DNA from: Phycisphaerae bacterium
Lineage (GTDB): Bacteria; Planctomycetota; Phycisphaerae; WQYP01
Direction: 5' to 3'
Length of the DNA stretch: 64,000 bases
Assembly: GCA_035504095.1 (NCBI GenBank)
Contig: DATJSN010000001.1
Coordinates: forward strand, 54,519 to 118,518
In this document: in pieces, positions 1 to 64,000 of the stretch
How positions within the stretch are numbered: position 1 is the first letter of the stretch
Layout of the letters: each line of letters starts with the position of its first letter
The notes under the pieces: generated by a model
What the model was told of the DNA's origin: nothing
Seen by the model: only the letters and a program-made list of their open reading frames with translations
The model's database searches: none
Made by a program: the position numbers and the translations under genes

Positions 1-1611
1 GAGTTCACTTTAAATATAACGTTTCCACAATCCGGTCCGGAATCTTACCTCCTGCAAACTCAAAAAACGGGGCAAACCACCGGTTCCAATCAGGTCTTAC
101 GCGTTCTGGTTGAAAGCACCTCTGAAGCCAAACGTACATGGTTCATGCCGATTCAAGGCCAGCCATCGATTGTTTGCGGTCCGGATTATGTTTCGCAGAG
201 CGCCTCGGACAACGGCATGATTACGTTGCAAACCGAACGGCCCATTGACGCCGAAAATTCCCAACCCACACTGGCCTATGGCGCGTATAACCCACAACAG
301 AATAGCGATATTCCCATGCATTTCTCGCCGGTTGCGGGCGCACAGGATCCATCGTCGGCGGATTTAACTCCGCCGCAACTTGGACCGTGGCGAGTTTTGC
401 GCGCCGATGGTCCGGCAAGCCCTGATTATGACGATTCAAAGTGGCTGTCCACAGCACAGCCTCTGGCGATGGGTGCGGACGATTACGACGGCGCTTATGA
501 ATGGTATCGCACAACGGTTAATGTCAGTCGGGCCGGTGATTATGTTTTTCAGGCGCCGAATGTACAGGATTCCGGCATTTTGTTCGTTAACGGCGTTAAA
601 GTTGATACCGATGATCTTTCGCGTCCTACTGTTACCCTGCAGCAGGGAAAGAATACCATTGCAATTCTTACGATCAGTGATGGACGCAACAAACTTTACA
701 GGTTTACTGGTCTGTTCAATAACGTGGATGCCAAAGGGCTTTTGCCGCCGGTATCGTTGTTGACCACCCAGGGCGCTACCGTGCAGGTAAACGGGTTGAA
801 ATTGCGCCAATTTAATGGTTCGCAGGACCAACTCATTGCACAAATCCTTGCCGATCAGCCCGGCGACGGCTGGACTCCGCTGGATCAGCAAACATCGCCC
901 ACCACCGCACAAAATGGATATGAATGGTTGCATGCCACCCTGCCGCACTTTCCGCCGGGTCGGATGCAAATTTCCATTGCCAATCCGCCGCCTGGGACTA
1001 TCGCCTTTTTCAACTCTCGCCAGATACTCTTACACAGCGTTGGGCAAAATCTCGTTGCGCGTATTGAGTTTTCTGCGGCATCAAACGCGGACAATTACCT
1101 TGACATTGTCGTGCCGAATCCCGTTGCAATCGACAAAAACTTCGGACCAATTTCGATTGCCTCCACGACTTTGGCGCCGGCACTGCCCGGTAATGGAAGC
1201 ATTACCCACTGGCGCATGCATGGCGGACTGGACGTTTCACCCGATGCCACGACAGGCTGGACGGACTATACCCAGGAAGTCGATGTTCCGTGTTATTACG
1301 CGACAACTTTTACCTGGCAAAAGAACGCCGACGGCGTTGATCCGGTTTTTCGTTTGGCGTGGGGAAACTTGTCCGGCGGATATGTCTGGCTTAACGGTCA
1401 TAACCTGGGCCGCTATCCTGATTCTGTTATGCAGATGGGTATTTATCTGCCGTCATGCTGGATCAATGAGGGCGCTAATTCCCTGGTTGTTCTGGATGAA
1501 ACCGGTCAGTCGCTTGACGGCGTTCACCTGGTGACCGAACGCGTGGCAAGCCGGCAGGAAATTGTGTTGCAGGCCCAGCCAAATGCGTCGGGCGGCAGTA
1601 TGCCCAATTAA
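1..1611 (+). CDS. Glycoside hydrolase C-terminal region with beta-galactosidase-like jelly-roll domains. The gene is 5'-truncated by the window edge, because the frame is open from nt 1.
   Basis: Frame 1 has no stop between nt 1 and 1611. Two segments resemble GH2/GH35 beta-sandwich sugar-binding domains: 'YEWYRTTVNVSRAGDYVFQAPNVQDSGILFVNGVKV' and 'YYATTFTWQK...GGYVWLNGHNLGRY'. Confidence 0.5.
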   Translation, partial: EFTLNITFPQSGPESYLLQTQKTGQTTGSNQVLRVLVESTSEAKRTWFMPIQGQPSIVCGPDYVSQSASDNGMITLQTERPIDAENSQPTLAYGAYNPQQNSDIPMHFSPVAGAQDPSSADLTPPQLGPWRVLRADGPASPDYDDSKWLSTAQPLAMGADDYDGAYEWYRTTVNVSRAGDYVFQAPNVQDSGILFVNGVKVDTDDLSRPTVTLQQGKNTIAILTISDGRNKLYRFTGLFNNVDAKGLLPPVSLLTTQGATVQVNGLKLRQFNGSQDQLIAQILADQPGDGWTPLDQQTSPTTAQNGYEWLHATLPHFPPGRMQISIANPPPGTIAFFNSRQILLHSVGQNLVARIEFSAASNADNYLDIVVPNPVAIDKNFGPISIASTTLAPALPGNGSITHWRMHGGLDVSPDATTGWTDYTQEVDVPCYYATTFTWQKNADGVDPVFRLAWGNLSGGYVWLNGHNLGRYPDSVMQMGIYLPSCWINEGANSLVVLDETGQSLDGVHLVTERVASRQEIVLQAQPNASGGSMPN

Positions 1612-1622
1612 TTGGCCCAAAG

Positions 1623-2327
1623 TTAATTTGTCGTTGGCATAATAGATTTGGCGATCGCCCGTGCCATATATGCTTCGCCACTCGTATTGGGATGAATGCC
1701 ATCGGCATTGTAATACTTCGCGTCTTTAGGCAACTGGCCTTGAATATCGATCACGGAAATATGACATTCAGCGGCGATCTGCTGAATGTCAGGGATGATT
1801 CCTTTAATGATATTGTCTTCGCTGATGGAAAATCGATCAGTCAGTGCTGGTGGGGGCGTACAGATGAAAATTGTTGGATGTGACGGCAGGTTCGTAAAAT
1901 GGTCGATCATGGCCTTGGCATCATCAGAGAATTCATCTGAATGCTTAGACCAGTTGTATGTTTTGCTGTCGTTGGTCCCCAGCATGATAATCACAATATC
2001 TGGATTGAAGGCGGTCGCTTTTGTAAATTCCTTCGTCGTCCAATAGGGTAGATTGCCCTTTTTTAACATCGTTGCACCACTGTGGCCGAAATTTTCCACA
2101 TCATAGCCCGGCCCCAAAAGCGATTGTAGAACCGCCGGCCAGGATTTGTGTAGCCGATCGGGAATAATCCCAAAGGTAATACTATCTCCTACACAGGCCA
2201 CTTTAATGACGGCAGGTTTGCTTTGCGCCATGCTGAAAGTTACTCCAATCAGCAGAGCGGCAGCGAGAACCATTTTTTGAAAAATATTTATGGGATATCG
2301 AATAAAACGCGGCATAATGAGCCCCAA
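1623..2327 (-). CDS. SGNH/GDSL-family hydrolase (esterase/lipase), secreted
   Basis: N-terminal signal peptide. Block I 'GDSITFG', block III 'GTND' and block V 'DGIHP' are all present. Confidence 0.8.
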   Translation of the reverse strand: MGLIMPRFIRYPINIFQKMVLAAALLIGVTFSMAQSKPAVIKVACVGDSITFGIIPDRLHKSWPAVLQSLLGPGYDVENFGHSGATMLKKGNLPYWTTKEFTKATAFNPDIVIIMLGTNDSKTYNWSKHSDEFSDDAKAMIDHFTNLPSHPTIFICTPPPALTDRFSISEDNIIKGIIPDIQQIAAECHISVIDIQGQLPKDAKYYNADGIHPNTSGEAYMARAIAKSIMPTTN

Positions 2328-2418
2328 TAATCTTGAGATAACTCCAGCAAAGTTAAAAACAATCAGGCTTCTTATGGACCCAATGTCAGCAGCCGATTAT
2401 GCTTTAAACGATAGTTGA

Positions 2419-4035
2419 ATGAATTTCATGCATAAATTTCGTCCATCTGAGCCGCGGTTCCGGCGACAGCCGCTTTATTGCGGCATTTGTTTTATTATCC
2501 TTTTATTTATTTCGCAGAATTTGCAGGCCCAGGGTTTGTTGCCGCCCGCCGTGGCTGTCGCGCCGATTCAAAAAGTCGCCCACCAACGGGCCGCGATTAT
2601 TTCCATACTCGGGGCGATTGATCAAATCACATTCAATAGCGTCCAGCGTCGCATCAATGATGCGCGCAAACTCGGCGACGATATTATCATTTTTCAGATC
2701 GACAGCCGCGGCGGTCTGCTTGGCTCAGCGCTGCAAATCAGTCAATTAATTCGAAGTCTCAGCGTACCTACTGTCGCTTACATAGATAATTCCGCCATCG
2801 GTCCGGCACTGATCATCGCGGCTTCGTGTCGGCAGATCGTGATGACCTCCTCCGCTGCGATAGGCGACGGCGAGCAATTTCAACTGACAGGAGATCCTGC
2901 TAATCAGGCCGTCCAGAATCCGAATGCCAGGAGCCAGTCGCCGGTTCTGAGCGATCTACAGGCGTCCGCGGCGGCCAATGGTTATCCGCTCCTGATCCTG
3001 CTGGGAATGGTTGACCGTCAGGTGGTCATCGATCAGTTTCAGAATAATCTCACCGGTCGCACGCTGTACGTTGGGCAGGTGGATGCCCAAAATTTATTGA
3101 AATTTCAGCAGGTCGTTCCCGGTCAACCGCCGGTGCACCCGTGGGTTTTTGTCAGCCGAATGAAAAGTGCTGATACATTGCTTACCATTGGAACATCGCA
3201 GGCGCTCAACGTGCATTTATGCCAGGCCCGCGCGGACTCAGTGGAACAATTACCTGCGCTGTTGAATATCGTCGGCCCTCAAGTGGACGTATTGGATGAA
3301 AATGCTCTGGAAATAACAGCGCGATGGCTTTCCGGCCCGGATATTCGTTTCCTTCTTCTGGTTTTGATGATTGTATTTGTCTATATGGAATTAAGCCATC
3401 CGGGGACAATGTTTTTTGGAGGGTTGGCGCTCCTGGCCCTTTTTTTACTCCTGTGCGGGCCGCTGCTTGCCGGTGTGGCTCAATGGTGGGAAATCCTGCC
3501 GATTGCCCTGGGCATCCTGTTGATCATTTTCGATATGGTGCATTTCGGTGGACTGGGGCTGCTGGCCGTTCCCGGCGTGCTGTTAATTCTCCTGGGTCTT
3601 TTGGCGAGTTTCCTTCCGTTTGGGGAATTACCTTCCGATGCCACCGCGTTTTTTTCGGCGTTTCAAACCGGTCTTACGGTGGTCATCCTGGGTATTTTAA
3701 CCGGTTCCGTGATCATTGCCTTGCTGATGCGCTATCTGCGTATTACCCCCGGATTCAACCGCTTGATGCTCCCACCGGCTACGGAGCCCCTGCCGGCCCA
3801 ATCGCCTTCAATTCAGGAAGTATTTATTGGCGCTGTCGGACGTGCTCTGACTGATCTGCGGCCCGCCGGCAAAGTTCAATTTGATGATTACCTGGCGGAT
3901 GCGGTTTCTGATTCCGGTTTTGTGTCCGCTGGTTCGACAGTGCAGGTTTTTCAAATCACTGAGGGCCAGATTATTGTACGGCCGCTTCCCGATGAGCAAA
4001 ATACCGGAAAAGTTTCCGGAACCGTAGTACAATAA
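2419..4035 (+). CDS. NfeD-like membrane-bound ClpP-class serine protease (long form)
   Basis: Signal/TM segment, then a ClpP/crotonase-like segment ('IDSRGGLL...AYIDNSAIGPALIIAASC'). Several TM helices follow, then a C-terminal OB-fold-like soluble domain. Confidence 0.65.
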   Translation: MNFMHKFRPSEPRFRRQPLYCGICFIILLFISQNLQAQGLLPPAVAVAPIQKVAHQRAAIISILGAIDQITFNSVQRRINDARKLGDDIIIFQIDSRGGLLGSALQISQLIRSLSVPTVAYIDNSAIGPALIIAASCRQIVMTSSAAIGDGEQFQLTGDPANQAVQNPNARSQSPVLSDLQASAAANGYPLLILLGMVDRQVVIDQFQNNLTGRTLYVGQVDAQNLLKFQQVVPGQPPVHPWVFVSRMKSADTLLTIGTSQALNVHLCQARADSVEQLPALLNIVGPQVDVLDENALEITARWLSGPDIRFLLLVLMIVFVYMELSHPGTMFFGGLALLALFLLLCGPLLAGVAQWWEILPIALGILLIIFDMVHFGGLGLLAVPGVLLILLGLLASFLPFGELPSDATAFFSAFQTGLTVVILGILTGSVIIALLMRYLRITPGFNRLMLPPATEPLPAQSPSIQEVFIGAVGRALTDLRPAGKVQFDDYLADAVSDSGFVSAGSTVQVFQITEGQIIVRPLPDEQNTGKVSGTVVQ

Positions 4036-4040
4036 GTTTT

Positions 4041-4571
4041 ATGCACTGGGATCTGGTCTTTACCGTTATTTTGCTTTTTTTGGCCGCCGCGGCGAGTCTT
4101 TTTGCGGAGTTGTTTGTTCCAGCCCATGGCCTGCTGGCGTTGATTTGCGCTGCTTTGACCATTGCCGGTGTAGCGGTCTGTTTTTTTATTTCCCAAATAG
4201 TGGGGATATTCTGTGCGATCGCAACGGTGATCTGTCTGCCCGTTGTGTTTTATCTGGCCATAAAATTTTATCCCTTGACCCCGGTGGGGCGTCGCGTGGT
4301 TCTCGGCCGACCTGATCCTGAATCGACAAAAGGTTTTGCTTCTCAGCAATCACAACTTGCGGCGATGGTTGGCCAGGAAGGCGTCGCGGCAACCGTTCTT
4401 CGTCCCGTTGGCACTTGTGTTTTCGGATCGCAGCGTATTGCCTGTGTCAGCGAAAGCCTGGTGATTGCCGCCGGCACTCCTGTTCGCGCAATGAGCGTTT
4501 CCGGTGGTCAACTCATTGTTCGTCCTTTGACGCCTGCAACGGCGGCGCGTCCCGCGGACTCAAAGGTTTGA
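4041..4571 (+). CDS. NfeD short-form homolog (membrane anchor plus C-terminal OB-fold beta-barrel)
   Basis: Three to four TM helices, then a soluble C-terminal domain ('VGQEGVAATVLRPVGTCVFGSQRIACVSESLVIAAGTPV'). It lies tandem to the long NfeD. Confidence 0.5.
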   Translation: MHWDLVFTVILLFLAAAASLFAELFVPAHGLLALICAALTIAGVAVCFFISQIVGIFCAIATVICLPVVFYLAIKFYPLTPVGRRVVLGRPDPESTKGFASQQSQLAAMVGQEGVAATVLRPVGTCVFGSQRIACVSESLVIAAGTPVRAMSVSGGQLIVRPLTPATAARPADSKV

Positions 4572-5515
4572 TGATGTTTGGATCACATCTTTCCATCGCC
4601 GGCGGACTTTATCGCGCCATAGTTGAAGCTGACTTACTGGGCTTCCAAACTGTTCAGATTTTTACGCGAAATCAGCAGCAATGGCGTGCGCCGCCGCTGA
4701 CAGCGGACGCTATCGACCGCTTCCGAGCCGCTATGGCTGCCGCCGGTTTCAAGTTTGCCGTCGCTCACGATTCTTATCTGACGAATCTCGCCGCGTCTGA
4801 CGAACAATTGCGGCTCAAAAGTATCAACGCTTTTTCCAATGAACTCCTCCGATGCGATCAACTCGGCGTGAGTTTTCTGGTAACCCATTCCGGTGCTCAT
4901 GGTGGCGCTGGTGAAAGCGTCGGCATACGCCGTATTGTGGACGCACTCAACATAGTCATTGAACAAAATAGTTCCGGCGCCGCCGTTATTTGTCTGGAGA
5001 CCACTGCGGGGCAGGGTACGTCCATCGGTTGGCGATTTGAGCATTTGCGCGACATTATCGCTGGAATAAAGCGTACTGATCGAATAGCCGTATGCGTTGA
5101 TACCTGTCATATTCTTGCCGCTGGTTACAACATTACTACCGCTGATGGAGTCGCGTCCGTTTTTGAAGAATTCGATCGTCTCGTTGGTTTTAATCGGATT
5201 AAGGTGATACACATGAATGACAGCCGCAAACCTTTGGGCAGCAGGGTGGACCGTCATGCCCACATAGGCTTTGGTTACGCAGGACTACCTATCTTCTCTT
5301 ATATTTGTCGCGAGCCTCGGCTGGTGAACGTACCCAAGATACTTGAAACACCTAAAGAATTCGCACCCGATGGCCGCGCTTGGGATAACATTAATTTAAA
5401 ATTGCTTCAAGCGCTGGCGGCCGGAAAAAATGTATGCATTAAACCAATTAAATCGAAGATGAAAGTTGCAGAAAAACATCGAATTCATCCGATGAAAAAG
5501 AAAGTCAGATTCTAA
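4571..5515 (+). CDS. nfo: Endonuclease IV (AP endonuclease family 2)
   Basis: 'MMFGSHLSIAGG...VQIFTRNQQQW...FLVTHSGAHGG'. The ATG overlaps the upstream stop (TGATG). The track ORF at 4415 is an upstream read-through, not the true start. Confidence 0.85.
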   Translation: MMFGSHLSIAGGLYRAIVEADLLGFQTVQIFTRNQQQWRAPPLTADAIDRFRAAMAAAGFKFAVAHDSYLTNLAASDEQLRLKSINAFSNELLRCDQLGVSFLVTHSGAHGGAGESVGIRRIVDALNIVIEQNSSGAAVICLETTAGQGTSIGWRFEHLRDIIAGIKRTDRIAVCVDTCHILAAGYNITTADGVASVFEEFDRLVGFNRIKVIHMNDSRKPLGSRVDRHAHIGFGYAGLPIFSYICREPRLVNVPKILETPKEFAPDGRAWDNINLKLLQALAAGKNVCIKPIKSKMKVAEKHRIHPMKKKVRF

Positions 5516-5553
5516 GGCCTCTTACATCAGTCGTAATCTTCAGGAGGCTTGTT

Positions 5554-7176
5554 ATGACATGGATTGCCGCCGCCGTCTTCATCAACGATGACGTTCCCGC
5601 CATGCTCAATTTGATTCAGGAATGTGCCGTCCAGGGTGCGGACATGATCGAACTGCGCTGTGATACCTGCTCCAAGCAGGCAATGGAGACTGTGCTGCGC
5701 GATCCGGCGGTGCGCCAGTTGCGCTTGCTGGTGACAATTCGTCCACCGTGGGAAGGAGGGCGCTTTGCCGGATCGGAATCTGATCGTCTGGAATTAATGG
5801 TCGCAGCCTGCCGTTTGAAGCCGGATTTTGTTGATATTGAGCTTGAGGCATGGAAAAACAATCCAAAATTTCCACAGAGGCTATTGCCTTTGTTGGCTCG
5901 TCCTTCACTTGAGGACGCGTCTGCTGGTGCAAAACGTCTGCCTGGTCCGCAGTTGGTCATTTCCAGCCATGATTTTTCTGGTCGGCCTCCGGACCTGGAT
6001 GGTCGATTCGCCGCGCTTGCTTCTGTTCAAGAGGCGGCGGTTCTTAAATTGTCTTATAAAGCCAACAATTCGCTCGATGCTCTTGAAGCATTGGCGCTTT
6101 ATCCTAAATTAACCGAAAAATATCGACGGCCTCTGGTGGTTATTGCGATGGGTGAAGATGGACAGATATCGCGTTTCCTGTCCGCTAAATTTGGTGCGGC
6201 GTTCACCTTTGCCACTCCCAATCATTCCGCCGGTACAGCACCCGGGCAACCAAGAATCGGCGACCTTGTCAATGTTTATCGTTTCCGTCAGCAAGCGCTG
6301 CACTGGGGGGTATATGGTGTGATTGGCTGGCCCGTGGCGCATTCGATTAGTCCCATTATTCACAATGCCGCTTTCACCCACATCGGTTTCGACGCTGTTT
6401 ACGTACCAATGCTGGTCGCGCCGGGATATGACAATTTCGCGGCTTTCATTGACGCCGCACGGAAATGTCCGCAGTTGAATTTACAGGGATTAAGCATCAC
6501 GATTCCTCATAAGGAAAATGCGCTCGAATATGTTCGTCGTAATGGAGGAGAAATTGATCCGACCAGCAAAGCCATAGGCGTTGTCAATACAATCTTTCTG
6601 AATACCAATCCTATTCAGGGAATTAATTCCGACTGGACGGGGGCGATCAAGGCCATGGAAATTGTCGGGGGAATTGGGAAAAAAGAGTTTAAACAGCGCG
6701 CCGCTGCAGTTATCGGCGCCGGCGGCGCCGCCCGTTCTATTGTCGCCGGGCTGGCATCCCTGGACGCTAATGTCACCGTATTTAACCGTACACTGGACCG
6801 TGCTAAAACACTGGCTCAACAATTCAACGGCAAAACGGGCCGAGTCCAGGCGGCGCCATTTGAGCAGATCGGTAGAGAAAAATTCGACCTGTTGATTAAT
6901 TGTACTTCTGTGGGTATGTATCCCGATTCCAGCGGTTTGCCGATTCCGGAAACGTTAAATTTTGCCCCGGGTCAGATTGTTTTTGACACGGTTTATAATC
7001 CGCGCCAGACGCGTTTGCTCAAATTGGCACAGAGCCGCGGTGCAATCGCTGTCCCAGGTCTGGAAATGCTGCTGCATCAGGCTGAAGTTCAATTTTCCGG
7101 TTTTGCCAAAACCAAAGCGCCAATGGAAATTATGCATGCTGCTGCCGAGTCCGCGCTGGCCGCGATGGGGCAATAA
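5554..7176 (+). CDS. aroDE: Bifunctional 3-dehydroquinate dehydratase (type I) / shikimate 5-dehydrogenase
   Basis: The N-terminal half matches type I DHQase ('GADMIELRCD', 'VVIAMGEDGQISR'). The C-terminal half matches AroE ('GVIGWPVAHSISPIIHNAAF', 'VIGAGGAARSIV', 'LINCTSVGM'). AGGAGG sits upstream of the ATG. Confidence 0.85.
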   Translation: MTWIAAAVFINDDVPAMLNLIQECAVQGADMIELRCDTCSKQAMETVLRDPAVRQLRLLVTIRPPWEGGRFAGSESDRLELMVAACRLKPDFVDIELEAWKNNPKFPQRLLPLLARPSLEDASAGAKRLPGPQLVISSHDFSGRPPDLDGRFAALASVQEAAVLKLSYKANNSLDALEALALYPKLTEKYRRPLVVIAMGEDGQISRFLSAKFGAAFTFATPNHSAGTAPGQPRIGDLVNVYRFRQQALHWGVYGVIGWPVAHSISPIIHNAAFTHIGFDAVYVPMLVAPGYDNFAAFIDAARKCPQLNLQGLSITIPHKENALEYVRRNGGEIDPTSKAIGVVNTIFLNTNPIQGINSDWTGAIKAMEIVGGIGKKEFKQRAAAVIGAGGAARSIVAGLASLDANVTVFNRTLDRAKTLAQQFNGKTGRVQAAPFEQIGREKFDLLINCTSVGMYPDSSGLPIPETLNFAPGQIVFDTVYNPRQTRLLKLAQSRGAIAVPGLEMLLHQAEVQFSGFAKTKAPMEIMHAAAESALAAMGQ

Positions 7177-7204
7177 ATTCAACATTACAAAATAAAGCGG
7201 GAAT

Positions 7205-7920
7205 CTAGAGTTTAAAAAATTCAGTCATTACCGTGTTAATGGCGTTTTGAGTATCTTCTCGCGTGCCGGCGGCACTGACCAGGCGATATTTTTCCGGGTA
7301 TTTTTTTACCTGCTCCAAAAATCCTTCGCGGACCCGGCGATGAAAGTCCGCAACCCGCGTTTCAATGCGATCATGAAAGAGTCCCGGCTGGGCTCCATGT
7401 CCGCGTTTGGCCGTGGACTGCATGCGGGTCATAGCCAGTTCCACGGGTATATCCATAATAATGGTTAAATCGGGCCAAAGGCCTTCGGTTGCCGCCTCGG
7501 CCACCTGGGTGATCTCTTTGGGTTCCAACCCGCCGGCTGCCCCCTGATAGGCCAGGGTGCTGCTGGTAAATCGATCTGAAAGAACCGTTTGTTTATTTTG
7601 AAGAGCTGGTTTTATTTCTTCAGAGACCAGTTGGGCTCGACTGGCCATGTATAGGAGCATCTCGGTTCGAATGCTCATACCGTCGCCTTTGGACGTAAGC
7701 AAAATTTCGCGTATTTGCTCTCCGATGGAGGTACCGCCTGGATCCCGTACCCTTCGAACGGTAATTCCGTTTTTCGTCAATATTTCTTCCAGGAAGTCCA
7801 GTTGGGTGGTCTTACCACAACCGTCCAGACCATCAAAAACAATGAATTTCCCGGCTAATACCCCTAATTTTTTGGTTTTTCCCGCTGTTTGAGCTTTTCC
7901 ATCTTTAGTCATCTTCATCC
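7205..7920 (-). CDS. tmk: Thymidylate kinase
   Basis: P-loop 'FIVFDGLDGCGKTTQ', DRF/'SDRF' motif and lid region. Start placed at 'MKMTKDG'; the longer track ORF is an upstream extension. Confidence 0.85.
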
Positions 7921-8153
7921 CTGTTTTGTACGCCCATGTTACCATCAGGTCAACGCATATTTTATCGCTCTCCAATTTCCATGCGTTTTTGACCGATAGT
8001 GTAGTTATGAATTCCGGGCTATTACCTTGTACTTTGCACCCTGTTACCTGTTTTCTTAATAATATGCAACCACGGTTAAAACATTGCGTTATTACCATTA
8101 ACCAATGGAGGATCTGACACACCGAGTTCGAGAAATGGATGCCTTAAATTCAC

Positions 8154-9686
8154 GTGTTGATGGGTGAGGACATGCAGCCAAATCAATATCTTCAAACCGC
8201 CTGGTACGATCCGTCCTTTAAGTGGGATTGGCGCACCGCCAGCCATCTGATGAATCGTGCAGGTTTCAGCGGCACGGCCCAGGAAATCGACCAGCTTGTG
8301 GCTCTTGGGCCGCTGGATGCAATACAGCATCTGATTTATTACCAGAGCATTCCCGACTCGTCCCCCTACATGCAGTTTGGCGCTATCTCCGACATCGATA
8401 TAGGTGACTTTCGCCAGATTCGTTTCTTCAGAGATCTTACGCCCGATGAACGCCGGGAATTCCTGCTTTTAAAACTGGCCGCCGGAGCCGGCAAAATGGA
8501 CGACATGCGTTGCTGGTGGCTCAATCGCATGGTGCAGACCAAACGTCCGTTGGAAGAAAAAATGACGCTCCTCTGGCACGGCCTGTTTGTCAGTGCTTTC
8601 ATGGACGTGCAAAACGCCTATCACATGTATTTACAAAATGAATTGTTCCGCCGGTTTGCCGTTGGAAACGTTCAGGATTTAACTCTTCAGGTCAGCAAAG
8701 ACCCGGCCATGCTCCGTTATCTGAACAATAATCAGAATGTGCGCGGCCACCCCAATGAAAACTACGCCCGTGAATTGATGGAATTATTTACCATGGGCAT
8801 CGGAAATTACACCGAAGACGACGTGCGAGAATCTGCCCGGGCATGGACCGGCTGGACCTTTGTCGGCGACAACTTTGTCTTCAACGATTTTCAGCACGAT
8901 TATGGTGAAAAAACGTTTTTGGGCCAGACGGGTAATTTCAACGGTCAGGACATCGTGGAGATCATCTTCCAGCAGCCTGCAACGCCCAGGCATTTTGCCC
9001 TCAAACTTTTGCAATTCTTCGGTTCCGATGAGCCTGCACCGCCCGAGCTTGTTTTGGCGCTGGGGCAAACCTTCCAGGACGAGAACTGGGAAATGGCGCC
9101 GGTTTTGCAAAAGCTTTTTTCCAGCACCTGGTTTTATTCTGAACCGGTCATGCGCAGCAAAGTCAAAACGCCTGCCGAACTCGTCGTCGGATCGCTGCGG
9201 AAACTCAATGGCTCATCGCCCAATCCGCAGGCTTTGCTCTTTAGCATGCAAATGATGGGACAGGAACTTTTCGAAGCGCCAAACGTCGGCGGCTGGCCCG
9301 TAGGTAAAAACTGGATCAATACCAGCACGCTCTTTGCCCGTTATGATATGCCCGCATTTTTGGTTACCGGCCGACGACCGATTATTCCCGGTTCGGCATG
9401 GAACGATAACTCTCCCGCGTTACAGGAATTCAATACCCAATACAGCCCGGAACTCCAGCTCGCCCAGGCCGGAGCCTCCACCACAAATAGCGCCGTCGAT
9501 TGGTATATCCGGCAGCTCATACAGGATTCCGTCGATCCTGCCAAACGTTCGGCGTTGATCAGCTATTTGAATAATTCCGATTCTACCGAGGATATGCCGC
9601 TCAATCTGACAGACCAATCGCTTCATGCCCGGCTTCTCGGGCTGGTTCAGTTGATCATGGCCATGCCGGAGTACCAGTTATGCTGA
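8154..9686 (+). CDS. DUF1800-family protein
   Basis: About 500 aa with the typical DUF1800 architecture. It sits immediately upstream of a DUF1501 gene, the pairing seen widely in Planctomycetes. Confidence 0.65.
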   Translation: MLMGEDMQPNQYLQTAWYDPSFKWDWRTASHLMNRAGFSGTAQEIDQLVALGPLDAIQHLIYYQSIPDSSPYMQFGAISDIDIGDFRQIRFFRDLTPDERREFLLLKLAAGAGKMDDMRCWWLNRMVQTKRPLEEKMTLLWHGLFVSAFMDVQNAYHMYLQNELFRRFAVGNVQDLTLQVSKDPAMLRYLNNNQNVRGHPNENYARELMELFTMGIGNYTEDDVRESARAWTGWTFVGDNFVFNDFQHDYGEKTFLGQTGNFNGQDIVEIIFQQPATPRHFALKLLQFFGSDEPAPPELVLALGQTFQDENWEMAPVLQKLFSSTWFYSEPVMRSKVKTPAELVVGSLRKLNGSSPNPQALLFSMQMMGQELFEAPNVGGWPVGKNWINTSTLFARYDMPAFLVTGRRPIIPGSAWNDNSPALQEFNTQYSPELQLAQAGASTTNSAVDWYIRQLIQDSVDPAKRSALISYLNNSDSTEDMPLNLTDQSLHARLLGLVQLIMAMPEYQLC

Positions 9687-9714
9687 TGAACTTTTTTTTC
9701 TCTGAGGTGCTCTG

Positions 9715-11013
9715 ATGGACTCGATGCATACACGCCGAATATTTCTGGCCCGTGGCTTAACGATCCTTTCGGCCGCCTCAACGCTGCCCGCGTTTATCCA
9801 GAAAACCGCTGAAGCACTCAATAACCCGGCCGATTCACCGCTCACCCAGACCGCTGCGGGTCGTGGCGACGATCGCATCCTGGTTATTGTGCAGCTTGCC
9901 GGCGGTAACGACGGCCTTTCGACGGTAATTCCTGTTGACAACGACGACTATCGAAATGCCCGGCCCACGCTGGCGGTCACACAAAATCTGCTCAGTCTCG
10001 GCGGCAACAGCAACCTGGCTCTGCATCCGAATTTGCAGGGATTCAAATCTCTCTACGATGCCGGTCAAATGAGCATTGTTCTTGGCGCTGGCTATCCAAA
10101 TCCCAACCGCTCGCATTTCCGTTCAACGGAAATCTGGCAGACCGCCGACCCCGTGAATATTGATTCCACCGGCTGGATGGGCCGCTATTTTGACGCTCAG
10201 TGTTCCGGTCAGGACCCGATTAAATCCGAAACCGCGATCAGCATTGGTTCACTTTCTCCGATGACGCTCAAGGGTGATATTTTCCAGCCTACTTCTCTGC
10301 AAAACCCGCAAAATTTCCAGTGGCTTCTGGGTCAGGGTAATAGCCGACAAGCCACCTCGCTGCGTAAGGCTTACCAGTTGCTCAATGGCATCAACCCCAA
10401 GTGCGCGATCTGCACCAATACGGGGTTGAATTTCCTCCAGCGCACCGCGCTGGATGCAGAACTTTCCGGCCGTGATATTCGTGCTGCTACCGAAGATCAT
10501 CAGAACGCCGTGAGCTACCCAAACTCACAGTTTGCCAATTCGCTTTCCATGGTGGCCAGGATGATTATTGCCAACATGCCCACACGGGTTTATTACGTTT
10601 CTATAAGCGGTTTTGACACTCATGCCGCTCAACAGCGCACCCACGATAATCTGATGACCGAACTATCCGACGGTCTGACTGCATTTATCAATGATCTGAA
10701 GGCCAGTGGCAATATCGATCGCACACTCGTGGTCACATTCTCCGAATTTGGCCGCCGCGTCGCGGAAAACGCCAGCGCCGGAACCGATCACGGCACCGCC
10801 GCACCGATGTTTGTGTTTGGCGGTTCAATCACGCCTGGCTTGCTGGGCGCTCAGCCTTCCGTTGCTCCGTCTGATCTGTCGATGGGCGATCTAAAATTCA
10901 CAACCGATTTCCGCTGCGTCTACACGGGAATTCTCCAGGACTGGCTGGGGACCAAACAAACCACTGAAATCCTCGACGGTCAGTTTAAACCTGTATCCAT
11001 AGTCAAGGCCTGA
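9715..11013 (+). CDS. DUF1501-family protein (sulfatase/alkaline-phosphatase-like) with a twin-arginine signal
   Basis: Tat-like N-terminus 'MHTRRIFLARGLTILSAASTLPAFI'. Conserved 'GGNDGLSTVIP' and 'FSEFGRRVAENASAGTDHG' motifs. Confidence 0.75.
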   Translation: MDSMHTRRIFLARGLTILSAASTLPAFIQKTAEALNNPADSPLTQTAAGRGDDRILVIVQLAGGNDGLSTVIPVDNDDYRNARPTLAVTQNLLSLGGNSNLALHPNLQGFKSLYDAGQMSIVLGAGYPNPNRSHFRSTEIWQTADPVNIDSTGWMGRYFDAQCSGQDPIKSETAISIGSLSPMTLKGDIFQPTSLQNPQNFQWLLGQGNSRQATSLRKAYQLLNGINPKCAICTNTGLNFLQRTALDAELSGRDIRAATEDHQNAVSYPNSQFANSLSMVARMIIANMPTRVYYVSISGFDTHAAQQRTHDNLMTELSDGLTAFINDLKASGNIDRTLVVTFSEFGRRVAENASAGTDHGTAAPMFVFGGSITPGLLGAQPSVAPSDLSMGDLKFTTDFRCVYTGILQDWLGTKQTTEILDGQFKPVSIVKA

Positions 11014-11107
11014 AGGGTTTTCCACCGCTCAAACGCCGTTTTTCCTTTTGACTTTTTGCTTCGCTTGTGTACGGTAACAAGCCGATAATCAAGAGAGGCG
11101 TATTCTC

Positions 11108-11974
11108 ATGCTTTACGAACATGAAACTTCGCTCCCGGGCGATCCCAGTGCACGCGACATGTGGCGTGTTTTCCGCATCATGGCCGAATTTGTCGAAGGT
11201 TTTGATAATCTCGCCAATCTCGGTCCCGCGGTAACTATCTTTGGTTCGGCCCGCACCCCGCGCCACGATCCCTACTATATCAAAGCGAGGTTGCTCGGCG
11301 CGCTGTTGGCGAGGAAAAATTTTGCCGTCATCACCGGTGGGGGGCCGGGCATTATGGAAGCAGCCAATTCCGGCGCTCACGACGCCGGAGGTGTTTCCGT
11401 AGGCCTGAACATCAGTCTTCCTCATGAACAGAAAGCCAATCCGTATCAGACCATTGCGATGAACTATCATTATTTTTTCGTTCGCAAGACCATGTTTATC
11501 AAATATTCGCACGCCGTTGTCTGCTTCCCAGGCGGTTATGGCACCATGGATGAATGCTTTGAAGCGCTCACACTTGTGCAAACCATGAAAATCGATCCAC
11601 GGCCGGTGATTCTGGTGGGCAAGGATTTCTGGCAAGGTCTTATCGACTGGATGCGCAAAACGCTGGAAAAAGAATATAAAACCGTGGATCAGTCGGATTT
11701 AAATATCTTTCGTATCACCGATGATCCGGAAGAGGTTTGTGATATCCTCGTCAAGGCCGAAGAGGGACGCTGCTGGATTCCGCCGGCTCAGGCTTATTCC
11801 GGCTTTAATACCGCGCGTCAGCTCTCACCTGAGGGAACCCGTTTCGGTGTTACGCCGCGCATAAGCCATGAACAAATTTCCCAGCCTGCATTGCCTGTTG
11901 ATCTGGCGGCAATGTTGTCGGCTAACGCCAATCCTGAAAAAAAGCGCTCAACGAGCAACCGCAAACGTAAATAA
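11108..11974 (+). CDS. LOG-family protein (cytokinin riboside 5'-monophosphate phosphoribohydrolase, TIGR00730-like)
   Basis: 'VITGGGPGIMEAAN' and 'PGGYGTMDE' motifs. Confidence 0.8.
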   Translation: MLYEHETSLPGDPSARDMWRVFRIMAEFVEGFDNLANLGPAVTIFGSARTPRHDPYYIKARLLGALLARKNFAVITGGGPGIMEAANSGAHDAGGVSVGLNISLPHEQKANPYQTIAMNYHYFFVRKTMFIKYSHAVVCFPGGYGTMDECFEALTLVQTMKIDPRPVILVGKDFWQGLIDWMRKTLEKEYKTVDQSDLNIFRITDDPEEVCDILVKAEEGRCWIPPAQAYSGFNTARQLSPEGTRFGVTPRISHEQISQPALPVDLAAMLSANANPEKKRSTSNRKRK

Positions 11975-11981
11975 AAAAACT

Positions 11982-12362
11982 TCAGATTCTCTTGGCCGCG
12001 GTTACATACGCCATACGAGTGTCGTACAGTGCCCCGGCGATTAAATTTTGTTCCGCTTCGCTGAGGTTGTTTTTGGTTTTTTCCTCCAACACGCCCAGCA
12101 AGTCGATATATAACTTCGCCAGATCCAGATCGAACATTCTTTTGCCTCCCGGCGGTGTAATCGCGCCAAGTGCAATCATGATCTGTGTGACGTATTGTTG
12201 AACTAAAAATTCAAACGAGGCCTGCGGTAATTGGTGTTTCTGGGCGCTGGATGCGGGTGGCTGCATGGGCTCCGTTTTTTTTGTTTCCTTCGGAATTTCC
12301 CCCAGCTTTCGGGCTAACTCCTCTTTTTCTTTTTCCGCCTGCGCTTTAAATTCGCTGTCCAT
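11982..12362 (-). CDS. Small acidic cytoplasmic protein, DUF1844-like
   Basis: 126 aa, Glu/Lys-rich N-terminus. The core 'FEFLVQQYVTQIMIALGAI...LDLAKLYIDLLGVLEEKTKNNL' resembles DUF1844. Confidence 0.4.
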   Translation of the reverse strand: MDSEFKAQAEKEKEELARKLGEIPKETKKTEPMQPPASSAQKHQLPQASFEFLVQQYVTQIMIALGAITPPGGKRMFDLDLAKLYIDLLGVLEEKTKNNLSEAEQNLIAGALYDTRMAYVTAAKRI

Positions 12363-12510
12363 CGACGTCTCCTGAAAATTTCCTCTTGAGGTCGGTTATG
12401 TTAACATCTGGGCTCTGTGTAGTCTCATGGCGGCCCAAACCAGGTAAATCACGGTTTCCCGCCTTATTGCTGGTAAGAACCGGGAATTTCTAACTATAGC
12501 GGAGTTTTGG

Positions 12511-13950
12511 ATGGATCCCATTATTTCTCAGTCGGTTTACCAAAGTCCTCTGGTAACGCGCAACGCTTCACCGGAAATGCTGGCTGTTTTCTCGCCACAG
12601 CGCAAGTTTTCCACATGGCGGCGTATATGGCTGGCTTTGGCGCAGGCACAAAAAGAACTGGGGCTCCCCATTACCGATGAACAAATCGCGCAGATGAGCG
12701 AGCACATCGAAGACATTGATTTTGAAGAAGCCGCACGTCAGGAAGAACGCCTCCGTCACGACGTGATGGCCCATCTGCACACTTTTGCCAAGGCGGCCCC
12801 CGCGGCCAAACCCATCATCCATCTGGGCGCTACTTCAATGGATATTGTCGACAACACGGATGTTCTGCTTTTGCGCGACGGGCTGGATATCATTGCCCGT
12901 AAATTGGGCGTATTGATTGACCGTCTGGGCAAATTTGCCCAGCGCTACCGTGATCTGGCTGTACTTTCCTATACCCATCTCCAACCCGCCCAGCCGTCCA
13001 CGCTCGGCAAAAGGGCGGTTCTCTGGTGTTACGATTTTGTTCTTGCCCTGGCCGACATCGAACTGCGCCGTCAAACCCTGATGCTCCGTGGCATTAAGGG
13101 AACCACGGGCACCCAGGCTTCGTTCCTGGAACTTTTTGCCGGCGATCATGAAAAAGTCCGCCGTCTGGAACATTTGGTGGCCCAAAAGCTGGGTTTTCAA
13201 AGGGTACATCCGGTCTCGGGCCAGACTTATTCCCGCATCATCGACGTACAGATTATCTGCAGCCTTGCGGCGATAGGCGCCGCGGCGCACAAAATGGCCC
13301 TCGATATACGCCTGCTTGCCGCATTTAAGGAAATCGATGAGCCTTTTGAAGACGAGCAGGTCGGTTCTTCGGCCATGGCTTATAAACGCAACCCGGTTCT
13401 TTGTGAACGAGTCACCGGCCTGGCGCGCTGGCTCATGGGCATGACCCAGCAGCCGCTGTTTACCGCCGCCCAGCAAATGTTTGAACGCACGCTGGACGAT
13501 TCCTCCAATAAACGGCTCTCGATCCCGGAAGCCTTTCTCACCACCGACGCCATCCTCGATATCCTGATTTATGTTTCAGGTGCGTTAAGCGTCAATGAAA
13601 AGGTCATCGAACAGAGGCTCCGTGACGAACTGCCCTTTATGTCTACCGAAAATCTTCTCATGGCCGCGGTAAAAGCAGGGGGCGACCGCCAGGAGTTGCA
13701 TGAACGCATCCGTCGGCACTCCCTGGCCGCCGCCCGGCAGGTCAAAGAGCATGGCCTGCCCAATGATCTGATCGACCGGCTCAAAGCTGATTCCGCATTC
13801 GCCGGCGTCGATCTCAACGATGTTATGGATCCGAAACAGTATATTGGAAGATCAGTCGAACAAGTCGATGAATTTATTGCTCAAACCATCGAACCGATTC
13901 GCGCACGGTACCAGGGGCGTTTAAACCATGCCTTTGCACCCAAAGTATAA
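12511..13950 (+). CDS. purB: Adenylosuccinate lyase
   Basis: Fumarate-lyase signature 'GSSAMAYKRNP'. Length 479 aa. Resembles ADSL along its full length. Confidence 0.9.
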   Translation: MDPIISQSVYQSPLVTRNASPEMLAVFSPQRKFSTWRRIWLALAQAQKELGLPITDEQIAQMSEHIEDIDFEEAARQEERLRHDVMAHLHTFAKAAPAAKPIIHLGATSMDIVDNTDVLLLRDGLDIIARKLGVLIDRLGKFAQRYRDLAVLSYTHLQPAQPSTLGKRAVLWCYDFVLALADIELRRQTLMLRGIKGTTGTQASFLELFAGDHEKVRRLEHLVAQKLGFQRVHPVSGQTYSRIIDVQIICSLAAIGAAAHKMALDIRLLAAFKEIDEPFEDEQVGSSAMAYKRNPVLCERVTGLARWLMGMTQQPLFTAAQQMFERTLDDSSNKRLSIPEAFLTTDAILDILIYVSGALSVNEKVIEQRLRDELPFMSTENLLMAAVKAGGDRQELHERIRRHSLAAARQVKEHGLPNDLIDRLKADSAFAGVDLNDVMDPKQYIGRSVEQVDEFIAQTIEPIRARYQGRLNHAFAPKV

Positions 13951-13991
13951 TTCCACGTCACATGTTTTTATGAGTCATTACGAGTCTCCGG

Positions 13992-15143
13992 ATGTCTATT
14001 AATAAAATATTTATAAATGTTGCAACCGGGGCCCTTGTGTTGATGATGGGTTCGATGGTTCCAGGTGCCACATCCGCTTCCCAGCCGGCCGCGGAAGAAG
14101 TACAGCTTCAGAGAATGCTTGCCAACAACCTCACCCTTTCGCTTAAAAATGTCAGTTTGACGGATGCCTTCTCCGCGATAGCCCGCAGTGCGCACATTTC
14201 CATTGAAGTTGAACAATCGGTTTATAACTGCCTTCCTTATGGCGACGACACCATCATTGACGTCGCATTTCGCGACGTTCCTCTGCAAACCGCACTGCAG
14301 AAAATCATGGATGAACTTTGTCTTTCAATGGCAGTTTCCAATCAGCACGTGGTTATTGAGCCGTCGGAGGCATTGGTTCGCATCGGCCGCCGCGCCACCT
14401 GGAATGAACTTGACCTCTTGCACAAGCTCAATCAGGTTGTTCAATCTCAATGCACCGGCGATTGGTCCCGGGATCTGCAAAAACTTCTTGACCAGCCGGA
14501 TATTGACGTTGTGCTCTCTCCCACCGACGCTTCGGAACGTGCCATGGCGATCAGCAATGTGCAGGCCCAGTTGCCTTGTCCGATCGCGCAGTCGCTCGAC
14601 GCTTATACCCAATCGTTGCACATGATCTGGTATCTAAGTGACAACCGCATATTTATTCAACCTGGATCAGAATGGATTCGCCAGCAGTTGAGCCGACCGA
14701 TTATTCTCAAACAATCCAATGTGCCGCTGCAACAGGTCGTAAGCGAACTTTCCATGCTTTCCGGCGTGGATTTTAGACCCCAGCCGGGATTGTATCTGGC
14801 CGTTCCTACGGTTAACGTCGATTCCAACGACGGTACCATCCTCCAGACGCTCGATGCGCTCAGCGGCGCCACCGGTATCACGTATCAGATTATGGACGAT
14901 TACGTGCTGCTGGACGTGGTGAACAATAACAGCTCCAGTACTCCCAATCACGAAGTCAATCAACAGGATCCGGTTGTCGGAATGATTCCGATTCCCACCG
15001 GCGTAGGATCTTTGCAATTTGATTATTTCGTCCATGCTTCCGACGTGCCGCCGTCGCTGCTGGCGCAATTACACGCTAAAGCCCAGGAAGTGATTAGTTC
15101 CATTGCCTCGGGGACTGTTCCGACCACGCATCCGGCTAAATAA
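13992..15143 (+). CDS. Secreted hypothetical protein with repeated STN/secretin-N-like segments
   Basis: Signal peptide 'MMGSMVPGATSA'. Two segments look like short STN/NolW-type domains ('VSLTDAFSAIARSAHISIEV', 'VPLQQVVSELSMLSGVDF'). Confidence 0.45.
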   Translation: MSINKIFINVATGALVLMMGSMVPGATSASQPAAEEVQLQRMLANNLTLSLKNVSLTDAFSAIARSAHISIEVEQSVYNCLPYGDDTIIDVAFRDVPLQTALQKIMDELCLSMAVSNQHVVIEPSEALVRIGRRATWNELDLLHKLNQVVQSQCTGDWSRDLQKLLDQPDIDVVLSPTDASERAMAISNVQAQLPCPIAQSLDAYTQSLHMIWYLSDNRIFIQPGSEWIRQQLSRPIILKQSNVPLQQVVSELSMLSGVDFRPQPGLYLAVPTVNVDSNDGTILQTLDALSGATGITYQIMDDYVLLDVVNNNSSSTPNHEVNQQDPVVGMIPIPTGVGSLQFDYFVHASDVPPSLLAQLHAKAQEVISSIASGTVPTTHPAK

Positions 15144-15157
15144 TATGGATCAGTTCG

Positions 15158-16114
15158 ATGATTTCTGAATCCCATCTCCGACCTACGCGTTTGATACAGC
15201 AGGATGGTGCAATTAAATTTTGTCTGTCCGCCGGACATTTTGCCTCACGCGAGCTGGAAACTGAGTCCATCATCATTCCCATGCGCAATTACCACGGTCA
15301 GCGCTGGTACACGCTTTGTATTTCTTCTCAGGTGGGTTGTCGCATGGGTTGCACCTTCTGCCAGACAGGCCGGATGGGATTGCTGGCCAATCTAAGCGCC
15401 GATCAAATCGTCATACAATTTACAACGGCACAGGAGATTCTCCGCCGGCAAGCTGATCGAAGCGAAGCTGCCGAGCCCGGTCTGCGCAACGTCGTATTCA
15501 TGGGCATGGGTGAACCTTTGGATAATTTTAACGCCGTTGTTGCAGCTATTCGTATACTCAATGATCCTGCGGGTCTGAATGTACCGCTTTCCCGCATCAC
15601 GATTTCCACGGTGGGGCGGGTGGACGGCATCCGAAAACTCGCCGAACTTCGCTGGACTTCGCTTCGACTGGCGATTTCCCTGACTGCCGCGGATGATGCC
15701 CTGCGCAATGAGCTTATGCCCGTCAATCGCGCCATGCCATTGGCTGAACTTAAAGAGGCGCTTCTAGATTATCCCCGCACAAGACGCACGCGATTTTTTA
15801 TTGAATATGTGCTGCTAAAAGACGTCAACGATTCAGAGCATCACGCCGATGCTCTGGCGGCCTGGTGCGAATCTCTGCCGGTTCGTGTGAATGTTATTGC
15901 CTACAATCCGCAACAGCCCGCTGCTTACCAGACGCCGGATGACCAGACGATTGTCGCTTTTATTCTGCACTTGCGCCAGAAAGGAATTCTTGCCAAACGG
16001 CGCGTCACCATTGGCCGAGACGTCTTTGGCGCATGCGGCCAACTGGGTAACACAGAATTTCATCGTAAGGAATTGCTTGCTTCAGGCGGAGCGGCGGCGT
16101 CGGCGGCCCAATAA
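15158..16114 (+). CDS. rlmN: Radical-SAM 23S rRNA/tRNA adenine C2-methyltransferase (RlmN/Cfr family)
   Basis: 'CISSQVGCRMGCTFCQTG' CxxxCxxC cluster, and 'VFMGMGEPLDN'. Confidence 0.8.
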   Translation: MISESHLRPTRLIQQDGAIKFCLSAGHFASRELETESIIIPMRNYHGQRWYTLCISSQVGCRMGCTFCQTGRMGLLANLSADQIVIQFTTAQEILRRQADRSEAAEPGLRNVVFMGMGEPLDNFNAVVAAIRILNDPAGLNVPLSRITISTVGRVDGIRKLAELRWTSLRLAISLTAADDALRNELMPVNRAMPLAELKEALLDYPRTRRTRFFIEYVLLKDVNDSEHHADALAAWCESLPVRVNVIAYNPQQPAAYQTPDDQTIVAFILHLRQKGILAKRRVTIGRDVFGACGQLGNTEFHRKELLASGGAAASAAQ

Positions 16115-17008
16115 CAGCATGCCCATGGCTGAACCAGCCAAAGCCAGGCTTGAAGGTTCGGGAACATCTGAAGGGTCGTCGCCGGACCATCTTCCCCAGG
16201 GGTTGGGATCAAAGCGTGGACGTGGAGGCGGGCTGACTGCGGATGTTGTAATGGTAAAGCTTGTTCCGTCGTCGGTGAGCGCAGAGGGTGTTGCGTCGAT
16301 AGTAGGCTGTTCCAGGTCAATGTCGTAGTTGGAAAACGAACTAATCGAGCCGGTAACTCCATTGAGTGTGGCGGAAGCGTCTGTGAACGTAACCGATCCA
16401 AAATTGTCCAGCGGCAATATGCCGTAGCCGTCTGACGGCGCCTCGGCAACCCATTCTGCGCTGGATCGCTTTCCACCGCTCATGGTTTGAGTTGTGCTGT
16501 AGTCTTTGCCTGTCGACAGGTCATCAAGAGATAAGTCGTATTTGTTGTTTCCCAGATAACTTACATCTGCGGAAATGGCATTTCCCGGGTTAATCGCCAG
16601 AGGAATTTCATACGAATAGCTGGGATACATTTCGTACCAGGCATAATAATCCACGCTGCCGCCGACCTTGTCAGCGGAAACACCGATTTGTTCGACTGTC
16701 GAAGAACTGAATCCATCAAGTCCCAGCCAAAATGCTGAATAGCCGCTGCTTGAGTTTGAAGCGATTGTAGGTACCGTCCAGTCGCCTGAAACGTTCGAAA
16801 AAGTTTGGCCCGAGCTGGCAACGTCGGCATAACCGCTCCAGTTCGACGATGCCGTTACCGTGGTGGCGGCCATAAGTGCCGAAGGATGCATAAAAGCCGC
16901 CATGGCGCCCAGAACGCCGGTGCCCAGAGCAATATGTTTGTTAGAGACGAAAATTTTAGTCAGTGTTGAAAACCGGCGGATCGATGGCAAACGGTGCATA
17001 TTGGCCAT
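16082..17008 (-). CDS. Secreted PEP-CTERM protein with a glutamic-peptidase (G1/eqolisin)-like domain
   Basis: C-terminus 'VPEPSSLALAGSAMGMLLLGRRRRRSA' has the PEP motif, a TM helix and an Arg cluster. The body carries 'SSNWSGY...GDWTVP...SAFWLGLDGF...VEQIGVSAD...YYAWYEMYP...AEWVAEAP', which matches the G1 peptidase pattern including the candidate catalytic Gln and Glu. Confidence 0.6.
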   Translation of the reverse strand: MANMHRLPSIRRFSTLTKIFVSNKHIALGTGVLGAMAAFMHPSALMAATTVTASSNWSGYADVASSGQTFSNVSGDWTVPTIASNSSSGYSAFWLGLDGFSSSTVEQIGVSADKVGGSVDYYAWYEMYPSYSYEIPLAINPGNAISADVSYLGNNKYDLSLDDLSTGKDYSTTQTMSGGKRSSAEWVAEAPSDGYGILPLDNFGSVTFTDASATLNGVTGSISSFSNYDIDLEQPTIDATPSALTDDGTSFTITTSAVSPPPRPRFDPNPWGRWSGDDPSDVPEPSSLALAGSAMGMLLLGRRRRRSA

Positions 17009-17139
17009 TGAGAGTCCTCCCCCATGTTAGAGCCGTATCATGTATGAGAAACTCTAACCTTATAATGAGCCAGGATCAACCATAAACCTCAAAACTCAAT
17101 CAACACTAGCCAACCGGCAATGCAACCTTCATTCTTTCT

Positions 17140-17988
17140 TTATATTCCAATGCCTTGCTTTCGTGTTTGCGATTGTGCGGCGGTTTGCCGCCTTTCACCG
17201 TCAATAATGCTTTGCAACGGATGACCGATCGCCTGCCTTATCCCAGCTCGAAACCGTTCCGCGATCATCAGCATGACCACCATGGCGATCACCGGCCAGA
17301 GCACATAACGAATCACGATCAGCAGGCGCTGATCAAAGTTAATCCCCTGGCCGGGCGGCGGAAGAAATACCACAATGAGCGTATTAATCAGTTCATTGGC
17401 GGAATACAAAACGCCGGGTATAGGAAATCCCGGCAAAAGGCTCTGCCACGGCAAAACAATAAACAGCAGAATGACGGACGCAATAAGTCCACGCGTCATG
17501 TGTGCTGATCCAGGTGCGCGTGCCGCAAGAATCAAAATCCACGTCAAAAAAATCAAAATGACCTGTAATGCCGCCGTGATTACGCCAATCTGTTGTGTCA
17601 CAGGCGCCGCCAGATAATACGTCGTTGCCCATTCGGAGCGTAAATTCAGTTTGCGCCCCTGAGCATCGGTCAGCCATCGCGCAGCGCCGTAATTTTCCAC
17701 GGTCTGACCGCCGGTCCATTGGTTTTGTGCCGGATTTTCATCCACTACGAAAACACCCGAAACGGTTGTTACCGCCGGCTGACTTGCCGGACGATGCGCT
17801 GCGGACGGAGTGGTTGCTACCACGGGATTACTGCCGGTATAAGGTTCGGTGGAGAACCGCACGAGAAGAAATCCAATCACCTGTGTAATCACGCAGATAA
17901 ACAGCAGTATCCCCAGCGTATTGCGTCCTGTGCCCAGTGCACGCAGGGCTATACCGTATTCGCCGTAGGGATGAACTGGTTCGGCCAT
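17140..17988 (-). CDS. Polytopic membrane protein, hypothetical
   Basis: About 5 predicted TM helices. Start placed at 'MAEPVHPYGEYG'. Confidence 0.45.
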   Translation of the reverse strand: MAEPVHPYGEYGIALRALGTGRNTLGILLFICVITQVIGFLLVRFSTEPYTGSNPVVATTPSAAHRPASQPAVTTVSGVFVVDENPAQNQWTGGQTVENYGAARWLTDAQGRKLNLRSEWATTYYLAAPVTQQIGVITAALQVILIFLTWILILAARAPGSAHMTRGLIASVILLFIVLPWQSLLPGFPIPGVLYSANELINTLIVVFLPPPGQGINFDQRLLIVIRYVLWPVIAMVVMLMIAERFRAGIRQAIGHPLQSIIDGERRQTAAQSQTRKQGIGI

Positions 17989-18082
17989 GAAAAATCGCCT
18001 TATGCTTCCGGTCATTATACAGTGGCCGCATTGTTATGGCCCTGGAATTCTCTGATAATCTCCTCGGCATCATGCGGAGTAA

Positions 18083-19963
18083 TTGGTGAACATTCAGAAT
18101 CTTATACCTGCACCGAAAGTGGTCAGTAATTTTCCGGGAGCCTGGAAACTTCCGGTTAATGGAACAATTTCATTAGCTCTTTCCGATGAAGGGCTTCAGA
18201 ATTCCGCGCATAAGTTGTGCGGCATTCTTTCTGCGCGAACTCATTCATCATGGTCCTGGATTGCTTCACATGCTTCCGCAGGCGGCACGATTCAGTTTGT
18301 GCTTTCTCCCTGTGTACAACACGTACAGGGATATGAACTTGTCGTCGATAAGCAAGGCGTACAAGCCCGTGCTTCCACCCCCGAGGGTTTGTTTTACGCG
18401 GCTCAAACGTTGTTGCAACTGATCAATATTCATCCACGGCGTTTACCGCATCTGGAAATTGTGGATTGGCCCGACTACGAGCGCCGTGGTTTTTATCTGG
18501 ACATATCCCGCGGCAAGGTTCCCAAACTCGCAACTATTCTTGATTTAGTCGACCGACTGGCGGCGCTGAAAATCAATGAATTCCAACTTTATGTGGAAAA
18601 TGTTTTTAAATTCCGTGCGCATCCGGATTTTTATCGCGATACTACGCCATTGACCGCTGCCGAAATCCGCCAGATTGATACGGCCTGCCGCCACCGGCAC
18701 ATTGATTTTGTTCCATCGCTGACTTCGCTGGGCCACTTTGACAAAATCCTCCGTCTTGGACGCTACCGGCGTCTTGCAGAAATTGAGCCCGGGGATTTAG
18801 CTAAACAGGGCATTAAACCGTGGAGCGATGATCCCTGGACCCTCAACGTAAGCGATCCAAAATCACGGCGACTCCTTGCCGGCATGTATGACGAATTTTT
18901 GCCTAATTTTTCCAGTTCCCTAATGAACATCTGCTGCGATGAGCCCTGGGATTTGGGTAAAGGTAAAAGCCGCGCTAAAGCAACAAAGCTTGGAACCGGC
19001 CGGATTTATGTTGACTGGATTGGTTTTTGCGCCGGATTAGCGGCACGACATGGCAAACGCGTTCAGTTGTGGGCGGACATTATCATCAAGCATCCCGATC
19101 TGGTAAGTGAATTGCCTAAAGACGCCATTCTGCTTGAATGGGGCTATGAGTTCGACCATCCGTTTCCAAGACACGGCCGATTGCTCGCTGCTTCCCGCCG
19201 GGCATTTTACATTTGCCCGGGAACTTCAAGCTGGCAATCGCTTGGCGGGCGAAACTCCAATAGCTTCACCAATATCCGCTCCGCCGCACGGGCGGGTCTA
19301 TCCTCCGGTGCAGTAGGCCTTCTTAATACCGACTGGGGCGATTATGGGCATCAGCAGATGTCGGCGGTGAGCCTGCTGCCCAGCGCTGCCGGCGCCGCAC
19401 TTGCCTGGAACGTGAACCAAACCGACCGCTCAATCATCCAGGCTGCGGCGGTTCATGTACTACATTCCACTGCCCAGGTCGCACAGGCGGTTTTTGATTT
19501 AGGCAACGTTTCCAGTCGTATCAGCGGTAAGCGAATCCGCAATGCCTCGTTGGAATTTTTTCTTTTCCGCGAGCCATGGGAAAAACACGAGAAACTCAAA
19601 TTGCTCAAAATAAACAGATTGAAGCCGGAAATAAATGGGGCAAAAAAAATGATCCAAATATTTTCTACTGCCGCCGGAAAAGCGCCACCCGATCAGAAGT
19701 GGATTTTTGATGAACTTTCTTTTACCGCTCGATTGCTTCTTCACGTACTTTTGCGCACCGATTGCCGGCTTTCCCATAGCGGGACGGGTGAAAGAAGTAA
19801 AAAATTGTGGGCCAAAATTATGGCGACGCAGGCGGCGGACATTCGCCGGCTCTCCGTCGAATTTCGCACGCTCTGGCTGGCGCGTAATAAGCGTTCGCGT
19901 TTGGATGACGTTCTGGCTCACTTCAGGCGTCTGGAGAAGGAATACCGGTCTAGAGGCTCATAA
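18083..19963 (+). CDS. Glycoside hydrolase family 20-like (beta-N-acetylhexosaminidase-like)
   Basis: GH20-type N-terminal domain. 'RRGFYLDISRGKVPKLATILDLVDRLAALKINEFQLYVEN' matches the GH20 catalytic TIM barrel. 'NICCDEPWDLG' lies in the HxGGDE region. Confidence 0.55.
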   Translation: MVNIQNLIPAPKVVSNFPGAWKLPVNGTISLALSDEGLQNSAHKLCGILSARTHSSWSWIASHASAGGTIQFVLSPCVQHVQGYELVVDKQGVQARASTPEGLFYAAQTLLQLINIHPRRLPHLEIVDWPDYERRGFYLDISRGKVPKLATILDLVDRLAALKINEFQLYVENVFKFRAHPDFYRDTTPLTAAEIRQIDTACRHRHIDFVPSLTSLGHFDKILRLGRYRRLAEIEPGDLAKQGIKPWSDDPWTLNVSDPKSRRLLAGMYDEFLPNFSSSLMNICCDEPWDLGKGKSRAKATKLGTGRIYVDWIGFCAGLAARHGKRVQLWADIIIKHPDLVSELPKDAILLEWGYEFDHPFPRHGRLLAASRRAFYICPGTSSWQSLGGRNSNSFTNIRSAARAGLSSGAVGLLNTDWGDYGHQQMSAVSLLPSAAGAALAWNVNQTDRSIIQAAAVHVLHSTAQVAQAVFDLGNVSSRISGKRIRNASLEFFLFREPWEKHEKLKLLKINRLKPEINGAKKMIQIFSTAAGKAPPDQKWIFDELSFTARLLLHVLLRTDCRLSHSGTGERSKKLWAKIMATQAADIRRLSVEFRTLWLARNKRSRLDDVLAHFRRLEKEYRSRGS

Positions 19964-20022
19964 TCAGAGAATTTCGATTAAACTTGCTTTTATCTAATGG
20001 AGCTTAATTGGGAGGCATTTAA

Positions 20023-20244
20023 ATGGACCAACCATCAATTGAACAGCGTTATACCCAGTTGCGGGCTCTTACCAGTGACCCAACTGCGACTGCTCTGCTG
20101 GTATTGGCTGAAGTAATCCAGGCCAAATCCGCTATGGATCAGGATTCCGCCGCCCGGCTGGGAAGCGAAATTAAACTCGCCCTCGATCACATGTTCCATG
20201 TGAAGGTAGAGGGGGAAATTCACAGCGCTTCGAATGAAGTGTAA
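20023..20244 (+). CDS. Small hypothetical protein (73 aa)
   Basis: Strong RBS 'GGGAGG' 8 nt upstream of the ATG. Predicted helical. No recognisable family. Confidence 0.35.
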   Translation: MDQPSIEQRYTQLRALTSDPTATALLVLAEVIQAKSAMDQDSAARLGSEIKLALDHMFHVKVEGEIHSASNEV

Positions 20245-20277
20245 GAGGCTTTTAAAATCCATCGTGAAAGGTTTTGC

Positions 20278-21201
20278 ATGTCCTTACTGGTTACAGGTTC
20301 TATCGGCATAGATAAAGTTGTTACGCCGTTTGGGGCAAAGGAAAATATTCTCGGCGGCTCGGCGCTCTATTTTTCCTGGGCTGCCGTTCATTTCTGCAAA
20401 GTCTATCTCGTTGGTGTGGTAGGGGAGGATTTTCCTTCGGAATTCGATTTTGTTTTTGTCCATCCCAACATCGACGCACGCGGCCTGGAACGCCGGAAAG
20501 GAAGCAAAACCTTCCGCTGGGCGGGTCGTTACGATCAGACCATGAACGAGGCTACAACCACGGCTGTTGACCTGAACGTCCTGATTGAAAAATCACCTGT
20601 GATTCCGGCGGAATACGCCCAAAGCCGGGTGGTTTTTCTGGCCGCGACCCATCCGGATTTGCAGATGCAATTGCTTTCGCAGGTTCATAAACCCAAACTG
20701 GTTATTTCCGATACACGCGACCTGTGGATTAAAAATCACCGCGCGGAACTTATGAAGAGCCTAAAAAAAATTGATGGTCTGGTGCTTAATGATTTTGAGG
20801 CGCGCCTGCTGACCGAAAAGGTTAATCTCGTTTCCGCGCTCCAGCAGATCCGCAAGCTCCTCAAGCCCGGCGGGCCGCGGCTGGTGGTGATCAAAAAAGG
20901 CGAGCACGGCTGCCTCGCCGCCTATGACGATTCACTCTTCGCCATGCCGGCGTATCCAACGGAAAAAGTCGTCGACCCCACCGGCGCCGGCGATAGTTTC
21001 GCCGGCGGATTGCTTGGTTATATGACCGCACAAAAACGCTGGTCGCCGGTAATCTTTAAGCAGGCGGTCGCGGCGGGGACCATCATGGCCAGTTTTACCA
21101 TTGAAGATTTTTCCCTCGAAGCCTTGCGCCGAGCCAATCGAAGGACAATCGGGTCGCGTATGAGGGAATTTCGCAAGATGGTCGCACACGGCCTTGTCTG
21201 A
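20278..21201 (+). CDS. PfkB-family carbohydrate kinase
   Basis: Ribokinase-family signature 'DPTGAGDSFAGGLLGYM'. N-terminal GG-containing motif. Confidence 0.8.
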   Translation: MSLLVTGSIGIDKVVTPFGAKENILGGSALYFSWAAVHFCKVYLVGVVGEDFPSEFDFVFVHPNIDARGLERRKGSKTFRWAGRYDQTMNEATTTAVDLNVLIEKSPVIPAEYAQSRVVFLAATHPDLQMQLLSQVHKPKLVISDTRDLWIKNHRAELMKSLKKIDGLVLNDFEARLLTEKVNLVSALQQIRKLLKPGGPRLVVIKKGEHGCLAAYDDSLFAMPAYPTEKVVDPTGAGDSFAGGLLGYMTAQKRWSPVIFKQAVAAGTIMASFTIEDFSLEALRRANRRTIGSRMREFRKMVAHGLV

Positions 21202-21773
21202 TGAGATTATTTGTCGCGATAACAGTTTCTGAAGCCTTACGCGCCGAGCTTTTCGCTCTGCAAAAACGTTTGGAGCAGGCTAAGGCCGAGGTGCGCTGGG
21301 TAAAGCCGGAACAGTATCACATCACGGTCAAATTTATCGGCGAGGCTGCTGACGATCAGTTGGTTCAAATTGCCGCTCGCATGGACTCCGCCGCCGCGGC
21401 GACCGAGCCATTTAAACTGGATATCATCGGTCTGGATCGCATCGAATCGCGCGGCAAGGTGCGGGTGATTACCGCCGAGGTTAATTCACCCGACCAGCGG
21501 CTAACGCGTTTGCATCGGCAGGTGGATCAAAAACTTGCAGGCATGGGATTCGATCTGGATATGCGAGAACTTTTGCCGCACATCACGCTGGGAAGAGTGC
21601 AAAGCAATCATGGATTGAATCGGTTACTCAGACGGCTGGAACATTTTTCGCCGGACGCCATGGAACCCATTAGCGGCTGGGAAGTCGTGGACGTGCATTT
21701 ATTTCAAAGCACTCTGACCCCGGAGGGATCGGAATATAAAATATTGCATACCGCAAAGTTAGGCTCTGTTTGA
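21201..21773 (+). CDS. thpR: RNA 2',3'-cyclic phosphodiesterase (2H phosphoesterase, LigT/ThpR)
   Basis: Two HxT/S motifs: 'HITVKFIG' and 'HITLGRV'. Overlaps the upstream stop. Confidence 0.8.
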   Translation: MRLFVAITVSEALRAELFALQKRLEQAKAEVRWVKPEQYHITVKFIGEAADDQLVQIAARMDSAAAATEPFKLDIIGLDRIESRGKVRVITAEVNSPDQRLTRLHRQVDQKLAGMGFDLDMRELLPHITLGRVQSNHGLNRLLRRLEHFSPDAMEPISGWEVVDVHLFQSTLTPEGSEYKILHTAKLGSV

Positions 21774-21902
21774 TGAATACCCCCTCCACGTCCACTGCGT
21801 TAAAACGTCTCCACACTCGAAGATTTTTGTCGATGGTATCGGCGTTAGATTCAGCTATGTTGCGACGTTATAATCGACAAAAACGCTAATTTTTAATAAA
21901 TT

Positions 21903-22556
21903 ATGAAAAATATAATATTAGTAATACTTGGAGTGCTATCTTTTACTATAGGTGGCGCATTAGTCCTTGCTTGGCCCGTATTCGTCTATCTTTCAATTTT
22001 TGAGTTTGACGCGCCAAGCCGCGGTCCTTGGGATTATCCTGCTCGTTATGCCATCGTTTGTGCTCTTTTAGCTTATCCTATTCCGTATATTCTGGCTTTA
22101 ATCTTTTTAATACGACAATGGCATAGAGACAGATTTCATGTGTTAACCTCGCTTTCTGGCTTAATTCCATTTCTGTATATTGCTGGCTTTTTTACAATAA
22201 TAGTTCTGATTTCGACAACGATGTCTCATAAGACAATCGCACCAAATGTCATTTTGAAAACGGACGGGACCTATTATTCTTTAGTAGATAATAATGGGCG
22301 AGTGATTGTGGATCAAAACGTTATATCTTACGAAGTTATCGGTTCAAAACAATTGGTTTTGGTAAGACGAGCTCCTCTAAGGTTAGTAATCGACAATATT
22401 ACTACGTATAACTTATCAAACAACCTATATTATGCTGTAAATACGCTGAATGGTTCTGTATCAGCTCCTCTTTCTAAAAGTGAGTTCCAAAAAAAATATG
22501 CTTTGCCTGATGAATCGCAGGTATTCAAAGATTCGATGCAGATGCCGGGAGAATAA
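21903..22556 (+). CDS. Hypothetical membrane protein encoded in a low-GC island
   Basis: Four N-terminal TM helices and a soluble C-terminal domain. Local GC is far below the window average. No SD sequence. Confidence 0.5.
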   Translation: MKNIILVILGVLSFTIGGALVLAWPVFVYLSIFEFDAPSRGPWDYPARYAIVCALLAYPIPYILALIFLIRQWHRDRFHVLTSLSGLIPFLYIAGFFTIIVLISTTMSHKTIAPNVILKTDGTYYSLVDNNGRVIVDQNVISYEVIGSKQLVLVRRAPLRLVIDNITTYNLSNNLYYAVNTLNGSVSAPLSKSEFQKKYALPDESQVFKDSMQMPGE

Positions 22557-22706
22557 AAAAGACTCTGCATCTACTATTTTCTCCACCGTCCTCTGAGCCC
22601 TCTGTGATCTCTGTGGCCTGTTCCTCATCGTGATATATAGCTATCGAGCAGGGGGGATAATAAGGCGGCAGGTCAATTAAAAATTTTTGCCATATAATCT
22701 TGTGCC

Positions 22707-24236
22707 ATGGCGGCGTGGGTCAAAATCATCATTTATTTTACGCTCTGCATGCAATTGCGAGCCTATTGGAAATATATTCCCATTTCCTATGACACCACGC
22801 GTCTAACCTCGCCGGTAAAACAGGATGGATCCATAGATTACCTGGCGGCACTGAATATAAAATGTTCCCAGGGCGTGACGCCTGAAAATAATGCGGTGGT
22901 GGTTCTTCTGCGCGCTGCGGGATCAGATTATATTAATGGCCCACCGGACTATAAAAAAGAATATATGAATATGCTGGGTGTGATGTCACTGCCGTCGCCA
23001 AAACATCCGTTCGTTTATTTGTACGATTATTTATCCAAGCACGGTTTTCAATGGCAGGACGTGGACCACATTTATGGAGAGGTAACGAGAAAGCCTTTTA
23101 CCGATAGCCAATATCCGCAAGTGGGGCACTGGCTCGATTCACAACAGGACTTTATCAACGCCTATCTGGCGGCTTCGCAGATGTCGCATTGGTATGACCC
23201 TATTACTAGTAATACAGAACAATTCCAGATGTTGGCCGGTTTTCCCCGCCTGCTTTCGGCATTTAAATTTATGACGGAGAGTGTCGGGATAGATGCCATG
23301 TATGATCTTGGAGAAAACGACGTTGATGTTGCTTTGGATGACGCCCTGGCTATTCATCGTCTGACTCATTTACAAGCTCGAGTGTCGGCTATGGTCGTTC
23401 AATTAATGATCGCTGGAAGAGAAGAGGAATTCGCGGCCGATATCGACCAGCAAATCATTGCCAGTGGACTATTGAGCACAAATGACGCCAAACGAATGGC
23501 GGATGCTCTGGGTGATTTAAGGCCGCTGCCGGCCTTTTCAGAATCAATTGATGGTGAAGAACGTTATTTTGCACTTGATGCTCTTGAGAATCTCGCGCGG
23601 GGACGTCATTATCAAGTAGGCTTTTTGCAAGGTTTTGGTCCAGCCCAGCCGCAGGCGGCATTTTCTCAATTCGTTGGGCAACTATTGCCCCCGCAGCTTT
23701 CCTCCTGGGATCAAATTTCATATTTATTTGACTGGTGTGTGTTTAGAGTTGTTCCGGTTCATTATGTATTTTTAATGATCCAAGACAATCATTTTTATGA
23801 CGACTGGATGCGAATTTCTCAGGCTAAAACTTATGATCAGGCACTGTCTGAACAAAAAACGCTGAATCCAGAATCGCGTATCATGGACAGCTCATTTGCC
23901 GACGATATAGTCAAAACAATCGCATGGCGGCCGTATATTTCAAATCGCCTTATTCAGGAACAGTTCGCATATCAAACCATTCTTCCGATGGTGCGCACCG
24001 AATATGCCCTGGCCGCCTGGCATACCGATCATGGTGATTATCCCAAAGTTTTGACCGCATTAGTCCCGCAATATCTGTCCAGCGTTCCCATCGATCCGTT
24101 TGATGGCCAACCGTTGCGCTATGCGCCAACCGCCAACGGCTACAGGCTCTGGAGCATCGGCGCAACCAAACCAGGACTTACAGGGTGGTTTAGTACGGGT
24201 CTGCAATTCACCATGCCGCCGGAAAAGCAAGACTAA
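22707..24236 (+). CDS. Hypothetical protein (509 aa) with an N-terminal hydrophobic anchor
   Basis: Long ORF in a reduced-GC region. No recognised motifs. Confidence 0.5.
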   Translation: MAAWVKIIIYFTLCMQLRAYWKYIPISYDTTRLTSPVKQDGSIDYLAALNIKCSQGVTPENNAVVVLLRAAGSDYINGPPDYKKEYMNMLGVMSLPSPKHPFVYLYDYLSKHGFQWQDVDHIYGEVTRKPFTDSQYPQVGHWLDSQQDFINAYLAASQMSHWYDPITSNTEQFQMLAGFPRLLSAFKFMTESVGIDAMYDLGENDVDVALDDALAIHRLTHLQARVSAMVVQLMIAGREEEFAADIDQQIIASGLLSTNDAKRMADALGDLRPLPAFSESIDGEERYFALDALENLARGRHYQVGFLQGFGPAQPQAAFSQFVGQLLPPQLSSWDQISYLFDWCVFRVVPVHYVFLMIQDNHFYDDWMRISQAKTYDQALSEQKTLNPESRIMDSSFADDIVKTIAWRPYISNRLIQEQFAYQTILPMVRTEYALAAWHTDHGDYPKVLTALVPQYLSSVPIDPFDGQPLRYAPTANGYRLWSIGATKPGLTGWFSTGLQFTMPPEKQD

Positions 24237-24272
24237 TTCTCATTCCGGATTTAAGAAGATAGACTATGCAGA

Positions 24273-26639
24273 ATGACCAGCGGTATAAATGATTCAAATT
24301 TTGTTTTAGCAACGAAAATATTTATGCCTTGTCGATTTAACATCGGTATCCCGGTGCTTCTGCTGGTCTTTGTTGCAGGCTTCGCTCGAGCCCAATCCAA
24401 CGTGGACTACATCGACCCCATGTTCGGTGCGATTACCGATGTTCCTCGCGACTGGGGTGACGCGGCCGGTAAGACATTTCCCGGCGCCGACACGCCGTTC
24501 GGCCTGGTGCAACTAAGTCCTGATACCATCACCGGTGGGGATAGGGGTTCAGGCTATTCGGCCGACGACAAAACCATTGAAGGTTTCAGTTTTCTGCACA
24601 TGTTGGGTGTAGGATGTTACGGCGACCTTGGTAACCTGCAGGTCATGCCTGAAACCGGACCGCTTATCATCGACCGCACTACGGCAAAAAGCGCATATCA
24701 ACAGAAAAATCAAGTCGCTACCGCCGGCTATTACAGCGTGGTTCTGGACCGTTACCAGGTGAAGACGGAATTGACCGCTGCGCCCCATGCCGGCTTCATT
24801 CGTTTTACTTTTCCAGCTTCGGTTTCCAGTTATATTAAATTCGATCTCGCTCGTCGCATCGGCAAGCTCGCCGACTCTCATTCCACGGCTCAATTCATAC
24901 ATCAGTTGGATGCTTATACCGTGGAAGGTTGGATATACTGCGACCCCAGCAGCGGTGGATACGGTTGTTTTCAACGCGTTTCGCACTATACCGTTTATTT
25001 CTACATGAAATTCCATGATCCGATTAAATCATTCGGTATATGGGATGGCCAGGATGTTTCGCGCAGTCTTACGGAACTGAACGGCAAGAATTCCGGTTTT
25101 TTCATTGAGTTTCCTACTACGCAGGGGCAGCAGGTCCTGGTTAAAGCAGGCATTTCTTTTGTGAGTATGGATGGCGCTCGCGCCAATCTTTTGCATGACA
25201 TTCCGGGTTGGGACTTTGACGCCGTTCACCAACAGGCACGAGCGCTTTGGGCCAGCGCCATCTCCAGAATAGATGTCGAAGGCGGTTCTGACGCAGACAG
25301 ACGGATTTTTTACTCGTCGCTTTATCAATCAATGATCGATCCGCGCAATATTGTAGATGTGAATGGTTACTACGCCAGCTCGGATGGCAAGCCACACAAG
25401 GCTAACGGATTTATCGTTCGCAGCATTTTTAGTGGCTGGGACGTATACCGCGCCGAATTCCCGCTCCAGAACCTGATCAATCGTAGCATGGTTAATGATG
25501 AAATTAATACGCTGATGCAATTAACCCAACAGGGTGACGTAAAGGGTCTTGCCCGCTGGGAATTGCTGGGTATAGACACAGGCGAGATGGTGGGCGATCC
25601 GGCCATTTCCATTATTGCCAATGCCTATCTGCAGGGAATTCGTGGTTACGATGTGCAGAAAGCCTATCAACTCTGTCGCGCCGTAGCGCTGGGGCCGGCC
25701 GATCAATCGAATCGCGTTGATTTTAACGATTGGATCAAGCACGGCTATTGCATGGGAAAACTGTCTATCTCCGCAACGCTCGACAATTCCTATGATGACT
25801 ACTGCCTGGCGCAGTTTGCTCAAGCACTTGGAAAGACCGACGATGCCGCTCAATTGTATAAATCCGCGCAAAATTACCGCAACATCTTTGATTCCAATAT
25901 CCAATGGTTTCACGGCCGCACTGTCGACGGTAATTTAATTCCCTGGCAGGGTTTCACGACATTTGGTCAGGGCTGTATCGAAAGCACTCCGGGACAGGAG
26001 GGTTGGTACGTGCCGCAGGATGTGCAGGGTTTAATCAATTTATTGGGCGGCCGGGACAAATTCGTCGCCCGGCTCAATGAAATGTTTGAGAAAACGACTC
26101 CGGCGATGATGGTGCAGTGGAATAATTATTACAATATCTCCAACGAAAACGTCGAGCAATGTGCGTTCATGTTCACTTATGCAGGCGCGCCTTGGCTTAC
26201 GCAGAAATGGTCCCGTTATACTTGCTCTACCGCATACAAGACTGGCCCATACGGTCTGCCTGGCAATGACGATGAAGGAGAATTATCCGCTTGGTATGTA
26301 CTGGCCGCTTCTGGTTTTTATCCCGTGTGTCCCTGCAGCAACGTTTATATCCTGGGTAGTCCGGTCTTCTCCCGGGTGACTTTCCATCTTGACTCAGCAT
26401 ATGCCGGTGGAGGAAAAACATTCAGCATCGTCGCTAAGAATAATTCCCCGGTCAATATCTATATCCAGTCGGCCCAGCTTGATGGAACGCCGCTCAAGCG
26501 CGCCTGGATCACCTATCAGGAAATTTCCAATGGCGGCACACTGGTACTCCAAATGGGGCCCACTCCCAATAAAACCTGGGGTTCTGATCCGCAAGACGCG
26601 CCGCTGTCGCTTTCCATGCCGCTACAAAAGCTGAACTGA
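24273..26639 (+). CDS. Secreted glycoside hydrolase, GH92-like (putative alpha-mannosidase family)
   Basis: Signal peptide. 'KTFPGADTPFGLVQLSPDT' and 'GFSFLHMLGVGCYGDLGN' resemble the GH92 N-terminal signatures. Confidence 0.45.
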   Translation: MTSGINDSNFVLATKIFMPCRFNIGIPVLLLVFVAGFARAQSNVDYIDPMFGAITDVPRDWGDAAGKTFPGADTPFGLVQLSPDTITGGDRGSGYSADDKTIEGFSFLHMLGVGCYGDLGNLQVMPETGPLIIDRTTAKSAYQQKNQVATAGYYSVVLDRYQVKTELTAAPHAGFIRFTFPASVSSYIKFDLARRIGKLADSHSTAQFIHQLDAYTVEGWIYCDPSSGGYGCFQRVSHYTVYFYMKFHDPIKSFGIWDGQDVSRSLTELNGKNSGFFIEFPTTQGQQVLVKAGISFVSMDGARANLLHDIPGWDFDAVHQQARALWASAISRIDVEGGSDADRRIFYSSLYQSMIDPRNIVDVNGYYASSDGKPHKANGFIVRSIFSGWDVYRAEFPLQNLINRSMVNDEINTLMQLTQQGDVKGLARWELLGIDTGEMVGDPAISIIANAYLQGIRGYDVQKAYQLCRAVALGPADQSNRVDFNDWIKHGYCMGKLSISATLDNSYDDYCLAQFAQALGKTDDAAQLYKSAQNYRNIFDSNIQWFHGRTVDGNLIPWQGFTTFGQGCIESTPGQEGWYVPQDVQGLINLLGGRDKFVARLNEMFEKTTPAMMVQWNNYYNISNENVEQCAFMFTYAGAPWLTQKWSRYTCSTAYKTGPYGLPGNDDEGELSAWYVLAASGFYPVCPCSNVYILGSPVFSRVTFHLDSAYAGGGKTFSIVAKNNSPVNIYIQSAQLDGTPLKRAWITYQEISNGGTLVLQMGPTPNKTWGSDPQDAPLSLSMPLQKLN

Positions 26640-26648
26640 TTCTTATTT

Positions 26649-26782
26649 AAAATCAGTGGCCAGCGTCACATCGCGCCAGGTTTCGATTTCTTTGCTTAGG
26701 GAATTTATTTTTGTCGTCGCACGCTGGTAGGCGAGGGCACCTAGCAGCAAATGCAATGGCGGATTTTTGCTGGTGACCGCGT
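26649..26782 (-). pseudogene. Detached 3' fragment (about 44 codons) of an SDR oxidoreductase gene. It is one copy of a 134-bp direct repeat.
   Basis: About 95% identical to nt 32728-32861, the 3' end of the intact SDR gene. It translates to '...LLGALAYQRATTKINSLSKEIETWRDVTLATDFK*' and has no upstream coding continuation. Confidence 0.6.
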
Positions 26783-26799
26783 ACAGATTTAAATACAGA

Positions 26800-27494
26800 T
26801 TATGTATCGGGTGAATTGCGAATGGCGAATCTAAGAAGTTCAGCGCTGTTTTTAAAGTTCAATTTTTCTTTAATGTGTTCACGATGAGCTTCGATGGTTT
26901 TGATGCTCAGGCATAACTTGTCGGCGATCTGTTTGACGTTGTTACCGGCTCCAATCATGCGAAAAATTTCCAGTTCACGATCGGTCAACCGGTCCATTGG
27001 CAGTCCGCGGTCGCGTTTTTTGCCGGCAACCATCCGCTGCAGAAGCACAGCGTTCATTTTGCTGCTGACATATACCTGACCTGACAGAACGGTGCGGACC
27101 GCGGTTAACAGTATTGGCGGCGCCTCCTGCTTCATCACATAACCACCAGCGCCAGCGCGCAGCGCCCGTTCAGCATATATTGACTCATCGTGCATGCTCA
27201 CGACAAGCGCCGGCAGGTTGGGAAACTGTGATTTGAGTTCCTTTATTAACTCGATGCCATCGCTGTCTTTCAACGAAACGTCCACCATGACCAAATCGGG
27301 TTTTGCGCCGCGTATGGCACGAAGCGACTGAAAGGCATCTTCACCCTGGCCAACGACAATCAAATCCGCTTCATTGTTAATCAATTGCGCCAATCCCTGG
27401 CGCACAATGGGGTGGTCATCGACAAGAAAAATTTTCCGCTTGCCGGCCAGAGATGGCGAGGATGACGAAACTGCAGGCGTTTTTGCTTTGCTCA
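26800..27494 (-). CDS. Two-component response regulator, NarL/FixJ (LuxR HTH) family
   Basis: REC domain 'KIFLVDDHPIVRQGL...LVMVDVSLKDSDG'. LuxR HTH 'LTDRELEIFRMIGAGNNVKQIADKLCLSIKTIEAHR'. Confidence 0.85.
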
Positions 27495-27502
27495 TGATCG
27501 TC

Positions 27503-28411
27503 TCATTGTGTCTTGACGCTGGTATCCGGACAAGTAAAGTCCAGATCGAAAATGACGGATACCCGATTGTCAGCCTTAATAAGACCAAAAAACGCGGAAG
27601 GCGGAATAATTCCATAGTCACTCATGAGTACGTCGAATTTCGACCAGACATAAAAATGCCCATAAACATCCCGTTGCACAAACATATTTGTCAAAAGTGA
27701 TCGTTGCACGCCGGCGAGGGTCAGTTTTCCTAAGACGAGCAAATCCAATTCCGGCCGGCCGTTGGCATCCCACTGGATTTGAGCCCGCTTTAGCTGTTCG
27801 AAGATATAATCGATGGCGGGATTCCGCTGAGCATTCAAGGCATCATGTAAATCGTGGTCACGAGCGGCGTTATCACTGCGCAAAGACACGACCGGCAATG
27901 ACAACGCACCGCTCGGCGGATCGTGCAACGTTGAGGTCGCTGGGAAATCGGCAGCAGCAATTGCAACCGATTTAGCGGCGTTGTTTCCCGCGGCGTCATC
28001 CTGGTTCGGAGCCTGAGGAAGATGATTGAACCAACTCTCGAGCTTAGAACCGGAAACAGCGAGGATCACCTGGCCCTGAACCTGGGTGCTGCGGCTATAC
28101 CATGAACCTATGGTCGCCGTGCCATTAAGTTCCACATAGCTGTCAGGACTTATCACAAAATGCAAAGGCGTTTTCTGGGCGTTGAAGTCGACCACCAACG
28201 GTTTGGAAACTTCCACCTGTGCACCCTGGGGTTGGGCGGGTGGATCGCTGCACGCCGGCAGTAACAGAGCGATCAACAGGCAGGGCAGACTCAGTCCGAA
28301 GGAGGCAAAACGTGGTTTACGTGGACGTTGTGGACAGCGGTGATTATCTGACGTGCAATCAACGCAAAACCGCGAATGACCGATTTCGGGCTGGAAAGTT
28401 CCTTGACTCAT
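27503..28411 (-). CDS. YceI-like domain lipoprotein
   Basis: Lipobox 'LLPAC'. 'RDHDLHDALNAQRNPAIDYIF' resembles the YceI core. Confidence 0.55.
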   Translation of the reverse strand: MSQGTFQPEIGHSRFCVDCTSDNHRCPQRPRKPRFASFGLSLPCLLIALLLPACSDPPAQPQGAQVEVSKPLVVDFNAQKTPLHFVISPDSYVELNGTATIGSWYSRSTQVQGQVILAVSGSKLESWFNHLPQAPNQDDAAGNNAAKSVAIAAADFPATSTLHDPPSGALSLPVVSLRSDNAARDHDLHDALNAQRNPAIDYIFEQLKRAQIQWDANGRPELDLLVLGKLTLAGVQRSLLTNMFVQRDVYGHFYVWSKFDVLMSDYGIIPPSAFFGLIKADNRVSVIFDLDFTCPDTSVKTQ

Positions 28412-29112
28412 TTTCCTGCATCAGATGCTGAAGTTGTCAGTTGCCAGGTCGCGGTCACGGTGATCGCGTCTCCGGATTTAATTATGCCTAACATCGCCGT
28501 TGGAGGCTGCACGCCAAAGTCAGTCATTTTCAGGTTGGCGCTGGTGCTAATGGTCAAACTAGTATTATCCTGATGTGTTATAGCAAGTTCCAGAGATGTT
28601 TTCTGCGCTACGCCATTAACCGTCAGATTGCCAGTGGTATCAAAAACAAAGACATTATTTTGGCCATTCGGGGCAGGTTTCAAGGTCGCTTTAGTCAGTT
28701 GATATGTAATCGTTGGATGCTGACTAGCATTCAGGGTGCCGTACATCGTGGAATCCATGCCCCCGCCTTCCGAGCTTTTGAGTGTGTAGACGGGGATGGT
28801 CAGTTGAATCGACTGCAGGCTTATGGGATTTGGGCCTGTGGTAGTCCATTCTCCCGACGTAGTCACATTGCCGCTGACTGTATTGCCCTGGGCGGACCAA
28901 TCGTGCAGTGTTGAGGTTCCTTTGATGGTGACATTGCCGGATGAAGCAGTGAATGTTGTGCCCTGCGGTGCGGACGCCGCAATCGAGGCAGCGCCCGCAA
29001 ATGTAATAACCAGGATAGCGAGTGCGGATACTCCAACTCCGCGCCAGGCCGCCACCTGACGGCCTGGCGAAGTAAGGAGGTGGTTGTGAAGAGCCTTAAA
29101 CAAGAAACACAT
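28408..29112 (-). CDS. YceI-like domain protein, secreted
   Basis: 'TIKGTSTLHDWSAQGNTVSGNV', 'MDSTMYGTLNASQHPTITYQL' and 'KMTDFGVQPP' resemble YceI family blocks. Overlaps the downstream YceI gene by 4 nt. Confidence 0.5.
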   Translation of the reverse strand: MCFLFKALHNHLLTSPGRQVAAWRGVGVSALAILVITFAGAASIAASAPQGTTFTASSGNVTIKGTSTLHDWSAQGNTVSGNVTTSGEWTTTGPNPISLQSIQLTIPVYTLKSSEGGGMDSTMYGTLNASQHPTITYQLTKATLKPAPNGQNNVFVFDTTGNLTVNGVAQKTSLELAITHQDNTSLTISTSANLKMTDFGVQPPTAMLGIIKSGDAITVTATWQLTTSASDAGK

Positions 29113-29125
29113 GTTCTGACTCCAT

Positions 29126-30787
29126 TTAAAAGCCGAAGGCGATCTCAGCAGTCACACCGCTGAAGCGTGGATTGTCGGAGGCGACAACACCGCTCACCAT
29201 ACCGGTGTCGGGGGCAAAGTTATAATACTGCTGATAGACGTACTCTACTTTGGTGAGAATACTCTTGGTCAGCCAGTAGCCGCCGCCAACCTGAACGCGT
29301 CCGACCCAGCCATTGGTGTCGACGCCATGAACAGCACCGGCATAAGCAAAACTATATTGTGCCGCCACATACAATGGAGCGGTGATATGGTAAGTCGCCA
29401 TGGCCTGCCCATAAAGCCACCGTTCGTCGTAGGCGGAGTCCTGGGTCCATCCGACATTTCCATACATTTCCCACGGCCAGTGGTTCCAGGTTATATCACC
29501 CTGATAAGCCTGAACATCGAGTCCGGCTTCAGGTGTGATCTGGCCGCCATCATCACCGGCATTGAAAATGCCGTTATAAGGTTCGCCACTGCGTGTGGAG
29601 GCATACAGATCCGTGATCTGATTATCGGTAGCGAGATCTTCGGCGTTAGCAGTGCCTCCGAGGTCGCAATAGTATACGGAAGCCGATAGCCGTAAATCAT
29701 TGCCGATATAGCCCCAAACTTTGCCGTGAACAGCAGGATTGCTGCCATAATCAAAGTAGCCGGTAGTAGTGCCGTTGCTAAATCCAGCCAGCCAGTATAT
29801 GGGACCTTTGACGGAGTAGAGTTCGAAACCGATTTGTTCTGCGCTGGGATCCACCACGGCGTTTCCAATCAATGGGTTAAGCTCAACGAAAGCGTTGTTC
29901 GACCGGTGGAAGTTTTGATCACCGAAGTCGATGTCAAATGCACCGGCTTTGAGATTGATATAGTTAAAGATATCTCCAATTGGACCGCCGGCGAAAGGAG
30001 GGGGCAATTGTTTAATGATCAAATAACCCTGGTCGCCATACGTCGTGCTGGGGTGCCCAACGCTGGATAGGTACAAATCGAAGAAGACATCCAATTTCCC
30101 GGGAATGGTTGCCAGAAAATCGAGATTGCCATAGGCCGTTTGGAAGCCCGGATCTAAACCAGGATACTCTACTGCGGGCATTGGAGGAGTGTGATAAGCG
30201 GCTTGCTGGGTGAGTGCCTGATAACGGCCGACGGTTTGCACGCCTATGTAAAATCGCATGTCCCCGAGCTGGCCTATCTGCATGTTCATATCAGGCCGAA
30301 TGTGTGAGGGATTCTGGTTTTCGAAAGGCGAAAAATAGTTGATGCCAGTTGGAGGAGTAAACATGTTCTGAAACGTCTCGGAAATGTTATTATCGGTAGG
30401 ATGTTCGGCAAGGTCCGCCGAAATCGTTTCGGAGTTGGACATGACCTCTTTGTAAATCGAATCAATGGCTTTGGCCTGGGCCTCGGCCGTGGCCTGAGCT
30501 GTGGCCTGGGATTCCGCTGTCGTGGCATTTTGCGTTTTTAGAACGGCGATCTGCTGTTCCAGGCTTGCCTCCGTAGCCTGGCTGGCGGCCTGGTCTTTTT
30601 TGAGAGCGGCCAACTGCTGCGCCATTGCCTGCATCTCGGCTTGTACTGCTGTGTTGCTGGTTGTTGTGGTGGTTGCGGCTGAAGTTGAGCTTGAATTTGC
30701 AGCGGCGGTATCGGCCCATAATGCCGGCACCGGCAAAGTTACGGCTGCAAGTGCGATACACATAGCCATTTTTTGTTTGAATGTCAT
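29126..30787 (-). CDS. Outer-membrane beta-barrel (porin-like) protein with an N-terminal coiled coil
   Basis: Signal peptide. Ala/Gln-rich heptad segment 'AVQAEMQAMAQQLAALKKDQAASQ...'. Gly/Tyr-rich alternating strands. C-terminal '...AEIAFGF' ends in Phe as in OMP beta-barrels. Confidence 0.5.
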   Translation of the reverse strand: MTFKQKMAMCIALAAVTLPVPALWADTAAANSSSTSAATTTTTSNTAVQAEMQAMAQQLAALKKDQAASQATEASLEQQIAVLKTQNATTAESQATAQATAEAQAKAIDSIYKEVMSNSETISADLAEHPTDNNISETFQNMFTPPTGINYFSPFENQNPSHIRPDMNMQIGQLGDMRFYIGVQTVGRYQALTQQAAYHTPPMPAVEYPGLDPGFQTAYGNLDFLATIPGKLDVFFDLYLSSVGHPSTTYGDQGYLIIKQLPPPFAGGPIGDIFNYINLKAGAFDIDFGDQNFHRSNNAFVELNPLIGNAVVDPSAEQIGFELYSVKGPIYWLAGFSNGTTTGYFDYGSNPAVHGKVWGYIGNDLRLSASVYYCDLGGTANAEDLATDNQITDLYASTRSGEPYNGIFNAGDDGGQITPEAGLDVQAYQGDITWNHWPWEMYGNVGWTQDSAYDERWLYGQAMATYHITAPLYVAAQYSFAYAGAVHGVDTNGWVGRVQVGGGYWLTKSILTKVEYVYQQYYNFAPDTGMVSGVVASDNPRFSGVTAEIAFGF

Positions 30788-31503
30788 AATCTGGTTCCTT
30801 TCACTTCTTTAAAGGTCAACCGCCCGGGGGATGCACACGCATCGCCACATCACATCGAGCCAAGATTGTGAAACTTTTCACATACGATTTCATTAATTAG
30901 CACCTGCCATTCATTTAGTAATCCACAAGTACCGTTGAATCCCGGACAATGGCTGCTAGCCATGAAATTCAACTTAACCTGAGTGTTCTGATGGCTCGGT
31001 AACTGTTTCATGTAATATCTAATCGCATATTTGGGGCGATGCCGCGATGGGTGGGACCATGATTTAGATGTAAGAATTGTTCCAGCGCGACATCGGAGAA
31101 TTACCTATGACGAGGAGACGGGGTACAGGCTATAGGCCACAGATTGAGAAAGAGGACAAGGGATAGGGAGATTACAAAAGCTTTCCCCAACGAGGATCAA
31201 TGATGGTGCCGACGCCAAAGATATTTACCGATTTTGCTTTACGTTGGGCTGAGTGTCCGGCATTTGGTTGTGTTGAATGTTTGCGATGCGAGCGCCCGCG
31301 GGAGTGAAGCGCCCTGTGGGGGAGGGTTTTAATGACGCCGGAGCCATGCAGTGCATGGGATGGTCGGCGCCGAATAAAATGGACCTTTTTTGCCATAAGG
31401 CGCACGCCATTTCTCTCGAACACTATTGAATTATCGCATGAAGATAACGGCAGGTTTATCAGAGGGGGCCACGCTTGGGGCGTAGGTTATTTCCCGATGC
31501 GGC

Positions 31504-32649
31504 CTAGCCTTTTCGGCCCAGACGGAACGAATGCTCGCGGCCAATCGTGCAGGTCACCATGGAGCCTCCGCCTTTGCGGGGCATGACCGCAAAGGTTCCG
31601 CCGATGACCCTGGCTCGATAATGCATGGTCTGAAGTCCCATACCCGCCGCGGGCGGTTTGTTTCGCCCGCTGTCTGCAGGTCCCTGCCTGACACTATCGG
31701 CCGCTGCTTCGGACATTCCCTTTCCGTTATCAGCTACGGAAAGGACAATGAATCCGCTATTTTCGGTCAGATTGATCTGGACATCACTGGCTTTGCCGTG
31801 CCGTATGGCATTGCTTACGGCCTCCTGAGCGATACGATAAAGATGCGTCGCTGCTGCGTCGCCGCGCACCCGGACCTTGCGGTCCCATTGAAAGGTGCAG
31901 CTTATGCTGAACGATTCGGTGACTTTGACCGCCAGATTTTCCAACGCCGCGGACAGCCCGCCGGCTTTGAGATCGACGGGATTAAGTCCATGGGCCAATC
32001 GACGAGCCTGACCGGCCGCTTCGCGGACCATTGCAGCCAGTTTCGCCATCGACTCTTTATCCGAATCGGCAGGCAGGTTTCGCGCGACGGCTTCTATACC
32101 GAAGGCGATGCCGATCAGGTCTTGGCATAGTCCATCGTGCAAATCCTGGCCGATGCGGCGCTGTTCATTGGCGGCGGCTTCCAGAATCTGTCGTTCCAAC
32201 CGTCGTCGCCCTGTCAGATCGTGTATGATGCCGGTGAATAACCTCTGGTCCTTGAGCCTGACCTCACTGACCGACAGATGCATGGGGAATGTCGTGCCGT
32301 TTTTATGGAGTCCGATCACTTCGCGGCCAATGCCAATGATCTTGGCCCGTCCGGTTCGACAATAATTGCGGATATAACCGTCATGTTCGCCGTGGAACGG
32401 CTCGGGCATCAGCCAGCTGACGTTTTTGCCTACGAGTTCGGCTGAGGAATATCCAAAGAGCTTTTCGGTGGCGGCGTTGGCGGATTGGATCATGCCGCGT
32501 TCGTCGATGGTGATGATCGCATCGGTCGCTGTATCCAATATCGCCTGGAGCAATTGCACACTTTGGTGGTGAACTTCTTCGGCTTTTTTACGTTTTGCAA
32601 CGCTGTGGGAATCAGCCGGTCCCCGCTGAGTTTTTTTCAAAATCGGCAT
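31504..32649 (-). CDS. Cytoplasmic PAS-domain sensor histidine kinase (HisKA_3 type)
   Basis: PAS domain 'LLQAILDTATDAIITIDERGMIQSANAATEKLFGY'. H-box 'QRRIGQDLHDGLCQDL'. HATPase 'LSVADNGKGM'. No TM segment. Confidence 0.8.
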   Translation of the reverse strand: MPILKKTQRGPADSHSVAKRKKAEEVHHQSVQLLQAILDTATDAIITIDERGMIQSANAATEKLFGYSSAELVGKNVSWLMPEPFHGEHDGYIRNYCRTGRAKIIGIGREVIGLHKNGTTFPMHLSVSEVRLKDQRLFTGIIHDLTGRRRLERQILEAAANEQRRIGQDLHDGLCQDLIGIAFGIEAVARNLPADSDKESMAKLAAMVREAAGQARRLAHGLNPVDLKAGGLSAALENLAVKVTESFSISCTFQWDRKVRVRGDAAATHLYRIAQEAVSNAIRHGKASDVQINLTENSGFIVLSVADNGKGMSEAAADSVRQGPADSGRNKPPAAGMGLQTMHYRARVIGGTFAVMPRKGGGSMVTCTIGREHSFRLGRKG

Positions 32650-32718
32650 GTTTGGATTTTAACGAAGACCCTTTAGTGTGACCAGTAAAGGCAATATTGT
32701 TTGCTCGTAAATCCCAGA

Positions 32719-33570
32719 TCATTTCTGAAAATCAGTGGCTAGCGTCACATCGCGCCAGGTTTCGATTTCTTTGCTTAGGGAATTTATTTTTGTCGTCGCA
32801 CGCTGGTAGGCCAGAGCGCCCAGCAACAGATGCAATGGCGGATTTTTGCTGGTGACCGCGTCAATAATGGCTTTGGCGCCGCGCGCCGGATCACCGGCCT
32901 GCACGCCTGCGTTTTCTTTTTGATAATTCAGCGTTTTTTCGGTGATCTGCTGATAATCCGGAAAACGCTTTTCAACCATCGCCAGCGACTCGCCGAGAAA
33001 GTCGGTGCGAAATGGGCCCGGTTCAACGATCGTGACGCCAATGCCCAGCGGGGCAACCTCCAGAGCCAAAGCTTCGGAGAGGCCTTCAATCGCGAACTTC
33101 GTGGCGTTGTAAATTCCCCAGCCGGGCAGTCCCACTAAACCGCCTATGGATGAGAGATTCACGATGTGCCCCCGGCGCTCGCGGCGCATGTGGGGCAGCA
33201 CGGCACGGGTTACGCGTAACAGGCCAAAGACGTTGGTCTCAAAGATTCTGGTAATTTCGGCGTCGCTGGCGCCTTCGAGTGCACCAAGCAAACCATAACC
33301 GGCGTTATTAATTAATACATCGATCCGGCCGAACCGCTGGATTGCCGAATCGACGGTTGCCGCAATTTGGGTGGGGTTGTCGAGGTCCATGGCCGCAGTA
33401 TGCAGGCGGTCCCCGGCATCCGCGAAAGCAGCCCGTACTTTTTCCGGCGACCGCGAAGTGGCCACGACGCAATCACCGCGATCCAGCGCAGCGCGGACAA
33501 GCTCACGGCCAAATCCCTGGGAAGTCCCGGTGATAAACCATGTGCGGCTATTTGAATTGTCTGCTGGCAT
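32719..33570 (-). CDS. Short-chain dehydrogenase/reductase (SDR) family oxidoreductase
   Basis: 'ITGTSQGFG' TGxxxGxG motif, 'NNAGYG', and 'YNATKFAIEGL' YxxxK motif. Confidence 0.85.
   Translation of the reverse strand: MPADNSNSRTWFITGTSQGFGRELVRAALDRGDCVVATSRSPEKVRAAFADAGDRLHTAAMDLDNPTQIAATVDSAIQRFGRIDVLINNAGYGLLGALEGASDAEITRIFETNVFGLLRVTRAVLPHMRRERRGHIVNLSSIGGLVGLPGWGIYNATKFAIEGLSEALALEVAPLGIGVTIVEPGPFRTDFLGESLAMVEKRFPDYQQITEKTLNYQKENAGVQAGDPARGAKAIIDAVTSKNPPLHLLLGALAYQRATTKINSLSKEIETWRDVTLATDFQK
32728..32861. repeat. Second copy of the 134-bp direct repeat (3' end of the intact SDR gene)
   Basis: Direct alignment to 26649-26782 with about 7 mismatches. Confidence 0.8.
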
Positions 33571-33717
33571 AAAAGCTCCTTTAAGACGAGATCATTCTAC
33601 GCATTTTGAAGTTTTAACGCAGAGAACCCCGCGATTTTTAACCACTGATGACACGGATAGAACTTCTCAGTGTTTTGTGTCATTTCGTAGTCAATAACAT
33701 TGTGTCCTTGAATCATT

Positions 33718-34377
33718 GTGGTGACAATATGCCTGAGAAATTTTATGAACCCATTTTCGTGGATTAAATATTCGCTGCACCTTATCCGAGAGCGATATTT
33801 GCCATCTTACATCGTGATCAATTTGCTTTTTTATGGCTGCATCGCGCTGGGAATGGTCTTGATTATGGTTCTACCGAGTCTTCGGGGCTCGACACAGCAA
33901 TCCGTGAAGGAGGCTTTAAATGGACCGGTTTTGGCTCCCGTGCAAAAAATTTACATCAGCGGCAATGTGGTTGCCGCCGCTGCAATTACGTTTGGAGTAA
34001 ATCTGATTCTCGCGACAGCCATGGCGCTCTCGCTGCCGTCGCTGTTTATTCCATTTATTGGAATAGCTATCGGGATGTTACGAGGGCTCTTTTGGGGGCT
34101 GGTATTTGGACCGGCGCCAAACGGCATGTTTGGCCTGCTGGCCACCCATTGGCCGGTGATGGTGCTGGAAGGGCAGGGGTACGTGCTGGGGATGCTCGCC
34201 GTTTATATCCATGGAAAAGGGATACTGCGGCCGGCGAGCGTCGACGCGACGGGCTTTTGGCAGGGATACCGGCGCGGATTCGTTGAATCCATGCGCATGT
34301 ATCCATTAATCGCGCTGGTGCTGGCGATCTCCGCCATCTACGAGGCGGCGGAGGTCATTTATCTAATGCATCATTGA
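33718..34377 (+). CDS. Polytopic membrane protein, hypothetical (SpoIIM/DUF95-like topology)
   Basis: Five to six TM helices. Sits directly upstream of the ECF sigma gene. Confidence 0.4.
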   Translation: MVTICLRNFMNPFSWIKYSLHLIRERYLPSYIVINLLFYGCIALGMVLIMVLPSLRGSTQQSVKEALNGPVLAPVQKIYISGNVVAAAAITFGVNLILATAMALSLPSLFIPFIGIAIGMLRGLFWGLVFGPAPNGMFGLLATHWPVMVLEGQGYVLGMLAVYIHGKGILRPASVDATGFWQGYRRGFVESMRMYPLIALVLAISAIYEAAEVIYLMHH

Positions 34378-34480
34378 TGAACAAATATTCGCGATATCAT
34401 AAAAACTATTTACGAAGATTTTGTCACACGTACCGGCCCGGAAACGACTAGTTTGCGGAGTCTTTGCTAAGGAGCCGGAT

Positions 34481-35956
34481 ATGACAACCATGCAACTGCC
34501 CAACACGCAAATAAGCGACGCCGAACTGGTGATCGGCTGCCGTAGCGGCAACCGTGAGGCCTTTGGCCATATTGTGCGGCGCTACCAAGGGATGGTCAGT
34601 GGGTTGATCTATGCCGACTGTGGGGACCTGGAACGCAGTGAAGATGTGGCTCAGGAAACGTTTATCTCTGCGTGGAGAAATCTGGGCGAACTCCGCGAAC
34701 CGGCGAAACTGGCCGGCTGGCTTTGTCGGATCGCACGAAACCGTCTGGTGGACCTGACACGAAATAACGCCCGCCATGAGGCTCTGATCGATCAAGTCGC
34801 GGAGCATCAGCGAACCACTACGGAGGCTTATCCGGAACAGGGCGTACTGTCGGATGAAGAAAAAGAATTGCTCTGGCGGACGCTTTCGGCGATTCCGCAG
34901 CCATATCGCGAAACACTGGTGCTCTATTACCGCCAGGGACAATCCACCGCCGAAGTGGCGGCGGCGACGCAGACAACGGAGATCACCGTTCGCCAGCGCT
35001 TGGGGCGCGGGCGGCAAATGCTGCGCGAACAGGTCAACGCCATGGTTGAACGGCAGATTTTGCGTTCGGCGCCGGGACCGGCATTTACGGTTGCGGTCGT
35101 GAGTGCATTGCCGGCGGCGATGGCTCCCACGGTAGCAGGCTTTGGCGCGGCGGCCAAAGGATCGGCGATGGCCAAGGGGACTAGCTGGCTTTTTTTACTG
35201 ACGGCGTGGATGGTTCCGATCCTGGCGCTTTTGACCATGGTCGCCGGAACGTGGCAAACCCTCCGCAACGCCAAGACGTCCGGATTGCGGCGGCTTTTCG
35301 GCTTCTGGTGGGTCATGATGTGGGTACTGGTCATAGGTTGGATAGTCGCATTCAACCTGCTGGTTGCACTGGGAGAATATCAGCATTGGAGTTACCAGGC
35401 TTTTGTAATCATGGAGTCGGCAATGGTCTGTCTTTACGGCGTGGCTGTTACCGGCCTGGCGGCGTGGCTTAAACTGGCCGCCCGAACCACATGGATAAGA
35501 GAAGGATTGCCCAATAATCCCGAACTGCTTCCAAGGCCGAAACTGGGATTCTGGATGCGGTTGCTGGTTTTCGCAGGTCCAACTGCGGCGGGTTTATCAT
35601 GGATGATTGAGATGGCGTTGCGAGCCGGAGACCATCTTTCGGCCGGCATTGTAGCAGCGGTCATCGGAGTCATTTGCCTGTTGAGCGCCTTTCAGAAGCG
35701 TGACCACAAGAAATGGCCCGATCCGGTACAGTCCATGGCGGGATATTTTTCATTGCTGGTTGTTGTGATGCTGGTGATGCTGAACTGGCGGTTGCGTATG
35801 TGGGTCGCAGGGCATGACGGCGTTTCCATCAGTCAGATACAGGGGGAGTTGCCGCTGTGGCCCATCAATTTATTTGCTGTTGTTTTGTTCGTCTGGATGG
35901 CGGCATTGATCAGGTTCACGAAGCGGCCGGGGCAGGAAGGAGGGAATAGGGAATAG
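34481..35956 (+). CDS. ECF (sigma-70 family) sigma factor fused to a C-terminal polytopic membrane domain
   Basis: RBS AAGGAG before the ATG. Region 2 'VAQETFISAWRNL'. Region 4 'STAEVAAATQTTEITVRQRLGRGRQML'. About 8 TM helices follow through the C-terminus. Confidence 0.7.
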   Translation: MTTMQLPNTQISDAELVIGCRSGNREAFGHIVRRYQGMVSGLIYADCGDLERSEDVAQETFISAWRNLGELREPAKLAGWLCRIARNRLVDLTRNNARHEALIDQVAEHQRTTTEAYPEQGVLSDEEKELLWRTLSAIPQPYRETLVLYYRQGQSTAEVAAATQTTEITVRQRLGRGRQMLREQVNAMVERQILRSAPGPAFTVAVVSALPAAMAPTVAGFGAAAKGSAMAKGTSWLFLLTAWMVPILALLTMVAGTWQTLRNAKTSGLRRLFGFWWVMMWVLVIGWIVAFNLLVALGEYQHWSYQAFVIMESAMVCLYGVAVTGLAAWLKLAARTTWIREGLPNNPELLPRPKLGFWMRLLVFAGPTAAGLSWMIEMALRAGDHLSAGIVAAVIGVICLLSAFQKRDHKKWPDPVQSMAGYFSLLVVVMLVMLNWRLRMWVAGHDGVSISQIQGELPLWPINLFAVVLFVWMAALIRFTKRPGQEGGNRE

Positions 35957-36035
35957 GAGTTGGGCACAGATTATAGTGGACAGAGAAAAGGGAATGGAAA
36001 GCGTCGTGACGAGCACGTCGGCTCAATAACAAATG

Positions 36036-36071
36036 AAAAACCGCCGGGTACAACCCGGCGGTTTGTATTTT
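36036..36071. terminator. Bidirectional intrinsic terminator between the convergent ECF-sigma and rpsI genes
   Basis: Hairpin 'CCGCCGGGT-ACAA-CCCGGCGG' flanked by an A-run (5') and 'TTTGTATTTT' (3'). Confidence 0.6.
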
Positions 36072-36099
36072 CAGATAATCCAAATCGAATTTGGATCTT

Positions 36100-36572
36100 T
36101 TAACGTTTGCTGAACTGGAAGGCACGGCGTGCGCCGCGGAGGCCGTACTTCTTGCGTTCCTTCATGCGGCTGTCGCGCGTCAGGCAGCCGGCTTCCTGCA
36201 ACGGCTTGCGCAACGCGGCGTCGTAAAGCGAAATCGCCCGGCCCATGCCCTGAACGATGGCGCCCGCTTGGCCGGTGTGGCCGCCGCCCTGAACGGTGAC
36301 GAAAATGTCGAATTTGCCGGCCATATTGGCCGCGGCAAGAGGTGCATTGACGTATTGGCGATCTTTGGCTTCGGTGAAAAATTTATCGACGTTGCGGTCA
36401 TTGATCAGAAATTTGCCTTCACCAGGCGTGATGCGAACCCGTGCGACCGATTTTTTGCGCCGGCCCGTGCCCCAGTAAAAGGTTTTTCCGCCGACACTCA
36501 CCACGCTGCGCCGGACGACGTTGGTTGCCGGCGTTTCGGCGGCGGGTGCGGAAGTGGTTGTTGATTCAATCA
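36100..36572 (-). CDS. rpsI: 30S ribosomal protein S9
   Basis: C-terminus '...KKYGLRGARRAFQFSKR' and 'GGGHTGQAGAIVQGMGRAI'. Confidence 0.9.
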
Positions 36573-36620
36573 TTAAAAAACCTCGCATATTCATCGGCCG
36601 CAATTTACAGGCCGATATGA

Positions 36621-37100
36621 TCAGAGCTGCAATGCCTCCGGTTGCTGGGCGGAATGGGGATGATCGGCATCGCGATAACATTTGAGTTTGGAGAGCATCT
36701 GCAGGCCCATCTTGGTTTTAGGCATCATACGACGGACTGCCATGCGAAAAAGTGTATTGGGATGATCGGCCAGAAAATCCCGCATCGATTTGACTTTGCG
36801 TCCGCCGGGATAATAGGTGTAGTAATCGTATTCGCGCTGGGCGAGTTTGCGTCCGGATACTTTTAATTTGCTGGTGTTGATCACCACGATGAAATCGCCG
36901 GTATCAACGGTGGGCGTGTAAATCGGCTTGTGCTTACCCATCAGGCGGACGGCCACAGCGCTGGCCAGACGGCCCAGAGTCTTATCGGCAGCGTCCACGA
37001 TGTACCAGCGATTATCGGTATGACCCACGCGGGCCAGCGTAGTGCGCCCGGCAGAACGGGCGATACGACGGGGAGGTTTAATGGTTGCAGTTGCGCTCAT
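36621..37100 (-). CDS. rplM: 50S ribosomal protein L13
   Basis: 'WYIVDAADKTLGRLASAVAVRLMGKHKPIYTPTVDTGDFIVVIN'. Confidence 0.9.
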   Translation of the reverse strand: MSATATIKPPRRIARSAGRTTLARVGHTDNRWYIVDAADKTLGRLASAVAVRLMGKHKPIYTPTVDTGDFIVVINTSKLKVSGRKLAQREYDYYTYYPGGRKVKSMRDFLADHPNTLFRMAVRRMMPKTKMGLQMLSKLKCYRDADHPHSAQQPEALQL

Positions 37101-37204
37101 GTTTTCCTTTAAGTTTTATGGCAATTCACACGGTCTAATTAGTTAAAAACTCGTTTCCTCGACCGCCGTGGGAATCCATAAGTTTACGAAAATGGGGATA
37201 AAAG

Positions 37205-37891
37205 TCAATTCGCCGGCCTTTCGACCGCCGGCTTGACCATTCGGACCGCCATAATCTGAAAACGGCCCTGGAATTTCTCATACGTTTGGGGAGTCAGCAA
37301 ATCCCGGATTTTTTCGGATACCGGAATCTGCAGAATTTTGTCTATTTTAAATCCCGCGTCGTCCAAAGCGATAAAATAATCGCCCGGAGTATGATGAAAA
37401 ATATCCGTCTGCAGGGAGAGAATAGATTCCGGCGGCGAACGCAGTTCATAACCTTCCCACGTCATCGACGCATGTGTAACCGAAATAACCGCCCGTCCGC
37501 CGGGCTTGAGAATCCGGAAAAATTCCTTTATGGGCGGTCCCAGCACCGGCAGATGTTCGGCGACCTGAGCGCATAAAATAGCATCGAATTCCCGGTCGAC
37601 GAACGGCAGCGAGGAGGATAGATCTACGGCGCGGAACTCCACGCCGGGGTTTTTACTTCGCGCCGAAGCAAGCATGTTGGGGGAAAAATCGATTCCCACG
37701 ACGCGTGCGCCGGCCCGGATCAGCGCCGGAATATAACGTCCGGTGCCGCAGCCGGCGTCGAGAATTTTTTCACCCGCCTGGGGAGCGAGCAATGCCAGTA
37801 TGTCGTCGAATTCCAGTTTGGTATGGGGATGTGGATCGGCGTCATATTGATGCGCCCAGCGATCGTAAGCCTGGCGTGTCTTTTGAGTCAT
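37205..37891 (-). CDS. Class I SAM-dependent methyltransferase
   Basis: Motif I 'ILDAGCGTGRY'. Motif post-I 'VVGIDFSPNML'. Confidence 0.75.
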   Translation of the reverse strand: MTQKTRQAYDRWAHQYDADPHPHTKLEFDDILALLAPQAGEKILDAGCGTGRYIPALIRAGARVVGIDFSPNMLASARSKNPGVEFRAVDLSSSLPFVDREFDAILCAQVAEHLPVLGPPIKEFFRILKPGGRAVISVTHASMTWEGYELRSPPESILSLQTDIFHHTPGDYFIALDDAGFKIDKILQIPVSEKIRDLLTPQTYEKFQGRFQIMAVRMVKPAVERPAN

Positions 37892-37912
37892 GGTGGTTCA
37901 CCAGTCGGGAGA

Positions 37913-40900
37913 TTATATCGACGGCTCGGCCCCGATGGTTCCCACCAAATGTTTGACATATTCCGGATCGCTCACCCGGGCAAATTGAGATTCGGCTTCG
38001 GCAAGCCTGGCTTGCATTTCCAAATGGCCGCTTCCACTTTCACTGCCCGATTCGTCGATAAAGGCCTGCACGCTTTGAATGTGCCGTTTCCATAGGGCAA
38101 TGTCGCGCTCTTGTTTGGTCTTCAGCCGGTCGTGATACCACTGGCTGCTGAGCAAATAATCACGGGTAAACATGGCGCGAATATCGGGGTGATGAACGTC
38201 TTTACCCTCATAATTGCCGTGGGCCATGATGTGCAAGAGCGCCTTGAGCGGAGGGCAGGCCGTTTCGACTGAACCATCCTCAAAATATCCCAAGGCCACG
38301 CGCTGCTGGGTTTGCACAATGTTCATAATGCCGTCGACATAAACATCCATACTTTGACTTTCAGGCTTGAGCATGGCCAAATCAAAAATGCGGGCTGGAT
38401 TGTCAAAAATTCGGCCGAGGAACGTACGCATGAACTTGGCAGTGATGCGATAGCCGAGACGGCTGGCGGGCACCGGACCGTCCTTGTAAAGAAAATCATG
38501 AAGCTTTTCCAAATGGCCATTGGTAATCAGAAATTCCGGCTCGCGTTCGTGAGGATGCAAACGGCACCATAGTTCCGGGATCAGCAGGCTGATGTCGTGA
38601 TCGACACGGCAATTCGGGCCGACATAACCAGCGGCGGTGGAAAATCCACCCAGACCAGTGAGTATGTAGCTGACCAGCGCGGCGTTGAGATCGGCGGTGG
38701 TTTGCAGGGCATTAAAGGGCCCTTTGGTCATGGCGCCTTCGCTGCCAGCGCCGGTGGTAGAAGGACTTTTTCCGGTGAGGCTGGAAATAAAATCCATGAA
38801 CAGTTCAGGCAATTCCTGGTAATGAATAGGGTTAAATACAGCCAGAGCACGTATGCCGGATTCGGGATCGGGCGGATTATTGCGCCGCCCTAGCAAAACT
38901 GCGTGAACAGGAAAGGCGATGGTGGTTGTCAACGGCAGCGCTCGCGCCAGGCGGACGCCTATCTGGGCGACATAAGTGTCGAGCGGTTTGGCCAGGTCGG
39001 TGCGGAATTGCAAATAGCGCGGATTTTTTGATGGCTTACCGCCAATAAGCCGGGGATGGGCGGACGAAACCACATAACCATCGCCGGCGTTGGCGGCCTG
39101 GGTGAGCAATTCTTTCATTGGAGGCGTGTAGCCGTCGAATTCGGTGATACGTCCGACAATTTCTCGTATTGCATGTGTGTCGAGCGGTTCGAAATTAGAG
39201 AGAAAGTTGTCTTTTTGCGCCAGGTCCGACTCGGTCTGCTTATCCAGGCCGGGGTGAATGGCGTCATCAGGGCGCTGGAAGAGCCGTTGTTCAACGTTGG
39301 TCACCAGCTTCAGGCTCGGTCCGGACAGGCCGAACGGTTTGGAATGGATCCAGGAAACCGGCAGGGTAACCGAAGCGGAGATGTCGTCTTCCATCTGGAT
39401 TTTGGCGGCCGGGAAAAAATCCTGGCGGACTTTAAACGTGCGCCACGCTCCATCGGGCAGCAGGCCGACGCGCAAATAGGTGCCGCCGACTTTACGGTTG
39501 TCCATCTTGAGTTCATGGCCCTGTTCGCCGTTGATGATGTCGACGGAAAAATGTTTGCGCCAGTCGTCGCCCCATTCCCGTTTGTAAAGGCGCTTGATCA
39601 GAAACACCAGCGCCAGAATGTCGCTGTGAATTGAACTGAGCCAGTGGTTGTACTCATCGGTGTAATCAGCAGTGGGGGTGAGCAGTTTGATCACGCTGCC
39701 CAGCGACCGCTCCAGACTCAAAATCGGACGGCTGGGTATTTGATCGTAATCGTGCGGCGCTTTGCCCGGTTTCCAACGAACGCTGTGATCTTTGAGCAGT
39801 ATTGCTTCAACCTGGTCCAGATCGTGCTGCAGATTCCCCACATAAATCGGGCCGTAGATCATGTAATCAGAAAGACTTTTGCTGATTTCGCTTTTGCCGC
39901 CGCCGCTGACCGTACATGGTTTGTGGCAGAAAACGCCTTCCGCGGAAGTTACAACGAGGCGAAAACGACCGGTTCCCGGATGCCGGCTCAGATAGACTTT
40001 CTGGCCGGACGGTGTCAGGTAAATATTGTCTGCCAGCAGGGGCAGGCTCTGCTCTTTGTCGTCGGTTTTCCATTGGATTTGCAGTGAGTGTAGATCCATG
40101 TGGGCGTCTTCGGGCAGATAAATAACATTGGGATGCAGTTTGTCCACGGCATAACCGGTGGGCGAAACGTCCATGATCGGGGCGTAGTCGCGAACCACAT
40201 CGGCAAAGGTCCGCCGATTCCAATATTTTTCATGCTGCACAAATTCATTGCCCAGGCTGTAGCTGGGATAGGCTACTGCGCCGCCGGCGTGTTCTTCTTC
40301 AGCGTTGCCCATCAGGTTGGCGGCAAAACTGATCTGAGTTTTAACTTCCTTTTTGCAATAACCGTAATAATTGTCAGCGATCAGGGTAACTATAACGCCC
40401 GCGGAACTGCGGCAGCAGACTTTGAACGCGGAGCCGCCGTTATATAGTTCATCCGGAGTTTTCCAGCACATGCCGTCGCGGCGCTGCCGCTCCGTGGCGT
40501 CTTTAAACTCTGGCAGGCCGAGTTGTTTTTTGGTCAGGCTGACCAGGTGCGGTGCCAGGATGACACAGCCCGTGTGCCCGGTCCAGTGATAAACGTCCAG
40601 GCCGGCGTCGTTTTCCGGCAATACAGGATCACCGGCGTTGCCGAAAATCGATTCGACAAAGTCCAGATTGCTTACGAGGCTGCCAGGTGCAAAGAAGCGG
40701 CACTCCATGGTTTTTTGCGGGCTGGTGGCGGGAATTTCCGGAACGACAATGGGCCGGAGCAATAATGAACAGAAAATTTCCACCGGGTGCGCGGCGTCGG
40801 CCGTATAGGGCAGCAATAAAAACTGGCGCGGTGGATTAACCGCGTGGCGGAACAAGGCTGCAAAAACGTGCGCGGAGACCGCGATTTTGTCCGCCGGAAC

Positions 40901-41362
40901 CGGCAGGCCGCAGTCCGCGATGTGGAACGTTCCCTGCGTGGTGCGCCGGTCGCTGCGCGGATTGTGCAATACGCCGTTGCGCACGCGATAACTTGTAAGC
41001 AGATTGCTTTCAAAATGATCACGACCTTCAGGAAATGAAAGCTCCCGTGACAGTCCCGGTTCATCGAGGCTCAGCGTGGACGACGGCAGGCGCAATGGTT
41101 CTCGAAGATTCAGTGGCGCAAATAATTCGGCGAGAAAGGTTTCGATGCGGCGGTCGGCCGGACAACGGTAATGGCGGAGCAGTAGGCTCTTCTGGCGGAA
41201 ATTAGCCAAAAGACCGGAGGCAAGATGTTCCAGTCCGTCGCCCTGAGTGTTTTGCTCATCGGATGTAAAACCGAGCGCCTGAAACTTCAGACGGATAAAG
41301 CGGTCGATGGCGGCGCGACCATTGGCGGCGGTGGGGCTTTTTTGAGTACCGACGTGCGACAT
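37913..41362 (-). CDS. Large (1149 aa) cytoplasmic protein of unknown function
   Basis: Uninterrupted 3.45 kb ORF. No signal peptide or TM segment. No motif I can assign. Co-directional with the methyltransferase and the S41 protease genes. Confidence 0.6.
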   Translation of the reverse strand: MSHVGTQKSPTAANGRAAIDRFIRLKFQALGFTSDEQNTQGDGLEHLASGLLANFRQKSLLLRHYRCPADRRIETFLAELFAPLNLREPLRLPSSTLSLDEPGLSRELSFPEGRDHFESNLLTSYRVRNGVLHNPRSDRRTTQGTFHIADCGLPVPADKIAVSAHVFAALFRHAVNPPRQFLLLPYTADAAHPVEIFCSLLLRPIVVPEIPATSPQKTMECRFFAPGSLVSNLDFVESIFGNAGDPVLPENDAGLDVYHWTGHTGCVILAPHLVSLTKKQLGLPEFKDATERQRRDGMCWKTPDELYNGGSAFKVCCRSSAGVIVTLIADNYYGYCKKEVKTQISFAANLMGNAEEEHAGGAVAYPSYSLGNEFVQHEKYWNRRTFADVVRDYAPIMDVSPTGYAVDKLHPNVIYLPEDAHMDLHSLQIQWKTDDKEQSLPLLADNIYLTPSGQKVYLSRHPGTGRFRLVVTSAEGVFCHKPCTVSGGGKSEISKSLSDYMIYGPIYVGNLQHDLDQVEAILLKDHSVRWKPGKAPHDYDQIPSRPILSLERSLGSVIKLLTPTADYTDEYNHWLSSIHSDILALVFLIKRLYKREWGDDWRKHFSVDIINGEQGHELKMDNRKVGGTYLRVGLLPDGAWRTFKVRQDFFPAAKIQMEDDISASVTLPVSWIHSKPFGLSGPSLKLVTNVEQRLFQRPDDAIHPGLDKQTESDLAQKDNFLSNFEPLDTHAIREIVGRITEFDGYTPPMKELLTQAANAGDGYVVSSAHPRLIGGKPSKNPRYLQFRTDLAKPLDTYVAQIGVRLARALPLTTTIAFPVHAVLLGRRNNPPDPESGIRALAVFNPIHYQELPELFMDFISSLTGKSPSTTGAGSEGAMTKGPFNALQTTADLNAALVSYILTGLGGFSTAAGYVGPNCRVDHDISLLIPELWCRLHPHEREPEFLITNGHLEKLHDFLYKDGPVPASRLGYRITAKFMRTFLGRIFDNPARIFDLAMLKPESQSMDVYVDGIMNIVQTQQRVALGYFEDGSVETACPPLKALLHIMAHGNYEGKDVHHPDIRAMFTRDYLLSSQWYHDRLKTKQERDIALWKRHIQSVQAFIDESGSESGSGHLEMQARLAEAESQFARVSDPEYVKHLVGTIGAEPSI

Positions 41363-41451
41363 GAATTAAGAGCCTCTAACAACTCTGACCCTCGTAAACC
41401 GTTTGAATGCCCTTCGCCGTTGGGGAAATATAGCCGATTTTAAAGTTAAAA

Positions 41452-41724
41452 TCACGAGGTTTTTGTGGGGGATTCTTCTGGCGGCGGAGTTTGTGGTGGA
41501 ATCTGCGGAATATCCTGAAAATGGCCCCAAATAAGAAAAAAAATGATAATACCGCAGGTGGTTGCTCCGGAAAGCTGCACAGCCCAGTCCATGGTGCTGC
41601 GCGGCGGCGCCAGATAATGGACGCTTAAAAACAGCGTGGCGATTCCCGCTAAAAGCGCCGCAGTGGTGGAAACCACATTGCAGATTATCCTGCGTTTATT
41701 CATCTTGCGCGACGTCCCCCTCAA
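41452..41724 (-). CDS. Small membrane protein, hypothetical
   Basis: Two TM helices, Pro-rich tail. The exact start is uncertain. Confidence 0.3.
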   Translation of the reverse strand: MRGTSRKMNKRRIICNVVSTTAALLAGIATLFLSVHYLAPPRSTMDWAVQLSGATTCGIIIFFLIWGHFQDIPQIPPQTPPPEESPTKTS

Positions 41725-41743
41725 GCCCGAAATTCAGAGGCTC

Positions 41744-44068
41744 TTAGTTCGAATCCGTTTGCACCAGTTGCAGGCGCATCAGCATTAAAGCAGTATCCAA
41801 CTGGGTATCGAACGTTTCCTCTCCCCCCGGACCGGTTGGCTGAGTTGCCGGCCGGGTGGTGGGAGCAGTATTTTTACCAGGAATAATGTCGTTGGCCAGC
41901 CAGGTTATCTCAAGACGATCCAATTGTCCCGGAGAAAACGGAACCCTGACATCCGGTTGCACGCCCCATTTAACGGCATAAGGCTGGCGTTGAATACTCT
42001 CGCCGTTGGGCAGGTAGTAGTTGGCCATGGTCAATTTCATCATGGCGGTTTGGTCATCGTCGAGGAAAATCTGGTTCTGTACGAGTCCCTTGCCGAAGCT
42101 CTGGTGACCGACGATCAGCGCGCGATGTAAATCGTGCATGGCGCCGCTGAAAATTTCCGAGGCGCTGGCACTGTTCTGATTGATCAGAAGAATCATCGGT
42201 ATATCGGGCGGCAAAACCGGCGCGCCGTCCGCGGATTGAACATCCAATGGGTCGCTGCGTCCGCGAGTGGACACGATGGTCCCTTCGGTGAGGAACATGT
42301 CACAGATGCGGATACAGGTTTCCAGTAAGCCGCCGGGATTATCCCGCAGGTCAATGATGATACCCCGAACGTGCTGTTGCATGAGCACGTCCAAAACCGA
42401 GAGCAATTCGTCCGCGGTGTCGCCCTGGAACTGTATGATGTGAATGTAGGCGATGCCATATTGGGGATCGATCATATAATTCCAGTCGTTGGTTGATGGA
42501 TCGCGGGAAATACCGGTTATGGAAACTTCGTGAATTTCGGCGCGTTTTAAAGGCATGATAATCAGATTGGGATTTGTACCCCGCCGGATACCCAGCGTAA
42601 CCATCGTGCCGGATTTACCGGTGATTTCATCGACCGCCTGGTCGACCGTGATGCCCAGAGTGCTTTTGCCATCCACGGTGGCGATGATGTCGCCGGGCTG
42701 AATGCCGGCTTCGTAAGCCGGCGAGCCGCTCAACGGGGTTACGACGGATAACCAGCCGTTGCGTATTTCGATCTGAATACCTACTCCGCTGAAACTTCCC
42801 TGAATCTGCTTCATGAACTCGGCCAATTCGCTGGGCCAGAAAACTTCGGAAAACGGATCCAGTTCGCTCATGGCGCCGTCGGTGAATTCCTTGACCAGAA
42901 CGATGACGGGAATATTCACCGTTTGCATGTCGCTGCGCACAAGACTCGTCCACATGTCGATAAGATCATTAGAGTTCATCGGTGTGGAAGATTCCGCCAC
43001 GGCGGTCTGGTTATCAATTTCGGCGAGAAATTGCGCGCGCTGCACGGGATCGTTAAGACCGCTGAAGCTGTCCGCCAAAGTGGGGGTGTTCACCAGCAGC
43101 CGCAAAGCGGTCAGGCCGCCGGTGGCCAGCTTGTTGTAACTAATCGCCTTGACGTAATAATCAAACGTTTGTTCGAGCGCCTCGAACATCATATCTTCGC
43201 GTATACCCTCGAGCGTGGTCTGCCATGTGGGGAAATTCGGCATTTGCGGATGAAAAGCATCCTGATAGTTCAGTGGTACATGCGACGCACCGATGGTAGC
43301 GGAAGGCTGGGAAGTCGGGGGCTTGTTACCCGGATGAACGGCGCTGGGTTGAGTGGACGGCTGAGTGGTTTGGGAAACGGACTGATCGAAGCTTTCCTGC
43401 ATCGCATAAAGCTGGGACGGCGTATATGTACTCAGCATGGTAATGCGGCTGGTGATCTGCTGAAGCTGATCGTGGAAACGCATGGAAATCGAGTAAATCG
43501 AGTTCAGAGTGTCATAAAGTTCAAACTCTTCGAGCCAATGTTGATTGGCATCATCGGAGGCGGCCTGGGCGGCTATTTTGTCCGTGATATCTTTTACCCA
43601 GAAAAGCTGCAAAAAGGCTGACTGATCCGGCGCCGCTTCATACGCGGCGTATAATTCCCCGGCAGCACCGATGTAATCATTCTTTTTGATGCTACCCTGG
43701 GCCGCCTGAGAGGCTTTGGTGAATAGTTTTTGCGCATCAGCAGCCTGCTGTTGCATCACCTGGACATATTCTTTTCGCCATTGATCGATCTGTGTTGTCA
43801 TCGGATCATCGCCCGGCGGGGGGGTAAGCGCTGCCAGGCCAACGATGTCCTGCATGCGGACCATTGAACCCACTTTTTCCAGGTAACCGGTCGCATTAAG
43901 CGTTGAATCCGGTGCGACGGACTGCGGGCTGGATACGGGCCATGCCGCGGAGGGAGCCAGGAGGCAGGCCACAAAAAAAACAATACCGGCTGAACTACGC
44001 AGGAGAAACGAACGAGAAATCATCAAAAACACCAATCCGGAAAGAACCAGGTAAAGCACAGATGGCAC
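41744..44068 (-). CDS. Carboxyl-terminal (tail-specific) protease, S41 family, with a PDZ domain and a long N-terminal extension
   Basis: PDZ 'SPAYEAGIQPGDIIATVDGKS'. S41 core 'IIDLRDNPGGL'. Catalytic Ser in 'NQNSASASEIF' and Lys in 'SFGKGLVQ'. Confidence 0.8.
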   Translation of the reverse strand: MPSVLYLVLSGLVFLMISRSFLLRSSAGIVFFVACLLAPSAAWPVSSPQSVAPDSTLNATGYLEKVGSMVRMQDIVGLAALTPPPGDDPMTTQIDQWRKEYVQVMQQQAADAQKLFTKASQAAQGSIKKNDYIGAAGELYAAYEAAPDQSAFLQLFWVKDITDKIAAQAASDDANQHWLEEFELYDTLNSIYSISMRFHDQLQQITSRITMLSTYTPSQLYAMQESFDQSVSQTTQPSTQPSAVHPGNKPPTSQPSATIGASHVPLNYQDAFHPQMPNFPTWQTTLEGIREDMMFEALEQTFDYYVKAISYNKLATGGLTALRLLVNTPTLADSFSGLNDPVQRAQFLAEIDNQTAVAESSTPMNSNDLIDMWTSLVRSDMQTVNIPVIVLVKEFTDGAMSELDPFSEVFWPSELAEFMKQIQGSFSGVGIQIEIRNGWLSVVTPLSGSPAYEAGIQPGDIIATVDGKSTLGITVDQAVDEITGKSGTMVTLGIRRGTNPNLIIMPLKRAEIHEVSITGISRDPSTNDWNYMIDPQYGIAYIHIIQFQGDTADELLSVLDVLMQQHVRGIIIDLRDNPGGLLETCIRICDMFLTEGTIVSTRGRSDPLDVQSADGAPVLPPDIPMILLINQNSASASEIFSGAMHDLHRALIVGHQSFGKGLVQNQIFLDDDQTAMMKLTMANYYLPNGESIQRQPYAVKWGVQPDVRVPFSPGQLDRLEITWLANDIIPGKNTAPTTRPATQPTGPGGEETFDTQLDTALMLMRLQLVQTDSN

Positions 44069-44129
44069 ACGCCAAGACCATCATCTTACGTATTCCACTA
44101 AACAAGGGTCAAGCAGACCAATTTTTGTC

Positions 44130-45491
44130 TCATGGCAACTCATTTGAATCAACCTTCGACGCAGCCGTTTTTCCCCGATGGCCGCGCACCAACAGGCGTA
44201 TCGGGATTTCCTTTAGTATAGTTCGCTGGCGAAGCTGCCGGATGAAAAACCGGCGGTATTCCTCAGTAATAAGCCGCGGATGGTTTACAAACAGCACGAT
44301 GGTCGGCGGGTTAATGTCGATCTGCGTGGCATAGTAAACCTTGACCATTTTTCCTTCCGCGTTGCTGGGACCACGCTGCCGGAGAATCTCTTCCACCGCT
44401 TGATTGAGCTGGCCGGTGCTCAGCCGCGTCGAAGCCTGCTGATGCAGGCCGAACGCCAGCCGTACGGTTTCGGCCACATTTTGGTCGTTTTTGGCGCTCA
44501 TAAACGTCATGGGAACGTAATCCAGGTTGGGAAATATCTTTTCTATGTACCGGCTGTATTGGCTCGGTTCGGCGGATGAGCCGACTAGGTCCCATTTATT
44601 GATGACGATCAATACGGGTTTAAACTCCGCCGTGATATAGGCCGCGAGTTTTTTATCCACGTCGCCGGATTCAGTAACGGCGTCGATCATCAGCAACACC
44701 ACGTTCGCCCGCCGGATGGAACGCTGCGCGCGATGAAAACTGTAAAATTCGATATCGGCGGCCCGCATGCGCGATTTTTTTCTTACGCCTGCGGTGTCGA
44801 TGACCACAATTGTTTTTCCGTCAAATTCCACGTGCACGTCGACGCTGTCGCGCGTTGTACCGGGAGTTTCAGAAACAATCACGCGCCGGCTGCCCGCAAG
44901 GGCATTAATCAACGTGCTTTTGCCGGCGTTGCGCCGTCCCACAACGGCGAGTTTAAGTTCCGGTTCGGTTGCCGCCTCAATCTGAGCCAGTGCGCCCAGA
45001 TTGGCCGCAATCGCATCGAGCAATTCCTGTTTACCACGATTCTGGGTGCACGAAACGTTGATTCCTTCGCCAAAACCCAGGGGAAAGAAATCCGCCTCCA
45101 GTGTTTTCATCGATGCAGAATCAATTTTATTGATGATCAACAGCACTGGTTTAGAGCTCTGGCGTAGGAGACGGGCGACTTCGGTATCCAATGCCACAAG
45201 GCCGCTGCGCGCATCGACTACGAATAAAAGCAAGTTCGCTGATTCGATGGCCTGGCGTATCTGGTCTTCGATTTCTCCGGTCAGATTATCCGGGTCTTTA
45301 ATTCCATAGCCGCCTGTATCGGTGAGTTCAAACCAGACGCCGTCGTGCTCGATCGGGGTGGATATGCGGTCACGCGTTACACCCGCGGTGGGATCAACGA
45401 TGGATATGCGCCGGCCCGCGAGGAAATTGAGCAAGCTCGACTTGCCCACATTGGGGCGGCCGACGATAGCAACATTGGGCGGATGGTTCAT
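44130..45491 (-). CDS. der: Ribosome-biogenesis GTPase Der (EngA)
   Basis: Two G-domains ('GRPNVGKSSL', 'GRRNAGKSTL') and a C-terminal KH-like domain. Confidence 0.9.
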   Translation of the reverse strand: MNHPPNVAIVGRPNVGKSSLLNFLAGRRISIVDPTAGVTRDRISTPIEHDGVWFELTDTGGYGIKDPDNLTGEIEDQIRQAIESANLLLFVVDARSGLVALDTEVARLLRQSSKPVLLIINKIDSASMKTLEADFFPLGFGEGINVSCTQNRGKQELLDAIAANLGALAQIEAATEPELKLAVVGRRNAGKSTLINALAGSRRVIVSETPGTTRDSVDVHVEFDGKTIVVIDTAGVRKKSRMRAADIEFYSFHRAQRSIRRANVVLLMIDAVTESGDVDKKLAAYITAEFKPVLIVINKWDLVGSSAEPSQYSRYIEKIFPNLDYVPMTFMSAKNDQNVAETVRLAFGLHQQASTRLSTGQLNQAVEEILRQRGPSNAEGKMVKVYYATQIDINPPTIVLFVNHPRLITEEYRRFFIRQLRQRTILKEIPIRLLVRGHRGKTAASKVDSNELP

Positions 45492-45512
45492 GGTGGAGTC
45501 TCTTAGAGGCCC

Positions 45513-48500
45513 TCAGGCGTTTTTTCCGCAGCATTGTTTGTATTTTTTGCCGCTGCCGCATGGGCAGGGATCGTTGCGGCCGACTTTGGGATCGGTGTTC
45601 TGAATCGGGGCGGCTTTATCCGGGACGTTCTGGGTATTGCCGCCGCCGCGTTGTGTTTGGCCGTCCTGTCCTGATGCCGTGGCGGCATCGACGCCATACG
45701 ACTGGCGTACGTCAAACCGCGCCCGCTGATTGGCATAAACATTACGCATCTGTTCAACCGAGGCGACCTTGATGCGGAAAATCACTTCCGTCACCCGTTC
45801 GCGCAGTGCCTTGAGAAATTCATTAAAAAGCCGCGACCCTTCGCGCTTGTATTCAATGATCGGATCGCGCTGGGCAATGCCCCTTAAGCCGATTGTGCCG
45901 CGGAGCTGATCCATGGCATACAGGTGATCTTTCCATGTGACGTCGAATATCTGCAGCAGCACCGATCTTTCCAGTTCGGTTAATTCCTTGCGCAAAAACG
46001 AATGCGCCAGTTCCGAAATGCGTTCGCGCCGTTCGGCGCCGTCTTCGCCTTCAAATTCATCCGGCGGGGCGATGGTCACGAACCTTTGGCTCACCCAGGC
46101 TGCGAGCGTTTTGGATTCCGGGAATTTTTCGACAGCTTCATCGATCTGCTTATCGATGGTTTCCGTTATATTGCGAGAGGCGTCCACAAGCATGGCGCGC
46201 AATTTGTCCGGCGGTGTGGCGCGAACCTGTTCGCCGGTCAGCGAAACCGCAAATTTTGCGCGAATCCATGCCGCGAACTGCTCGGAGGCGTAAACATTTT
46301 CAATGCCGCCGGCTCCCATGGTGGCTTGGATGGCGTAGTCGACCGGATATTCGATCTCGCGTTTCTGATAAGTCTTTCGGGCCAGGGCCAGAATCAGATC
46401 CACGGCCTGGTCCTGCGTTTTGCCGGCAAGGTCCTGTGCGGTGATGGGAATGGTGAATTTTTCCACGGCCCACCGGGCAAGTTCCTGTTCGGCATAGTTT
46501 TTGACAAGATATTTACTAAGCGGTGAAAAATCTTTTTGATCGATCTGATCCAGCGCTTTTTCCACCAGAGTATCCGCGATATGTTCGCGATCGAGCTTCT
46601 TGAGCTGGGCCTGACTGATCTGCACACGAAACTGGCTCATAACCCAGGCGGACAATCCCGCGTAGTCCCAATCCTCAGGGTCGGCGTCGGGATCCATAAA
46701 CTCCGATATCGAAATGTGGATATTGCCGCGAGCTTCCTCGCGAGCCTTGTTTTTGATCGTCATTTCCAACACCGCCAGTTCCGCATCGCGCAGTTCGGAC
46801 GGATCGATCGGCGTGTTCATATTGGTTCGAATCCATTCGCTGATGCAGGTTGGAACGTAGTCGCGATTGAGGTAAATGGACACAGCGTCGCGTACGGCGT
46901 CTTCAATGATTTCAAAAATTACCTGCTGCAGATTGCGTCCTTCCAGAATGGTCTGACGGACCGTGTAAAAATAACGCCGTTGGTGTTCGCGGATTTCGTC
47001 GTATTCCAACAGGCTTTTGCGAATGCCGAAGTTTCGTTCTTCGACTTTTTTCTGCGCCCGCTTGACGGTGCGCGACACCAGACCGTGTTCAATGGGTTCG
47101 TTTTCCTTTACGCCGAGGCGCTGCATCGCCCGCAGCATAAAGTCGCTGGCGAAAAGCTTCATCAAGTCATCTTCAAGGCTCAGGAAAAACCGCGACTTGC
47201 CCGGGTCGCCTTGCCGCCCGGATCGTCCGCGCAACTGATTGTCGATGCGCCGCGCTTCATGACGCTCGGTGCCCAGCACGAATAACCCGCCGGCTTCGAT
47301 GACACCCGGTCCCAGAGTGATATCCGTTCCGCGCCCGGCCATGTTGGTCGCAATGGTGACTGCACCGACGGTTTTGCTGAGTTTATCGACGTATTGGCGG
47401 CCCGCTTTGGCAATGATTTCCGCCTCGCGTTCGTGGTTTTTGGCGTTGAGCACCTCATGCTCAATTCCATAACGACGCGTAAGCATGTTGGAAAGCCGTT
47501 CGGATTTTTCCACACTGGTGGTGCCCACCAGAACGGGCTGGCCTTTTTCAGAAACTTCATGGATGGTTTCCAGAATGCTTTCCCACTTGGCGCGTTCGGT
47601 CATGTAAATCAGGTCGTCGAAATCCTGGCGAACCACCGGACGATTGGTTGGAATAGTTACAACTTCAAGGTTGTAAATCTTCTGGAATTCCTCCGCCTCG
47701 GTCATGGCCGTGCCGGTCATGCCCGCCAGCTTGGCGTAAAGTTTGAAGAAATTCTGAATGGTGATGGTGGCGATCGTCTGCGTTTCGGGTTTGACGCGTA
47801 CGCGTTCTTTGGCTTCGGTCGCCTGATGCAAACCTTCGCTCCATTGGCGGCCCACCATTAAACGGCCGGTGAATTCATCCACGATAATTACTTCGCCGTT
47901 TTGCACCACGTAATCGCGGTCTTTTTCGTAGACCACGTGGGCGCGCAGGCTTTGTTCCAGGAGGTGCGGCCAGTCCATGTTACTGCCGATATAAAACGAA
48001 CCCACGCCGGCAAATTCCTGCGCCATTTTTATTCCTTCGTGGGTTAATTGGACGGATTTTCGATCGAGTTCAACTTCGTACAACTGGACCTGAGTCGCGA
48101 GGTGTTGCTCGGCCTTTTGCAATTCCGGCTGGGTGTCGGCAATCAGCTTCTGAAGCCTGGTGATTTTTTCCTGATCGCCGCGCGAGTTTTTAATATCGCC
48201 TTCGGAACCTTTGATGATCCGCTGCAACTGCTCTACACGTTCGTTGGCCTGATCCCAGGGCTTCTGGGCTGCAATAAGTTTGCGGGCAACTTCGTCGGCG
48301 GCGCGATAGCGCGGAGAGTCGTCGTGGGCCGGGCCGCTGATGATCAGGGGTGTGCGGGCTTCGTCGATGAGAATGCTGTCCACTTCATCGACGATCGCAT
48401 AGTGCAAAGGGCTTTGCACTTGTTCCTGTATGCTTTGCTTCATGTTGTCGCGGAGATAATCAAACCCAAATTCGCTTGCGGTACCATAGGTGACATTACA

Positions 48501-49211
48501 CTGATAGGCGACTTTTCGCGGTGCGTTGTCCATCTGCGCCTGGATAAACCCGACGGAAATTCCCAGGCTATATAACGCCGGCGCAACCCAGGCGGCGTCG
48601 CGTCGGACGAGATAGTCATTGACCGTTACCACGTGACAATGCCTGCCCCTTAACGCCATCAGGCAGCAGGCCAGCGCGGCGACAAATGTTTTGCCTTCGC
48701 CGGTGGCCATTTCGGCGATTTTGCCGTCATAAAGCACCATGCCACCGATAAGCTGCACGTCGAAGGGGCGCGCCCGGTAGGGCGGCCGAGAGTCCGGAAC
48801 GACAAGGCGGATGGCTTCATAAAGTTCCGGCGGCACTTCCACGAATCGCCAATCGTGTTCCTTGACGCATTTAGCCTTCGCCTGTTTAAATAATTCCTGC
48901 CCCGCCGGACTCAATTTTTCCACGTCAAAGGGTAAAGCGGGATTCAGGGCGTTTCTGAGTCCGATCTGCCGATCCATCGCTTCTCGCATCAGTGCAAACG
49001 CTTCAGGCAAAACCGCCGAGTCGTTTTCGCCATCCGCAAGCCGTTTGCGGAGTTCATCCGCTTTCTGTCGCATTTGTACATCAGTCATGGACCGGATTTG
49101 CGGCTCGAGTTTGTTGATCAGCTCGACCTGACGGTTGTAGGTTTTGATCAGGCGTTCATTTCGGGAGCCGAAGATCGCCGCGAGTGTTTTATTGAAAATA
49201 GTCGCAACCAT
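45513..49211 (-). CDS. secA: Preprotein translocase ATPase SecA (long form, 1232 aa)
   Basis: '[12 protein letters not shown]' N-terminus. DEAD-like motor motifs ('MATGEGKT', '[21 protein letters not shown]', '[10 protein letters not shown]'). C-terminal zinc finger '[14 protein letters not shown]'. Confidence 0.95.
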   Translation of the reverse strand: [1232 protein letters not shown]

Positions 49212-49293
49212 AAAAATTCCGTATTGTTAATTTGGCCAGCCTGCACGCCGGTTTAGAACCCGGAAATGCACGGCGCATAAGTTTTAAACCGCG

Positions 49294-49761
49294 TCAGATT
49301 GTTGAGGCTTGAGGCGGGGGAATTTGGGAGAATTGACGCAACAGGGCCAGCAGGCGTAACTGGCCTCCGGAAAGTGTTTCGCTCGAGATCAGTTTTATTT
49401 GATTGTTTCCAATCGGCTGGTGGGAAAATTGAATAATTAATTCAGTATGGTCCAGACACACCGGCGTTCCCGCGAACTGCCAACAGAGCGCTGCAAGTCG
49501 CCACGCCGTACTCGTGCTTTGATCGGTTTGAACCGCGCATGTGGCGGGTGCTTGAGTTTCCAAAGAAGCGGGTTGGCAAGGGACGGCTTTTTCCACCGGC
49601 GTTGCAATATCAGTAAGCAGATTGCAGATGCGCTCGGCGTGAGCCTGAATGATCTTGGGCGAACTTTGACCAAGGGCCTGAAAACTGAGCACGGCCAGAA
49701 GACATGAAAAAATCTTCCAGATTCGGTGTGGTTCATGATGCGATTTTTGTTCTGTTTTCAC
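49294..49761 (-). CDS. Secreted hypothetical protein
   Basis: Signal peptide 'IFSCLLAVLSFQALG'. Several Cys residues. No known motif. Confidence 0.35.
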   Translation of the reverse strand: MKTEQKSHHEPHRIWKIFSCLLAVLSFQALGQSSPKIIQAHAERICNLLTDIATPVEKAVPCQPASLETQAPATCAVQTDQSTSTAWRLAALCWQFAGTPVCLDHTELIIQFSHQPIGNNQIKLISSETLSGGQLRLLALLRQFSQIPPPQASTI

Positions 49762-49881
49762 GGTTCCTCGAAGTTCATAAGCCGGGTCAAAACGTCACCA
49801 TTATAGCAGGAAAAACGGCGCTAAAAAGCGCTCTCTAATTCATATTCATAGAATTGAGGTACACACCCCGGGATTTGGGGA

Positions 49882-51039
49882 CTATGTCAGTTCTCGATTC
49901 CGGAACATCGCAATGGCCAGGCTCAATGCCGCGCCAATATAGAAAAGACCGTACAAGCATGTCGTGGCGACATATTGCACAACTTGGCCGATCGTCGGTG
50001 CACCATCAATTTCGGCGCCGGGAAAACTTAAATCGCGGTAAACCAGGCACTGATTCAGATCGAAATTGCTCAGGTAGGGCAGTAAATAAGCGGCGTTCTG
50101 GGCTACGGTTTGCCAGGGGGATCCCAAATCAAGAAGCGATACGAAACGTGTCAGATTCGCGCAGATGTAGAGCAGCACAATCACGGTCATGTTCAATGCC
50201 AGGCCGTATCTTGTGGCGATGGCGGTACTGATTGCCGCCAGTGTCGCCAGTTCCATGAACTGCAGAATAAACGCGGGAATCATAGCGATGACAAAATGGT
50301 CGCTGGCGAGATAAATCGCCTGACGTCCGAGAGTATCCGACACTTCCAAATCGATGCGCATGTCGTAGAAATTACGCAGCCAGGAGCAGGCCATGGCGAT
50401 AATGGTGGCGATGGCCATGGTAAAAAAGATCAGGCAGAGAATGCCCAGATATTTGCCGATAATCACCTGCCAGCGGGCAAGCGGCTTGCTCATCAGCGTT
50501 AGCATGGTGCGATTTTCTATTTCTTCATCGATCACTTTGCCCGTTGCGAAGACCATAATGATCAGAATGAACATAAGGATGTAGGACAAAGCGATGTCCC
50601 GGAACATCTTGTTTTCATCACTGCCCTCGAAGGTATTAAATGGAACAAAAGCAGTGACTATGATCGCCGTTACACAGAGAAAAAACACGATCAACGTAAA
50701 TGGCTGCAGGAGTCCTTCATGATAGGTTACGCGCATCAACGCGCCGATACGGCTTAGACTCAGCAGAGGCAGAATCACAAATTCCATGAGACCGAAAACC
50801 GCTGTGCAGCAGGTGGCGGCAAGAAAAACCGCCGCCCAGTCCCGGACTGAGTTGGCTTCGTCGGCAATATTGTTGGCATAAATGGCGCTATTACCCTTGT
50901 TGCCGGAACTCGCCTGGGCGGCGCCACTGGCAATCTGTGTTGCATAGTTGTCCAGGTTTATACGCCATTGGATCATAATGACCGTCAGAACGATAAGAAC
51001 ACCCAGAGTGATAAGGTATGAGAGGGTCGATTTACTCAC
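49882..51039 (-). CDS. ABC-2-type permease-like polytopic membrane protein
   Basis: N-terminal TM helix, a large loop, then 5 TM helices, which is the ABC-2/GldF/NosY-like topology. No cognate ATPase gene lies next to it in the window. Confidence 0.4.
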   Translation of the reverse strand: MSKSTLSYLITLGVLIVLTVIMIQWRINLDNYATQIASGAAQASSGNKGNSAIYANNIADEANSVRDWAAVFLAATCCTAVFGLMEFVILPLLSLSRIGALMRVTYHEGLLQPFTLIVFFLCVTAIIVTAFVPFNTFEGSDENKMFRDIALSYILMFILIIMVFATGKVIDEEIENRTMLTLMSKPLARWQVIIGKYLGILCLIFFTMAIATIIAMACSWLRNFYDMRIDLEVSDTLGRQAIYLASDHFVIAMIPAFILQFMELATLAAISTAIATRYGLALNMTVIVLLYICANLTRFVSLLDLGSPWQTVAQNAAYLLPYLSNFDLNQCLVYRDLSFPGAEIDGAPTIGQVVQYVATTCLYGLFYIGAALSLAIAMFRNRELT

Positions 51040-51062
51040 GATTAATTTAGCCTCCTGGGCTG

Positions 51063-51338
51063 CTACCAGCCGATTCTCAGCGGGGGTTTTAATCCTTCCG
51101 GTGTTTGGGTTTGTTGTTTTTCATCAACGATATACCCTGAAAAATACTGCCTGATGGCGGCCAGTAGTGATTGAATATCGGCTTTAGAGCCTTCTGCTAT
51201 TAACTCAACCCGTCCGTCAGCCAAGTTTCGCACCGTCCCGCCAAGTGCGTATTCCCGGGCCAATTCCACCGTGGTCTGGCGAAATCCTACCCCCTGTACC
51301 CGCCCAGTGTACAAGACCAGTTTCCGTTCCACATCCAT
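51063..51338 (-). CDS. acyP: Acylphosphatase
   Basis: 'VLYTGRVQGVGFRQ' and 'GTVRNLADGRVEL' signatures. Confidence 0.8.
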   Translation of the reverse strand: MDVERKLVLYTGRVQGVGFRQTTVELAREYALGGTVRNLADGRVELIAEGSKADIQSLLAAIRQYFSGYIVDEKQQTQTPEGLKPPLRIGW

Positions 51339-51399
51339 ACGGCTGTTGTCCTGCCTGGTTTGCCGATATTTAACTTTTTCAGCTGATTTTCACCAGAAC

Positions 51400-53397
51400 T
51401 TACCATTGACCGGAGCACAACCGCCGATATCGTCCCAGCGCCATGAGGGGAAAATAAAGCCGGTAAAGATGATATTTAAGATAAAAAACCCGTGGGAATC
51501 CCGTGCCGGTGAACCAAGGTTCTTCCCAATCCCCCTCGGGATTCTGATTTTCGAGCAGCCATTGAATAGCGCGGCGCACAGCAGGGTCATTTACACCCGC
51601 CGCCGCCATGACCCCCATCATGCCCCACGCGGTTTGCGAAGGCGTGCTTGGCCCGCGGCCCTTGAGTGCGGGATTATCATAGGTTTGCGCCGATTCGCCC
51701 CAACTTCCATCCGGTTTCTGGCAGGATCGCAGCCAGTCGGCGGCACGGCGGATGAATCGCTGATCCATGGCTTCGCCCACTGATTTCAGGCCTGTGAGAA
51801 CCTGCCACGTTCCATAAATGTAATTAATTCCCCACCTGCCGAACCAGCAACCTTCCCTTTCCTGGGTATCCTTTAAAAAGTTAATGGCCTTGCGAATTGC
51901 GGGGTGCGCATTGGTGATGCCAATACGGCCCAGGCATTCGAGCACCCGGCCGGCGATATCAGGACAGGATGGATCCTGAATTGCGTTGTGATCGGCAAAT
52001 GGAACGTGTTCCAGGATCGGGCGATTGCGCGTGCGGTCGAATGCCGCCCAGCCGCCATCGTCATTCTGCATCGCCAGGAGCCAGTTGATGCCGCGCTGCA
52101 CTGCGGGCCGCGCCGCTTCGCCGCCGCAACGATGCATTGCCATAACGACCATTGCCGTATCGTCCACATCCGGATAGTGGGGATTATCAAATTCAAAAAA
52201 CCACCCGCTGGGTTCAACGTCCGGGCAATTTTTCATCCAGTCGCTGCCCTGACGGCATTCTTTGCTTAAAAGCCATTGTGTCGTCTTTTGTGCGGTGGGA
52301 TGTTCCCAGTTCATGCCGGCATCAGCCAAAGCGTGCAAGGCCAGTCCCGTATCCCACACCGGCGACCAACATGGCTGAATGCGAATGCTATCACCTTCCT
52401 GAATGAATAGATCGCGCAGATCTTTTTGCGCTTTGACGACCACAGGATGATCATCTGAGTAACCCAGGACTCTAAGTACAATCAGAATGTAGACCATCGG
52501 AGGGAAAATGGCGCCCAATCCGTCGCTGCCTTCCATGTGCTCGAGCAGCCATTTTTCCGCTTCCCTGATGGCGCGCGGCCGCAACGGCGTAACCGCTGTT
52601 CGCTCATAGCGCTTGAGCGTCAGATCCAGTAGCAGAAACATGCCGCGCCAACTGCGGGGAAGAAACCGGGTTCGCCCCGTCGGACTGTTTGCCGCCTGCA
52701 GGTCGTTGAATAATTCCTGAATTCCCTGCGATGGTTCAAGTTTTCTCACCGGACGATAGGCGCTGACGATTGATAACGGAAGAATCATCGTCCGGCTCCA
52801 CGCCGAAACGGCATAGAGATTGAAAAACATCCAGCGTGGTAAAAGGACGATTTCCGGCGGAATGCTTGGGCAGGTGTCGTAGCTGATCTGACCCAGCGCG
52901 GCTAGATAAAACTTGCTGAAACTATTGCACTGTTCGGCGCCGCCGAGTTCCCGCACCACGTTACGCGCCGCCCTCATGTGCGGCGCATCCGGATCGTCTC
53001 CCATAAGTTTGAGGGCAAAATATCCTTTAACCGTTCCACTTAAGTCGCTGGGTCCGCTGGGGAACAGATTCCAACCGCCGTCCGCCTGCTGAACACTTCT
53101 TAAATAATTGGCAATCAGCGGAAGTGCCGGATCGGCTTCCTGATTCAGAAAGAATTTGAGCATGATATATTCGGATTCCAGGATGCTGTCGCCTTGGAGC
53201 TCGCCAACCCAATATCCTTCAGGATGATGCTGGGCCAACAGGCGTTCCATCGCCCGTTCTATGTTTTCGCTTACAGATTCGGAATCCGTGATAGTTGACA
53301 CATCGGGGTGGGCCGTTTCAAGCATCTTTGAATCGGCCGCCGGAGCGGGATTCTGCATTTTGCGTTCCTGTTTGGTTAATCCGGTGACGCGTGTCAA
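51400..53397 (-). CDS. shc: Squalene-hopene cyclase
   Basis: Catalytic 'DVDDTAMVV' (DxDDTA) motif. Multiple QW repeats. Confidence 0.9.
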   Translation of the reverse strand: MTRVTGLTKQERKMQNPAPAADSKMLETAHPDVSTITDSESVSENIERAMERLLAQHHPEGYWVGELQGDSILESEYIMLKFFLNQEADPALPLIANYLRSVQQADGGWNLFPSGPSDLSGTVKGYFALKLMGDDPDAPHMRAARNVVRELGGAEQCNSFSKFYLAALGQISYDTCPSIPPEIVLLPRWMFFNLYAVSAWSRTMILPLSIVSAYRPVRKLEPSQGIQELFNDLQAANSPTGRTRFLPRSWRGMFLLLDLTLKRYERTAVTPLRPRAIREAEKWLLEHMEGSDGLGAIFPPMVYILIVLRVLGYSDDHPVVVKAQKDLRDLFIQEGDSIRIQPCWSPVWDTGLALHALADAGMNWEHPTAQKTTQWLLSKECRQGSDWMKNCPDVEPSGWFFEFDNPHYPDVDDTAMVVMAMHRCGGEAARPAVQRGINWLLAMQNDDGGWAAFDRTRNRPILEHVPFADHNAIQDPSCPDIAGRVLECLGRIGITNAHPAIRKAINFLKDTQEREGCWFGRWGINYIYGTWQVLTGLKSVGEAMDQRFIRRAADWLRSCQKPDGSWGESAQTYDNPALKGRGPSTPSQTAWGMMGVMAAAGVNDPAVRRAIQWLLENQNPEGDWEEPWFTGTGFPRVFYLKYHLYRLYFPLMALGRYRRLCSGQW

Positions 53398-53673
53398 AGC
53401 GCTTAAACCTCATGTTAAACCAAGAAAACCGGGCTGCCCTCTCTCAGCGGCTCCTATAATGGACATCCCGTCCCCCTACGCGTTTGTCGAAAAAATTAGC
53501 AGAACTTGATTGTCTCGGCAAGTAGACTCAGAAAGTTCGCTATTTATTCATTTATTGGTTGTGATGCTGATTTATGTAAACCGGCTGAGAAAACCCCGGC
53601 GTAGCTTTGCCACGCTGCGCTCAACCGGCTATTATTAACACTCTGATTTTTGTTCGCACGGAGTAGTCAGGCT

Positions 53674-54978
53674 ATGGCCGGCGTTTTTATTGCTCATCTT
53701 ATTTTTGCTCTGGTCATCTTCAACGTTTTACTCGGGCTGATTGCTTATCTGATTTTGCTTGAACGTAAAACAGCGGCCTGGATGCAGGATCGGCTGGGTC
53801 CAAATCGTGTCGGCCCCCACGGCCTTATGCAGCCGTTGGCTGACGGCGTTAAATTCATCCTCAAAGAAGAGTTCATGCCTACCAATGCCGATCCATTCCT
53901 CTTTATTCTCGCCCCGATTGTCATTATTACCCCCGCACTTTGCGGTTTTGCAGTGATTCCATGGGGTGGACAACTTCTCGCCGGCACCGCGATTCCACAC
54001 TGGATTCCGTTTATCGGCGGTTGGGCCTTCCCCCGGAATTTTGACGTTATGGTCGCCAATCCTCAGATTGGCGCCTTATTTATTCTCGCGGTTGCGTCCC
54101 TTTCTGTTTATGGCGTAGTTCTGGGCGGCTGGGCTTCGGGCAGTAAATACAGTTTTCTCGGTGGTATGAGGGCTGCGGCACAAATGATCAGCTACGAAAT
54201 TCCACTTGTGCTTTCCCTCCTGTCCGTCGCCGTTGTTGCCGGCACGTTGCGACTTGGTCCGATGGTTACGGATCAGGCGTCCTATTTCGATACATTCCGA
54301 TTCATCCCCGCCTGGAACGTTTTCGTTCAGCCGCTGGCGTTTATTATTTTTACCATTTGCATTTTTGCCGAAGCTAACCGTACGCCATTCGATCTTGCCG
54401 AGTGCGAAAGCGAATTGGTGGGGGGATATCACACCGAATATTCCTCCATGAAATTCGCTATGTTTTTCCTTGCTGAATATTCCGCAATGATCACCGGCTC
54501 TGCGGCCGCCGTTGCTTTGTTTTTGGGTGGATGGCATCTTCCCTGGATCGACCAAATACTTTACGCCGGTCCACAGCCGGTAGCGACTGGTTGGTTGGGT
54601 GCGTTACTCAAGTTTGTTGTTTTTGCGGGTAAGATTCTCGCCTTCATCTTCTTTTACATGTGGGTGCGGTGGACTTTGCCTCGATTCCGCTTCGATCAAC
54701 TCATGAATCTGGCGTGGCGTTCGCTGATCCCGCTTTCACTAGGCACGTTTGTTCTTGCGGCAGTGTTTGAGTATATGAAGCAGTCGGGAATTGTCGAAAA
54801 TCGCTGGTGGCTGCTTCTGGGCAATCTGGTGCTTTTGGCCGCCGGCATTGGCGCAGGGTATTTACTGCCGGCTGATCCGACAAATCGTCGCTTGCCCGTG
54901 CTTTTCAGCCGCTACAATCCCACACCCATTGCTGAGAAAGCCGAGCAAAACGCGGATGCGGCCAATATCTATGCCTAG
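53674..54978 (+). CDS. nuoH: NADH-quinone oxidoreductase subunit H (ND1) homolog with a C-terminal extension
   Basis: 'LLERKTAAWMQDRLGPNRVGPHGLMQPLADGVKF'. Start placed at the ATG with GGAG upstream; the track begins at a TTG further up. Confidence 0.75.
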   Translation: MAGVFIAHLIFALVIFNVLLGLIAYLILLERKTAAWMQDRLGPNRVGPHGLMQPLADGVKFILKEEFMPTNADPFLFILAPIVIITPALCGFAVIPWGGQLLAGTAIPHWIPFIGGWAFPRNFDVMVANPQIGALFILAVASLSVYGVVLGGWASGSKYSFLGGMRAAAQMISYEIPLVLSLLSVAVVAGTLRLGPMVTDQASYFDTFRFIPAWNVFVQPLAFIIFTICIFAEANRTPFDLAECESELVGGYHTEYSSMKFAMFFLAEYSAMITGSAAAVALFLGGWHLPWIDQILYAGPQPVATGWLGALLKFVVFAGKILAFIFFYMWVRWTLPRFRFDQLMNLAWRSLIPLSLGTFVLAAVFEYMKQSGIVENRWWLLLGNLVLLAAGIGAGYLLPADPTNRRLPVLFSRYNPTPIAEKAEQNADAANIYA

Positions 54979-55074
54979 AGCTAAAATCGAACAAACAGAT
55001 ACGCTGCTGATTTTATTTGTTCCGATCGATTGGAAATTCCGTCTTTAATTTCGGCGCAGTGAAAGGAAACCCTG

Positions 55075-56628
55075 ATGTCTCAACCCACGCAATCAACAGG
55101 AAAAATGGAGAAACTCGTCGCGCTCTGCCGGCGGCGCGGATTTATTTTCCAGTCATCCGAGATTTACGGCGGGATCAACGGCTTTTGGGATTACGGCCCT
55201 TTGGGCGTCGAACTAAAGCGCAATTTAAAAGACGCATGGTGGCGCGATATTGTCCGCTGCCCACCGAATGGTCCGGGTGGCAAGCCCATTGAAATGGTCG
55301 GCCTGGATTGCACGATCATTATGAATCCCAAAGTGTGGGTCGCCAGCGGGCACGTGGGGGGATTTGCTGATCAAATGGTCGATTGCCGGTCATGCAAATC
55401 ACGGTTTCGCGCCGACCACCTGCAGGTGATTGAATTAATCTTTCCCAACGCCGGCGAAAAAGGACCTATCCATATTTCCGGTATTGGTTCTGAACAGGAA
55501 ATTTTGGAAGCGAATGAGAAAAAAATAGAAAAATTGAAAAAGAACTTCGGCTCGGACGTTCGCATTTCTCCGGCGATCCCTTTGGTCTCCCTGGATCCTG
55601 AATTCAAAGCCCGTTTTCTTTGTCCAAATTGCGAAGCCAAAGGTTCCATGACCGAACCGCGCGCCTTCAACCTGATGTTTGAAACGCACGTCGGCGCCCT
55701 GCGCGATGATGAATCGCTTGCTTACCTTCGTCCCGAAACCGCTCAGGGCATTTTCGCCAATTTCCGTAACGTCGTTGATACCAGCCGCGTCAAAGTTCCA
55801 TTTGGCATCGCCCAAATTGGCAAAGCATTCCGTAACGAGGTTACGCCGCGCAATTTCACTTTCCGTTCGCGCGAGTTCGAGCAGATGGAAATTGAATTCT
55901 TTATTCATCCCGATACCGCAGCAGAGTGGTATAAATTCTGGCGCGACAGCCGCTTTGCCTGGTGGCAGTCTGTGGGCCTCACGAGTTCACATCTGCAGTT
56001 GCGCGAACATAACAAGGACGAATTGGCCCATTACGCCAAAGAAGGCGCTGGTACCAGCGATATCGAATACAAATTCCCGTTTACTGATCCCGGCTTTGGC
56101 GAGCTTGAAGGCGTTGCACATCGCACCGATTTTGATTTACGCCAGCATGCCCAGCATTCCGGTCTTGGCGACAAACTCAAGTACTTCGATCAGGAAAAAA
56201 ATCAGCGCTATTTCCCGCACGTCATAGAACCGTCCGCGGGCGCGGACCGCGGAACCCTTGCTCTTCTTTGTGAAGCGTATACCGATGATCCGTCGCGTCC
56301 TTCCGGTGTGGTAATGAAGTTCCATCCGCGTATGGCCCCGATCAAGGCGGGCATTTTCCCCCTTGTGGACAAAGATGGCATGCCCGAAATCACCGAAAAG
56401 CTTTATGAAGACCTCCGCCGCACTTGGAACGTACAACTTGATGTGAAACAGAATATTGGCAAGCGGTATGCCCGTATGGATGAAGCCGGAACGCCATTTT
56501 GCTTTACCGTGGATACACAGACCCTGTCTGACCAAACACTGACCGTGCGGTACCGCGATACTCTCCAGCAAGAGAGGTTGCATGTGGATAAGGTCCGAGA
56601 ATTTATGGAAAAATTTATAGGAAATTGA
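55075..56628 (+). CDS. glyQS: Glycine--tRNA ligase, alpha2 dimeric type
   Basis: 'LCRRRGFIFQSSEIYGGINGFWDYGPLGVELKRN' plus class II motifs. Confidence 0.9.
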   Translation: MSQPTQSTGKMEKLVALCRRRGFIFQSSEIYGGINGFWDYGPLGVELKRNLKDAWWRDIVRCPPNGPGGKPIEMVGLDCTIIMNPKVWVASGHVGGFADQMVDCRSCKSRFRADHLQVIELIFPNAGEKGPIHISGIGSEQEILEANEKKIEKLKKNFGSDVRISPAIPLVSLDPEFKARFLCPNCEAKGSMTEPRAFNLMFETHVGALRDDESLAYLRPETAQGIFANFRNVVDTSRVKVPFGIAQIGKAFRNEVTPRNFTFRSREFEQMEIEFFIHPDTAAEWYKFWRDSRFAWWQSVGLTSSHLQLREHNKDELAHYAKEGAGTSDIEYKFPFTDPGFGELEGVAHRTDFDLRQHAQHSGLGDKLKYFDQEKNQRYFPHVIEPSAGADRGTLALLCEAYTDDPSRPSGVVMKFHPRMAPIKAGIFPLVDKDGMPEITEKLYEDLRRTWNVQLDVKQNIGKRYARMDEAGTPFCFTVDTQTLSDQTLTVRYRDTLQQERLHVDKVREFMEKFIGN

Positions 56629-56805
56629 AAAAGTATTCATAAGTGTGGATAAATAATGGAGTTACGAGAGGACCTATAAAGCACAAATTTTTTGTAAATA
56701 GGTTGAAGTTTTTTTTAATATGGATACGATATATGTGTAGTCACATGTAATGAGCAGCCTAGAGGGGGCTGTAATTCATAACAAACTTGCTCTCTCTCTC
56801 CCTCC

Positions 56806-56848
56806 CCAGGCTGGCGTTCCTTCGGGCCGCCAGCCTGGTTTTTTATTT
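56806..56848 (+). terminator. Strong intrinsic terminator
   Basis: Perfect 11-bp stem 'CCAGGCTGGCG...CGCCAGCCTGG' followed by 'TTTTTTATTT'. It lies about 180 nt downstream of the glyQS stop. Confidence 0.55.
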
Positions 56849-57023
56849 ACGATTGCGTTTTTAGGTCATTGGCGAAAATCCTCACGAGAATTTTACAGAC
56901 CGATAATATTTCATTTACGATCCTTTACCTGCAACTTTGCGGGTCATTTTCCCCCTTTGCTTTTTACTTATGTAAGTCCCAATCCCCGTCCTCTACATTG
57001 CCACTCGTTGAATAAATTACAGA

Positions 57024-57029
57024 TATAAT
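57024..57029 (+). promoter_or_regulatory. Candidate -10 box (TATAAT) about 55 nt upstream of the dnaJ-like gene
   Basis: Perfect TATAAT, but the -35 match is weak ('TTGAAT' at non-ideal spacing). No CIRCE element seen. Confidence 0.2.
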
Positions 57030-57085
57030 GATTGCCAGGTAATAAGGTTCCGATAACTTTTTGAAACGAATTAGAGGCTTTTAAT

Positions 57086-58072
57086 ATGGCAGAATCTAAA
57101 CGGGACTTTTACGAAGTTCTGGGCGTATCCAAAAGCGCATCCGCCGATCAAATCAAATCCGCTTATCGCAAACTCGCGCGAAAGTATCATCCCGATCTGA
57201 ACCGCAGTGACAAATCCGCCGAATCTCGATTTAAGGAAGTGCAGGAAGCTTACGACATTCTAAGCGATGCAAAAAAACGTCAGGCTTATGATCAGTTTGG
57301 TCACGCCGGCGTCAGCAGCGCCGCCGCTGCCGAAGCCGCGGCAGCCGCGGCTTCGGCCGGGCGCGGTAATTCCGGTTTTCGCTATTCTACGCGCACGCCT
57401 GGCGGGGCCACTGTCGATTTCGGCGAAGTGGACCTTGAAGACCTCTTCGCGTCCATGTCCGGTTTCGGTCGCCGCGGACGTGGGCGCGGATTTACTCAGG
57501 AAGATGTTTCTTCTCCCGCGGGTTCCGACATTGTCCACAATGTTACGCTGACCTTCGAACAGGCGGCGCGCGGCACAACGCTCGAACTGCGCTTCGATAC
57601 AATGGATCGTGCCCATTCCGAAACCATCAGCGTCAAAATCCCTCCCGGCGTCGATGAAGGTTCCAAGGTGCGCGTCCGCGGCCGGGGCCAACCGTCCGCA
57701 ATGGGACGCGTTCGCGGCGATCTGATCATTGTTACTCACATAGCTCCGCATCCGTTTTTTAGCCGCGTTGGTCAGGATGTGCTGCTGGATCTTCCTGTTT
57801 CGATCACCGAAGCACTGCGCAGCGCGTTGATTCGTGTGCCAACGCTCGATGGTCCGGTTGAATTACGCATTCCGCCGGGCGTAAACAGTGGAAAAAAGTT
57901 GCGCATCAAAGGTCGGGGCATCGAAAACCGCGAACATATCAAAGGCGATCAACTATGCCGTATTTTGATCGTGTTTCCGGAAGGCCTGTCCGAACAGGAA
58001 ATTCAATCATTCACGAATATCGACGCCGCCCATAAATTTAATCCCCGTAAGGATGTTTCGTGGAATATTTAA
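57086..58072 (+). CDS. J-domain co-chaperone (DnaJ class B / CbpA-like, no zinc-finger)
   Basis: J-domain '[33 protein letters not shown]'. Ala/Gly-rich linker. DnaJ C-terminal domains. No CxxCxGxG repeats. Confidence 0.8.
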
Positions 58073-58149
58073 AACTCTCATCTTCCTTCATCGATTCCCT
58101 TTTCCCTGTTCCCTATCCTCTGCGTTATTGCCTCGGCGCCTCCACAACT

Positions 58150-58386
58150 ATGCCGGCGGAACTTCGGCATCTGCCCGATCTGCTGACCGTCGTAATTCTC
58201 GCGGCTCTTCTTTTCGTCCTGATGGTTGTTGTCATGAGTATGATTATTGCGGCGCGGCGTCTGATGATGACGTATCTCAAATATAAACCTAAAAAAACGC
58301 GCTATGTGGACGCCTGGAAAATCGCCGGCCAGCGCGTGCAGCCGGACCAGCCACCACCTGCGGATGAGAAACAGAAAAAAACATAG
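58150..58386 (+). CDS. Small single-pass membrane protein, hypothetical
   Basis: One TM helix ('LLTVVILAALLFVLMVVVMSMIIAA') and a basic tail. Start uncertain. Confidence 0.3.
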   Translation: MPAELRHLPDLLTVVILAALLFVLMVVVMSMIIAARRLMMTYLKYKPKKTRYVDAWKIAGQRVQPDQPPPADEKQKKT

Positions 58387-58460
58387 CTCAAATGCTCAGA
58401 GTAGATATGTCCGTAAGGGGACGCTGCTACAGCTCGCTGTTCCCTCTCTGTTACAAATTT

Positions 58461-60560
58461 TCACCTTTTTTCTTTGCTGCTGCACCATTTATGCCACATA
58501 CCCCGATACGCCGCTTCAACATTTTGTGCGAAACGTTTGGCGTCCATCAATGGCGATTTTTTCATCATTGGCCGCAACGTTCGGCGAAGTTCCGCCAGTC
58601 GCGGCAAATCACTTGCAAGTTTCAAAGCGATTTGCACGTATTCGTCCGGTGTTTGGGCAATCAACTCCGGCAGTCCAATATTGGTTAACATGCTGTATCC
58701 CGCTCGTCCCACCGCCGTTTGGCCGCGGAGGGTCACGACCGGAACGCCCATGAGCAGGCTGTCGCAGGTTGTGATTCCTCCGTTATAAGGAATCGGGTCC
58801 AGGGCAATATCAATCTGGTTATAAATCCGCATATATTGTTCCCAGGACTGGGTTCCGACGAAGTCGACGCGATCAGGTGAAATGCCTTGTTGTTCGATAT
58901 GTTGTCGTACATCCTCCAGATGCACCCCCGGATTCGCATGAATCATCATTCTGGCATTTGGCAGCTTCCGTAGGATCCGTGTCCAAAGATCCCACGCCGC
59001 CGGTGAAACCTTGGCGAAATTATTTATGCAACCGAAGGTGATGAATCCTTTGGACGAAGCAGGCAGGGGGGCAATTTCCGGCGCCGTCCCGCCGGGCTGA
59101 TAGCACCAGTATGTTTGCGGCAATCGGATGGTCTGTTCGCTGTAAACGACCAGGTCTGTTTCCGGCGGATCAAGAAATGCATCGGAAAAACGATAATCAA
59201 CCGTGTCCATGCCGGTAGAGCCGGGATAACCCAGATAAGTCGCCTGAACCGGTGCGGGCTTATAGGCGAACACCAACAGTCGATTGTGGGCCGTATGTAC
59301 GGATAAGTCGATCAGAATATCGATTTGATCCTCGCGAATCATCTGCGCGGTCCGTTGATCGCCGATTCCCACGATGCTGCGCCACACATCGCAGCAGGAA
59401 CGTATTCGCCGGGTCCATTCATCGGAAGAAACCACGCCGGAATAAGCGAAAATTTCCACTGCCTGGCGATCATGCTGCTGGAGCAGAGGCAAAAGATTCC
59501 AGCCTACGACGTGGGCGCAAAAATCCGGCGAAATATAGCCGATTTTCAAGCGCCGTTTCGGATCGGGCCTGTTGGTGCATGGCTGGATTAATTGTTTCAA
59601 TGGCTCGGCATGCAGCTTATTCCAGTTGCGCAGCTCCTGATGAATCATCGGAGCGTCATAATCGGGATGATGATGCAGGGCGTATATCAGGTTGCTGTGA
59701 ACCTGATTGGCGCGGGGATCGAATTTTAAAGCGGTGCGGTATGCCGCGATGCATTCATCAATACACCCCTGATCTTTGAAAATGTTGCCGAGATTATTGT
59801 GGGCTTCGATCAAATCGGGTTTAAGCTCGAGCGCGCGGTGATAGGCGTTAATGGCTTGAGGGTATTGATACAGATCCTTAAACGCGTTGCCCAGATTGAC
59901 ATAAAGCTCAACCATACAGGGCCTGATCCGCAGCGCCGCCTGATACGCCGCTACGGCCTGAGCGATTTTGCCCTGGTCTTTAAGCGCCGCCCCCAGATTG
60001 TTATAAGCTTCGGCAAGATCGGGCCTGTTTTGTAGCGCGGCGCGAAAGGCGCTTATCGCTTCGTCGAGCAAACCTTGCGCCTTGAATGTGCATCCCAGAT
60101 TGTAATGCGGCTCGGCAAATTGTGGATTCAATCGTATCGCGGCGCCAAACGCGGCCATGGCTTGAGGATAATCCTGCAGATTGTGAAAGGCATTGCCGAG
60201 ATTGTTATACGCCTGGGCATAATCGGGTTTGAGTCGGATGGCGTTCTGATATGCGTCAACAGCCGCCTGGACCTGCCTCAGGCTCATCAACACCAGCCCC
60301 AGATTGTTGTAATAAGAAGCCTCGGAGGGACGGCTTCCGATTGCCAGCTGGATGTACTCGGCGGCAATCTGATTTTGATCTCTCTGATGCGCCAGCATCC
60401 CCAGACAATTCAGAGCATCCGGATGATTTGGCTCTACCGACAATATACGTTTGTAGATTGCTTCGGCCTCGGAGAATCTGCCGGCATGATGGTGTTGCAA
60501 AGCCAGGGCAAACACCTGCTGGAGGGGCATTATATTTGGGTTGGAATTAGAATTGGGCAT
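58461..60560 (-). CDS. TPR-repeat protein with a C-terminal GT41 (O-GlcNAc transferase/SPINDLY-like) domain, paralog 1
   Basis: N-terminal run of about 9 TPR units ('AEAYNNLG...' repeated). C-terminal domain 'IGYISPDF...DILIDLSVHT...LGYPGSTG...FGCINNFAKV' matches the OGT catalytic region (COG3914). Confidence 0.75.
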   Translation of the reverse strand: MPNSNSNPNIMPLQQVFALALQHHHAGRFSEAEAIYKRILSVEPNHPDALNCLGMLAHQRDQNQIAAEYIQLAIGSRPSEASYYNNLGLVLMSLRQVQAAVDAYQNAIRLKPDYAQAYNNLGNAFHNLQDYPQAMAAFGAAIRLNPQFAEPHYNLGCTFKAQGLLDEAISAFRAALQNRPDLAEAYNNLGAALKDQGKIAQAVAAYQAALRIRPCMVELYVNLGNAFKDLYQYPQAINAYHRALELKPDLIEAHNNLGNIFKDQGCIDECIAAYRTALKFDPRANQVHSNLIYALHHHPDYDAPMIHQELRNWNKLHAEPLKQLIQPCTNRPDPKRRLKIGYISPDFCAHVVGWNLLPLLQQHDRQAVEIFAYSGVVSSDEWTRRIRSCCDVWRSIVGIGDQRTAQMIREDQIDILIDLSVHTAHNRLLVFAYKPAPVQATYLGYPGSTGMDTVDYRFSDAFLDPPETDLVVYSEQTIRLPQTYWCYQPGGTAPEIAPLPASSKGFITFGCINNFAKVSPAAWDLWTRILRKLPNARMMIHANPGVHLEDVRQHIEQQGISPDRVDFVGTQSWEQYMRIYNQIDIALDPIPYNGGITTCDSLLMGVPVVTLRGQTAVGRAGYSMLTNIGLPELIAQTPDEYVQIALKLASDLPRLAELRRTLRPMMKKSPLMDAKRFAQNVEAAYRGMWHKWCSSKEKR

Positions 60561-60575
60561 AAAAATTTCCGTTGA

Positions 60576-63083
60576 TCACACCTTTTGCTGATTGCACCAT
60601 TTGCGCCACATCTGTCGGTAAGCCGCCTCAACGTTGCGGGCGAAACGCGGCGCATCCATCAATGACGACGCTTGAATGCGCCGACGAAGGGTGGAGTGAA
60701 ACTGTGAGAGCCGCGGCAGATCGCTGGCGAGTTTAACAGCAATTTGAATATACTCTTCCTGCGTTTGGGCGATCAGTTCCGGCAGGCCGACATTGGTCAA
60801 AATCGAAACACCTCCGCGTCCCACGGCCATTTTACCGGACAAACTCACCACCGGCACACCCATCCACAAACAATCCATGCTGGTCATGAAGCCGTTATAG
60901 GGCCAGGTATCCAACCCGATATCGATGCGTTGGTAAATGTTCCAGAATTCGGTTTCATCCAGCCGGTCCAGAAACTCCACACGCTCGGTGGAAATATTTT
61001 CTCTGCTCAATGTATCCAGCACACGCCGGTGCGCAGGTCCCTGCGGCGCTTTGATCAGCAGCCGTGAATCAGGCACGGCCGCGAGCAGCTTGGCCCACAG
61101 GTTCAATATCTCGTCATTAACCTTGCAGAAGTTGTTCAGGCTGCCAAAGGTAACGCCGCCGGTTTTGTTCGCCGGCAATTCCGCGCTTGGCGCGACGCTG
61201 GTCAGGGGATAATAACACAAATGAGCATCCGGTAGGCGGATGGATTCTTCGCAATAGTATGCGTCGAACATGCCCGGCGGGTCCACGTAAGAATCGGTCA
61301 GACGGTAATCCATGGCGTCCATGCCGGTTGAGCCGGGATAACCCAGCCAGGAAACCTGCACAGGCGCGGGTTTGCGGGCAAAAATCAACAGGCGATTGTC
61401 GGATGAATGCAACGATAAATCCACCAGAATGTCGATCTCATCGTCGCGAATCATCTGGGCCGCCTGCCGGTTCTTCAGGCTCATGATGTCGCGCCAGACG
61501 TCGGCGCGCGCGCTTAATTGTTCGGTCATGGAATCCGGCCGCTGCACGCTGGAATAACAGTAAATCTGAAAATTCCCCCGGTCGTGCTCGGCCAGCAGCG
61601 GCAACATAACGCGCCCGATCACGTGTAGATAAAAATCCGGTGAAACATAACCGATCCTGAGCTTCCGCTCGGCATCGCGGTTATTGGCGTAAGGGACAAT
61701 AAATTTTTTCAGAGGCTGTTCATGCATCCGGTTCCAGCGCCGGAGTTCCTGTTGAATGCTCACGGCGTCGCAATCCGTTAGATAATGCATGGTCAGAATC
61801 AGATTGCTGTGCACGCGGTGCTTATGCGGATCAATCCGCAGGGCAATTTGATATTCATCGATGGCTTCAAGAATCAGTCCCTGATCCTTATATGTATTGC
61901 CCAGATTGTTGTGGGCCTCCAAAAAGTCGCGCTTATACTCTAGAGCCACGCGAAATTTATCGACTGCGTCTTCGAACCGTTGCCCTTCTCTGAACCAATT
62001 GCCTGTGTTGAAGTGCGCCTGGGCAAAATCAGGCTTAAGCGCCAGTGCCGTGGTATAACTTGCCAGCGCCGCAGCGTATTGTCTTTGCGCCTGAAGCACG
62101 ACGCCCAACAGGTTGTGCGCCTCAACGTAATCCGGCTGAAATTTCAAAGCCAGGCGCAACTCATCCTCAGCTTCCTTCTTTCGTCCAATCTGCCCAAGCA
62201 CCATGCCCAGGTTATGATGTATCTGAGCGTGATCGGGCTTGAGTTTGAGCGCCAGGCGATATTCCGCCATAGCCTGGGCAAATTCATGACGTTTGCTGTA
62301 TAAACCGCCCAGATTATTGTGTGCTTCGGCGTTATCCGGATTGAGTTTCACGGCCTTCAGGTAGGCTTGCAAGGCCTCTTGTTCACGTCCTTGTGTCTGC
62401 AATACAGCGCCGAGGCCGCAGTAAGCTTCTGCGTAATCCGGTTTTAATTTCAATAGTTCGCCAAATGCGGCCTGCGCCTCGTCGAAGAGCTTCATCTGCG
62501 TGAGCGTCAATCCCAGATTATTGTGCGCCTCAATCAGATTGGGTTTGATGGTTATGGCGCGGCGAAAAGCGGCGACCGCTTCGTCGAGTTGTTTCTGCTT
62601 TTGCAGCACGCAGCCCAGATTGTAATGCGCCTCGGCGAAACCCGGTTGGAGTCGCACGGCGTTTTCAAAAGCCGCGATTGCCCCGGCGTCGTCACCCTTA
62701 TCCTTGAGGATATTGCCCAGATTATTATGCGGCTCGGCGTAATCCGGCTGAAGTTCAATAGCGCGATGATAAGCGGCGGCGGCCTCATCCAGCCGCCCGC
62801 ATTCCCGCAAAGCCATTCCCAGGTTGTTTTGATAGATCGCGGTTGAAGGATTAACGTCGATCGCCTGCCGGATCAATTCCGCGGCGCGCTGGCTTTGTCC
62901 GCTCTGGAAGGCAATCATGCCCAGCAGATGCAACGCGTCTGGATGATTCGGCTGGAGCTGGAGTATTTGCCGGTAAATCGCCTCCGCTTCGGCGAGTCTT
63001 CCGGCCTGATGCTGCTGCACGGCCAGATTCAGGGCTTGCTCAACGCTCCTTATTGAACTTTTGGAATCATTGGATACCATCAT
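60576..63083 (-). CDS. TPR-repeat protein with a C-terminal GT41 (OGT/SPINDLY-like) domain, paralog 2
   Basis: About 12 TPR units. Same catalytic-domain blocks as paralog 1 ('IGYVSPDF', 'LGYPGSTGMDAMDYRL', 'FGSLNNFCKV'). Confidence 0.75.
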   Translation of the reverse strand: MMVSNDSKSSIRSVEQALNLAVQQHQAGRLAEAEAIYRQILQLQPNHPDALHLLGMIAFQSGQSQRAAELIRQAIDVNPSTAIYQNNLGMALRECGRLDEAAAAYHRAIELQPDYAEPHNNLGNILKDKGDDAGAIAAFENAVRLQPGFAEAHYNLGCVLQKQKQLDEAVAAFRRAITIKPNLIEAHNNLGLTLTQMKLFDEAQAAFGELLKLKPDYAEAYCGLGAVLQTQGREQEALQAYLKAVKLNPDNAEAHNNLGGLYSKRHEFAQAMAEYRLALKLKPDHAQIHHNLGMVLGQIGRKKEAEDELRLALKFQPDYVEAHNLLGVVLQAQRQYAAALASYTTALALKPDFAQAHFNTGNWFREGQRFEDAVDKFRVALEYKRDFLEAHNNLGNTYKDQGLILEAIDEYQIALRIDPHKHRVHSNLILTMHYLTDCDAVSIQQELRRWNRMHEQPLKKFIVPYANNRDAERKLRIGYVSPDFYLHVIGRVMLPLLAEHDRGNFQIYCYSSVQRPDSMTEQLSARADVWRDIMSLKNRQAAQMIRDDEIDILVDLSLHSSDNRLLIFARKPAPVQVSWLGYPGSTGMDAMDYRLTDSYVDPPGMFDAYYCEESIRLPDAHLCYYPLTSVAPSAELPANKTGGVTFGSLNNFCKVNDEILNLWAKLLAAVPDSRLLIKAPQGPAHRRVLDTLSRENISTERVEFLDRLDETEFWNIYQRIDIGLDTWPYNGFMTSMDCLWMGVPVVSLSGKMAVGRGGVSILTNVGLPELIAQTQEEYIQIAVKLASDLPRLSQFHSTLRRRIQASSLMDAPRFARNVEAAYRQMWRKWCNQQKV

Positions 63084-63204
63084 TTCACCACAGAGAACAC
63101 CGAGGTGTCACAGAGGTTCACAGAGAATGGTTATTCTAATATAAATTAGGAATATATTTCTTTGAGTCTCTGTATTTACTCCGTGTCCCCAGTGTACGCT
63201 GTGG

Positions 63205-64000
63205 TTAAGGTTGTGTCTGGGTACACCATTTCCGCCACATTTTCCGATACGCCGCTTCGATATTGTGCGCAAAGCGTTTGGCATCCATCAGCGGCGAGTT
63301 TTTCATGCGATCACGCAACGTCTTGCGCAGTTCCGTCAGTCGCGGTAAATCACCCGCCAATTTGGTCGCAATGTCCACATACTCTTCCGGCGTCTGGGCG
63401 ATCAGTTCCGGCAAGCCCACGTTGGTTAAAATCGACACGCCCCCGCGTCCTACCGCTGTCTTGCCCACCAGCGTAATCACCGGCACGCCCATGTATAATG
63501 AATCCAGACTTGTTATATGGCCATTGTAGGGAAAGGGATCAAGGGATATGTCAATTCGACCGAAAGATTCCAAATATTGTTTTCGCGGCATATAGTCCAT
63601 AAACATCACACGCCGGGAATCAATTCCGGTTTTCTTCAATTTCTCAATTAGTTCTTGGCGTGCCTCTCCCTGCGGCGTCAGCACAATCAATTGCGAATCA
63701 GGAACGGCGACCAGCACTTTTGCCCAGAGTTGCCATACGCCATCATTAATTTTAGAAAAGTTATTCAGGCAACCAAAAGTTATAAATCCATTTTTCATTC
63801 TGGGCAGATCAAGGTTATAGGGTTCTTTAGGTTGGGGAATGTAACACCACCATGTCTCCGGCAGACGGATGGTCTGTTCACTATAAACACTCAGATCCGT
63901 TTCTGGTGGGTCCAGGTAAGGATCAGAAAAACGGTAGTCCACGCTGTCCAGTCCCGTGCTGCTGGGATAACCCGCCCAGGTTACCTGGATGGGGGCCGGT
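63205..64000 (-). CDS. GT41 (OGT/SPINDLY-like) glycosyltransferase paralog 3, 5'-truncated by the window edge
   Basis: The frame is open to nt 64000. The C-terminal blocks match paralogs 1 and 2 ('VQVTWAGYPSSTGLDSVDYRF', 'FGCLNNFSKI'). Confidence 0.7.
   Translation of the reverse strand, partial: PAPIQVTWAGYPSSTGLDSVDYRFSDPYLDPPETDLSVYSEQTIRLPETWWCYIPQPKEPYNLDLPRMKNGFITFGCLNNFSKINDGVWQLWAKVLVAVPDSQLIVLTPQGEARQELIEKLKKTGIDSRRVMFMDYMPRKQYLESFGRIDISLDPFPYNGHITSLDSLYMGVPVITLVGKTAVGRGGVSILTNVGLPELIAQTPEEYVDIATKLAGDLPRLTELRKTLRDRMKNSPLMDAKRFAHNIEAAYRKMWRKWCTQTQP

Follow-up and report, generated by a model that had tools for sequence, protein, structure and literature searches.

The open reading frame at 34481-35956 (+ strand) of the window, by which we mean the whole stretch of DNA analyzed here (64,000 nucleotides from a Phycisphaerae bacterium), raises two questions. 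Does a sigma factor truly continue into a membrane protein within one polypeptide, and, if so, how would such a sigma factor be controlled? The frame encodes 491 amino acids and a stop (ATG at 34481, stop codon 35954-35956) and is unbroken from the sigma core into the ~300-aa membrane part. Reading of the sequence also gives an alternative in-frame TTG at 34421; the ATG is favored because the homologs start with MTT... and because AAGGAG is found 6 nt before it. The features of the locus are collected in Table 1.

Table 1 Features of the sigma-membrane fusion locus, in positions of the window
Feature	Position	Strand	Basis or remark
Conserved upstream regulatory block (promoter region and 5' leader)	34384..34480	+	Near-identical in the 81% ortholog (L002/L003) from AATATTCGCGATAT on
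ECF-type promoter-like element: -35 TGTCAC 34422-34427, 17-nt spacer, -10 CGACT 34445-34449	34422..34449	+	Motif search
Shine-Dalgarno AAGGAG, ending 6 nt before ATG	34469..34474	+	Read from sequence; kept in L002/L003
CDS of the sigma-membrane fusion, 491 aa and stop	34481..35956	+	ORF, domain matches, homologs
Sigma region 2, aa 31-98, with conserved Cys82	34571..34774	+	Pfam PF04542, 2e-13
Sigma region 4, aa 129-186, last helix running on to ~aa 196	34865..35038	+	Pfam PF08281, 2e-9; AlphaFold2 helix 167-196
Junction module, aa 190-233	35048..35179	+	Highest conservation outside sigma; putative cleavage-site role
Seven-helix membrane bundle, aa 234-480, TM2-TM8	35180..35920	+	AlphaFold2 helices; conserved W374, D384, N435, R437, W441 and P458 on the predicted periplasmic face
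Bidirectional intrinsic terminator, 12-bp stem with 8 G-C pairs	36038..36064	.	Between the sigma gene and convergent rpsI-rplM

The amino-terminal part carries Sigma70_r2 (PF04542, aa 31-98, 2e-13) and Sigma70_r4_2 (PF08281, aa 129-181, 2e-9), and scores 77 bits against the NCBIfam model TIGR02937 (sigma70-ECF; cut-off 42.9). Sigma2 and sigma4 are present while sigma3 and sigma1.1 are absent, the composition of an ECF (group 4) sigma-70 factor, and the nearest solved relatives of the core are ECF sigma factors of the AlgU/RpoE, SigW and SigH types (E ~1e-18). C82 in sigma2 is kept in 98% of 109 family members and C47 is likewise common; a disulfide of the kind proposed for ECF57, which would join sigma2 to sigma4, is out, as both conserved cysteines lie in sigma2. 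The protein is an ECF (group 4) sigma factor that is fused in one chain to a polytopic membrane domain and is thereby membrane-tethered. Pfam, TIGR02937 and hydropathy agree here with an earlier note on this DNA, which had described intact sigma regions 2 and 4 followed, with no stop codon, by ~300 aa of polytopic sequence. No further sigma gene, paralog or anti-sigma gene was found within the 64-kb window.

A sequencing or assembly frameshift joining two separate genes would produce the same picture, and the earlier note had proposed a comparison with orthologs as the check. More than 100 full-length homologs, from independent assemblies and sequencing centres, share the fused architecture at 35-50% identity and 96-100% coverage. 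Related loci were gathered with the full-length protein alignment; among the 80 species-representative loci so obtained, the fused frame is uninterrupted in 78, and at least five helices follow sigma4 in 75. The two interrupted relatives are all that favors an artefact. One has an in-frame stop within sigma4.2 (L051) and the other a frameshift within the membrane domain (L019); neither interruption sits at a gene boundary, and they define no conserved split into separate sigma and membrane genes. A profile of the membrane domain matched ~1,070 clusters, and the best 150 of these include none in which the domain stands without sigma. Twelve of 12 inspected database entries of ~300 aa that appear to be "membrane-only" begin inside sigma region 4.2, and so represent truncated gene calls. 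The architecture shared by >100 homologs and 78/80 loci is far beyond chance, and the fusion is no assembly artefact; we regard the frameshift as exceedingly improbable. The homologs are found in Phycisphaerae/Tepidisphaeraceae, Pirellulales, Verrucomicrobiia and Opitutia, with Verrucomicrobiota supplying the majority.

The arrangement of the membrane domain bears directly on the second question. Hydropathy gives eight hydrophobic segments within aa 200-482. AlphaFold2 models seven confident long helices (234-263, 267-300, 305-341, 357-381, 385-404, 415-446 and 460-480) and, at the position of TM1, an additional short helix of low confidence (200-209); pLDDT is below 50 over aa 201-234, and TM1 has no confident packing on the bundle. 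The mean count of lysine plus arginine over 109 members is 14.5 for the segments predicted to be cytoplasmic and 4.8 for the periplasmic loops, and since the positive-inside rule over these members requires an inserted TM1, this helix must span the membrane. The TM1-TM2 loop is predicted to be periplasmic, and its lysines (mean 1.7 K+R) are slightly unusual for such a position, a point that weighs against the release mechanism favored below. The predicted topology has eight spans and is N-in/C-in, which sets the sigma part on the cytoplasmic side, next to the bilayer. The eight helices counted in the earlier note are recovered in this form, as seven confident helices and a weak TM1 that the positive-inside rule needs inserted. 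The seven-helix bundle is nearly devoid of extramembrane mass, its conserved residues (Table 1) face the periplasm in the predicted topology, and nothing in Pfam, among PDB sequences or among PDB folds matched it significantly.

Could the sigma factor be active while it is tethered? In such a ToxR- or CadC-like arrangement, RNA polymerase would be recruited to membrane-proximal DNA and the seven-helix bundle would modulate activity allosterically, with no cleavage. In favor are the intact sigma core, the conserved promoter of the gene and the lack of an anti-sigma domain; membrane-integrated transcription activators such as CadC exist, and region 196-234, predicted to be flexible, could serve as a tether if TM1 were not stably inserted. 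The geometry is less accommodating. The recognition helix of sigma4 runs unbroken to ~aa 196, only ~3-4 residues before the hydrophobic segment, which would force the -35 DNA and the beta-flap onto the bilayer surface. Insertion of TM1, as needed by the positive-inside rule, enforces this short tether. Nor does activity in the tethered state explain why the proline-containing TM1 and the A-x-A-K loop that follows it are the most conserved elements across differing membrane modules. We consider this account unlikely.

A second possibility is reversible sequestration, in which proteolysis plays no part. Loops on the cytoplasmic side of the bundle, together with the C-tail, would bind sigma2/sigma4 as a minimal built-in anti-sigma, with release by conformational change, as proposed for ECF41/ECF42. 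C-terminal extensions of ECF41, ECF42 and ECF238 do regulate their sigma factors in cis, and both the L4-5 loop (~22 aa, mean 4.4 K+R) and the C-tail are predicted to be cytoplasmic. Against this, the predicted cytoplasmic loops are short (10-26 aa) and weakly conserved, with no loop position that reaches 85% identity, and related subfamilies have exchanged the membrane module yet still carry the junction. A sigma factor freed from these loops would, moreover, still be tethered by ~12 residues. Sequestration of this kind therefore seems improbable to us. The earlier note had offered a "membrane-tethered sigma or built-in anti-sigma". The tether holds, and a classical anti-sigma does not: only ~12 residues separate the end of sigma4 from the first hydrophobic segment, the loops are short and poorly conserved, and a domain search of the query and family members found no ZAS, zf-HC2, RskA or FecR-type anti-sigma domain in the extension.

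The best-conserved stretch outside sigma in the family alignment is the junction between the two parts (aa 190-233). A conserved E190 is followed by P198-x3-F202-x3-V206-x3-L210-P211, which forms the weak TM1 and resembles the h-region of a signal peptide; F202, V206 and L210 share one helical face, and P211 is invariant. After TM1 comes A-A-A-K226-G-S-A-M-A-K232, a set of small-x-small-K repeats, with A-x-A-K present in 90 of the 109 members. At the level of loci, the P-x3-F-x3-V-x3-LP motif occurs in 79/80 and is followed by small-x-small-K/R in 75/80. There are 60 loci in which homology to the query protein is not full-length, and 59 of them keep the junction; it is retained in related subfamilies even though the membrane module has been replaced. 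The small-x-small-K pattern is of low complexity (Ala/Gly/Lys-rich) and lies in the periplasm according to the predicted topology; its conservation could reflect a need for membrane insertion or packing instead of cleavage. The conserved junction nonetheless suggests that the sigma part is freed from the membrane by proteolysis, with the small-x-small-K pattern as the putative cleavage site.

If the junction is cut, the cut need not be regulated. Signal peptidase might cleave a polyprotein co-translationally and constitutively, to give sigma (after signal-peptide clearance) and an N-out 7-TM protein in a 1:1 ratio, any regulation coming later, for example through the 7-TM protein in trans, or being transcriptional only. 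The n/h/c organization of the junction is indeed signal-peptide-like and includes the small-x-small-K element, the residues after the candidate site are periplasmic by the predicted topology, and the curators of the ECF263 group, to which we return below, doubted that the extension has a regulatory role. It is harder to see why ~1,070 clusters should then keep the two parts fused, with no split version among the matches examined. The conserved W374, D384, R437 and W441, on the periplasmic face near the loop, suggest an interaction with that loop, and an autoregulated sigma factor left unregulated would run away. Constitutive processing is, in our judgment, a doubtful explanation.

We favor, at a probability of about 0.45 and thus a little short of even odds, a membrane-anchored pro-sigma that is released by RsiV-like site-1 and site-2 proteolysis under the gate of an intramembrane seven-helix sensor. 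The full-length protein would be the inactive, membrane-anchored pro-sigma, inactive because sigma4 would be held at the membrane surface. The seven-helix bundle would be the sensor, working within the membrane or in its outer leaflet, and would regulate how accessible the small-x-small-K site immediately beyond TM1 is. On a signal, a site-1 cut at this site would part TM1 from the bundle, for which a signal-peptidase-type protease is the candidate enzyme, as for RsiV and RsiP. A site-2 protease of the RseP/RasP type would then cut the proline-containing TM1 and free sigma into the cytoplasm. The free sigma would transcribe its own promoter and a wider regulon, and fresh synthesis of the fused precursor would reset the off state, with a 1:1 stoichiometry that is built in.

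The proposed pathway has precedents, in proteins of different construction. Pro-sigmaK of Bacillus sporulation is an inactive membrane-associated precursor that is activated by SpoIVFB, an intramembrane protease of the S2P family. The sigma factor itself is the inactive precursor there, as we propose here; pro-sigmaK is a group-3 sigma with a short N-terminal pro-peptide, in contrast to the C-terminal polytopic domain on the present ECF sigma. SREBP is a membrane-tethered transcription factor that is released by two-step S1P/S2P proteolysis, with lipid sensed by the polytopic SCAP, while ToxR and CadC are bacterial membrane-integrated regulators that act without release. These are membrane-tethered transcription factors like ours, but they are unrelated proteins and the comparison is one of analogy only. 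Signal peptidase serves as the gated site-1 protease, and RasP as the site-2 protease, for RsiV (PMC6066255) and for RsiP (PMC8844934). In the RsiV-sigmaV and RsiP-sigmaP pairs of Bacillus an N-in membrane segment is directly followed by a signal-peptidase-type site that is gated by downstream sequence; in our protein the site is a candidate by its pattern and predicted topology, and there is no sequence homology. The substrate in Bacillus is a separate anti-sigma with a large extracytoplasmic ligand-binding domain, whereas here the proposed substrate is sigma itself and the proposed gate is the seven-helix bundle. IutY (ECF243), a sigma/anti-sigma hybrid of Pseudomonas putida, is activated by Prc and RseP, and its truncated sigma is constitutively active (PMC8999054). 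IutY and the actinobacterial ECF48, ECF52 and ECF53 proteins (e.g., SCO4117) also hold sigma, transmembrane segments and sensor in one chain. They differ in that their one or two TM helices follow sigma4 only after a recognizable anti-sigma or zinc-finger domain, and in their large periplasmic domains; our protein has eight TM helices, no anti-sigma domain and almost no periplasmic mass.

The upstream region indicates how the gene itself may be controlled. The family motif is TGTCAC(C/A)-N16-17-(C/G)xACT, which reads TGTCACA...CGACT in the window. TGTCA[CG] occurs within 140 nt upstream of the gene in 77/81 loci and is position-locked; TCAC-N19-ACT is present in 27 of 83 upstream regions, with 0.6 expected; and the strict promoter pattern reaches 1.49 per kb upstream compared with 0.017 per kb in the remainder of these loci. 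Within the 64-kb window, TGTCAC-N15-19-SSACT has one match only, upstream of the sigma gene, and a PWM search returned no second promoter site. This conserved, position-locked promoter implies autoregulation, with recognition presumably by the gene's own sigma; another sigma factor could drive it, since the motif is common to paralogs, including tandem ones. Sites found elsewhere with the PWM are anecdotal: they lie at tandem paralogs, at one gene for a secreted SxxK hydrolase-like protein and at one gene for a small membrane protein.

Own promoter and terminator (Table 1) make the sigma gene monocistronic. The ORF upstream (33718-34377), separated from it by a 103-nt gap, encodes a polytopic protein of 219 aa that has no Pfam match and belongs to a separate family of ~210 aa whose far relatives are named SpoIIM. 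It was considered as a partner or anti-sigma and rejected, being absent beside the 81%-identical ortholog and all distant homologs examined, and the sigma gene having its own promoter. In that ortholog a sulfotransferase gene takes the place of the membrane gene, and the regulatory block is still near-identical. The earlier note had listed this neighbor as an unrelated polytopic membrane protein gene; the gene is real, and "unrelated" is apt in the sense that it is not a conserved partner. No conserved neighbor or anti-sigma gene appears across the five homolog contexts examined. The sigma gene stands alone, with an ECF-type promoter and a terminator of its own and with no separate anti-sigma gene.

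The architecture has been catalogued before. The group ECF263, described computationally only, in ECF classification 2.0 (Casas-Pastor et al. 2021, PMC7826278; Supplementary Text bioRxiv 10.1101/2019.12.11.873521), already comprises sigma-polytopic membrane fusions, of which our protein is probably a further example. Most ECF263 proteins have a 5-TM extension of ~230 aa, with occasional similarity to fatty-acid desaturases (s2/s4); ECF263s3 has seven TM helices in an extension of ~330 aa and no adjacent anti-sigma gene, while s1/s2 have a one-TM DUF2007 anti-sigma encoded at position -1 (PMC7826278; 10.1101/2019.12.11.873521). The group has a conserved Cys in sigma2 and a predicted promoter TGCAC(A/C)-Xn-CGTC; it is ~90% Proteobacteria, 8.2% Verrucomicrobia and 2.0% Planctomycetes, and its curators doubted a regulatory role of the extension (PMC7826278; 10.1101/2019.12.11.873521). 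The present protein agrees with this description in its extension (~300 aa, seven confident helices and the weak TM1), in its conserved sigma2 cysteine (C82) and in the Verrucomicrobia and Planctomycetes among its homologs. The absence of an adjacent anti-sigma gene is as in s3, and that of a DUF2007 one-TM protein at -1 is consistent with s3/s4 and not with s1/s2. Unlike some members of s2/s4, it shows no desaturase similarity (no FA_desaturase match in 27 members at E<=1). Its promoter, TGTCAC(A/C)-N17-CGACT, is similar to that of ECF263, not identical, and the weak eighth helix (TM1) that we count is a further difference. The protein is of the ECF263 type, probably of subgroup s3, as judged by the published description of the group. 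The view that fused ECF architectures are known in Planctomycetes and are mechanistically undefined, taken in the earlier note, applies to ECF263 as a computational group; the range is wider than that view allowed, and mostly in Verrucomicrobiota. Our PVC (Planctomycetota-Verrucomicrobiota) family, at ~1,070 clusters, is much larger than the ECF263 percentages would suggest, which amount to only a few PVC proteins. The literature search found no paper on a "membrane-tethered sigma factor" as such, and none on ECF263 beyond the classification paper. What is new here is the position-locked ECF-type promoter together with the conserved signal-peptide-like junction, and the latter argues for the regulatory role that the ECF263 summary doubts.

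For the family as a whole we propose, more tentatively than for the release of this one pro-sigma, a single-polypeptide switch of regulated intramembrane proteolysis, in which sigma is combined with a cleavage module that resembles an internal signal peptide and with polytopic intramembrane sensors that can be exchanged. Signal peptidase and a site-2 protease would act on sigma itself, a possible bacterial counterpart of SREBP, with no classical anti-sigma domain and with sensing either within the membrane or at its outer face.

Should the ECF263 curators be right in their guess that the extension plays no regulatory part, the case reduces to ordinary annotation. The promoter motif (TGTCAC-N16-17-xxACT) and the junction motif provide concrete experimental handles. 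In Planctomycetota and Verrucomicrobiota, which are rich in ECF sigma factors and have almost no genetics, a family of ~1,000 clusters has a polytopic membrane domain attached directly to sigma. If the junction is a site of proteolytic release, it would constitute a new and very compact means of linking membrane signals to transcription. One chain would then hold sensor, inhibitor and effector, at a fixed 1:1 stoichiometry and with swappable sensor modules, a design that synthetic biology could find attractive as an orthogonal part.

The open reading frame of the sigma gene encodes an ECF sigma factor continuous with a polytopic membrane domain. Its coordinates and description in an earlier note were confirmed by ORF analysis, by the Pfam and NCBIfam domains, and by eight hydrophobic segments in aa 190-491 (Kyte-Doolittle). 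The 491-aa product carries Sigma70_r2 (aa 31-98, 2e-13) and Sigma70_r4_2 (aa 129-181, 2e-9), scores 77 bits with the NCBIfam ECF superfamily model TIGR02937 (cut-off 42.9), and reaches no NCBIfam equivalog cut-off. The closest solved structures to the sigma core are AlgU/RpoE, SigW and SigH-type ECF sigma factors (E ~1e-18), while aa 190-491 are without any Pfam or NCBIfam match. ATG 34481 is the likely start codon, as AAGGAG precedes it and homologs start at the equivalent MTT....

Features of the sigma gene and its surroundings (window coordinates)
Feature	Position	Strand	Remark
Sigma-membrane fusion ORF	34421 (TTG) or 34481 (ATG) to 35956	+	491 aa from ATG
AAGGAG before ATG	34469-34474	+	sequence inspection
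Strict promoter pattern	34422-34449	+	sole occurrence in the 64-kb window
Bidirectional terminator	36038-36064	both	perfect 12-bp stem, 8 G-C pairs, T-runs on both strands
Upstream polytopic ORF	33718-34377	+	219 aa, no Pfam domain
SDR oxidoreductase gene	32719-33570		next to the histidine kinase gene
Histidine kinase gene	31504-32649	-	cytoplasmic, PAS-HisKA_3-HATPase
Secreted-protein gene	29126-30787	-	553 aa, no Pfam family
Two YceI-like genes	27503-29112		follow the 553-aa protein gene
GH92 alpha-mannosidase-like gene	24273-26639	+	general context
GH20 hexosaminidase-like gene	18083-19963	+	general context
1149-aa protein gene	37913-41362	-	no Pfam match in scan
Processing-protease gene	41744-44068	-	774 aa, PDZ + Peptidase_S41, Prc/Ctp-type (C-terminal processing)
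Squalene-hopene cyclase gene	51400-53397	-	general context

The fusion is genuine and widespread. A collection of 5.8 billion proteins gave 253 matches, more than 100 of them full-length homologs (460-510 aa, 35-50% identity, 96-100% coverage) that, where named, come from Phycisphaerae or Tepidisphaeraceae. A survey with one genome for each GTDB species gave 562 relatives; the best 80 loci belong to Phycisphaerales, Tepidisphaeraceae and Pirellulales, and mostly to Verrucomicrobiia, Opitutia and Limisphaerales. Orthologs were checked for separate sigma and membrane genes, the arrangement that would betray a frameshift. The sigma ORF runs unbroken for more than 250 codons further in 78 of these 80 loci, and at least five hydrophobic helices follow sigma4 in 75. 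The two interruptions lie inside the coding parts: L051 has an in-frame stop within sigma4.2 (about 4550), beyond which the same frame runs on through the membrane domain, and L019 has a frameshift within the membrane domain (about 4745). These are probably pseudogenes or lesions, or long-read assembly or sequencing errors, and not a two-gene arrangement. With the homologs fused and the breaks so placed, the chance that the fusion is a sequencing or assembly artefact is negligible. A profile built from the membrane domain only matched 1,074 proteins (E<=1e-3) among 1.84 billion cluster representatives. In the full-length matches listed the domain begins at ~aa 185-195, and no stand-alone membrane domain was seen among the matches listed; the 12 inspected matches of ~300 aa all start within sigma region 4.2 (...RQRLxRGRxMLRE...) and are therefore truncated gene calls.

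The C-terminal 304 residues were modeled with AlphaFold2 from a 27-sequence alignment (pLDDT 81, pTM 0.72). The model has seven long helices (234-263, 267-300, 305-341, 357-381, 385-404, 415-446 and 460-480, in full-length numbering) and an additional short helix (450-456); residues 201-234 have pLDDT <50. In the full-length model (pTM 0.50) the last sigma4 helix extends to ~aa 196. Topology and conservation were counted on a non-redundant alignment of 109 members, in which the predicted cytoplasmic segments (pre-TM1, L2-3, L4-5, L6-7 and C-tail) carry a mean of 14.5 K+R versus 4.8 elsewhere. A predicted topology of eight TM helices, N-in/C-in, fits this distribution only if the weak segment at aa 200-222 (TM1) spans the membrane. 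A functional-looking sigma core is covalently anchored to the membrane, on its cytoplasmic side, by a very short tether, with neither an anti-sigma domain nor an anti-sigma gene. Of the two roles proposed in the earlier note, membrane tethering holds, as sigma and polytopic domain are one chain; a classical built-in anti-sigma does not, given the short tether and an extension that matches no known domain. A sigma factor so held could be active while tethered, in the manner of ToxR or CadC, which we regard as unlikely.

Conservation concentrates at the junction and on the periplasmic face of the bundle. Outside the sigma core, positions of at least 85% identity in TM1 (P198, F202, V206, A209, L210 and P211) make up one helical face plus a proline; beyond TM1 they are K226, P246, W374, D384, N435, R437, W441 and P458, and those after TM2 all map to periplasmic helix ends or periplasmic loops in the predicted topology. 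Reversible inhibition in cis would instead operate through the cytoplasmic loops, and we hold it to be improbable. Between TM1 and TM2 the loop consensus reads G-A-x-A-K-G-S-A-A-A-K-G, and small-x-small followed by K/R occurs in 90 of the 109 members. By its organisation (R195, a proline-containing h-region of ~15 residues, then A-x-A and K), the junction looks like a signal peptide placed inside the chain, with a site of the signal-peptidase-I type. Sixty of the 80 loci matched only partially (tblastn match below ~430 of 491 residues), many matches ending near residue 212; their ORFs run on into polytopic domains, for totals of 510-1,030 aa. P-x3-F-x3-V-x3-LP is kept in 59 of the 60 and small-x-small-K/R in 56. 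Sigma and junction are therefore conserved as one unit, behind which the membrane module can be exchanged. Such a site might also serve constitutive processing of a polyprotein, a reading to which we give little credence.

No neighbor of the sigma gene is conserved across the 81%-identical ortholog and four more distant loci. Downstream, the ortholog shares the gene order rpsI-rplM-methyltransferase-1150-aa protein; upstream it has a sulfotransferase gene; the contexts of the other four are unrelated. The upstream membrane gene singled out in the earlier note is thus not relevant: it belongs to a separate conserved membrane family of ~210 aa, whose distant relatives bear the name SpoIIM (stage II sporulation protein M), and in the closest ortholog the two genes are not adjacent. 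In the 81% relative (L002) the gene for the 1149-aa protein is likewise syntenic with rpsI-rplM and a methyltransferase gene, and the 1150-aa ortholog there carries PF26300 (PEPCK_PPi_lobe_2); by sequence the protein therefore resembles a PPi-dependent PEPCK. The processing-protease gene lies ~6 kb from the sigma gene, and no evidence of a link between the two was found. The histidine kinase is apparently an orphan: the ORFs adjoining it include no response regulator. The 553-aa protein may be an outer-membrane protein; its N-terminal region is Ala/Thr/Gln-rich and coiled-coil-like, its C-terminal part aromatic- and glycine-rich. The cyclase and the GH92- and GH20-like genes are general context in a Phycisphaerae-type genome.

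The promoter motif is conserved. The 97 nt 5' of the ATG are nearly identical to those of the 81% ortholog. A de novo bipartite motif search returned TCAC-N19-ACT in 27 of 83 upstream regions (0.6 expected), and an anchored search placed TGTCA[CG] within 140 nt upstream in 77 of 81 loci, with the consensus TTtcTGTCACC-N16-17-G(c)xACTTAT. Regions 5' of family genes hold the strict pattern at ~88 times the density seen in the rest of the same loci. The distance from the T of TGTCAC to the ATG is 39 nt in 35 loci; in most Verrucomicrobiota members (upstream regions L007-L086) the ATG is only ~10 nt downstream of the -10, so leaderless or almost leaderless mRNAs are expected. In the Phycisphaerae subclade, to which the window belongs, the motif stands at -56 to -59, and a Shine-Dalgarno sequence and a leader of ~30 nt are present. 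With its own promoter motif and a terminator, common to it and the convergent rpsI-rplM operon, the sigma gene is monocistronic. We infer that this sigma factor recognises the TGTCAC-type motif; by analogy with other ECF groups, the gene is probably autoregulated. Tandem paralogs (L017, 5566-7236; L075, 5700-7258) follow another family member directly, and a TGTCAC-type promoter precedes each of them. Cross-talk is possible, as several MAGs hold multiple members and the promoters are near-identical. In L046 the motif also precedes a gene immediately downstream of the sigma gene (5705-7068) for a 415-aa secreted, hydrolase-like SxxK protein resembling a beta-lactamase or penicillin-binding protein; it may be a regulon member and hint at a cell-envelope function. 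In L073 the motif also precedes one small membrane-protein gene.

The reading we favor, at a probability of roughly 0.45, takes the full-length protein to be an inactive pro-sigma. The seven-helix bundle (TM2-TM8) would act as an intramembrane or outer-leaflet sensor that gates site-1 cleavage in the A-x-A-K loop; the proline-containing TM1 would next be cut by a site-2 protease, and the freed sigma would boost its own synthesis. In pro-sigmaK the sigma factor is itself an S2P substrate. [quoted passage not shown] Prc (site-1 protease) and RseP activate IutY, a sigma/anti-sigma hybrid that shows constitutive activity when truncated (PMC8999054).

The fusion architecture is already catalogued, in a computationally defined group, ECF263 (Proteobacteria 89.8%, Verrucomicrobia 8.16%, Planctomycetes 2.04%; Supplementary Text, bioRxiv 10.1101/2019.12.11.873521). 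Its extension has five TM helices (~230 aa) in subgroups s1, s2 and s4 and seven (~330 aa) in s3, some extensions being fatty-acid desaturase-like; s1 and s2 have a one-TM DUF2007 anti-sigma factor encoded at -1, and the group has a sigma2 cysteine and the predicted promoter TGCAC(A/C)-Xn-CGTC (bioRxiv 10.1101/2019.12.11.873521). Compared by published description, the present protein is like ECF263s3 in its taxonomy, in the number of helices and the length of the extension, in having a cysteine in sigma2 and in having no anti-sigma gene next to it. Features of s1, s2 and s4 are absent; the promoter is similar, not identical. We found no experimental study of an ECF263-type group in the literature. 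Our analysis adds to the catalogue how large the family is and how widely it is spread in the PVC group, the eight-TM topology, a precise promoter motif, and a signal-peptide-like junction conserved across different membrane modules. That shared junction makes proteolytic release a testable model, and it speaks against a non-regulatory extension, as guessed in the published description.

Follow-up and report, generated by a model that had tools for sequence, protein, structure and literature searches.

In this study, a gene of a Phycisphaerae bacterium was identified as that of a PPi-dependent phosphoenolpyruvate carboxykinase (PPi-PEPCK), a known enzyme (EC 4.1.1.38) and nothing new. The gene lies in a 64,000-nt stretch of DNA (the window) and encodes a protein of 1149 aa. 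The first-pass annotation had described this protein as one with no assignable motifs, and thus perhaps novel, and had pointed to PPi-dependent PEPCKs through a coincidence of size. The idea of novelty fell to homology, fold and the Pfam family PF26300, and the size lead was correct.

The ORF is uninterrupted, with an ATG start, 1149 codons and a stop, and its GC content is that of the flanks (Table 1). As had been stated in the first-pass annotation, it is second in size in the window, behind secA (1232 aa), and is co-directional with the methyltransferase, S41 peptidase, der and secA genes, all on the minus strand. The search for homologues returned more than 8000, with E = 0 for all among the 120 matches listed, and the ORF is far beyond chance. 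Since the N-terminus is not hydrophobic and the Kyte-Doolittle 19-residue mean peaks at 1.45, the cytoplasmic location proposed earlier is plausible. The protein contains 1.2% Cys, 1.1% Trp and 3.9% His. The two peptides that had been cited as His/Cys/Trp-rich do occur, at residues 259 (HWTGHTGC) and 299 (CWKTPDELYNGGSAFKVCC), but the overall Cys and Trp contents are not notable. A metal-cluster reading of these peptides was rejected, as their cysteines are not conserved family-wide and Cys makes up 1.2% overall.

Table 1. Features of the PPi-PEPCK gene and its surroundings, in window coordinates
Feature	Position	Strand	Details and basis
PPi-dependent PEPCK gene (EC 4.1.1.38 family)	37913..41362	-	1149 aa; phmmer, PF26300, AlphaFold2 model
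DRRTT	40937..40951	-	residues 138-142; R140 and T142 invariant; 17-sequence alignment
DNYYGYCKKE	40346..40375	-	residues 330-339; Y332, G334, K337 and K338 invariant; 17-sequence alignment
EEEHAGG	40280..40300	-	residues 355-361; H358 invariant; 17-sequence alignment
P-loop-like (kinase-1a-like) CTVSGGGKSEISKS	39875..39916	-	residues 483-496 (TVSGGGKSEISKS = 484-496); both alignments
EDDI	39380..39391	-	residues 658-661; D659 and D660 invariant; 17-sequence alignment
FQRPDD	39263..39280	-	residues 695-700; R697 and D699 invariant; 17-sequence alignment
NPRYLQ	39008..39025	-	residues 780-785; N780 and R782 invariant; 17-sequence alignment
TGKSPSTTGAGSEGAMTKGPFN	38711..38776	-	residues 863-884; S866, E875, T879, K880 and F883 invariant; both alignments
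Class I SAM methyltransferase (UbiE/Methyltransf_11-like)	37205..37891	-	228 aa; all NCBIfam matches below cut-offs
rplM	36621-37100	-	PF00572; downstream of PEPCK
rpsI	36100-36573	-	PF00380; downstream of PEPCK
Terminator-like bidirectional hairpin	36038..36064	.	GC-rich, 12-bp stem; directly after rpsI
Conserved hydrophobic small ORF	41452..41676	-	74 aa; ends 89 nt upstream of PEPCK start
S41 peptidase	41744-44023	-	
der	44130-45491	-	
secA	45513-49211	-	

The assignment was established by comparison with characterised enzymes. A phmmer search against the PDB gave E = 0 for both 8e1u_A (1150.7 bits, query 16-1147 against chain 6-1128) and 6k31_A (1126.7 bits, query 20-1149 against chain 17-1152 of 1153); the alignment to the Propionibacterium enzyme proposed in the first-pass annotation was thereby carried out. 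The homology to characterised PPi-dependent PEPCKs is full-length and colinear, and a separate search with the C-terminal 255 aa confirmed it. In public pre-computed annotation, PF26300 (PEPCK_PPi_lobe_2) is placed on the exact protein and on all among the 120 homologue matches listed. The JGI name of the 83%-identical relative P0002, and of others, is 'phosphoenolpyruvate carboxykinase (diphosphate)'. In contrast, hmmscan at E <= 1 matched none of the families in our local Pfam-A copy and none in NCBIfam, apparently a gap in library content (the local Pfam-A copy seems to lack PF26300) and not a sign of novelty.

Structure prediction and a fold search, which had also been proposed, led to the same family. 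The AlphaFold2 model, a monomer, had a pLDDT of 81.8 and a pTM of 0.82. In Foldseek it matched all chains of 8E1U and 6K31 over about 1146 columns, with TM scores of 0.83-0.86 and 46-48% identity, and so has the whole-chain fold common to PPi-PEPCKs. All 31 Foldseek matches with E < 0.01 were PEPCKs, and those beyond 8E1U and 6K31 were ATP- and GTP-PEPCKs only. For the solved enzymes, malate binding and a homodimer are reported, the dimer by Chiba et al. 2019 (cited by PMC10441589).

The closest solved relatives come from another phylum. The PEP carboxytransphosphorylase of Propionibacterium freudenreichii (8E1U, a malate complex by its PDB title) has 1131 aa against 1149, is colinear, and shows 46-48% identity and a TM score of 0.83-0.85. 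The two proteins share DRRTT, NY(Y/F)GYCKKE, EEEH, SGGGKSE, EDDI, FQRPDD, NPRYLQ and TGKSPSTTGAGSEGA, whereas about half of the residues differ between this member of the Actinomycetota and our Planctomycetota (Phycisphaerae) protein. The enzyme of Actinomyces israelii (6K31, 'AiPEPCK', 1153 aa) shows 48% identity and a TM score of 0.83-0.86; it differs by small indels in regions 400-420 and 740-760, and again by phylum and about half of the residues. ATP- and GTP-PEPCKs, represented by E. coli PckA (2PXZ) and the M. tuberculosis enzyme (4WIE), catalyse the same overall reaction except for the phosphoryl donor. They share the core fold with the model (Foldseek E 1e-6 to 1e-3, target-normalised TM 0.48-0.64) at 8-10% identity, but the 1149-aa protein is twice their length, carries extra lobes, and has the nucleotide-binding region replaced. 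No ATP- or GTP-PEPCK profile of Pfam or NCBIfam matched it at E <= 1, and it lies outside these families. When the family profile was compared with E. coli PckA by hhalign, 14 residues only were aligned, at the P-loop (247-FGLSGTGKTTLSTD-260). This match (E 0.048, probability 1.1%) is not significant alone and is a pointer, not proof.

We next considered the conserved residues, using a wide alignment of 17 sequences (28-55% identity) and a narrower one of 51 relatives. The protein retained 38 of the 38 informative invariant columns of the wide alignment; the 39th is M1 and trivial. These include R140, T142, Y332, G334, K337, K338, H358, S486, G489, K490, E492, D659, D660, E691, R697, D699, N780, R782, S866, E875, T879, K880 and H922. 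In E. coli PckA, the motifs Y-x-G-x-x-KK, the His 20 residues on, SxxGK[ST], DD and NxR are ordered and spaced in a like manner. Residue roles were mapped onto ATP-PEPCK from motif order, conservation and PEPCK active sites, and are given here as proposals. By motif order, R140 of DRRTT may correspond to the substrate-binding R65 of E. coli ATP-PEPCK. The Y-x-G-x-x-K-K spacing of DNYYGYCKKE equals Y207-G209-K212-K213 of PckA, for which the mutants Y207F, G209S, K212I and Asp269Asn are named in PDB titles; Y207, G209 and K212 are therefore studied active-site residues. H358 follows K338 by 20 residues, as H232 follows K213 by 19 in PckA, and by analogy with ATP/GTP-PEPCKs it is a putative metal ligand. 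D659/D660 are the proposed counterpart of the PckA metal ligand D268-D269, and the N-x-R spacing of NPRYLQ is that of N331-x-R333.

The first-pass annotation had seen no nucleotide-binding loop, but a P-loop-like motif is present at residues 484-496. Its S486, G489, K490 and E492 are invariant in both alignments, and SGGGKSE is a candidate PPi/phosphate-binding loop. Low pLDDT at 486-489 suggests that this loop is mobile. Among the highly conserved Gly-rich loops of these enzymes, TGKSPSTTGAGSEGAMTKGPFN is the longest; its residues 863-873 were modelled at a pLDDT under 50, and the loop may therefore act as a mobile active-site lid.

These comparisons suggest that the ORF very probably encodes a functional PPi-dependent PEPCK with an expanded PEPCK-type core, as a stand-alone housekeeping gene. 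The reaction would be the reversible PEP + CO2 + Pi <-> oxaloacetate + PPi, with catalysis on a PEPCK-type core enlarged by family-specific lobes. R140 and the Y332/K337/K338 cluster would hold the C3/C4 acid; the divalent metal used in catalysis would sit at K338, H358 and D660, and PPi/Pi in the SGGGKSE loop (K490, S491), in the position otherwise taken by nucleotide phosphates. N780/R782 would bind the PEP phosphate. In vivo, the enzyme may form oxaloacetate anaplerotically, conserving the PEP phosphoryl bond as PPi. This role is likely because carboxylation is the kinetically favoured direction in the members characterised so far (McLeod & Holyoak 2023, cited by PMC12547629). Since the window contains no PPi-economy partner, we only infer the physiological direction.

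The alternative that survives best is a true PPi-PEPCK homologue whose function has diverged, through another phosphoryl donor or acceptor, lost malate regulation or a non-catalytic role. The identity to characterised enzymes is just 46-48%, and our literature search found no enzymology of the protein or of its planctomycete orthologues. The Phycisphaerae-like clade also has a Cys pattern unlike that of the family at large: C266, C299 and C317 are invariant among the 51 relatives but not in the 17-sequence alignment. However, all family-wide invariant residues are kept, the Gly-rich loops and charged motifs all agree with the 8E1U and 6K31 alignments, and conservation is high across a compact family (column identity averages 60% among the 51 relatives), so that divergence appears unlikely. 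There is likewise only a slim chance that Phycisphaerae-type PPi-PEPCKs form a functionally shifted subgroup, in regulation, in metal/redox sensitivity at C266/C299/C317 or in donor; if so, these bacteria would have in the enzyme their main step of CO2 fixation and PPi generation, one that feeds a PPi-based glycolysis. The unusual length of the ORF is the only hint at an artefact of assembly or annotation that fuses two genes, as the first-pass annotation had allowed. Such a fusion is excluded, because the crystallised enzymes of 1131 and 1153 aa are each one chain, colinear from residue 16-20 to the C-terminus; three contigs that differ in source and were assembled independently carry the identical protein, and full-length representatives (~1150 aa) are numerous, down to 28% identity, leaving the artefact a negligible probability. 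An orphan of a new family, to which the empty local Pfam-A and NCBIfam scans and the NCBI name 'hypothetical protein' for the identical sequence might point, is the least probable reading and is refuted by PDB phmmer, PF26300 and Foldseek, which make family and fold unambiguous.

The genes of PPi-PEPCK have been known since 2015. Crystal structures of two such enzymes are solved, and the enzyme is already routine in Planctomycetes genome papers; in cultured Planctomycetes, EC 4.1.1.38 is listed beside ppdK and pfp (PMC7716917). The scientific weight of the assignment is small, and its practical value is annotation. Because the protein is named 'hypothetical protein' at NCBI, has no NCBIfam match and is missing as a family from older Pfam releases, metabolic reconstructions from Phycisphaerae MAGs would overlook both a PEP-oxaloacetate link and a PPi source or sink unless the protein is assigned manually.

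The genomic neighbourhood was examined for partners of the PPi-PEPCK gene. None of PPDK, PPi-PFK, H+-PPase, MDH or fumarase was present in the whole window, and no PPi-metabolism or C4-acid partners were found near the gene in three relatives. An operon partner was rejected, since synteny extends no further than the closest, 83% relative and partner genes were not found. The place of the gene between the S41 peptidase and methyltransferase/rplM-rpsI would thus be a lineage-specific order, not a functional operon. A promoter scan returned 5 candidates against 5.6 expected from shuffled sequence, so no promoter is claimed, and an Rfam scan of the window gave no matches. Family searches of the small upstream ORF found none; it shares 75% identity with its equivalent in relative L004. 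The methyltransferase gene starts 21 nt past the PEPCK stop, and the two are probably co-transcribed without a functional link; in the 83% relative the adjacency is kept with a gap of about 850 nt, and in more distant relatives it is lost. The hairpin after rpsI likely marks the end of the minus-strand transcription unit(s).

The 1149-aa protein, in which the first-pass annotation named no motif, presumably looks unassignable because scans of the local Pfam-A copy and of NCBIfam r20 (hmmscan, E <= 1) return no family for it. Searched against the PDB by sequence, it matched two crystallised PPi-dependent PEPCKs over their full length. The Propionibacterium freudenreichii chain 8e1u_A ('PPi-dependent PEPCK') matched with E = 0 and 1150.7 bits (query 16-1147 vs chain 6-1128 of 1131), and the Actinomyces israelii chain 6k31_A ('AiPEPCK') matched with E = 0 and 1126.7 bits (query 20-1149 vs chain 17-1152 of 1153). 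When the C-terminal 255 residues were searched separately, the alignment reached the very end of both chains. The identity that the first-pass annotation had speculatively guessed from protein size was correct. More than 8000 homologues were found in a large protein collection, and the pre-computed domain PF26300 ('PEPCK_PPi_lobe_2') was present on 120 of 120 among the matches listed. PF26300 is also recorded on the window protein itself, as found by a lookup of contigs encoding the exact protein; therefore, the empty Pfam scan most likely reflects a local library without this model. The best match was 100% identical and is named 'MAG TPA: hypothetical protein VMG59_00390 [Phycisphaerae bacterium]' by NCBI, while JGI names an 83%-identical relative and several others 'phosphoenolpyruvate carboxykinase (diphosphate)'.

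The fold was examined with an AlphaFold2 model built from a 51-sequence alignment (mean pLDDT 81.8, pTM 0.82). Foldseek against the PDB retrieved 8/8 chains of 8E1U, the P. freudenreichii enzyme with malate, and 2/2 chains of 6K31 at the top, with TM 0.83-0.86; identity was 46-48% across about 1146 alignment columns. ATP- and GTP-dependent PEPCKs alone filled ranks 11-31 (E 1e-6 to 2e-3), and their target-normalised TM was 0.48-0.64 at 8-10% identity; beyond rank 31, the PDB matches were noise (E > 2). By these matches, the protein has the PPi-PEPCK fold, with a catalytic core remotely related to the nucleotide-dependent PEPCKs. The A. israelii structure was reported to show the same remote core kinship (Chiba et al. 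2019, as cited in PMC10441589).

An exhaustive phmmer search over 1.84 billion 50%-identity representatives yielded 2429 proteins at E <= 1e-3 and 680 at E <= 1e-30, many of them fragments. About twenty full-length (~1150 aa) representatives were among the 150 matches listed, with local identity down to 32%. We aligned the window protein with 16 full-length or near-full-length representatives (28% to 55% identity to it), and it kept 39 of the 39 invariant columns, the trivial M1 counted. A family member with a shifted function is therefore disfavoured. Sequence, fold and invariant residues all place the protein in the PPi-PEPCK family.

As listed in the table, the motif series has the same order in E. 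coli PckA, the ATP-dependent PEPCK, and nearly the same spacing. PDB titles of the PckA mutants Y207F, G209S, K212I, K254S and D269N mark these residues as studied in the active site. The residue roles are mapped from PckA by motif order, spacing and conservation and stay putative, because hhalign of the family profile against PckA aligned the P-loop alone (483-496 vs 247-260) at a probability of 1%, not significant by itself. The first-pass annotation saw no nucleotide-binding loop, but a Gly-rich loop of phosphate-binding type, TVSGGGKSEISKS, was found at residues 484-496. Residues 486-489 (39895-39906) and 863-873 (38746-38776) are the lowest-confidence parts of the model (pLDDT < 50). Among the Gly-rich motifs of the family these two loops are the best conserved, and the model suggests that they may be mobile active-site loops, comparable to the P-loop and the lid in nucleotide-dependent PEPCKs.

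Genes around the PPi-PEPCK gene, and residues of its product invariant in the 17-sequence alignment
Feature	Position	Strand	Remark or PckA counterpart
Acylphosphatase	51063-51338	-	
ABC-2 permease	49882-51039	-	
Hypothetical	49294-49761	-	
secA	45513-49211	-	
der	44130-45491	-	
S41 peptidase with PDZ	41744-44023	-	
74-aa hydrophobic ORF	41452-41676	-	between S41 peptidase and PPi-PEPCK
PPi-PEPCK	37913-41362	-	
Class I SAM methyltransferase	37205-37891	-	21-nt gap after PEPCK stop
rplM	36621-37100	-	
rpsI	36100-36573	-	
Terminator-like hairpin	36038-36064		strong, bidirectional; after rpsI
DRRTT	R140, T142		R65 (R140)
NYYGYCKKE	Y332, G334, K337, K338		Y207-G-G209-E-M-K212-K213 (Y332-Y-G334-Y-C-K337-K338)
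EEEHAGG	H358, 20 residues after K338		H232, 19 residues after K213
SGGGKSE	S486, G489, K490, E492		S250-G-T-G-K254-T255 (S486-G-G-G-K490-S491)
EDDI	D659, D660		D268-D269
FQRPDD group	E691, R697, D699		
NPRYLQ	N780, R782		N331-T-R333 (N780-P-R782)
TGKSPSTTGAGSEGA-TKGPFN	S866, E875, T879, K880, F883		
H922	H922		

The ORF is an uninterrupted frame of 1149 codons with an ATG start, second in length in the window to secA (1232 aa), as first described, and its GC content (0.54) equals that of the flanks. A fusion artefact of two genes, raised in the first-pass annotation, is excluded, since the protein is colinear with the single crystallised chains and is found identical on three independent contigs. 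The N-terminus is hydrophilic, and the highest 19-residue Kyte-Doolittle mean is only 1.45, so neither a signal peptide nor a membrane segment is indicated, in agreement with the earlier reading. Both peptides quoted as His/Cys/Trp-rich are present (residues 259 and 299), but over its full length the protein is not rich in Cys (1.2%) or Trp (1.1%).

The gene shares its strand with the methyltransferase, S41 peptidase, der and secA genes, as previously noted. The 83%-identical relative repeats the gene order, with a gap of ~850 nt before the methyltransferase, and in relatives at 66% and 62% identity the neighbours are entirely different. The order is lineage-specific and uninformative on function. 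A promoter scan was no better than shuffled controls, and no PPDK, PPi-PFK, H+-PPase, malate dehydrogenase or fumarase gene was found within the 64-kb window. The PPi-PEPCK gene behaves like a central-metabolism gene that stands alone. The 74-aa ORF has no Pfam or NCBIfam family; in a relative (L004, 5647-5889), an ORF in the equivalent place shares 75% identity with it. The hairpin, with a perfect GC-rich 12-bp stem and T-runs on both strands, separates rpsI from a convergent sigma-70-family gene (34421-35956, +) and probably terminates transcription in both directions.

Enzymes of this family carry out the reaction oxaloacetate + PPi <-> PEP + CO2 + Pi (EC 4.1.1.38), require divalent cations, and are scattered among bacteria and protists, often alongside ATP/GTP-PEPCK (PMC8100219). 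Carboxylation is reported to be the kinetically favoured direction in the family (McLeod & Holyoak 2023, as cited in PMC12547629). EC 4.1.1.38 is a routine table entry, next to ppdK and pfp, where genomes of cultured Planctomycetes are described (PMC7716917). In this bacterium, the enzyme would most likely carboxylate PEP to oxaloacetate and keep the phosphoryl bond as PPi.

An orphan family is excluded; the enzyme family is already known and the exact sequence is already public under its 'hypothetical protein' name. The Pfam-A copy and NCBIfam r20 are empty despite the 46-48% identical crystal structures and the pre-computed PF26300. The sole practical value is in mending this annotation gap, which affects metabolic reconstruction of Phycisphaerae MAGs.

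Elsewhere, no RNA family, whether tRNA, riboswitch or leader, was detected on either strand when the full 64 kb was scanned with Rfam at the gathering threshold. GC dips to 0.435 over 22001-24000, compared with about 0.50-0.51 in neighbouring blocks. The dip spans a 217-aa and a 509-aa ORF (21903-24236, +) between LigT-like phosphoesterase and GH92 glycosidase genes; neither has a convincing Pfam or NCBIfam family, and the segment may be acquired DNA. Directly upstream of two YceI-family genes (27503-29112, -) is a 553-aa ORF (29126-30787, -) that matches no Pfam or NCBIfam family. In the thymidylate kinase ORF (7205-8122, -), the Pfam domain starts at residue 96; the preceding stretch of about 95 residues is an N-terminal extension, unless crude ORF picking placed the start too far upstream. 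A NuoH-like gene (53650-54978, +; PF00146, NADH dehydrogenase subunit 1/H) stands without adjacent complex I genes, between squalene-hopene cyclase (51400-53397, -) and class II aminoacyl-tRNA synthetase (55075-56628, +). Glyco_transf_41 (O-GlcNAc-transferase-like) domains occur in three genes in a row (58461-63942, -). Two of these genes have long TPR arrays, and the third (63205-63942) resembles a short paralogue or a fragment reduced to the catalytic domain.

Follow-up and report, generated by a model that had tools for sequence, protein, structure and literature searches.

A tandem array of old, diverged TPR-GT41 paralogues of the SPINDLY/OGT superfamily in a Phycisphaerae bacterium

Three adjacent genes of a Phycisphaerae bacterium, denoted g1, g2 and g3, probably encode anciently diverged bacterial TPR-GT41 paralogues that belong to the SPINDLY/OGT superfamily, act by a SPINDLY/OGT-like mechanism and have long kept different donors, different acceptors, or both. 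The genes lie at one end of the stretch of 64,000 nucleotides that was analysed (the window). The fold, the domain order and the essential residues of the superfamily are kept, the duplications are old, and arrays of this kind are common. By analogy with known members of the superfamily, the acceptors would be proteins and the linkage would be to the oxygen of serine or threonine.

Gene organization

The coordinates of the genes and of their parts are listed in Table 1. A preceding reading of the sequence only had described three tandem genes on one strand, and its coordinates and lengths agree with ours; 264 complete codons of g3 fall within the window. The g1 protein is 100% identical to a protein from a Phycisphaerae MAG (P0001). 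An exact-protein look-up of g2 returned no match, and neither did an exact DNA search of the locus in GTDB representative genomes, this genome being no species representative.

Table 1. Coordinates of the array genes, their domains and spacers in the window
Feature	Position	Strand	Evidence
g1, TPR-GT41 protein, 699 aa	58461..60560	-	ORF; Pfam; homologue identity; residue mapping; tree
g1, TPRs (~residues 13-300)	59664-60560		
g1, catalytic GT-B domain (~residues 300-699)	58461-59663		
gap between g2 stop and g1 start, 15 nt	60561..60575	-	sequence
g2, TPR-GT41 protein, 835 aa	60576..63083	-	ORF; Pfam; AF2; Foldseek; residue mapping
g2, 12.5 TPRs (~residues 14-432)	61779-63083		
g2, connector helix (between TPRs and GT-B domain)			
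g2, GT-B catalytic domain	60576-61778		
g2, TPR 7 segment (...GLGAVLQTQGREQEALQAYLKAVKLNPD)	62334..62417	-	matches the final 84 nt of the ENA contig at 83/84 positions
spacer between g3 stop and g2 start, 121 nt, A+T-rich	63084..63204	-	promoter/terminator scan; sequence
g3, TPR-GT41 protein, C-terminal part	63205..64000	-	translation; Pfam; ENA contig; NCBI partial protein

The promoter and terminator scan of the locus gave no signal exceeding the expectation from shuffled sequences, and the intergenic gaps are empty: no terminator-like or promoter-like site was seen between g2 and g1, and no consensus promoter or terminator between g3 and g2. As the gap between g2 and g1 is too small for a promoter or a terminator, these two genes are probably transcribed together. 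According to their ORFs and Pfam domains, the genes 3' of g1 have housekeeping functions and are oriented convergently to it. The array has no linked gene that would be a candidate for an acceptor. A signal peptide is absent from each of the three proteins.

Both the window and the source contig stop short of the g3 start. L001, the ENA contig, runs on for 638 nt, which extends the known length of g3 to 477 aa, including two TPRs and the cap; the NCBI protein (P0121) is annotated as 'partial' and has 458 aa. Both public assemblies end inside g3, and thus full-length g3 is absent from public data. The ENA contig ends with 84 nt of the g3 TPR region (window-equivalent 64555-64638) that are nearly identical to the g2 segment listed in Table 1, and this identity stops abruptly at a TPR boundary. 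Given the break and the near-identity, the 5' part of g3 may be mis-joined or incomplete. Both observations would also fit an assembly artefact, where one gene, collapsed or expanded in assembly, gives the appearance of paralogues, as the sequence-only reading had allowed. To this we give practically no credence: the divergence of the three genes within the window is too large for copies of the same reads, and the window and the ENA contig agree over 15,540 nt save 5 mismatches, g2 differing by two residues between the two copies. Assembly duplication is thereby excluded as the origin of the array.

Fold and essential residues

All three proteins match the GT41 model PF13844 (Glyco_transf_41), with E-values of 4.7e-54, 2.1e-55 and 8.9e-37 and scores of 184, 188.5 and 127 bits for g1, g2 and g3, respectively, the curated cut-off being 25. 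This confirms the OGT/SPINDLY-type catalytic domain that had been ascribed to them; Pfam TPR families are matched in addition. In a sequence search of PDB with the whole g1 protein, the best match is SPINDLY (SPY, E 2e-142). With the catalytic domain, the matches are SPINDLY (5e-98), TtOGT (7e-85), human OGT (hOGT, ~1e-45) and XcOGT (~1e-42). There is no specific NCBIfam model for g1-g3, which have generic TPR matches only; matches to PilW and LcrH/SycD above the cut-off were disregarded, as their scores come from summed repeats.

The AF2 model of g2 (pLDDT 94.7, pTM 0.85) shows 25 TPR helices that are followed by a connector and a GT-B domain, and is very confident across the catalytic domain. 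The top Foldseek matches of this model are SPINDLY, OGT, TtOGT and XcOGT, the best being SPINDLY (7y4i, E 1e-53; 8dti, TM 0.86) and TtOGT having TM 0.85. Thus g2 has a GT-B fold after a TPR superhelix and a connector helix. The same fold can be expected for g1 and g3 from the identity of 51-59% among them and with g2. The intervening domain of metazoan OGT is absent: SPINDLY and TtOGT align over the full length of the catalytic domain (~400 aa), the alignment with hOGT falls in two stretches, and the g2 model contains no extra domain.

The equivalents of SPINDLY H495, N661, K665, G746, T749 and E752 (the latter as Asp) are kept in g1, g2 and g3. These residues are near-invariant in an alignment of 337 sequences, comprising 335 bacterial homologues (g1-g3 included), Arabidopsis thaliana SPINDLY (AtSPY) and TtOGT. 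The pyrophosphate Lys (hOGT K842, SPY K665) is present in 335 of the 337 sequences, and the N-lobe His (hOGT H498, SPY H495) in 313, the three array proteins having both.

TPR arrays and the C-terminal motif

The g1 protein has eight TPRs and a capping repeat (~8.5 repeats), and g2 has twelve and a cap (~12.5). The difference in length, 136 aa, equals 4 x 34, that is, four TPRs. The earlier claim that the three arrays differ in repeat number therefore holds for g1 and g2; it does not extend to g3, whose array runs into the end of the contig. In this superfamily, an Asn ladder within the TPR superhelix holds the acceptor peptide (PMC10027727). Its NLG motifs, spaced by 34 residues, occur seven times in the 8.5 repeats of g1 and ten times in the 12.5 repeats of g2. 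A search for tandem and direct repeats recovered the TPR periodicity of 102 nt, with units 61-80% identical in DNA, and no recent internal duplication within the genes.

The three C-terminal 20-mers quoted in the sequence-only reading were found as stated. The motif is contained in the consensus of an alignment of 70 sequences (...SPLMDAPRFARNxEAAYRxMWRxWC) and is recognisable in Arabidopsis SPINDLY. Being family-wide, it is uninformative on the recency of the duplication. Sub-functionalisation through the TPR arrays is possible. On the other hand, donor-site residues differ among g1, g2 and g3, so the divergence extends beyond the TPRs.

Age of the duplications

The array had been interpreted as a recent expansion, to be dated by pairwise alignment of DNA and proteins. 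These alignments reveal old, diverged copies. Protein identity between g1 and g2 is 46% over the full length; over the last 263 aa it is 59% between g1 and g3 and 56% between g2 and g3. The similarity of DNA is 67-74% and patchy. Under identical residues, third bases at four-fold degenerate positions match in 41-42% of cases, compared to 28-30% expected from composition, and synonymous sites are thus near saturation. In a tree of 48 catalytic domains built by neighbour joining, where the bacterial sequences are separate from the outgroup AtSPY, g1, g2 and g3 were monophyletic in 0 of 100 bootstraps. Instead, g1 belongs to one old subfamily and g3 to another (86/100 in both cases), and g2 has the longest branch and an ambiguous placement. 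A relative of g1 in another genome is 69% identical to it, closer than its own array mates.

All this contradicts a recent tandem triplication, sub-functionalised through the number of TPRs with the OGT-like catalytic domain unchanged. The genes are indeed same-strand neighbours of identical architecture, with highly similar C-terminal motifs and a difference of exactly four TPRs between g1 and g2. However, besides the identity values, the near-saturated synonymous sites, the tree and the outside relative of g1, the catalytic pockets are unlike each other, the C-terminal motif is common to the family, and the TPR units within genes are too dissimilar in DNA for recent repeats. A recent triplication is thus highly improbable.

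Occurrence of arrays

The family is large, with 21,181 representative clusters (50% identity) at E<=1e-30. At least two GT41 C-lobes within 17 kb were found in 36 of 83 related loci, and at least three in 14, the maximum being five. Such arrays, with two to five tandem copies, are found repeatedly in Planctomycetota, Verrucomicrobiota, Nitrospira, Proteobacteria and Actinomycetota, and they mix subfamilies, for example H-loop/H-loop/G-loop in locus L004. As the copies are old and diverged and the family often occurs in arrays, the arrangement is ordinary. The neighbours of the array (DnaJ-like, GlyRS, NuoH and squalene-hopene cyclase genes) occur in none of the 83 related loci, and no orthologous array by which to date the arrangement was identified among them.

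A literature search for Planctomycetes GT41 proteins or characterised bacterial SPINDLY-like enzymes found nothing specific. Bacterial members of the family are poorly characterised, as the sequence-only reading had remarked.

Donor-site residues

A triad of residues determining donor specificity was defined by Kumar et al. 2023 (PMC10027727); it is K689/A731/Y744 in SPINDLY (K/A/Y) and L866/R904/C917 in OGT (L/R/C). By residue mapping, the triad is H/I/Y in g1, K/I/Y in g2 and L/S/Y in g3. The SPINDLY triad is complete in none of the three; as for the OGT triad, Leu is present in g3 only, and Arg and Cys in none. The donor loops are YNGGITT in g1 ('G-loop' subfamily), YNGFMTS in g2 and YNGHITS in g3 ('H-loop' subfamily). 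Four other SPINDLY positions are occupied, in the order g1/g2/g3, by V/V/S (496), G/F/H (747), I/M/I (748) and Y/F/Y (728). Thus none of g1-g3 has the full set of SPINDLY fucose contacts, S496 and T747, and ribose contact, T748; in g1 and g2 the equivalent of S496, which in SPINDLY orients the acceptor serine, is Val. As the triads match neither SPINDLY nor OGT, the donor sugar cannot be assigned from the residues. By their mixed triads, g1-g3 may belong with the 'intermediate' prokaryotic TPR-GTs of Kumar et al. 2023; among the 103 sequences of that study, this group has a mixed pattern and clusters with neither the SPINDLY-like nor the OGT/SEC-like clan.

It is quite unlikely that g1-g3 are true O-GlcNAc transferases using UDP-GlcNAc. 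JGI does name homologues 'protein O-GlcNAc transferase', and g3 and its subfamily have the Leu of hOGT L866 and an hOGT-like NGHTT loop. However, the gatekeeper (hOGT C917, SPY Y744) is Tyr in all three proteins, and in SPINDLY the N-acetyl group is in steric conflict with this residue (PMC9715652; PMC10027727). The uracil-reading Arg (hOGT R904) is Ile in g1 and g2 and Ser in g3, the intervening domain is absent, and the scan of ten other window ORFs against Pfam revealed no GH84 O-GlcNAcase. Further, TtOGT and XcOGT share the Tyr and were nearly or wholly inactive as O-GlcNAc transferases in vitro (PMC9715652), which makes the activity and the acceptor class of such bacterial enzymes uncertain. 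The active-site residues therefore give no justification for the label 'O-GlcNAc transferase' in the sequence-only reading.

Another possibility is that g1-g3 are SPINDLY-type protein O-fucosyltransferases using GDP-fucose. SPINDLY is the top match in both sequence and structure, each protein carries the gatekeeper Tyr, and g2 has the guanine-reading Lys as well. On the other hand, the K689/A731/Y744 triad is incomplete in each protein, S496 is kept in g3 alone, and T747, which contacts fucose in SPINDLY and whose T747A substitution retains 10% activity (PMC10027727), is replaced by G, F and H. Related MAGs do contain genes with the full K/A/Y triad and a YxGTTTT loop (L028, L076). Assignment of g2 to the SPINDLY-like K-class was rejected, as g2 is farther from it (at most 49% identity) than from the L/H-loop class (at most 58%). 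The O-fucosyltransferase reading is thus unlikely.

The g2 protein is an orphan: its closest relatives are 58-59% identical, and none exceeds 59%. No other of the 337 aligned sequences has its loop YNGFMTS, and Lys at SPY position 689 occurs in no other bacterial sequence of this alignment. Compared to the nearest subfamily, where these positions are almost fixed, the pocket changes are L->K at 689, H->F at 747 and T->M at 748. With three such substitutions, g2 could be impaired rather than re-specified. A drifted, catalytically impaired g2 serving as a TPR scaffold or a regulator of its neighbours would also agree with its long branch, its ambiguous placement and the lack of close relatives. 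However, the 835-aa ORF is intact, the essential Lys, His, Asn, Gly, Thr and Asp are all retained, the structural model is very confident over the whole catalytic domain, and two residues only differ between the two assemblies, which leaves this explanation doubtful.

The residues also suggest a bolder scheme, in which the enzymes of the array use different donors. The guanine-reading Lys of g2, if acquired convergently, points to a GDP-sugar, the OGT-like Leu of g3 to a UDP-sugar, and the His and G-loop of g1 to a third donor. Phycisphaerae would then have multi-sugar cytoplasmic protein O-glycosylation, with mixed-class arrays as its genomic signature; this system would be the bacterial counterpart of the plant SPY/SEC pair and might be its evolutionary source. 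We regard this scheme as tentative and rather unlikely as a whole.

Proposed mechanism and significance

The preferred explanation remains a set of long-diverged paralogues with a common mechanism. In g1 and g2, a TPR superhelix at the N-terminus is followed by a connector helix and then by the two lobes of the GT-B domain, and g3 is presumably built alike. An extended stretch of the acceptor protein would be held on the Asn ladder in the superhelix and fed to the active site, where one sugar would be moved from a nucleotide sugar to the hydroxyl of Ser or Thr, the invariant Lys (the equivalent of SPY K665 and hOGT K842) binding the pyrophosphate. Since the base-reading position, the phosphate/ribose loop and the number of TPRs all differ, the most likely division is by donors and/or acceptors. 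Such a division of labour would have been kept for a long time, rather than following from a fresh triplication.

As it stands, the finding is of little weight, as TPR-GT41 genes are abundant and tandem arrays recurrent, and the three genes are additional members of a known, poorly characterised family. It does provide a correction, as the database names 'O-GlcNAc transferase' are unsupported by the donor-site residues. It also provides a lead: arrays often join subfamilies that differ at the donor-specificity positions known from SPINDLY and OGT. If these classes use different sugars, the arrays would offer an easy route to bacterial cytoplasmic glycosylation systems and to enzymes whose donors can be screened biochemically. 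As bacterial O-fucosyltransferases, the strongest candidates are not g1-g3 but those relatives in which the SPINDLY triad is complete (L028, L076).

Comparison with known systems

The best match in sequence and fold is Arabidopsis SPINDLY (PDB 7y4i, 8dtf-8dti), a GT41 protein O-fucosyltransferase. Like g1 and g2, it has a TPR superhelix with an Asn ladder, a connector and a GT-B domain, and lacks the intervening domain. Besides the essential residues listed above, the equivalent of Y744 is common to SPINDLY and g1-g3. The differences are in the donor triad, in T747 and S496, which are mostly replaced, and in T748 and H728, which are replaced in all three proteins. SPINDLY is a single gene in plants, whereas the array genes are bacterial and multi-copy.

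TtOGT from Thermobaculum terrenum (PDB 5djs) and XcOGT from Xanthomonas campestris (2jlb, 2vsy) are bacterial TPR-GT41 proteins, also lacking the intervening domain and sharing the gatekeeper Tyr (Y419, Y463) with g1-g3. TtOGT is the closer of the two to the array proteins, XcOGT having TM 0.7-0.8. Both have far fewer TPRs and other residues in the donor site, TtOGT for example having the triad I/T/Y and the loop YSGCTTS. Neither has a physiological substrate that was demonstrated, and transfer of O-GlcNAc by TtOGT was not seen in vitro (PMC9715652). Human and Drosophila OGT resemble the array proteins in the TPR Asn ladder, the GT-B core and the essential Lys (K842), and the g3 subfamily in the Leu at L866 and the NGHTT loop; unlike g1-g3, they have the intervening domain, the gatekeeper Cys and the uracil-reading Arg.

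The HMW1C/NGT enzymes, soluble N-glycosyltransferases also of GT41, are distant matches in the C-lobe (PDB 3q3e and 8j30, E ~1e-14; NCBIfam NF049992, E 2e-13). They have an all-alpha domain in place of the TPRs and modify Asn. Membership of the array proteins in this group was rejected, as NF049992 has a cut-off of 1000 bits and the scores reach 49.7 and 43.2, and TPRs are present.

Finally, Ogt of Synechococcus elongatus (Synpcc7942_0051), a bacterial GT41/OGT homologue whose role was defined genetically, is needed for glycosylation of the PilA pilin, and its function requires the catalytic Lys445 (PMC9306852). This protein, single-copy and cyanobacterial in contrast to the array considered here, is the best precedent for bacterial members of the family glycosylating specific proteins.

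Gene layout, fold and surroundings

The three TPR-GT41 genes at the window end, g1, g2 and g3, lie head to tail, with gaps of 15 nt (g2/g1) and 121 nt (g3/g2) in which a promoter and terminator scan found no consensus promoter or terminator. All three match Pfam GT41 far over the threshold, and g1 and g2 have hits to many TPR families besides. The sequence-only reading was correct in the sizes, common strand and GT41 assignment of the genes, and the C-terminal 20-mers it quoted are all present. When the whole window was searched by tblastn with the domains of g1, no further GT41 copies were found. The TPRs contain an N-L-G asparagine ladder with 34-residue spacing (7 times in g1, 10 times in g2). 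The N-termini start straight in the TPR region, with no signal peptide obvious by eye.

Among solved structures, Arabidopsis SPINDLY (SPY) is the closest by sequence, with E 2e-142 for g1 and 5e-98 when only the catalytic domain of g1 is used. Next come Thermobaculum TtOGT (7e-85), animal OGT (about 1e-45), where the match falls into two stretches because of the OGT intervening domain, and XcOGT (about 1e-42). The AlphaFold2 model of g2, with a 70-sequence alignment as input, is very confident (pLDDT 94.7, pTM 0.85) and contains 25 TPR helices, then a long connector helix, then an alpha/beta domain with two lobes. Its top Foldseek match is again SPINDLY (E 1e-53; TM 0.86 with 8dti, the complex with GDP-fucose), and TtOGT has TM 0.85. 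The genes are correctly placed as GT41 plus TPR.

Among the genes around the array there is no candidate for a linked acceptor or sugar-nucleotide synthesis gene, and in a synteny comparison none of the related loci shares the genes that flank the array here, so that synteny gives no date for it. Elsewhere in the window, a low-GC patch (G+C 43.5% vs about 50-52% on either side) may be an acquired island. Glycosidase-family genes lie on both sides of it; no link between them and the GT41 genes is apparent.

Features of the window, with positions on the whole stretch
Feature	Position	Strand	Remarks
g1	58461-60560	-	ORF, 699 aa
g2	60576-63083	-	ORF, 835 aa
g3	63205 to window end	-	264 codons inside the window
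108-aa ORF	downstream of g1 (gene orientation)	convergent	no Pfam match
DnaJ/CbpA-like gene	downstream of g1 (gene orientation), with the 108-aa ORF
GlyRS, NuoH, squalene-hopene cyclase	farther downstream of g1, past the DnaJ/CbpA-like gene
84-nt near-identical stretch, g2 copy	62334-62417
84-nt near-identical stretch, g3 copy	64555-64638 (window-equivalent)		L001:1-84
Differences from L001	53884, 53898, 57193, 60609, 62981		single-base
GH20-like hexosaminidase homologue	18083-19963	+
Low-GC patch	22001-24000
ORF in patch	21903-22556		217 aa, no Pfam match
ORF in patch	22707-24236		509 aa, no Pfam match
GH92 alpha-mannosidase-family gene	24273-26639	+
Large ORF	29126-30787	-	553 aa, no Pfam match at E<=1e-5
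Large ORF	37913-41362	-	1149 aa, no Pfam match at E<=1e-5

Truncation of g3

The ENA contig L001 (97 kb), which carries the gene of P0001, a Phycisphaerae MAG protein 100% identical to g1, matches the window from 48461 to the equivalent of 64638 apart from 5 mismatches. There g3 extends to 477 aa before the contig ends, and the NCBI g3 protein (P0121, 458 aa) is annotated as partial; thus g3 is cut by assembly, not by the window alone. The last 84 nt of L001, in the TPR region of g3, are identical to TPR 7 of g2 in 83 of 84 positions. This identity breaks off sharply at a repeat boundary, and the stretch lies exactly at the end of L001; the NCBI contig stops 57 nt short of that end. Either gene conversion between the paralogues or an assembly join would explain the stretch, which is probably the reason why both assemblies break inside g3. 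At the five positions where the window differs from L001, a contig of the same population, L001 has T, and the window has C at four and A at one; two of the differences alter g2 residues (A35T, M825I).

Age of the copies

The array had been read as a recent tandem triplication. As full-length proteins g1 and g2 are 46% identical, and over the last 263 residues g3 is 59% identical to g1 and 56% to g2. DNA can be aligned only in patches, at 67-74% identity. Where the amino acids are identical, the third bases of four-fold degenerate sites match in 41-42% of cases vs 28-30% expected from composition. A neighbour-joining tree built from 48 catalytic domains recovered monophyly of the three in 0 of 100 bootstraps. 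Two of them fall into separate clades, g1 with donor loop xGG(I/T)TT and g3 with NGHTT (support 86/100 each); g2 is a lone branch, placed without support. Relatives of g1 in other genomes reach 64-69% identity, and g2 has no relative above 59%. The closest relative of g3, at 61-64%, is the second gene of a TPR-GT41 tandem pair (666 and 635 aa) with which a further contig from this ENA metagenome sample starts (L002, k141_1600347, ERZ27256528).

By these comparisons g1, g2 and g3 are old paralogues from different subfamilies. A recent expansion is contradicted by the protein identities, the nearly saturated four-fold sites and the tree, and assembly duplication is ruled out, since the copies are too diverged. 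The near-identical C-termini reflect a motif common to the family and recognisable even in Arabidopsis SPY.

Donor-site residues

SPINDLY residues were mapped onto an alignment of 337 catalytic domains. All three genes retain H495, N661, K665, G746 and T749 (SPY numbering) and have Asp for E752; these six positions are required for catalysis or pyrophosphate binding (PMC9715652; PMC10027727). The gatekeeper (SPY Y744, hOGT C917) is Tyr throughout. According to Kumar et al., donor specificity is set by three residues, SPY-689, SPY-731 and SPY-744 (PMC10027727).

Specificity residues and donor loops
Protein	SPY-689	SPY-731	SPY-744	Loop 744-750
SPINDLY	K	A	Y	YAGTTTT
hOGT	L	R	C	CNGHTTG
g1	H	I	Y	YNGGITT
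g2	K	I	Y	YNGFMTS
g3	L	S	Y	YNGHITS

With these triads, neither the SPY-like nor the OGT-like signature is present. The residues fit the "mixed pattern" described at these positions for an intermediate prokaryotic group (PMC10027727) and single out no donor sugar. UDP-GlcNAc looks unlikely as the donor, because the gatekeeper is Tyr and the Arg is absent; TtOGT and XcOGT, the two bacterial Tyr-gatekeeper homologues with solved structures, showed little or no OGT activity (PMC9715652).

What is new and most useful here is the divergence of the paralogues at positions setting donor specificity in characterised eukaryotic enzymes. The g1 loop belongs to a common class, and g3 has Ile at SPY-748, where nearly all other sequences of its subfamily (H-loop) have Thr. 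The g2 loop is absent from every other sequence of the alignment, where g2 is also the sole bacterial case of Lys at SPY-689; its donor pocket has no equal in any sequence examined. The copies may accordingly use different donors, or g2 may have lost its activity. Within the close family (337 domains, P0002-P0341) the gatekeeper is Tyr in 221, Trp in 75 and Cys in 27, which hints that paralogues within one genome have several different donor specificities.

Arrays in related genomes

A scan of one genome per species yielded 582 relatives. The best 80 of these come mainly from Tepidisphaeraceae and Phycisphaerales MAGs and also include Gemmataceae, Pirellulaceae, Verrucomicrobiota, Nitrospira, Proteobacteria, Actinomycetota and one cyanobacterium. 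GT41 C-lobes were counted per locus over 83 related loci, none longer than 22 kb: 47 have one copy, 22 two, eight three, four four and two five, and in multi-copy loci the genes are nearly all on the same strand, about 2 kb apart. In an exhaustive HMMER search the number of representative clusters was 42,136 with a cut-off of E<=1e-3 and 21,181 with E<=1e-30, including single chains with two to six catalytic domains. The g1-g3 array is nothing unusual for so large a family, where tandem arrays are common.

Many proteins of 1000-3800 aa in the representative library (P0342-P0491) have two to six GT41 domains (six matched stretches in P0342, 3732 aa); they may be tandem arrays that have fused, or else gene calls with read-through. 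Two further proteins as called, P0122 and P0124 (Gemmataceae MAG), start in frame with the C-terminus of a GT41 paralogue lying upstream. In P0124 this piece is almost identical to its own C-terminus, and therefore truly recent tandem duplicates exist elsewhere in the TPR-GT41 family.

Comparison with characterised systems

Arrays are either uniform or mixed in loop class. Two loci, L004 (a tandem triple on a JGI contig) and L035, each have a pair of H-loop genes plus a single G-loop gene and resemble the g1-g3 array, provided that g2 counts as H-loop lineage. Some arrays contain a third class (K-class), in which the loop is exactly that of SPINDLY, YxGTTTT, and position 689 is Lys. The full K/A/Y triad with this loop occurs in L028 (about 5113 and 6979) and L076 (about 10919), in arrays of Phycisphaerales and Tepidisphaeraceae MAGs; L069 and L077 are further SPINDLY-triad or K-class loci, and Nitrospira and Bacteriovoracaceae arrays have four consecutive K-class copies. 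Membership of g2 in this class was rejected, as its identity is at most 49% to K-class vs at most 58% to L/H-loop sequences; its Lys-689 therefore arose independently.

Judging from their residues, the K/A/Y-triad genes are better candidates than g1, g2 and g3 for bacterial protein O-fucosyltransferases that use GDP-fucose. A precedent for bacterial members glycosylating specific proteins is Synechococcus Ogt with its pilin (PMC9306852).
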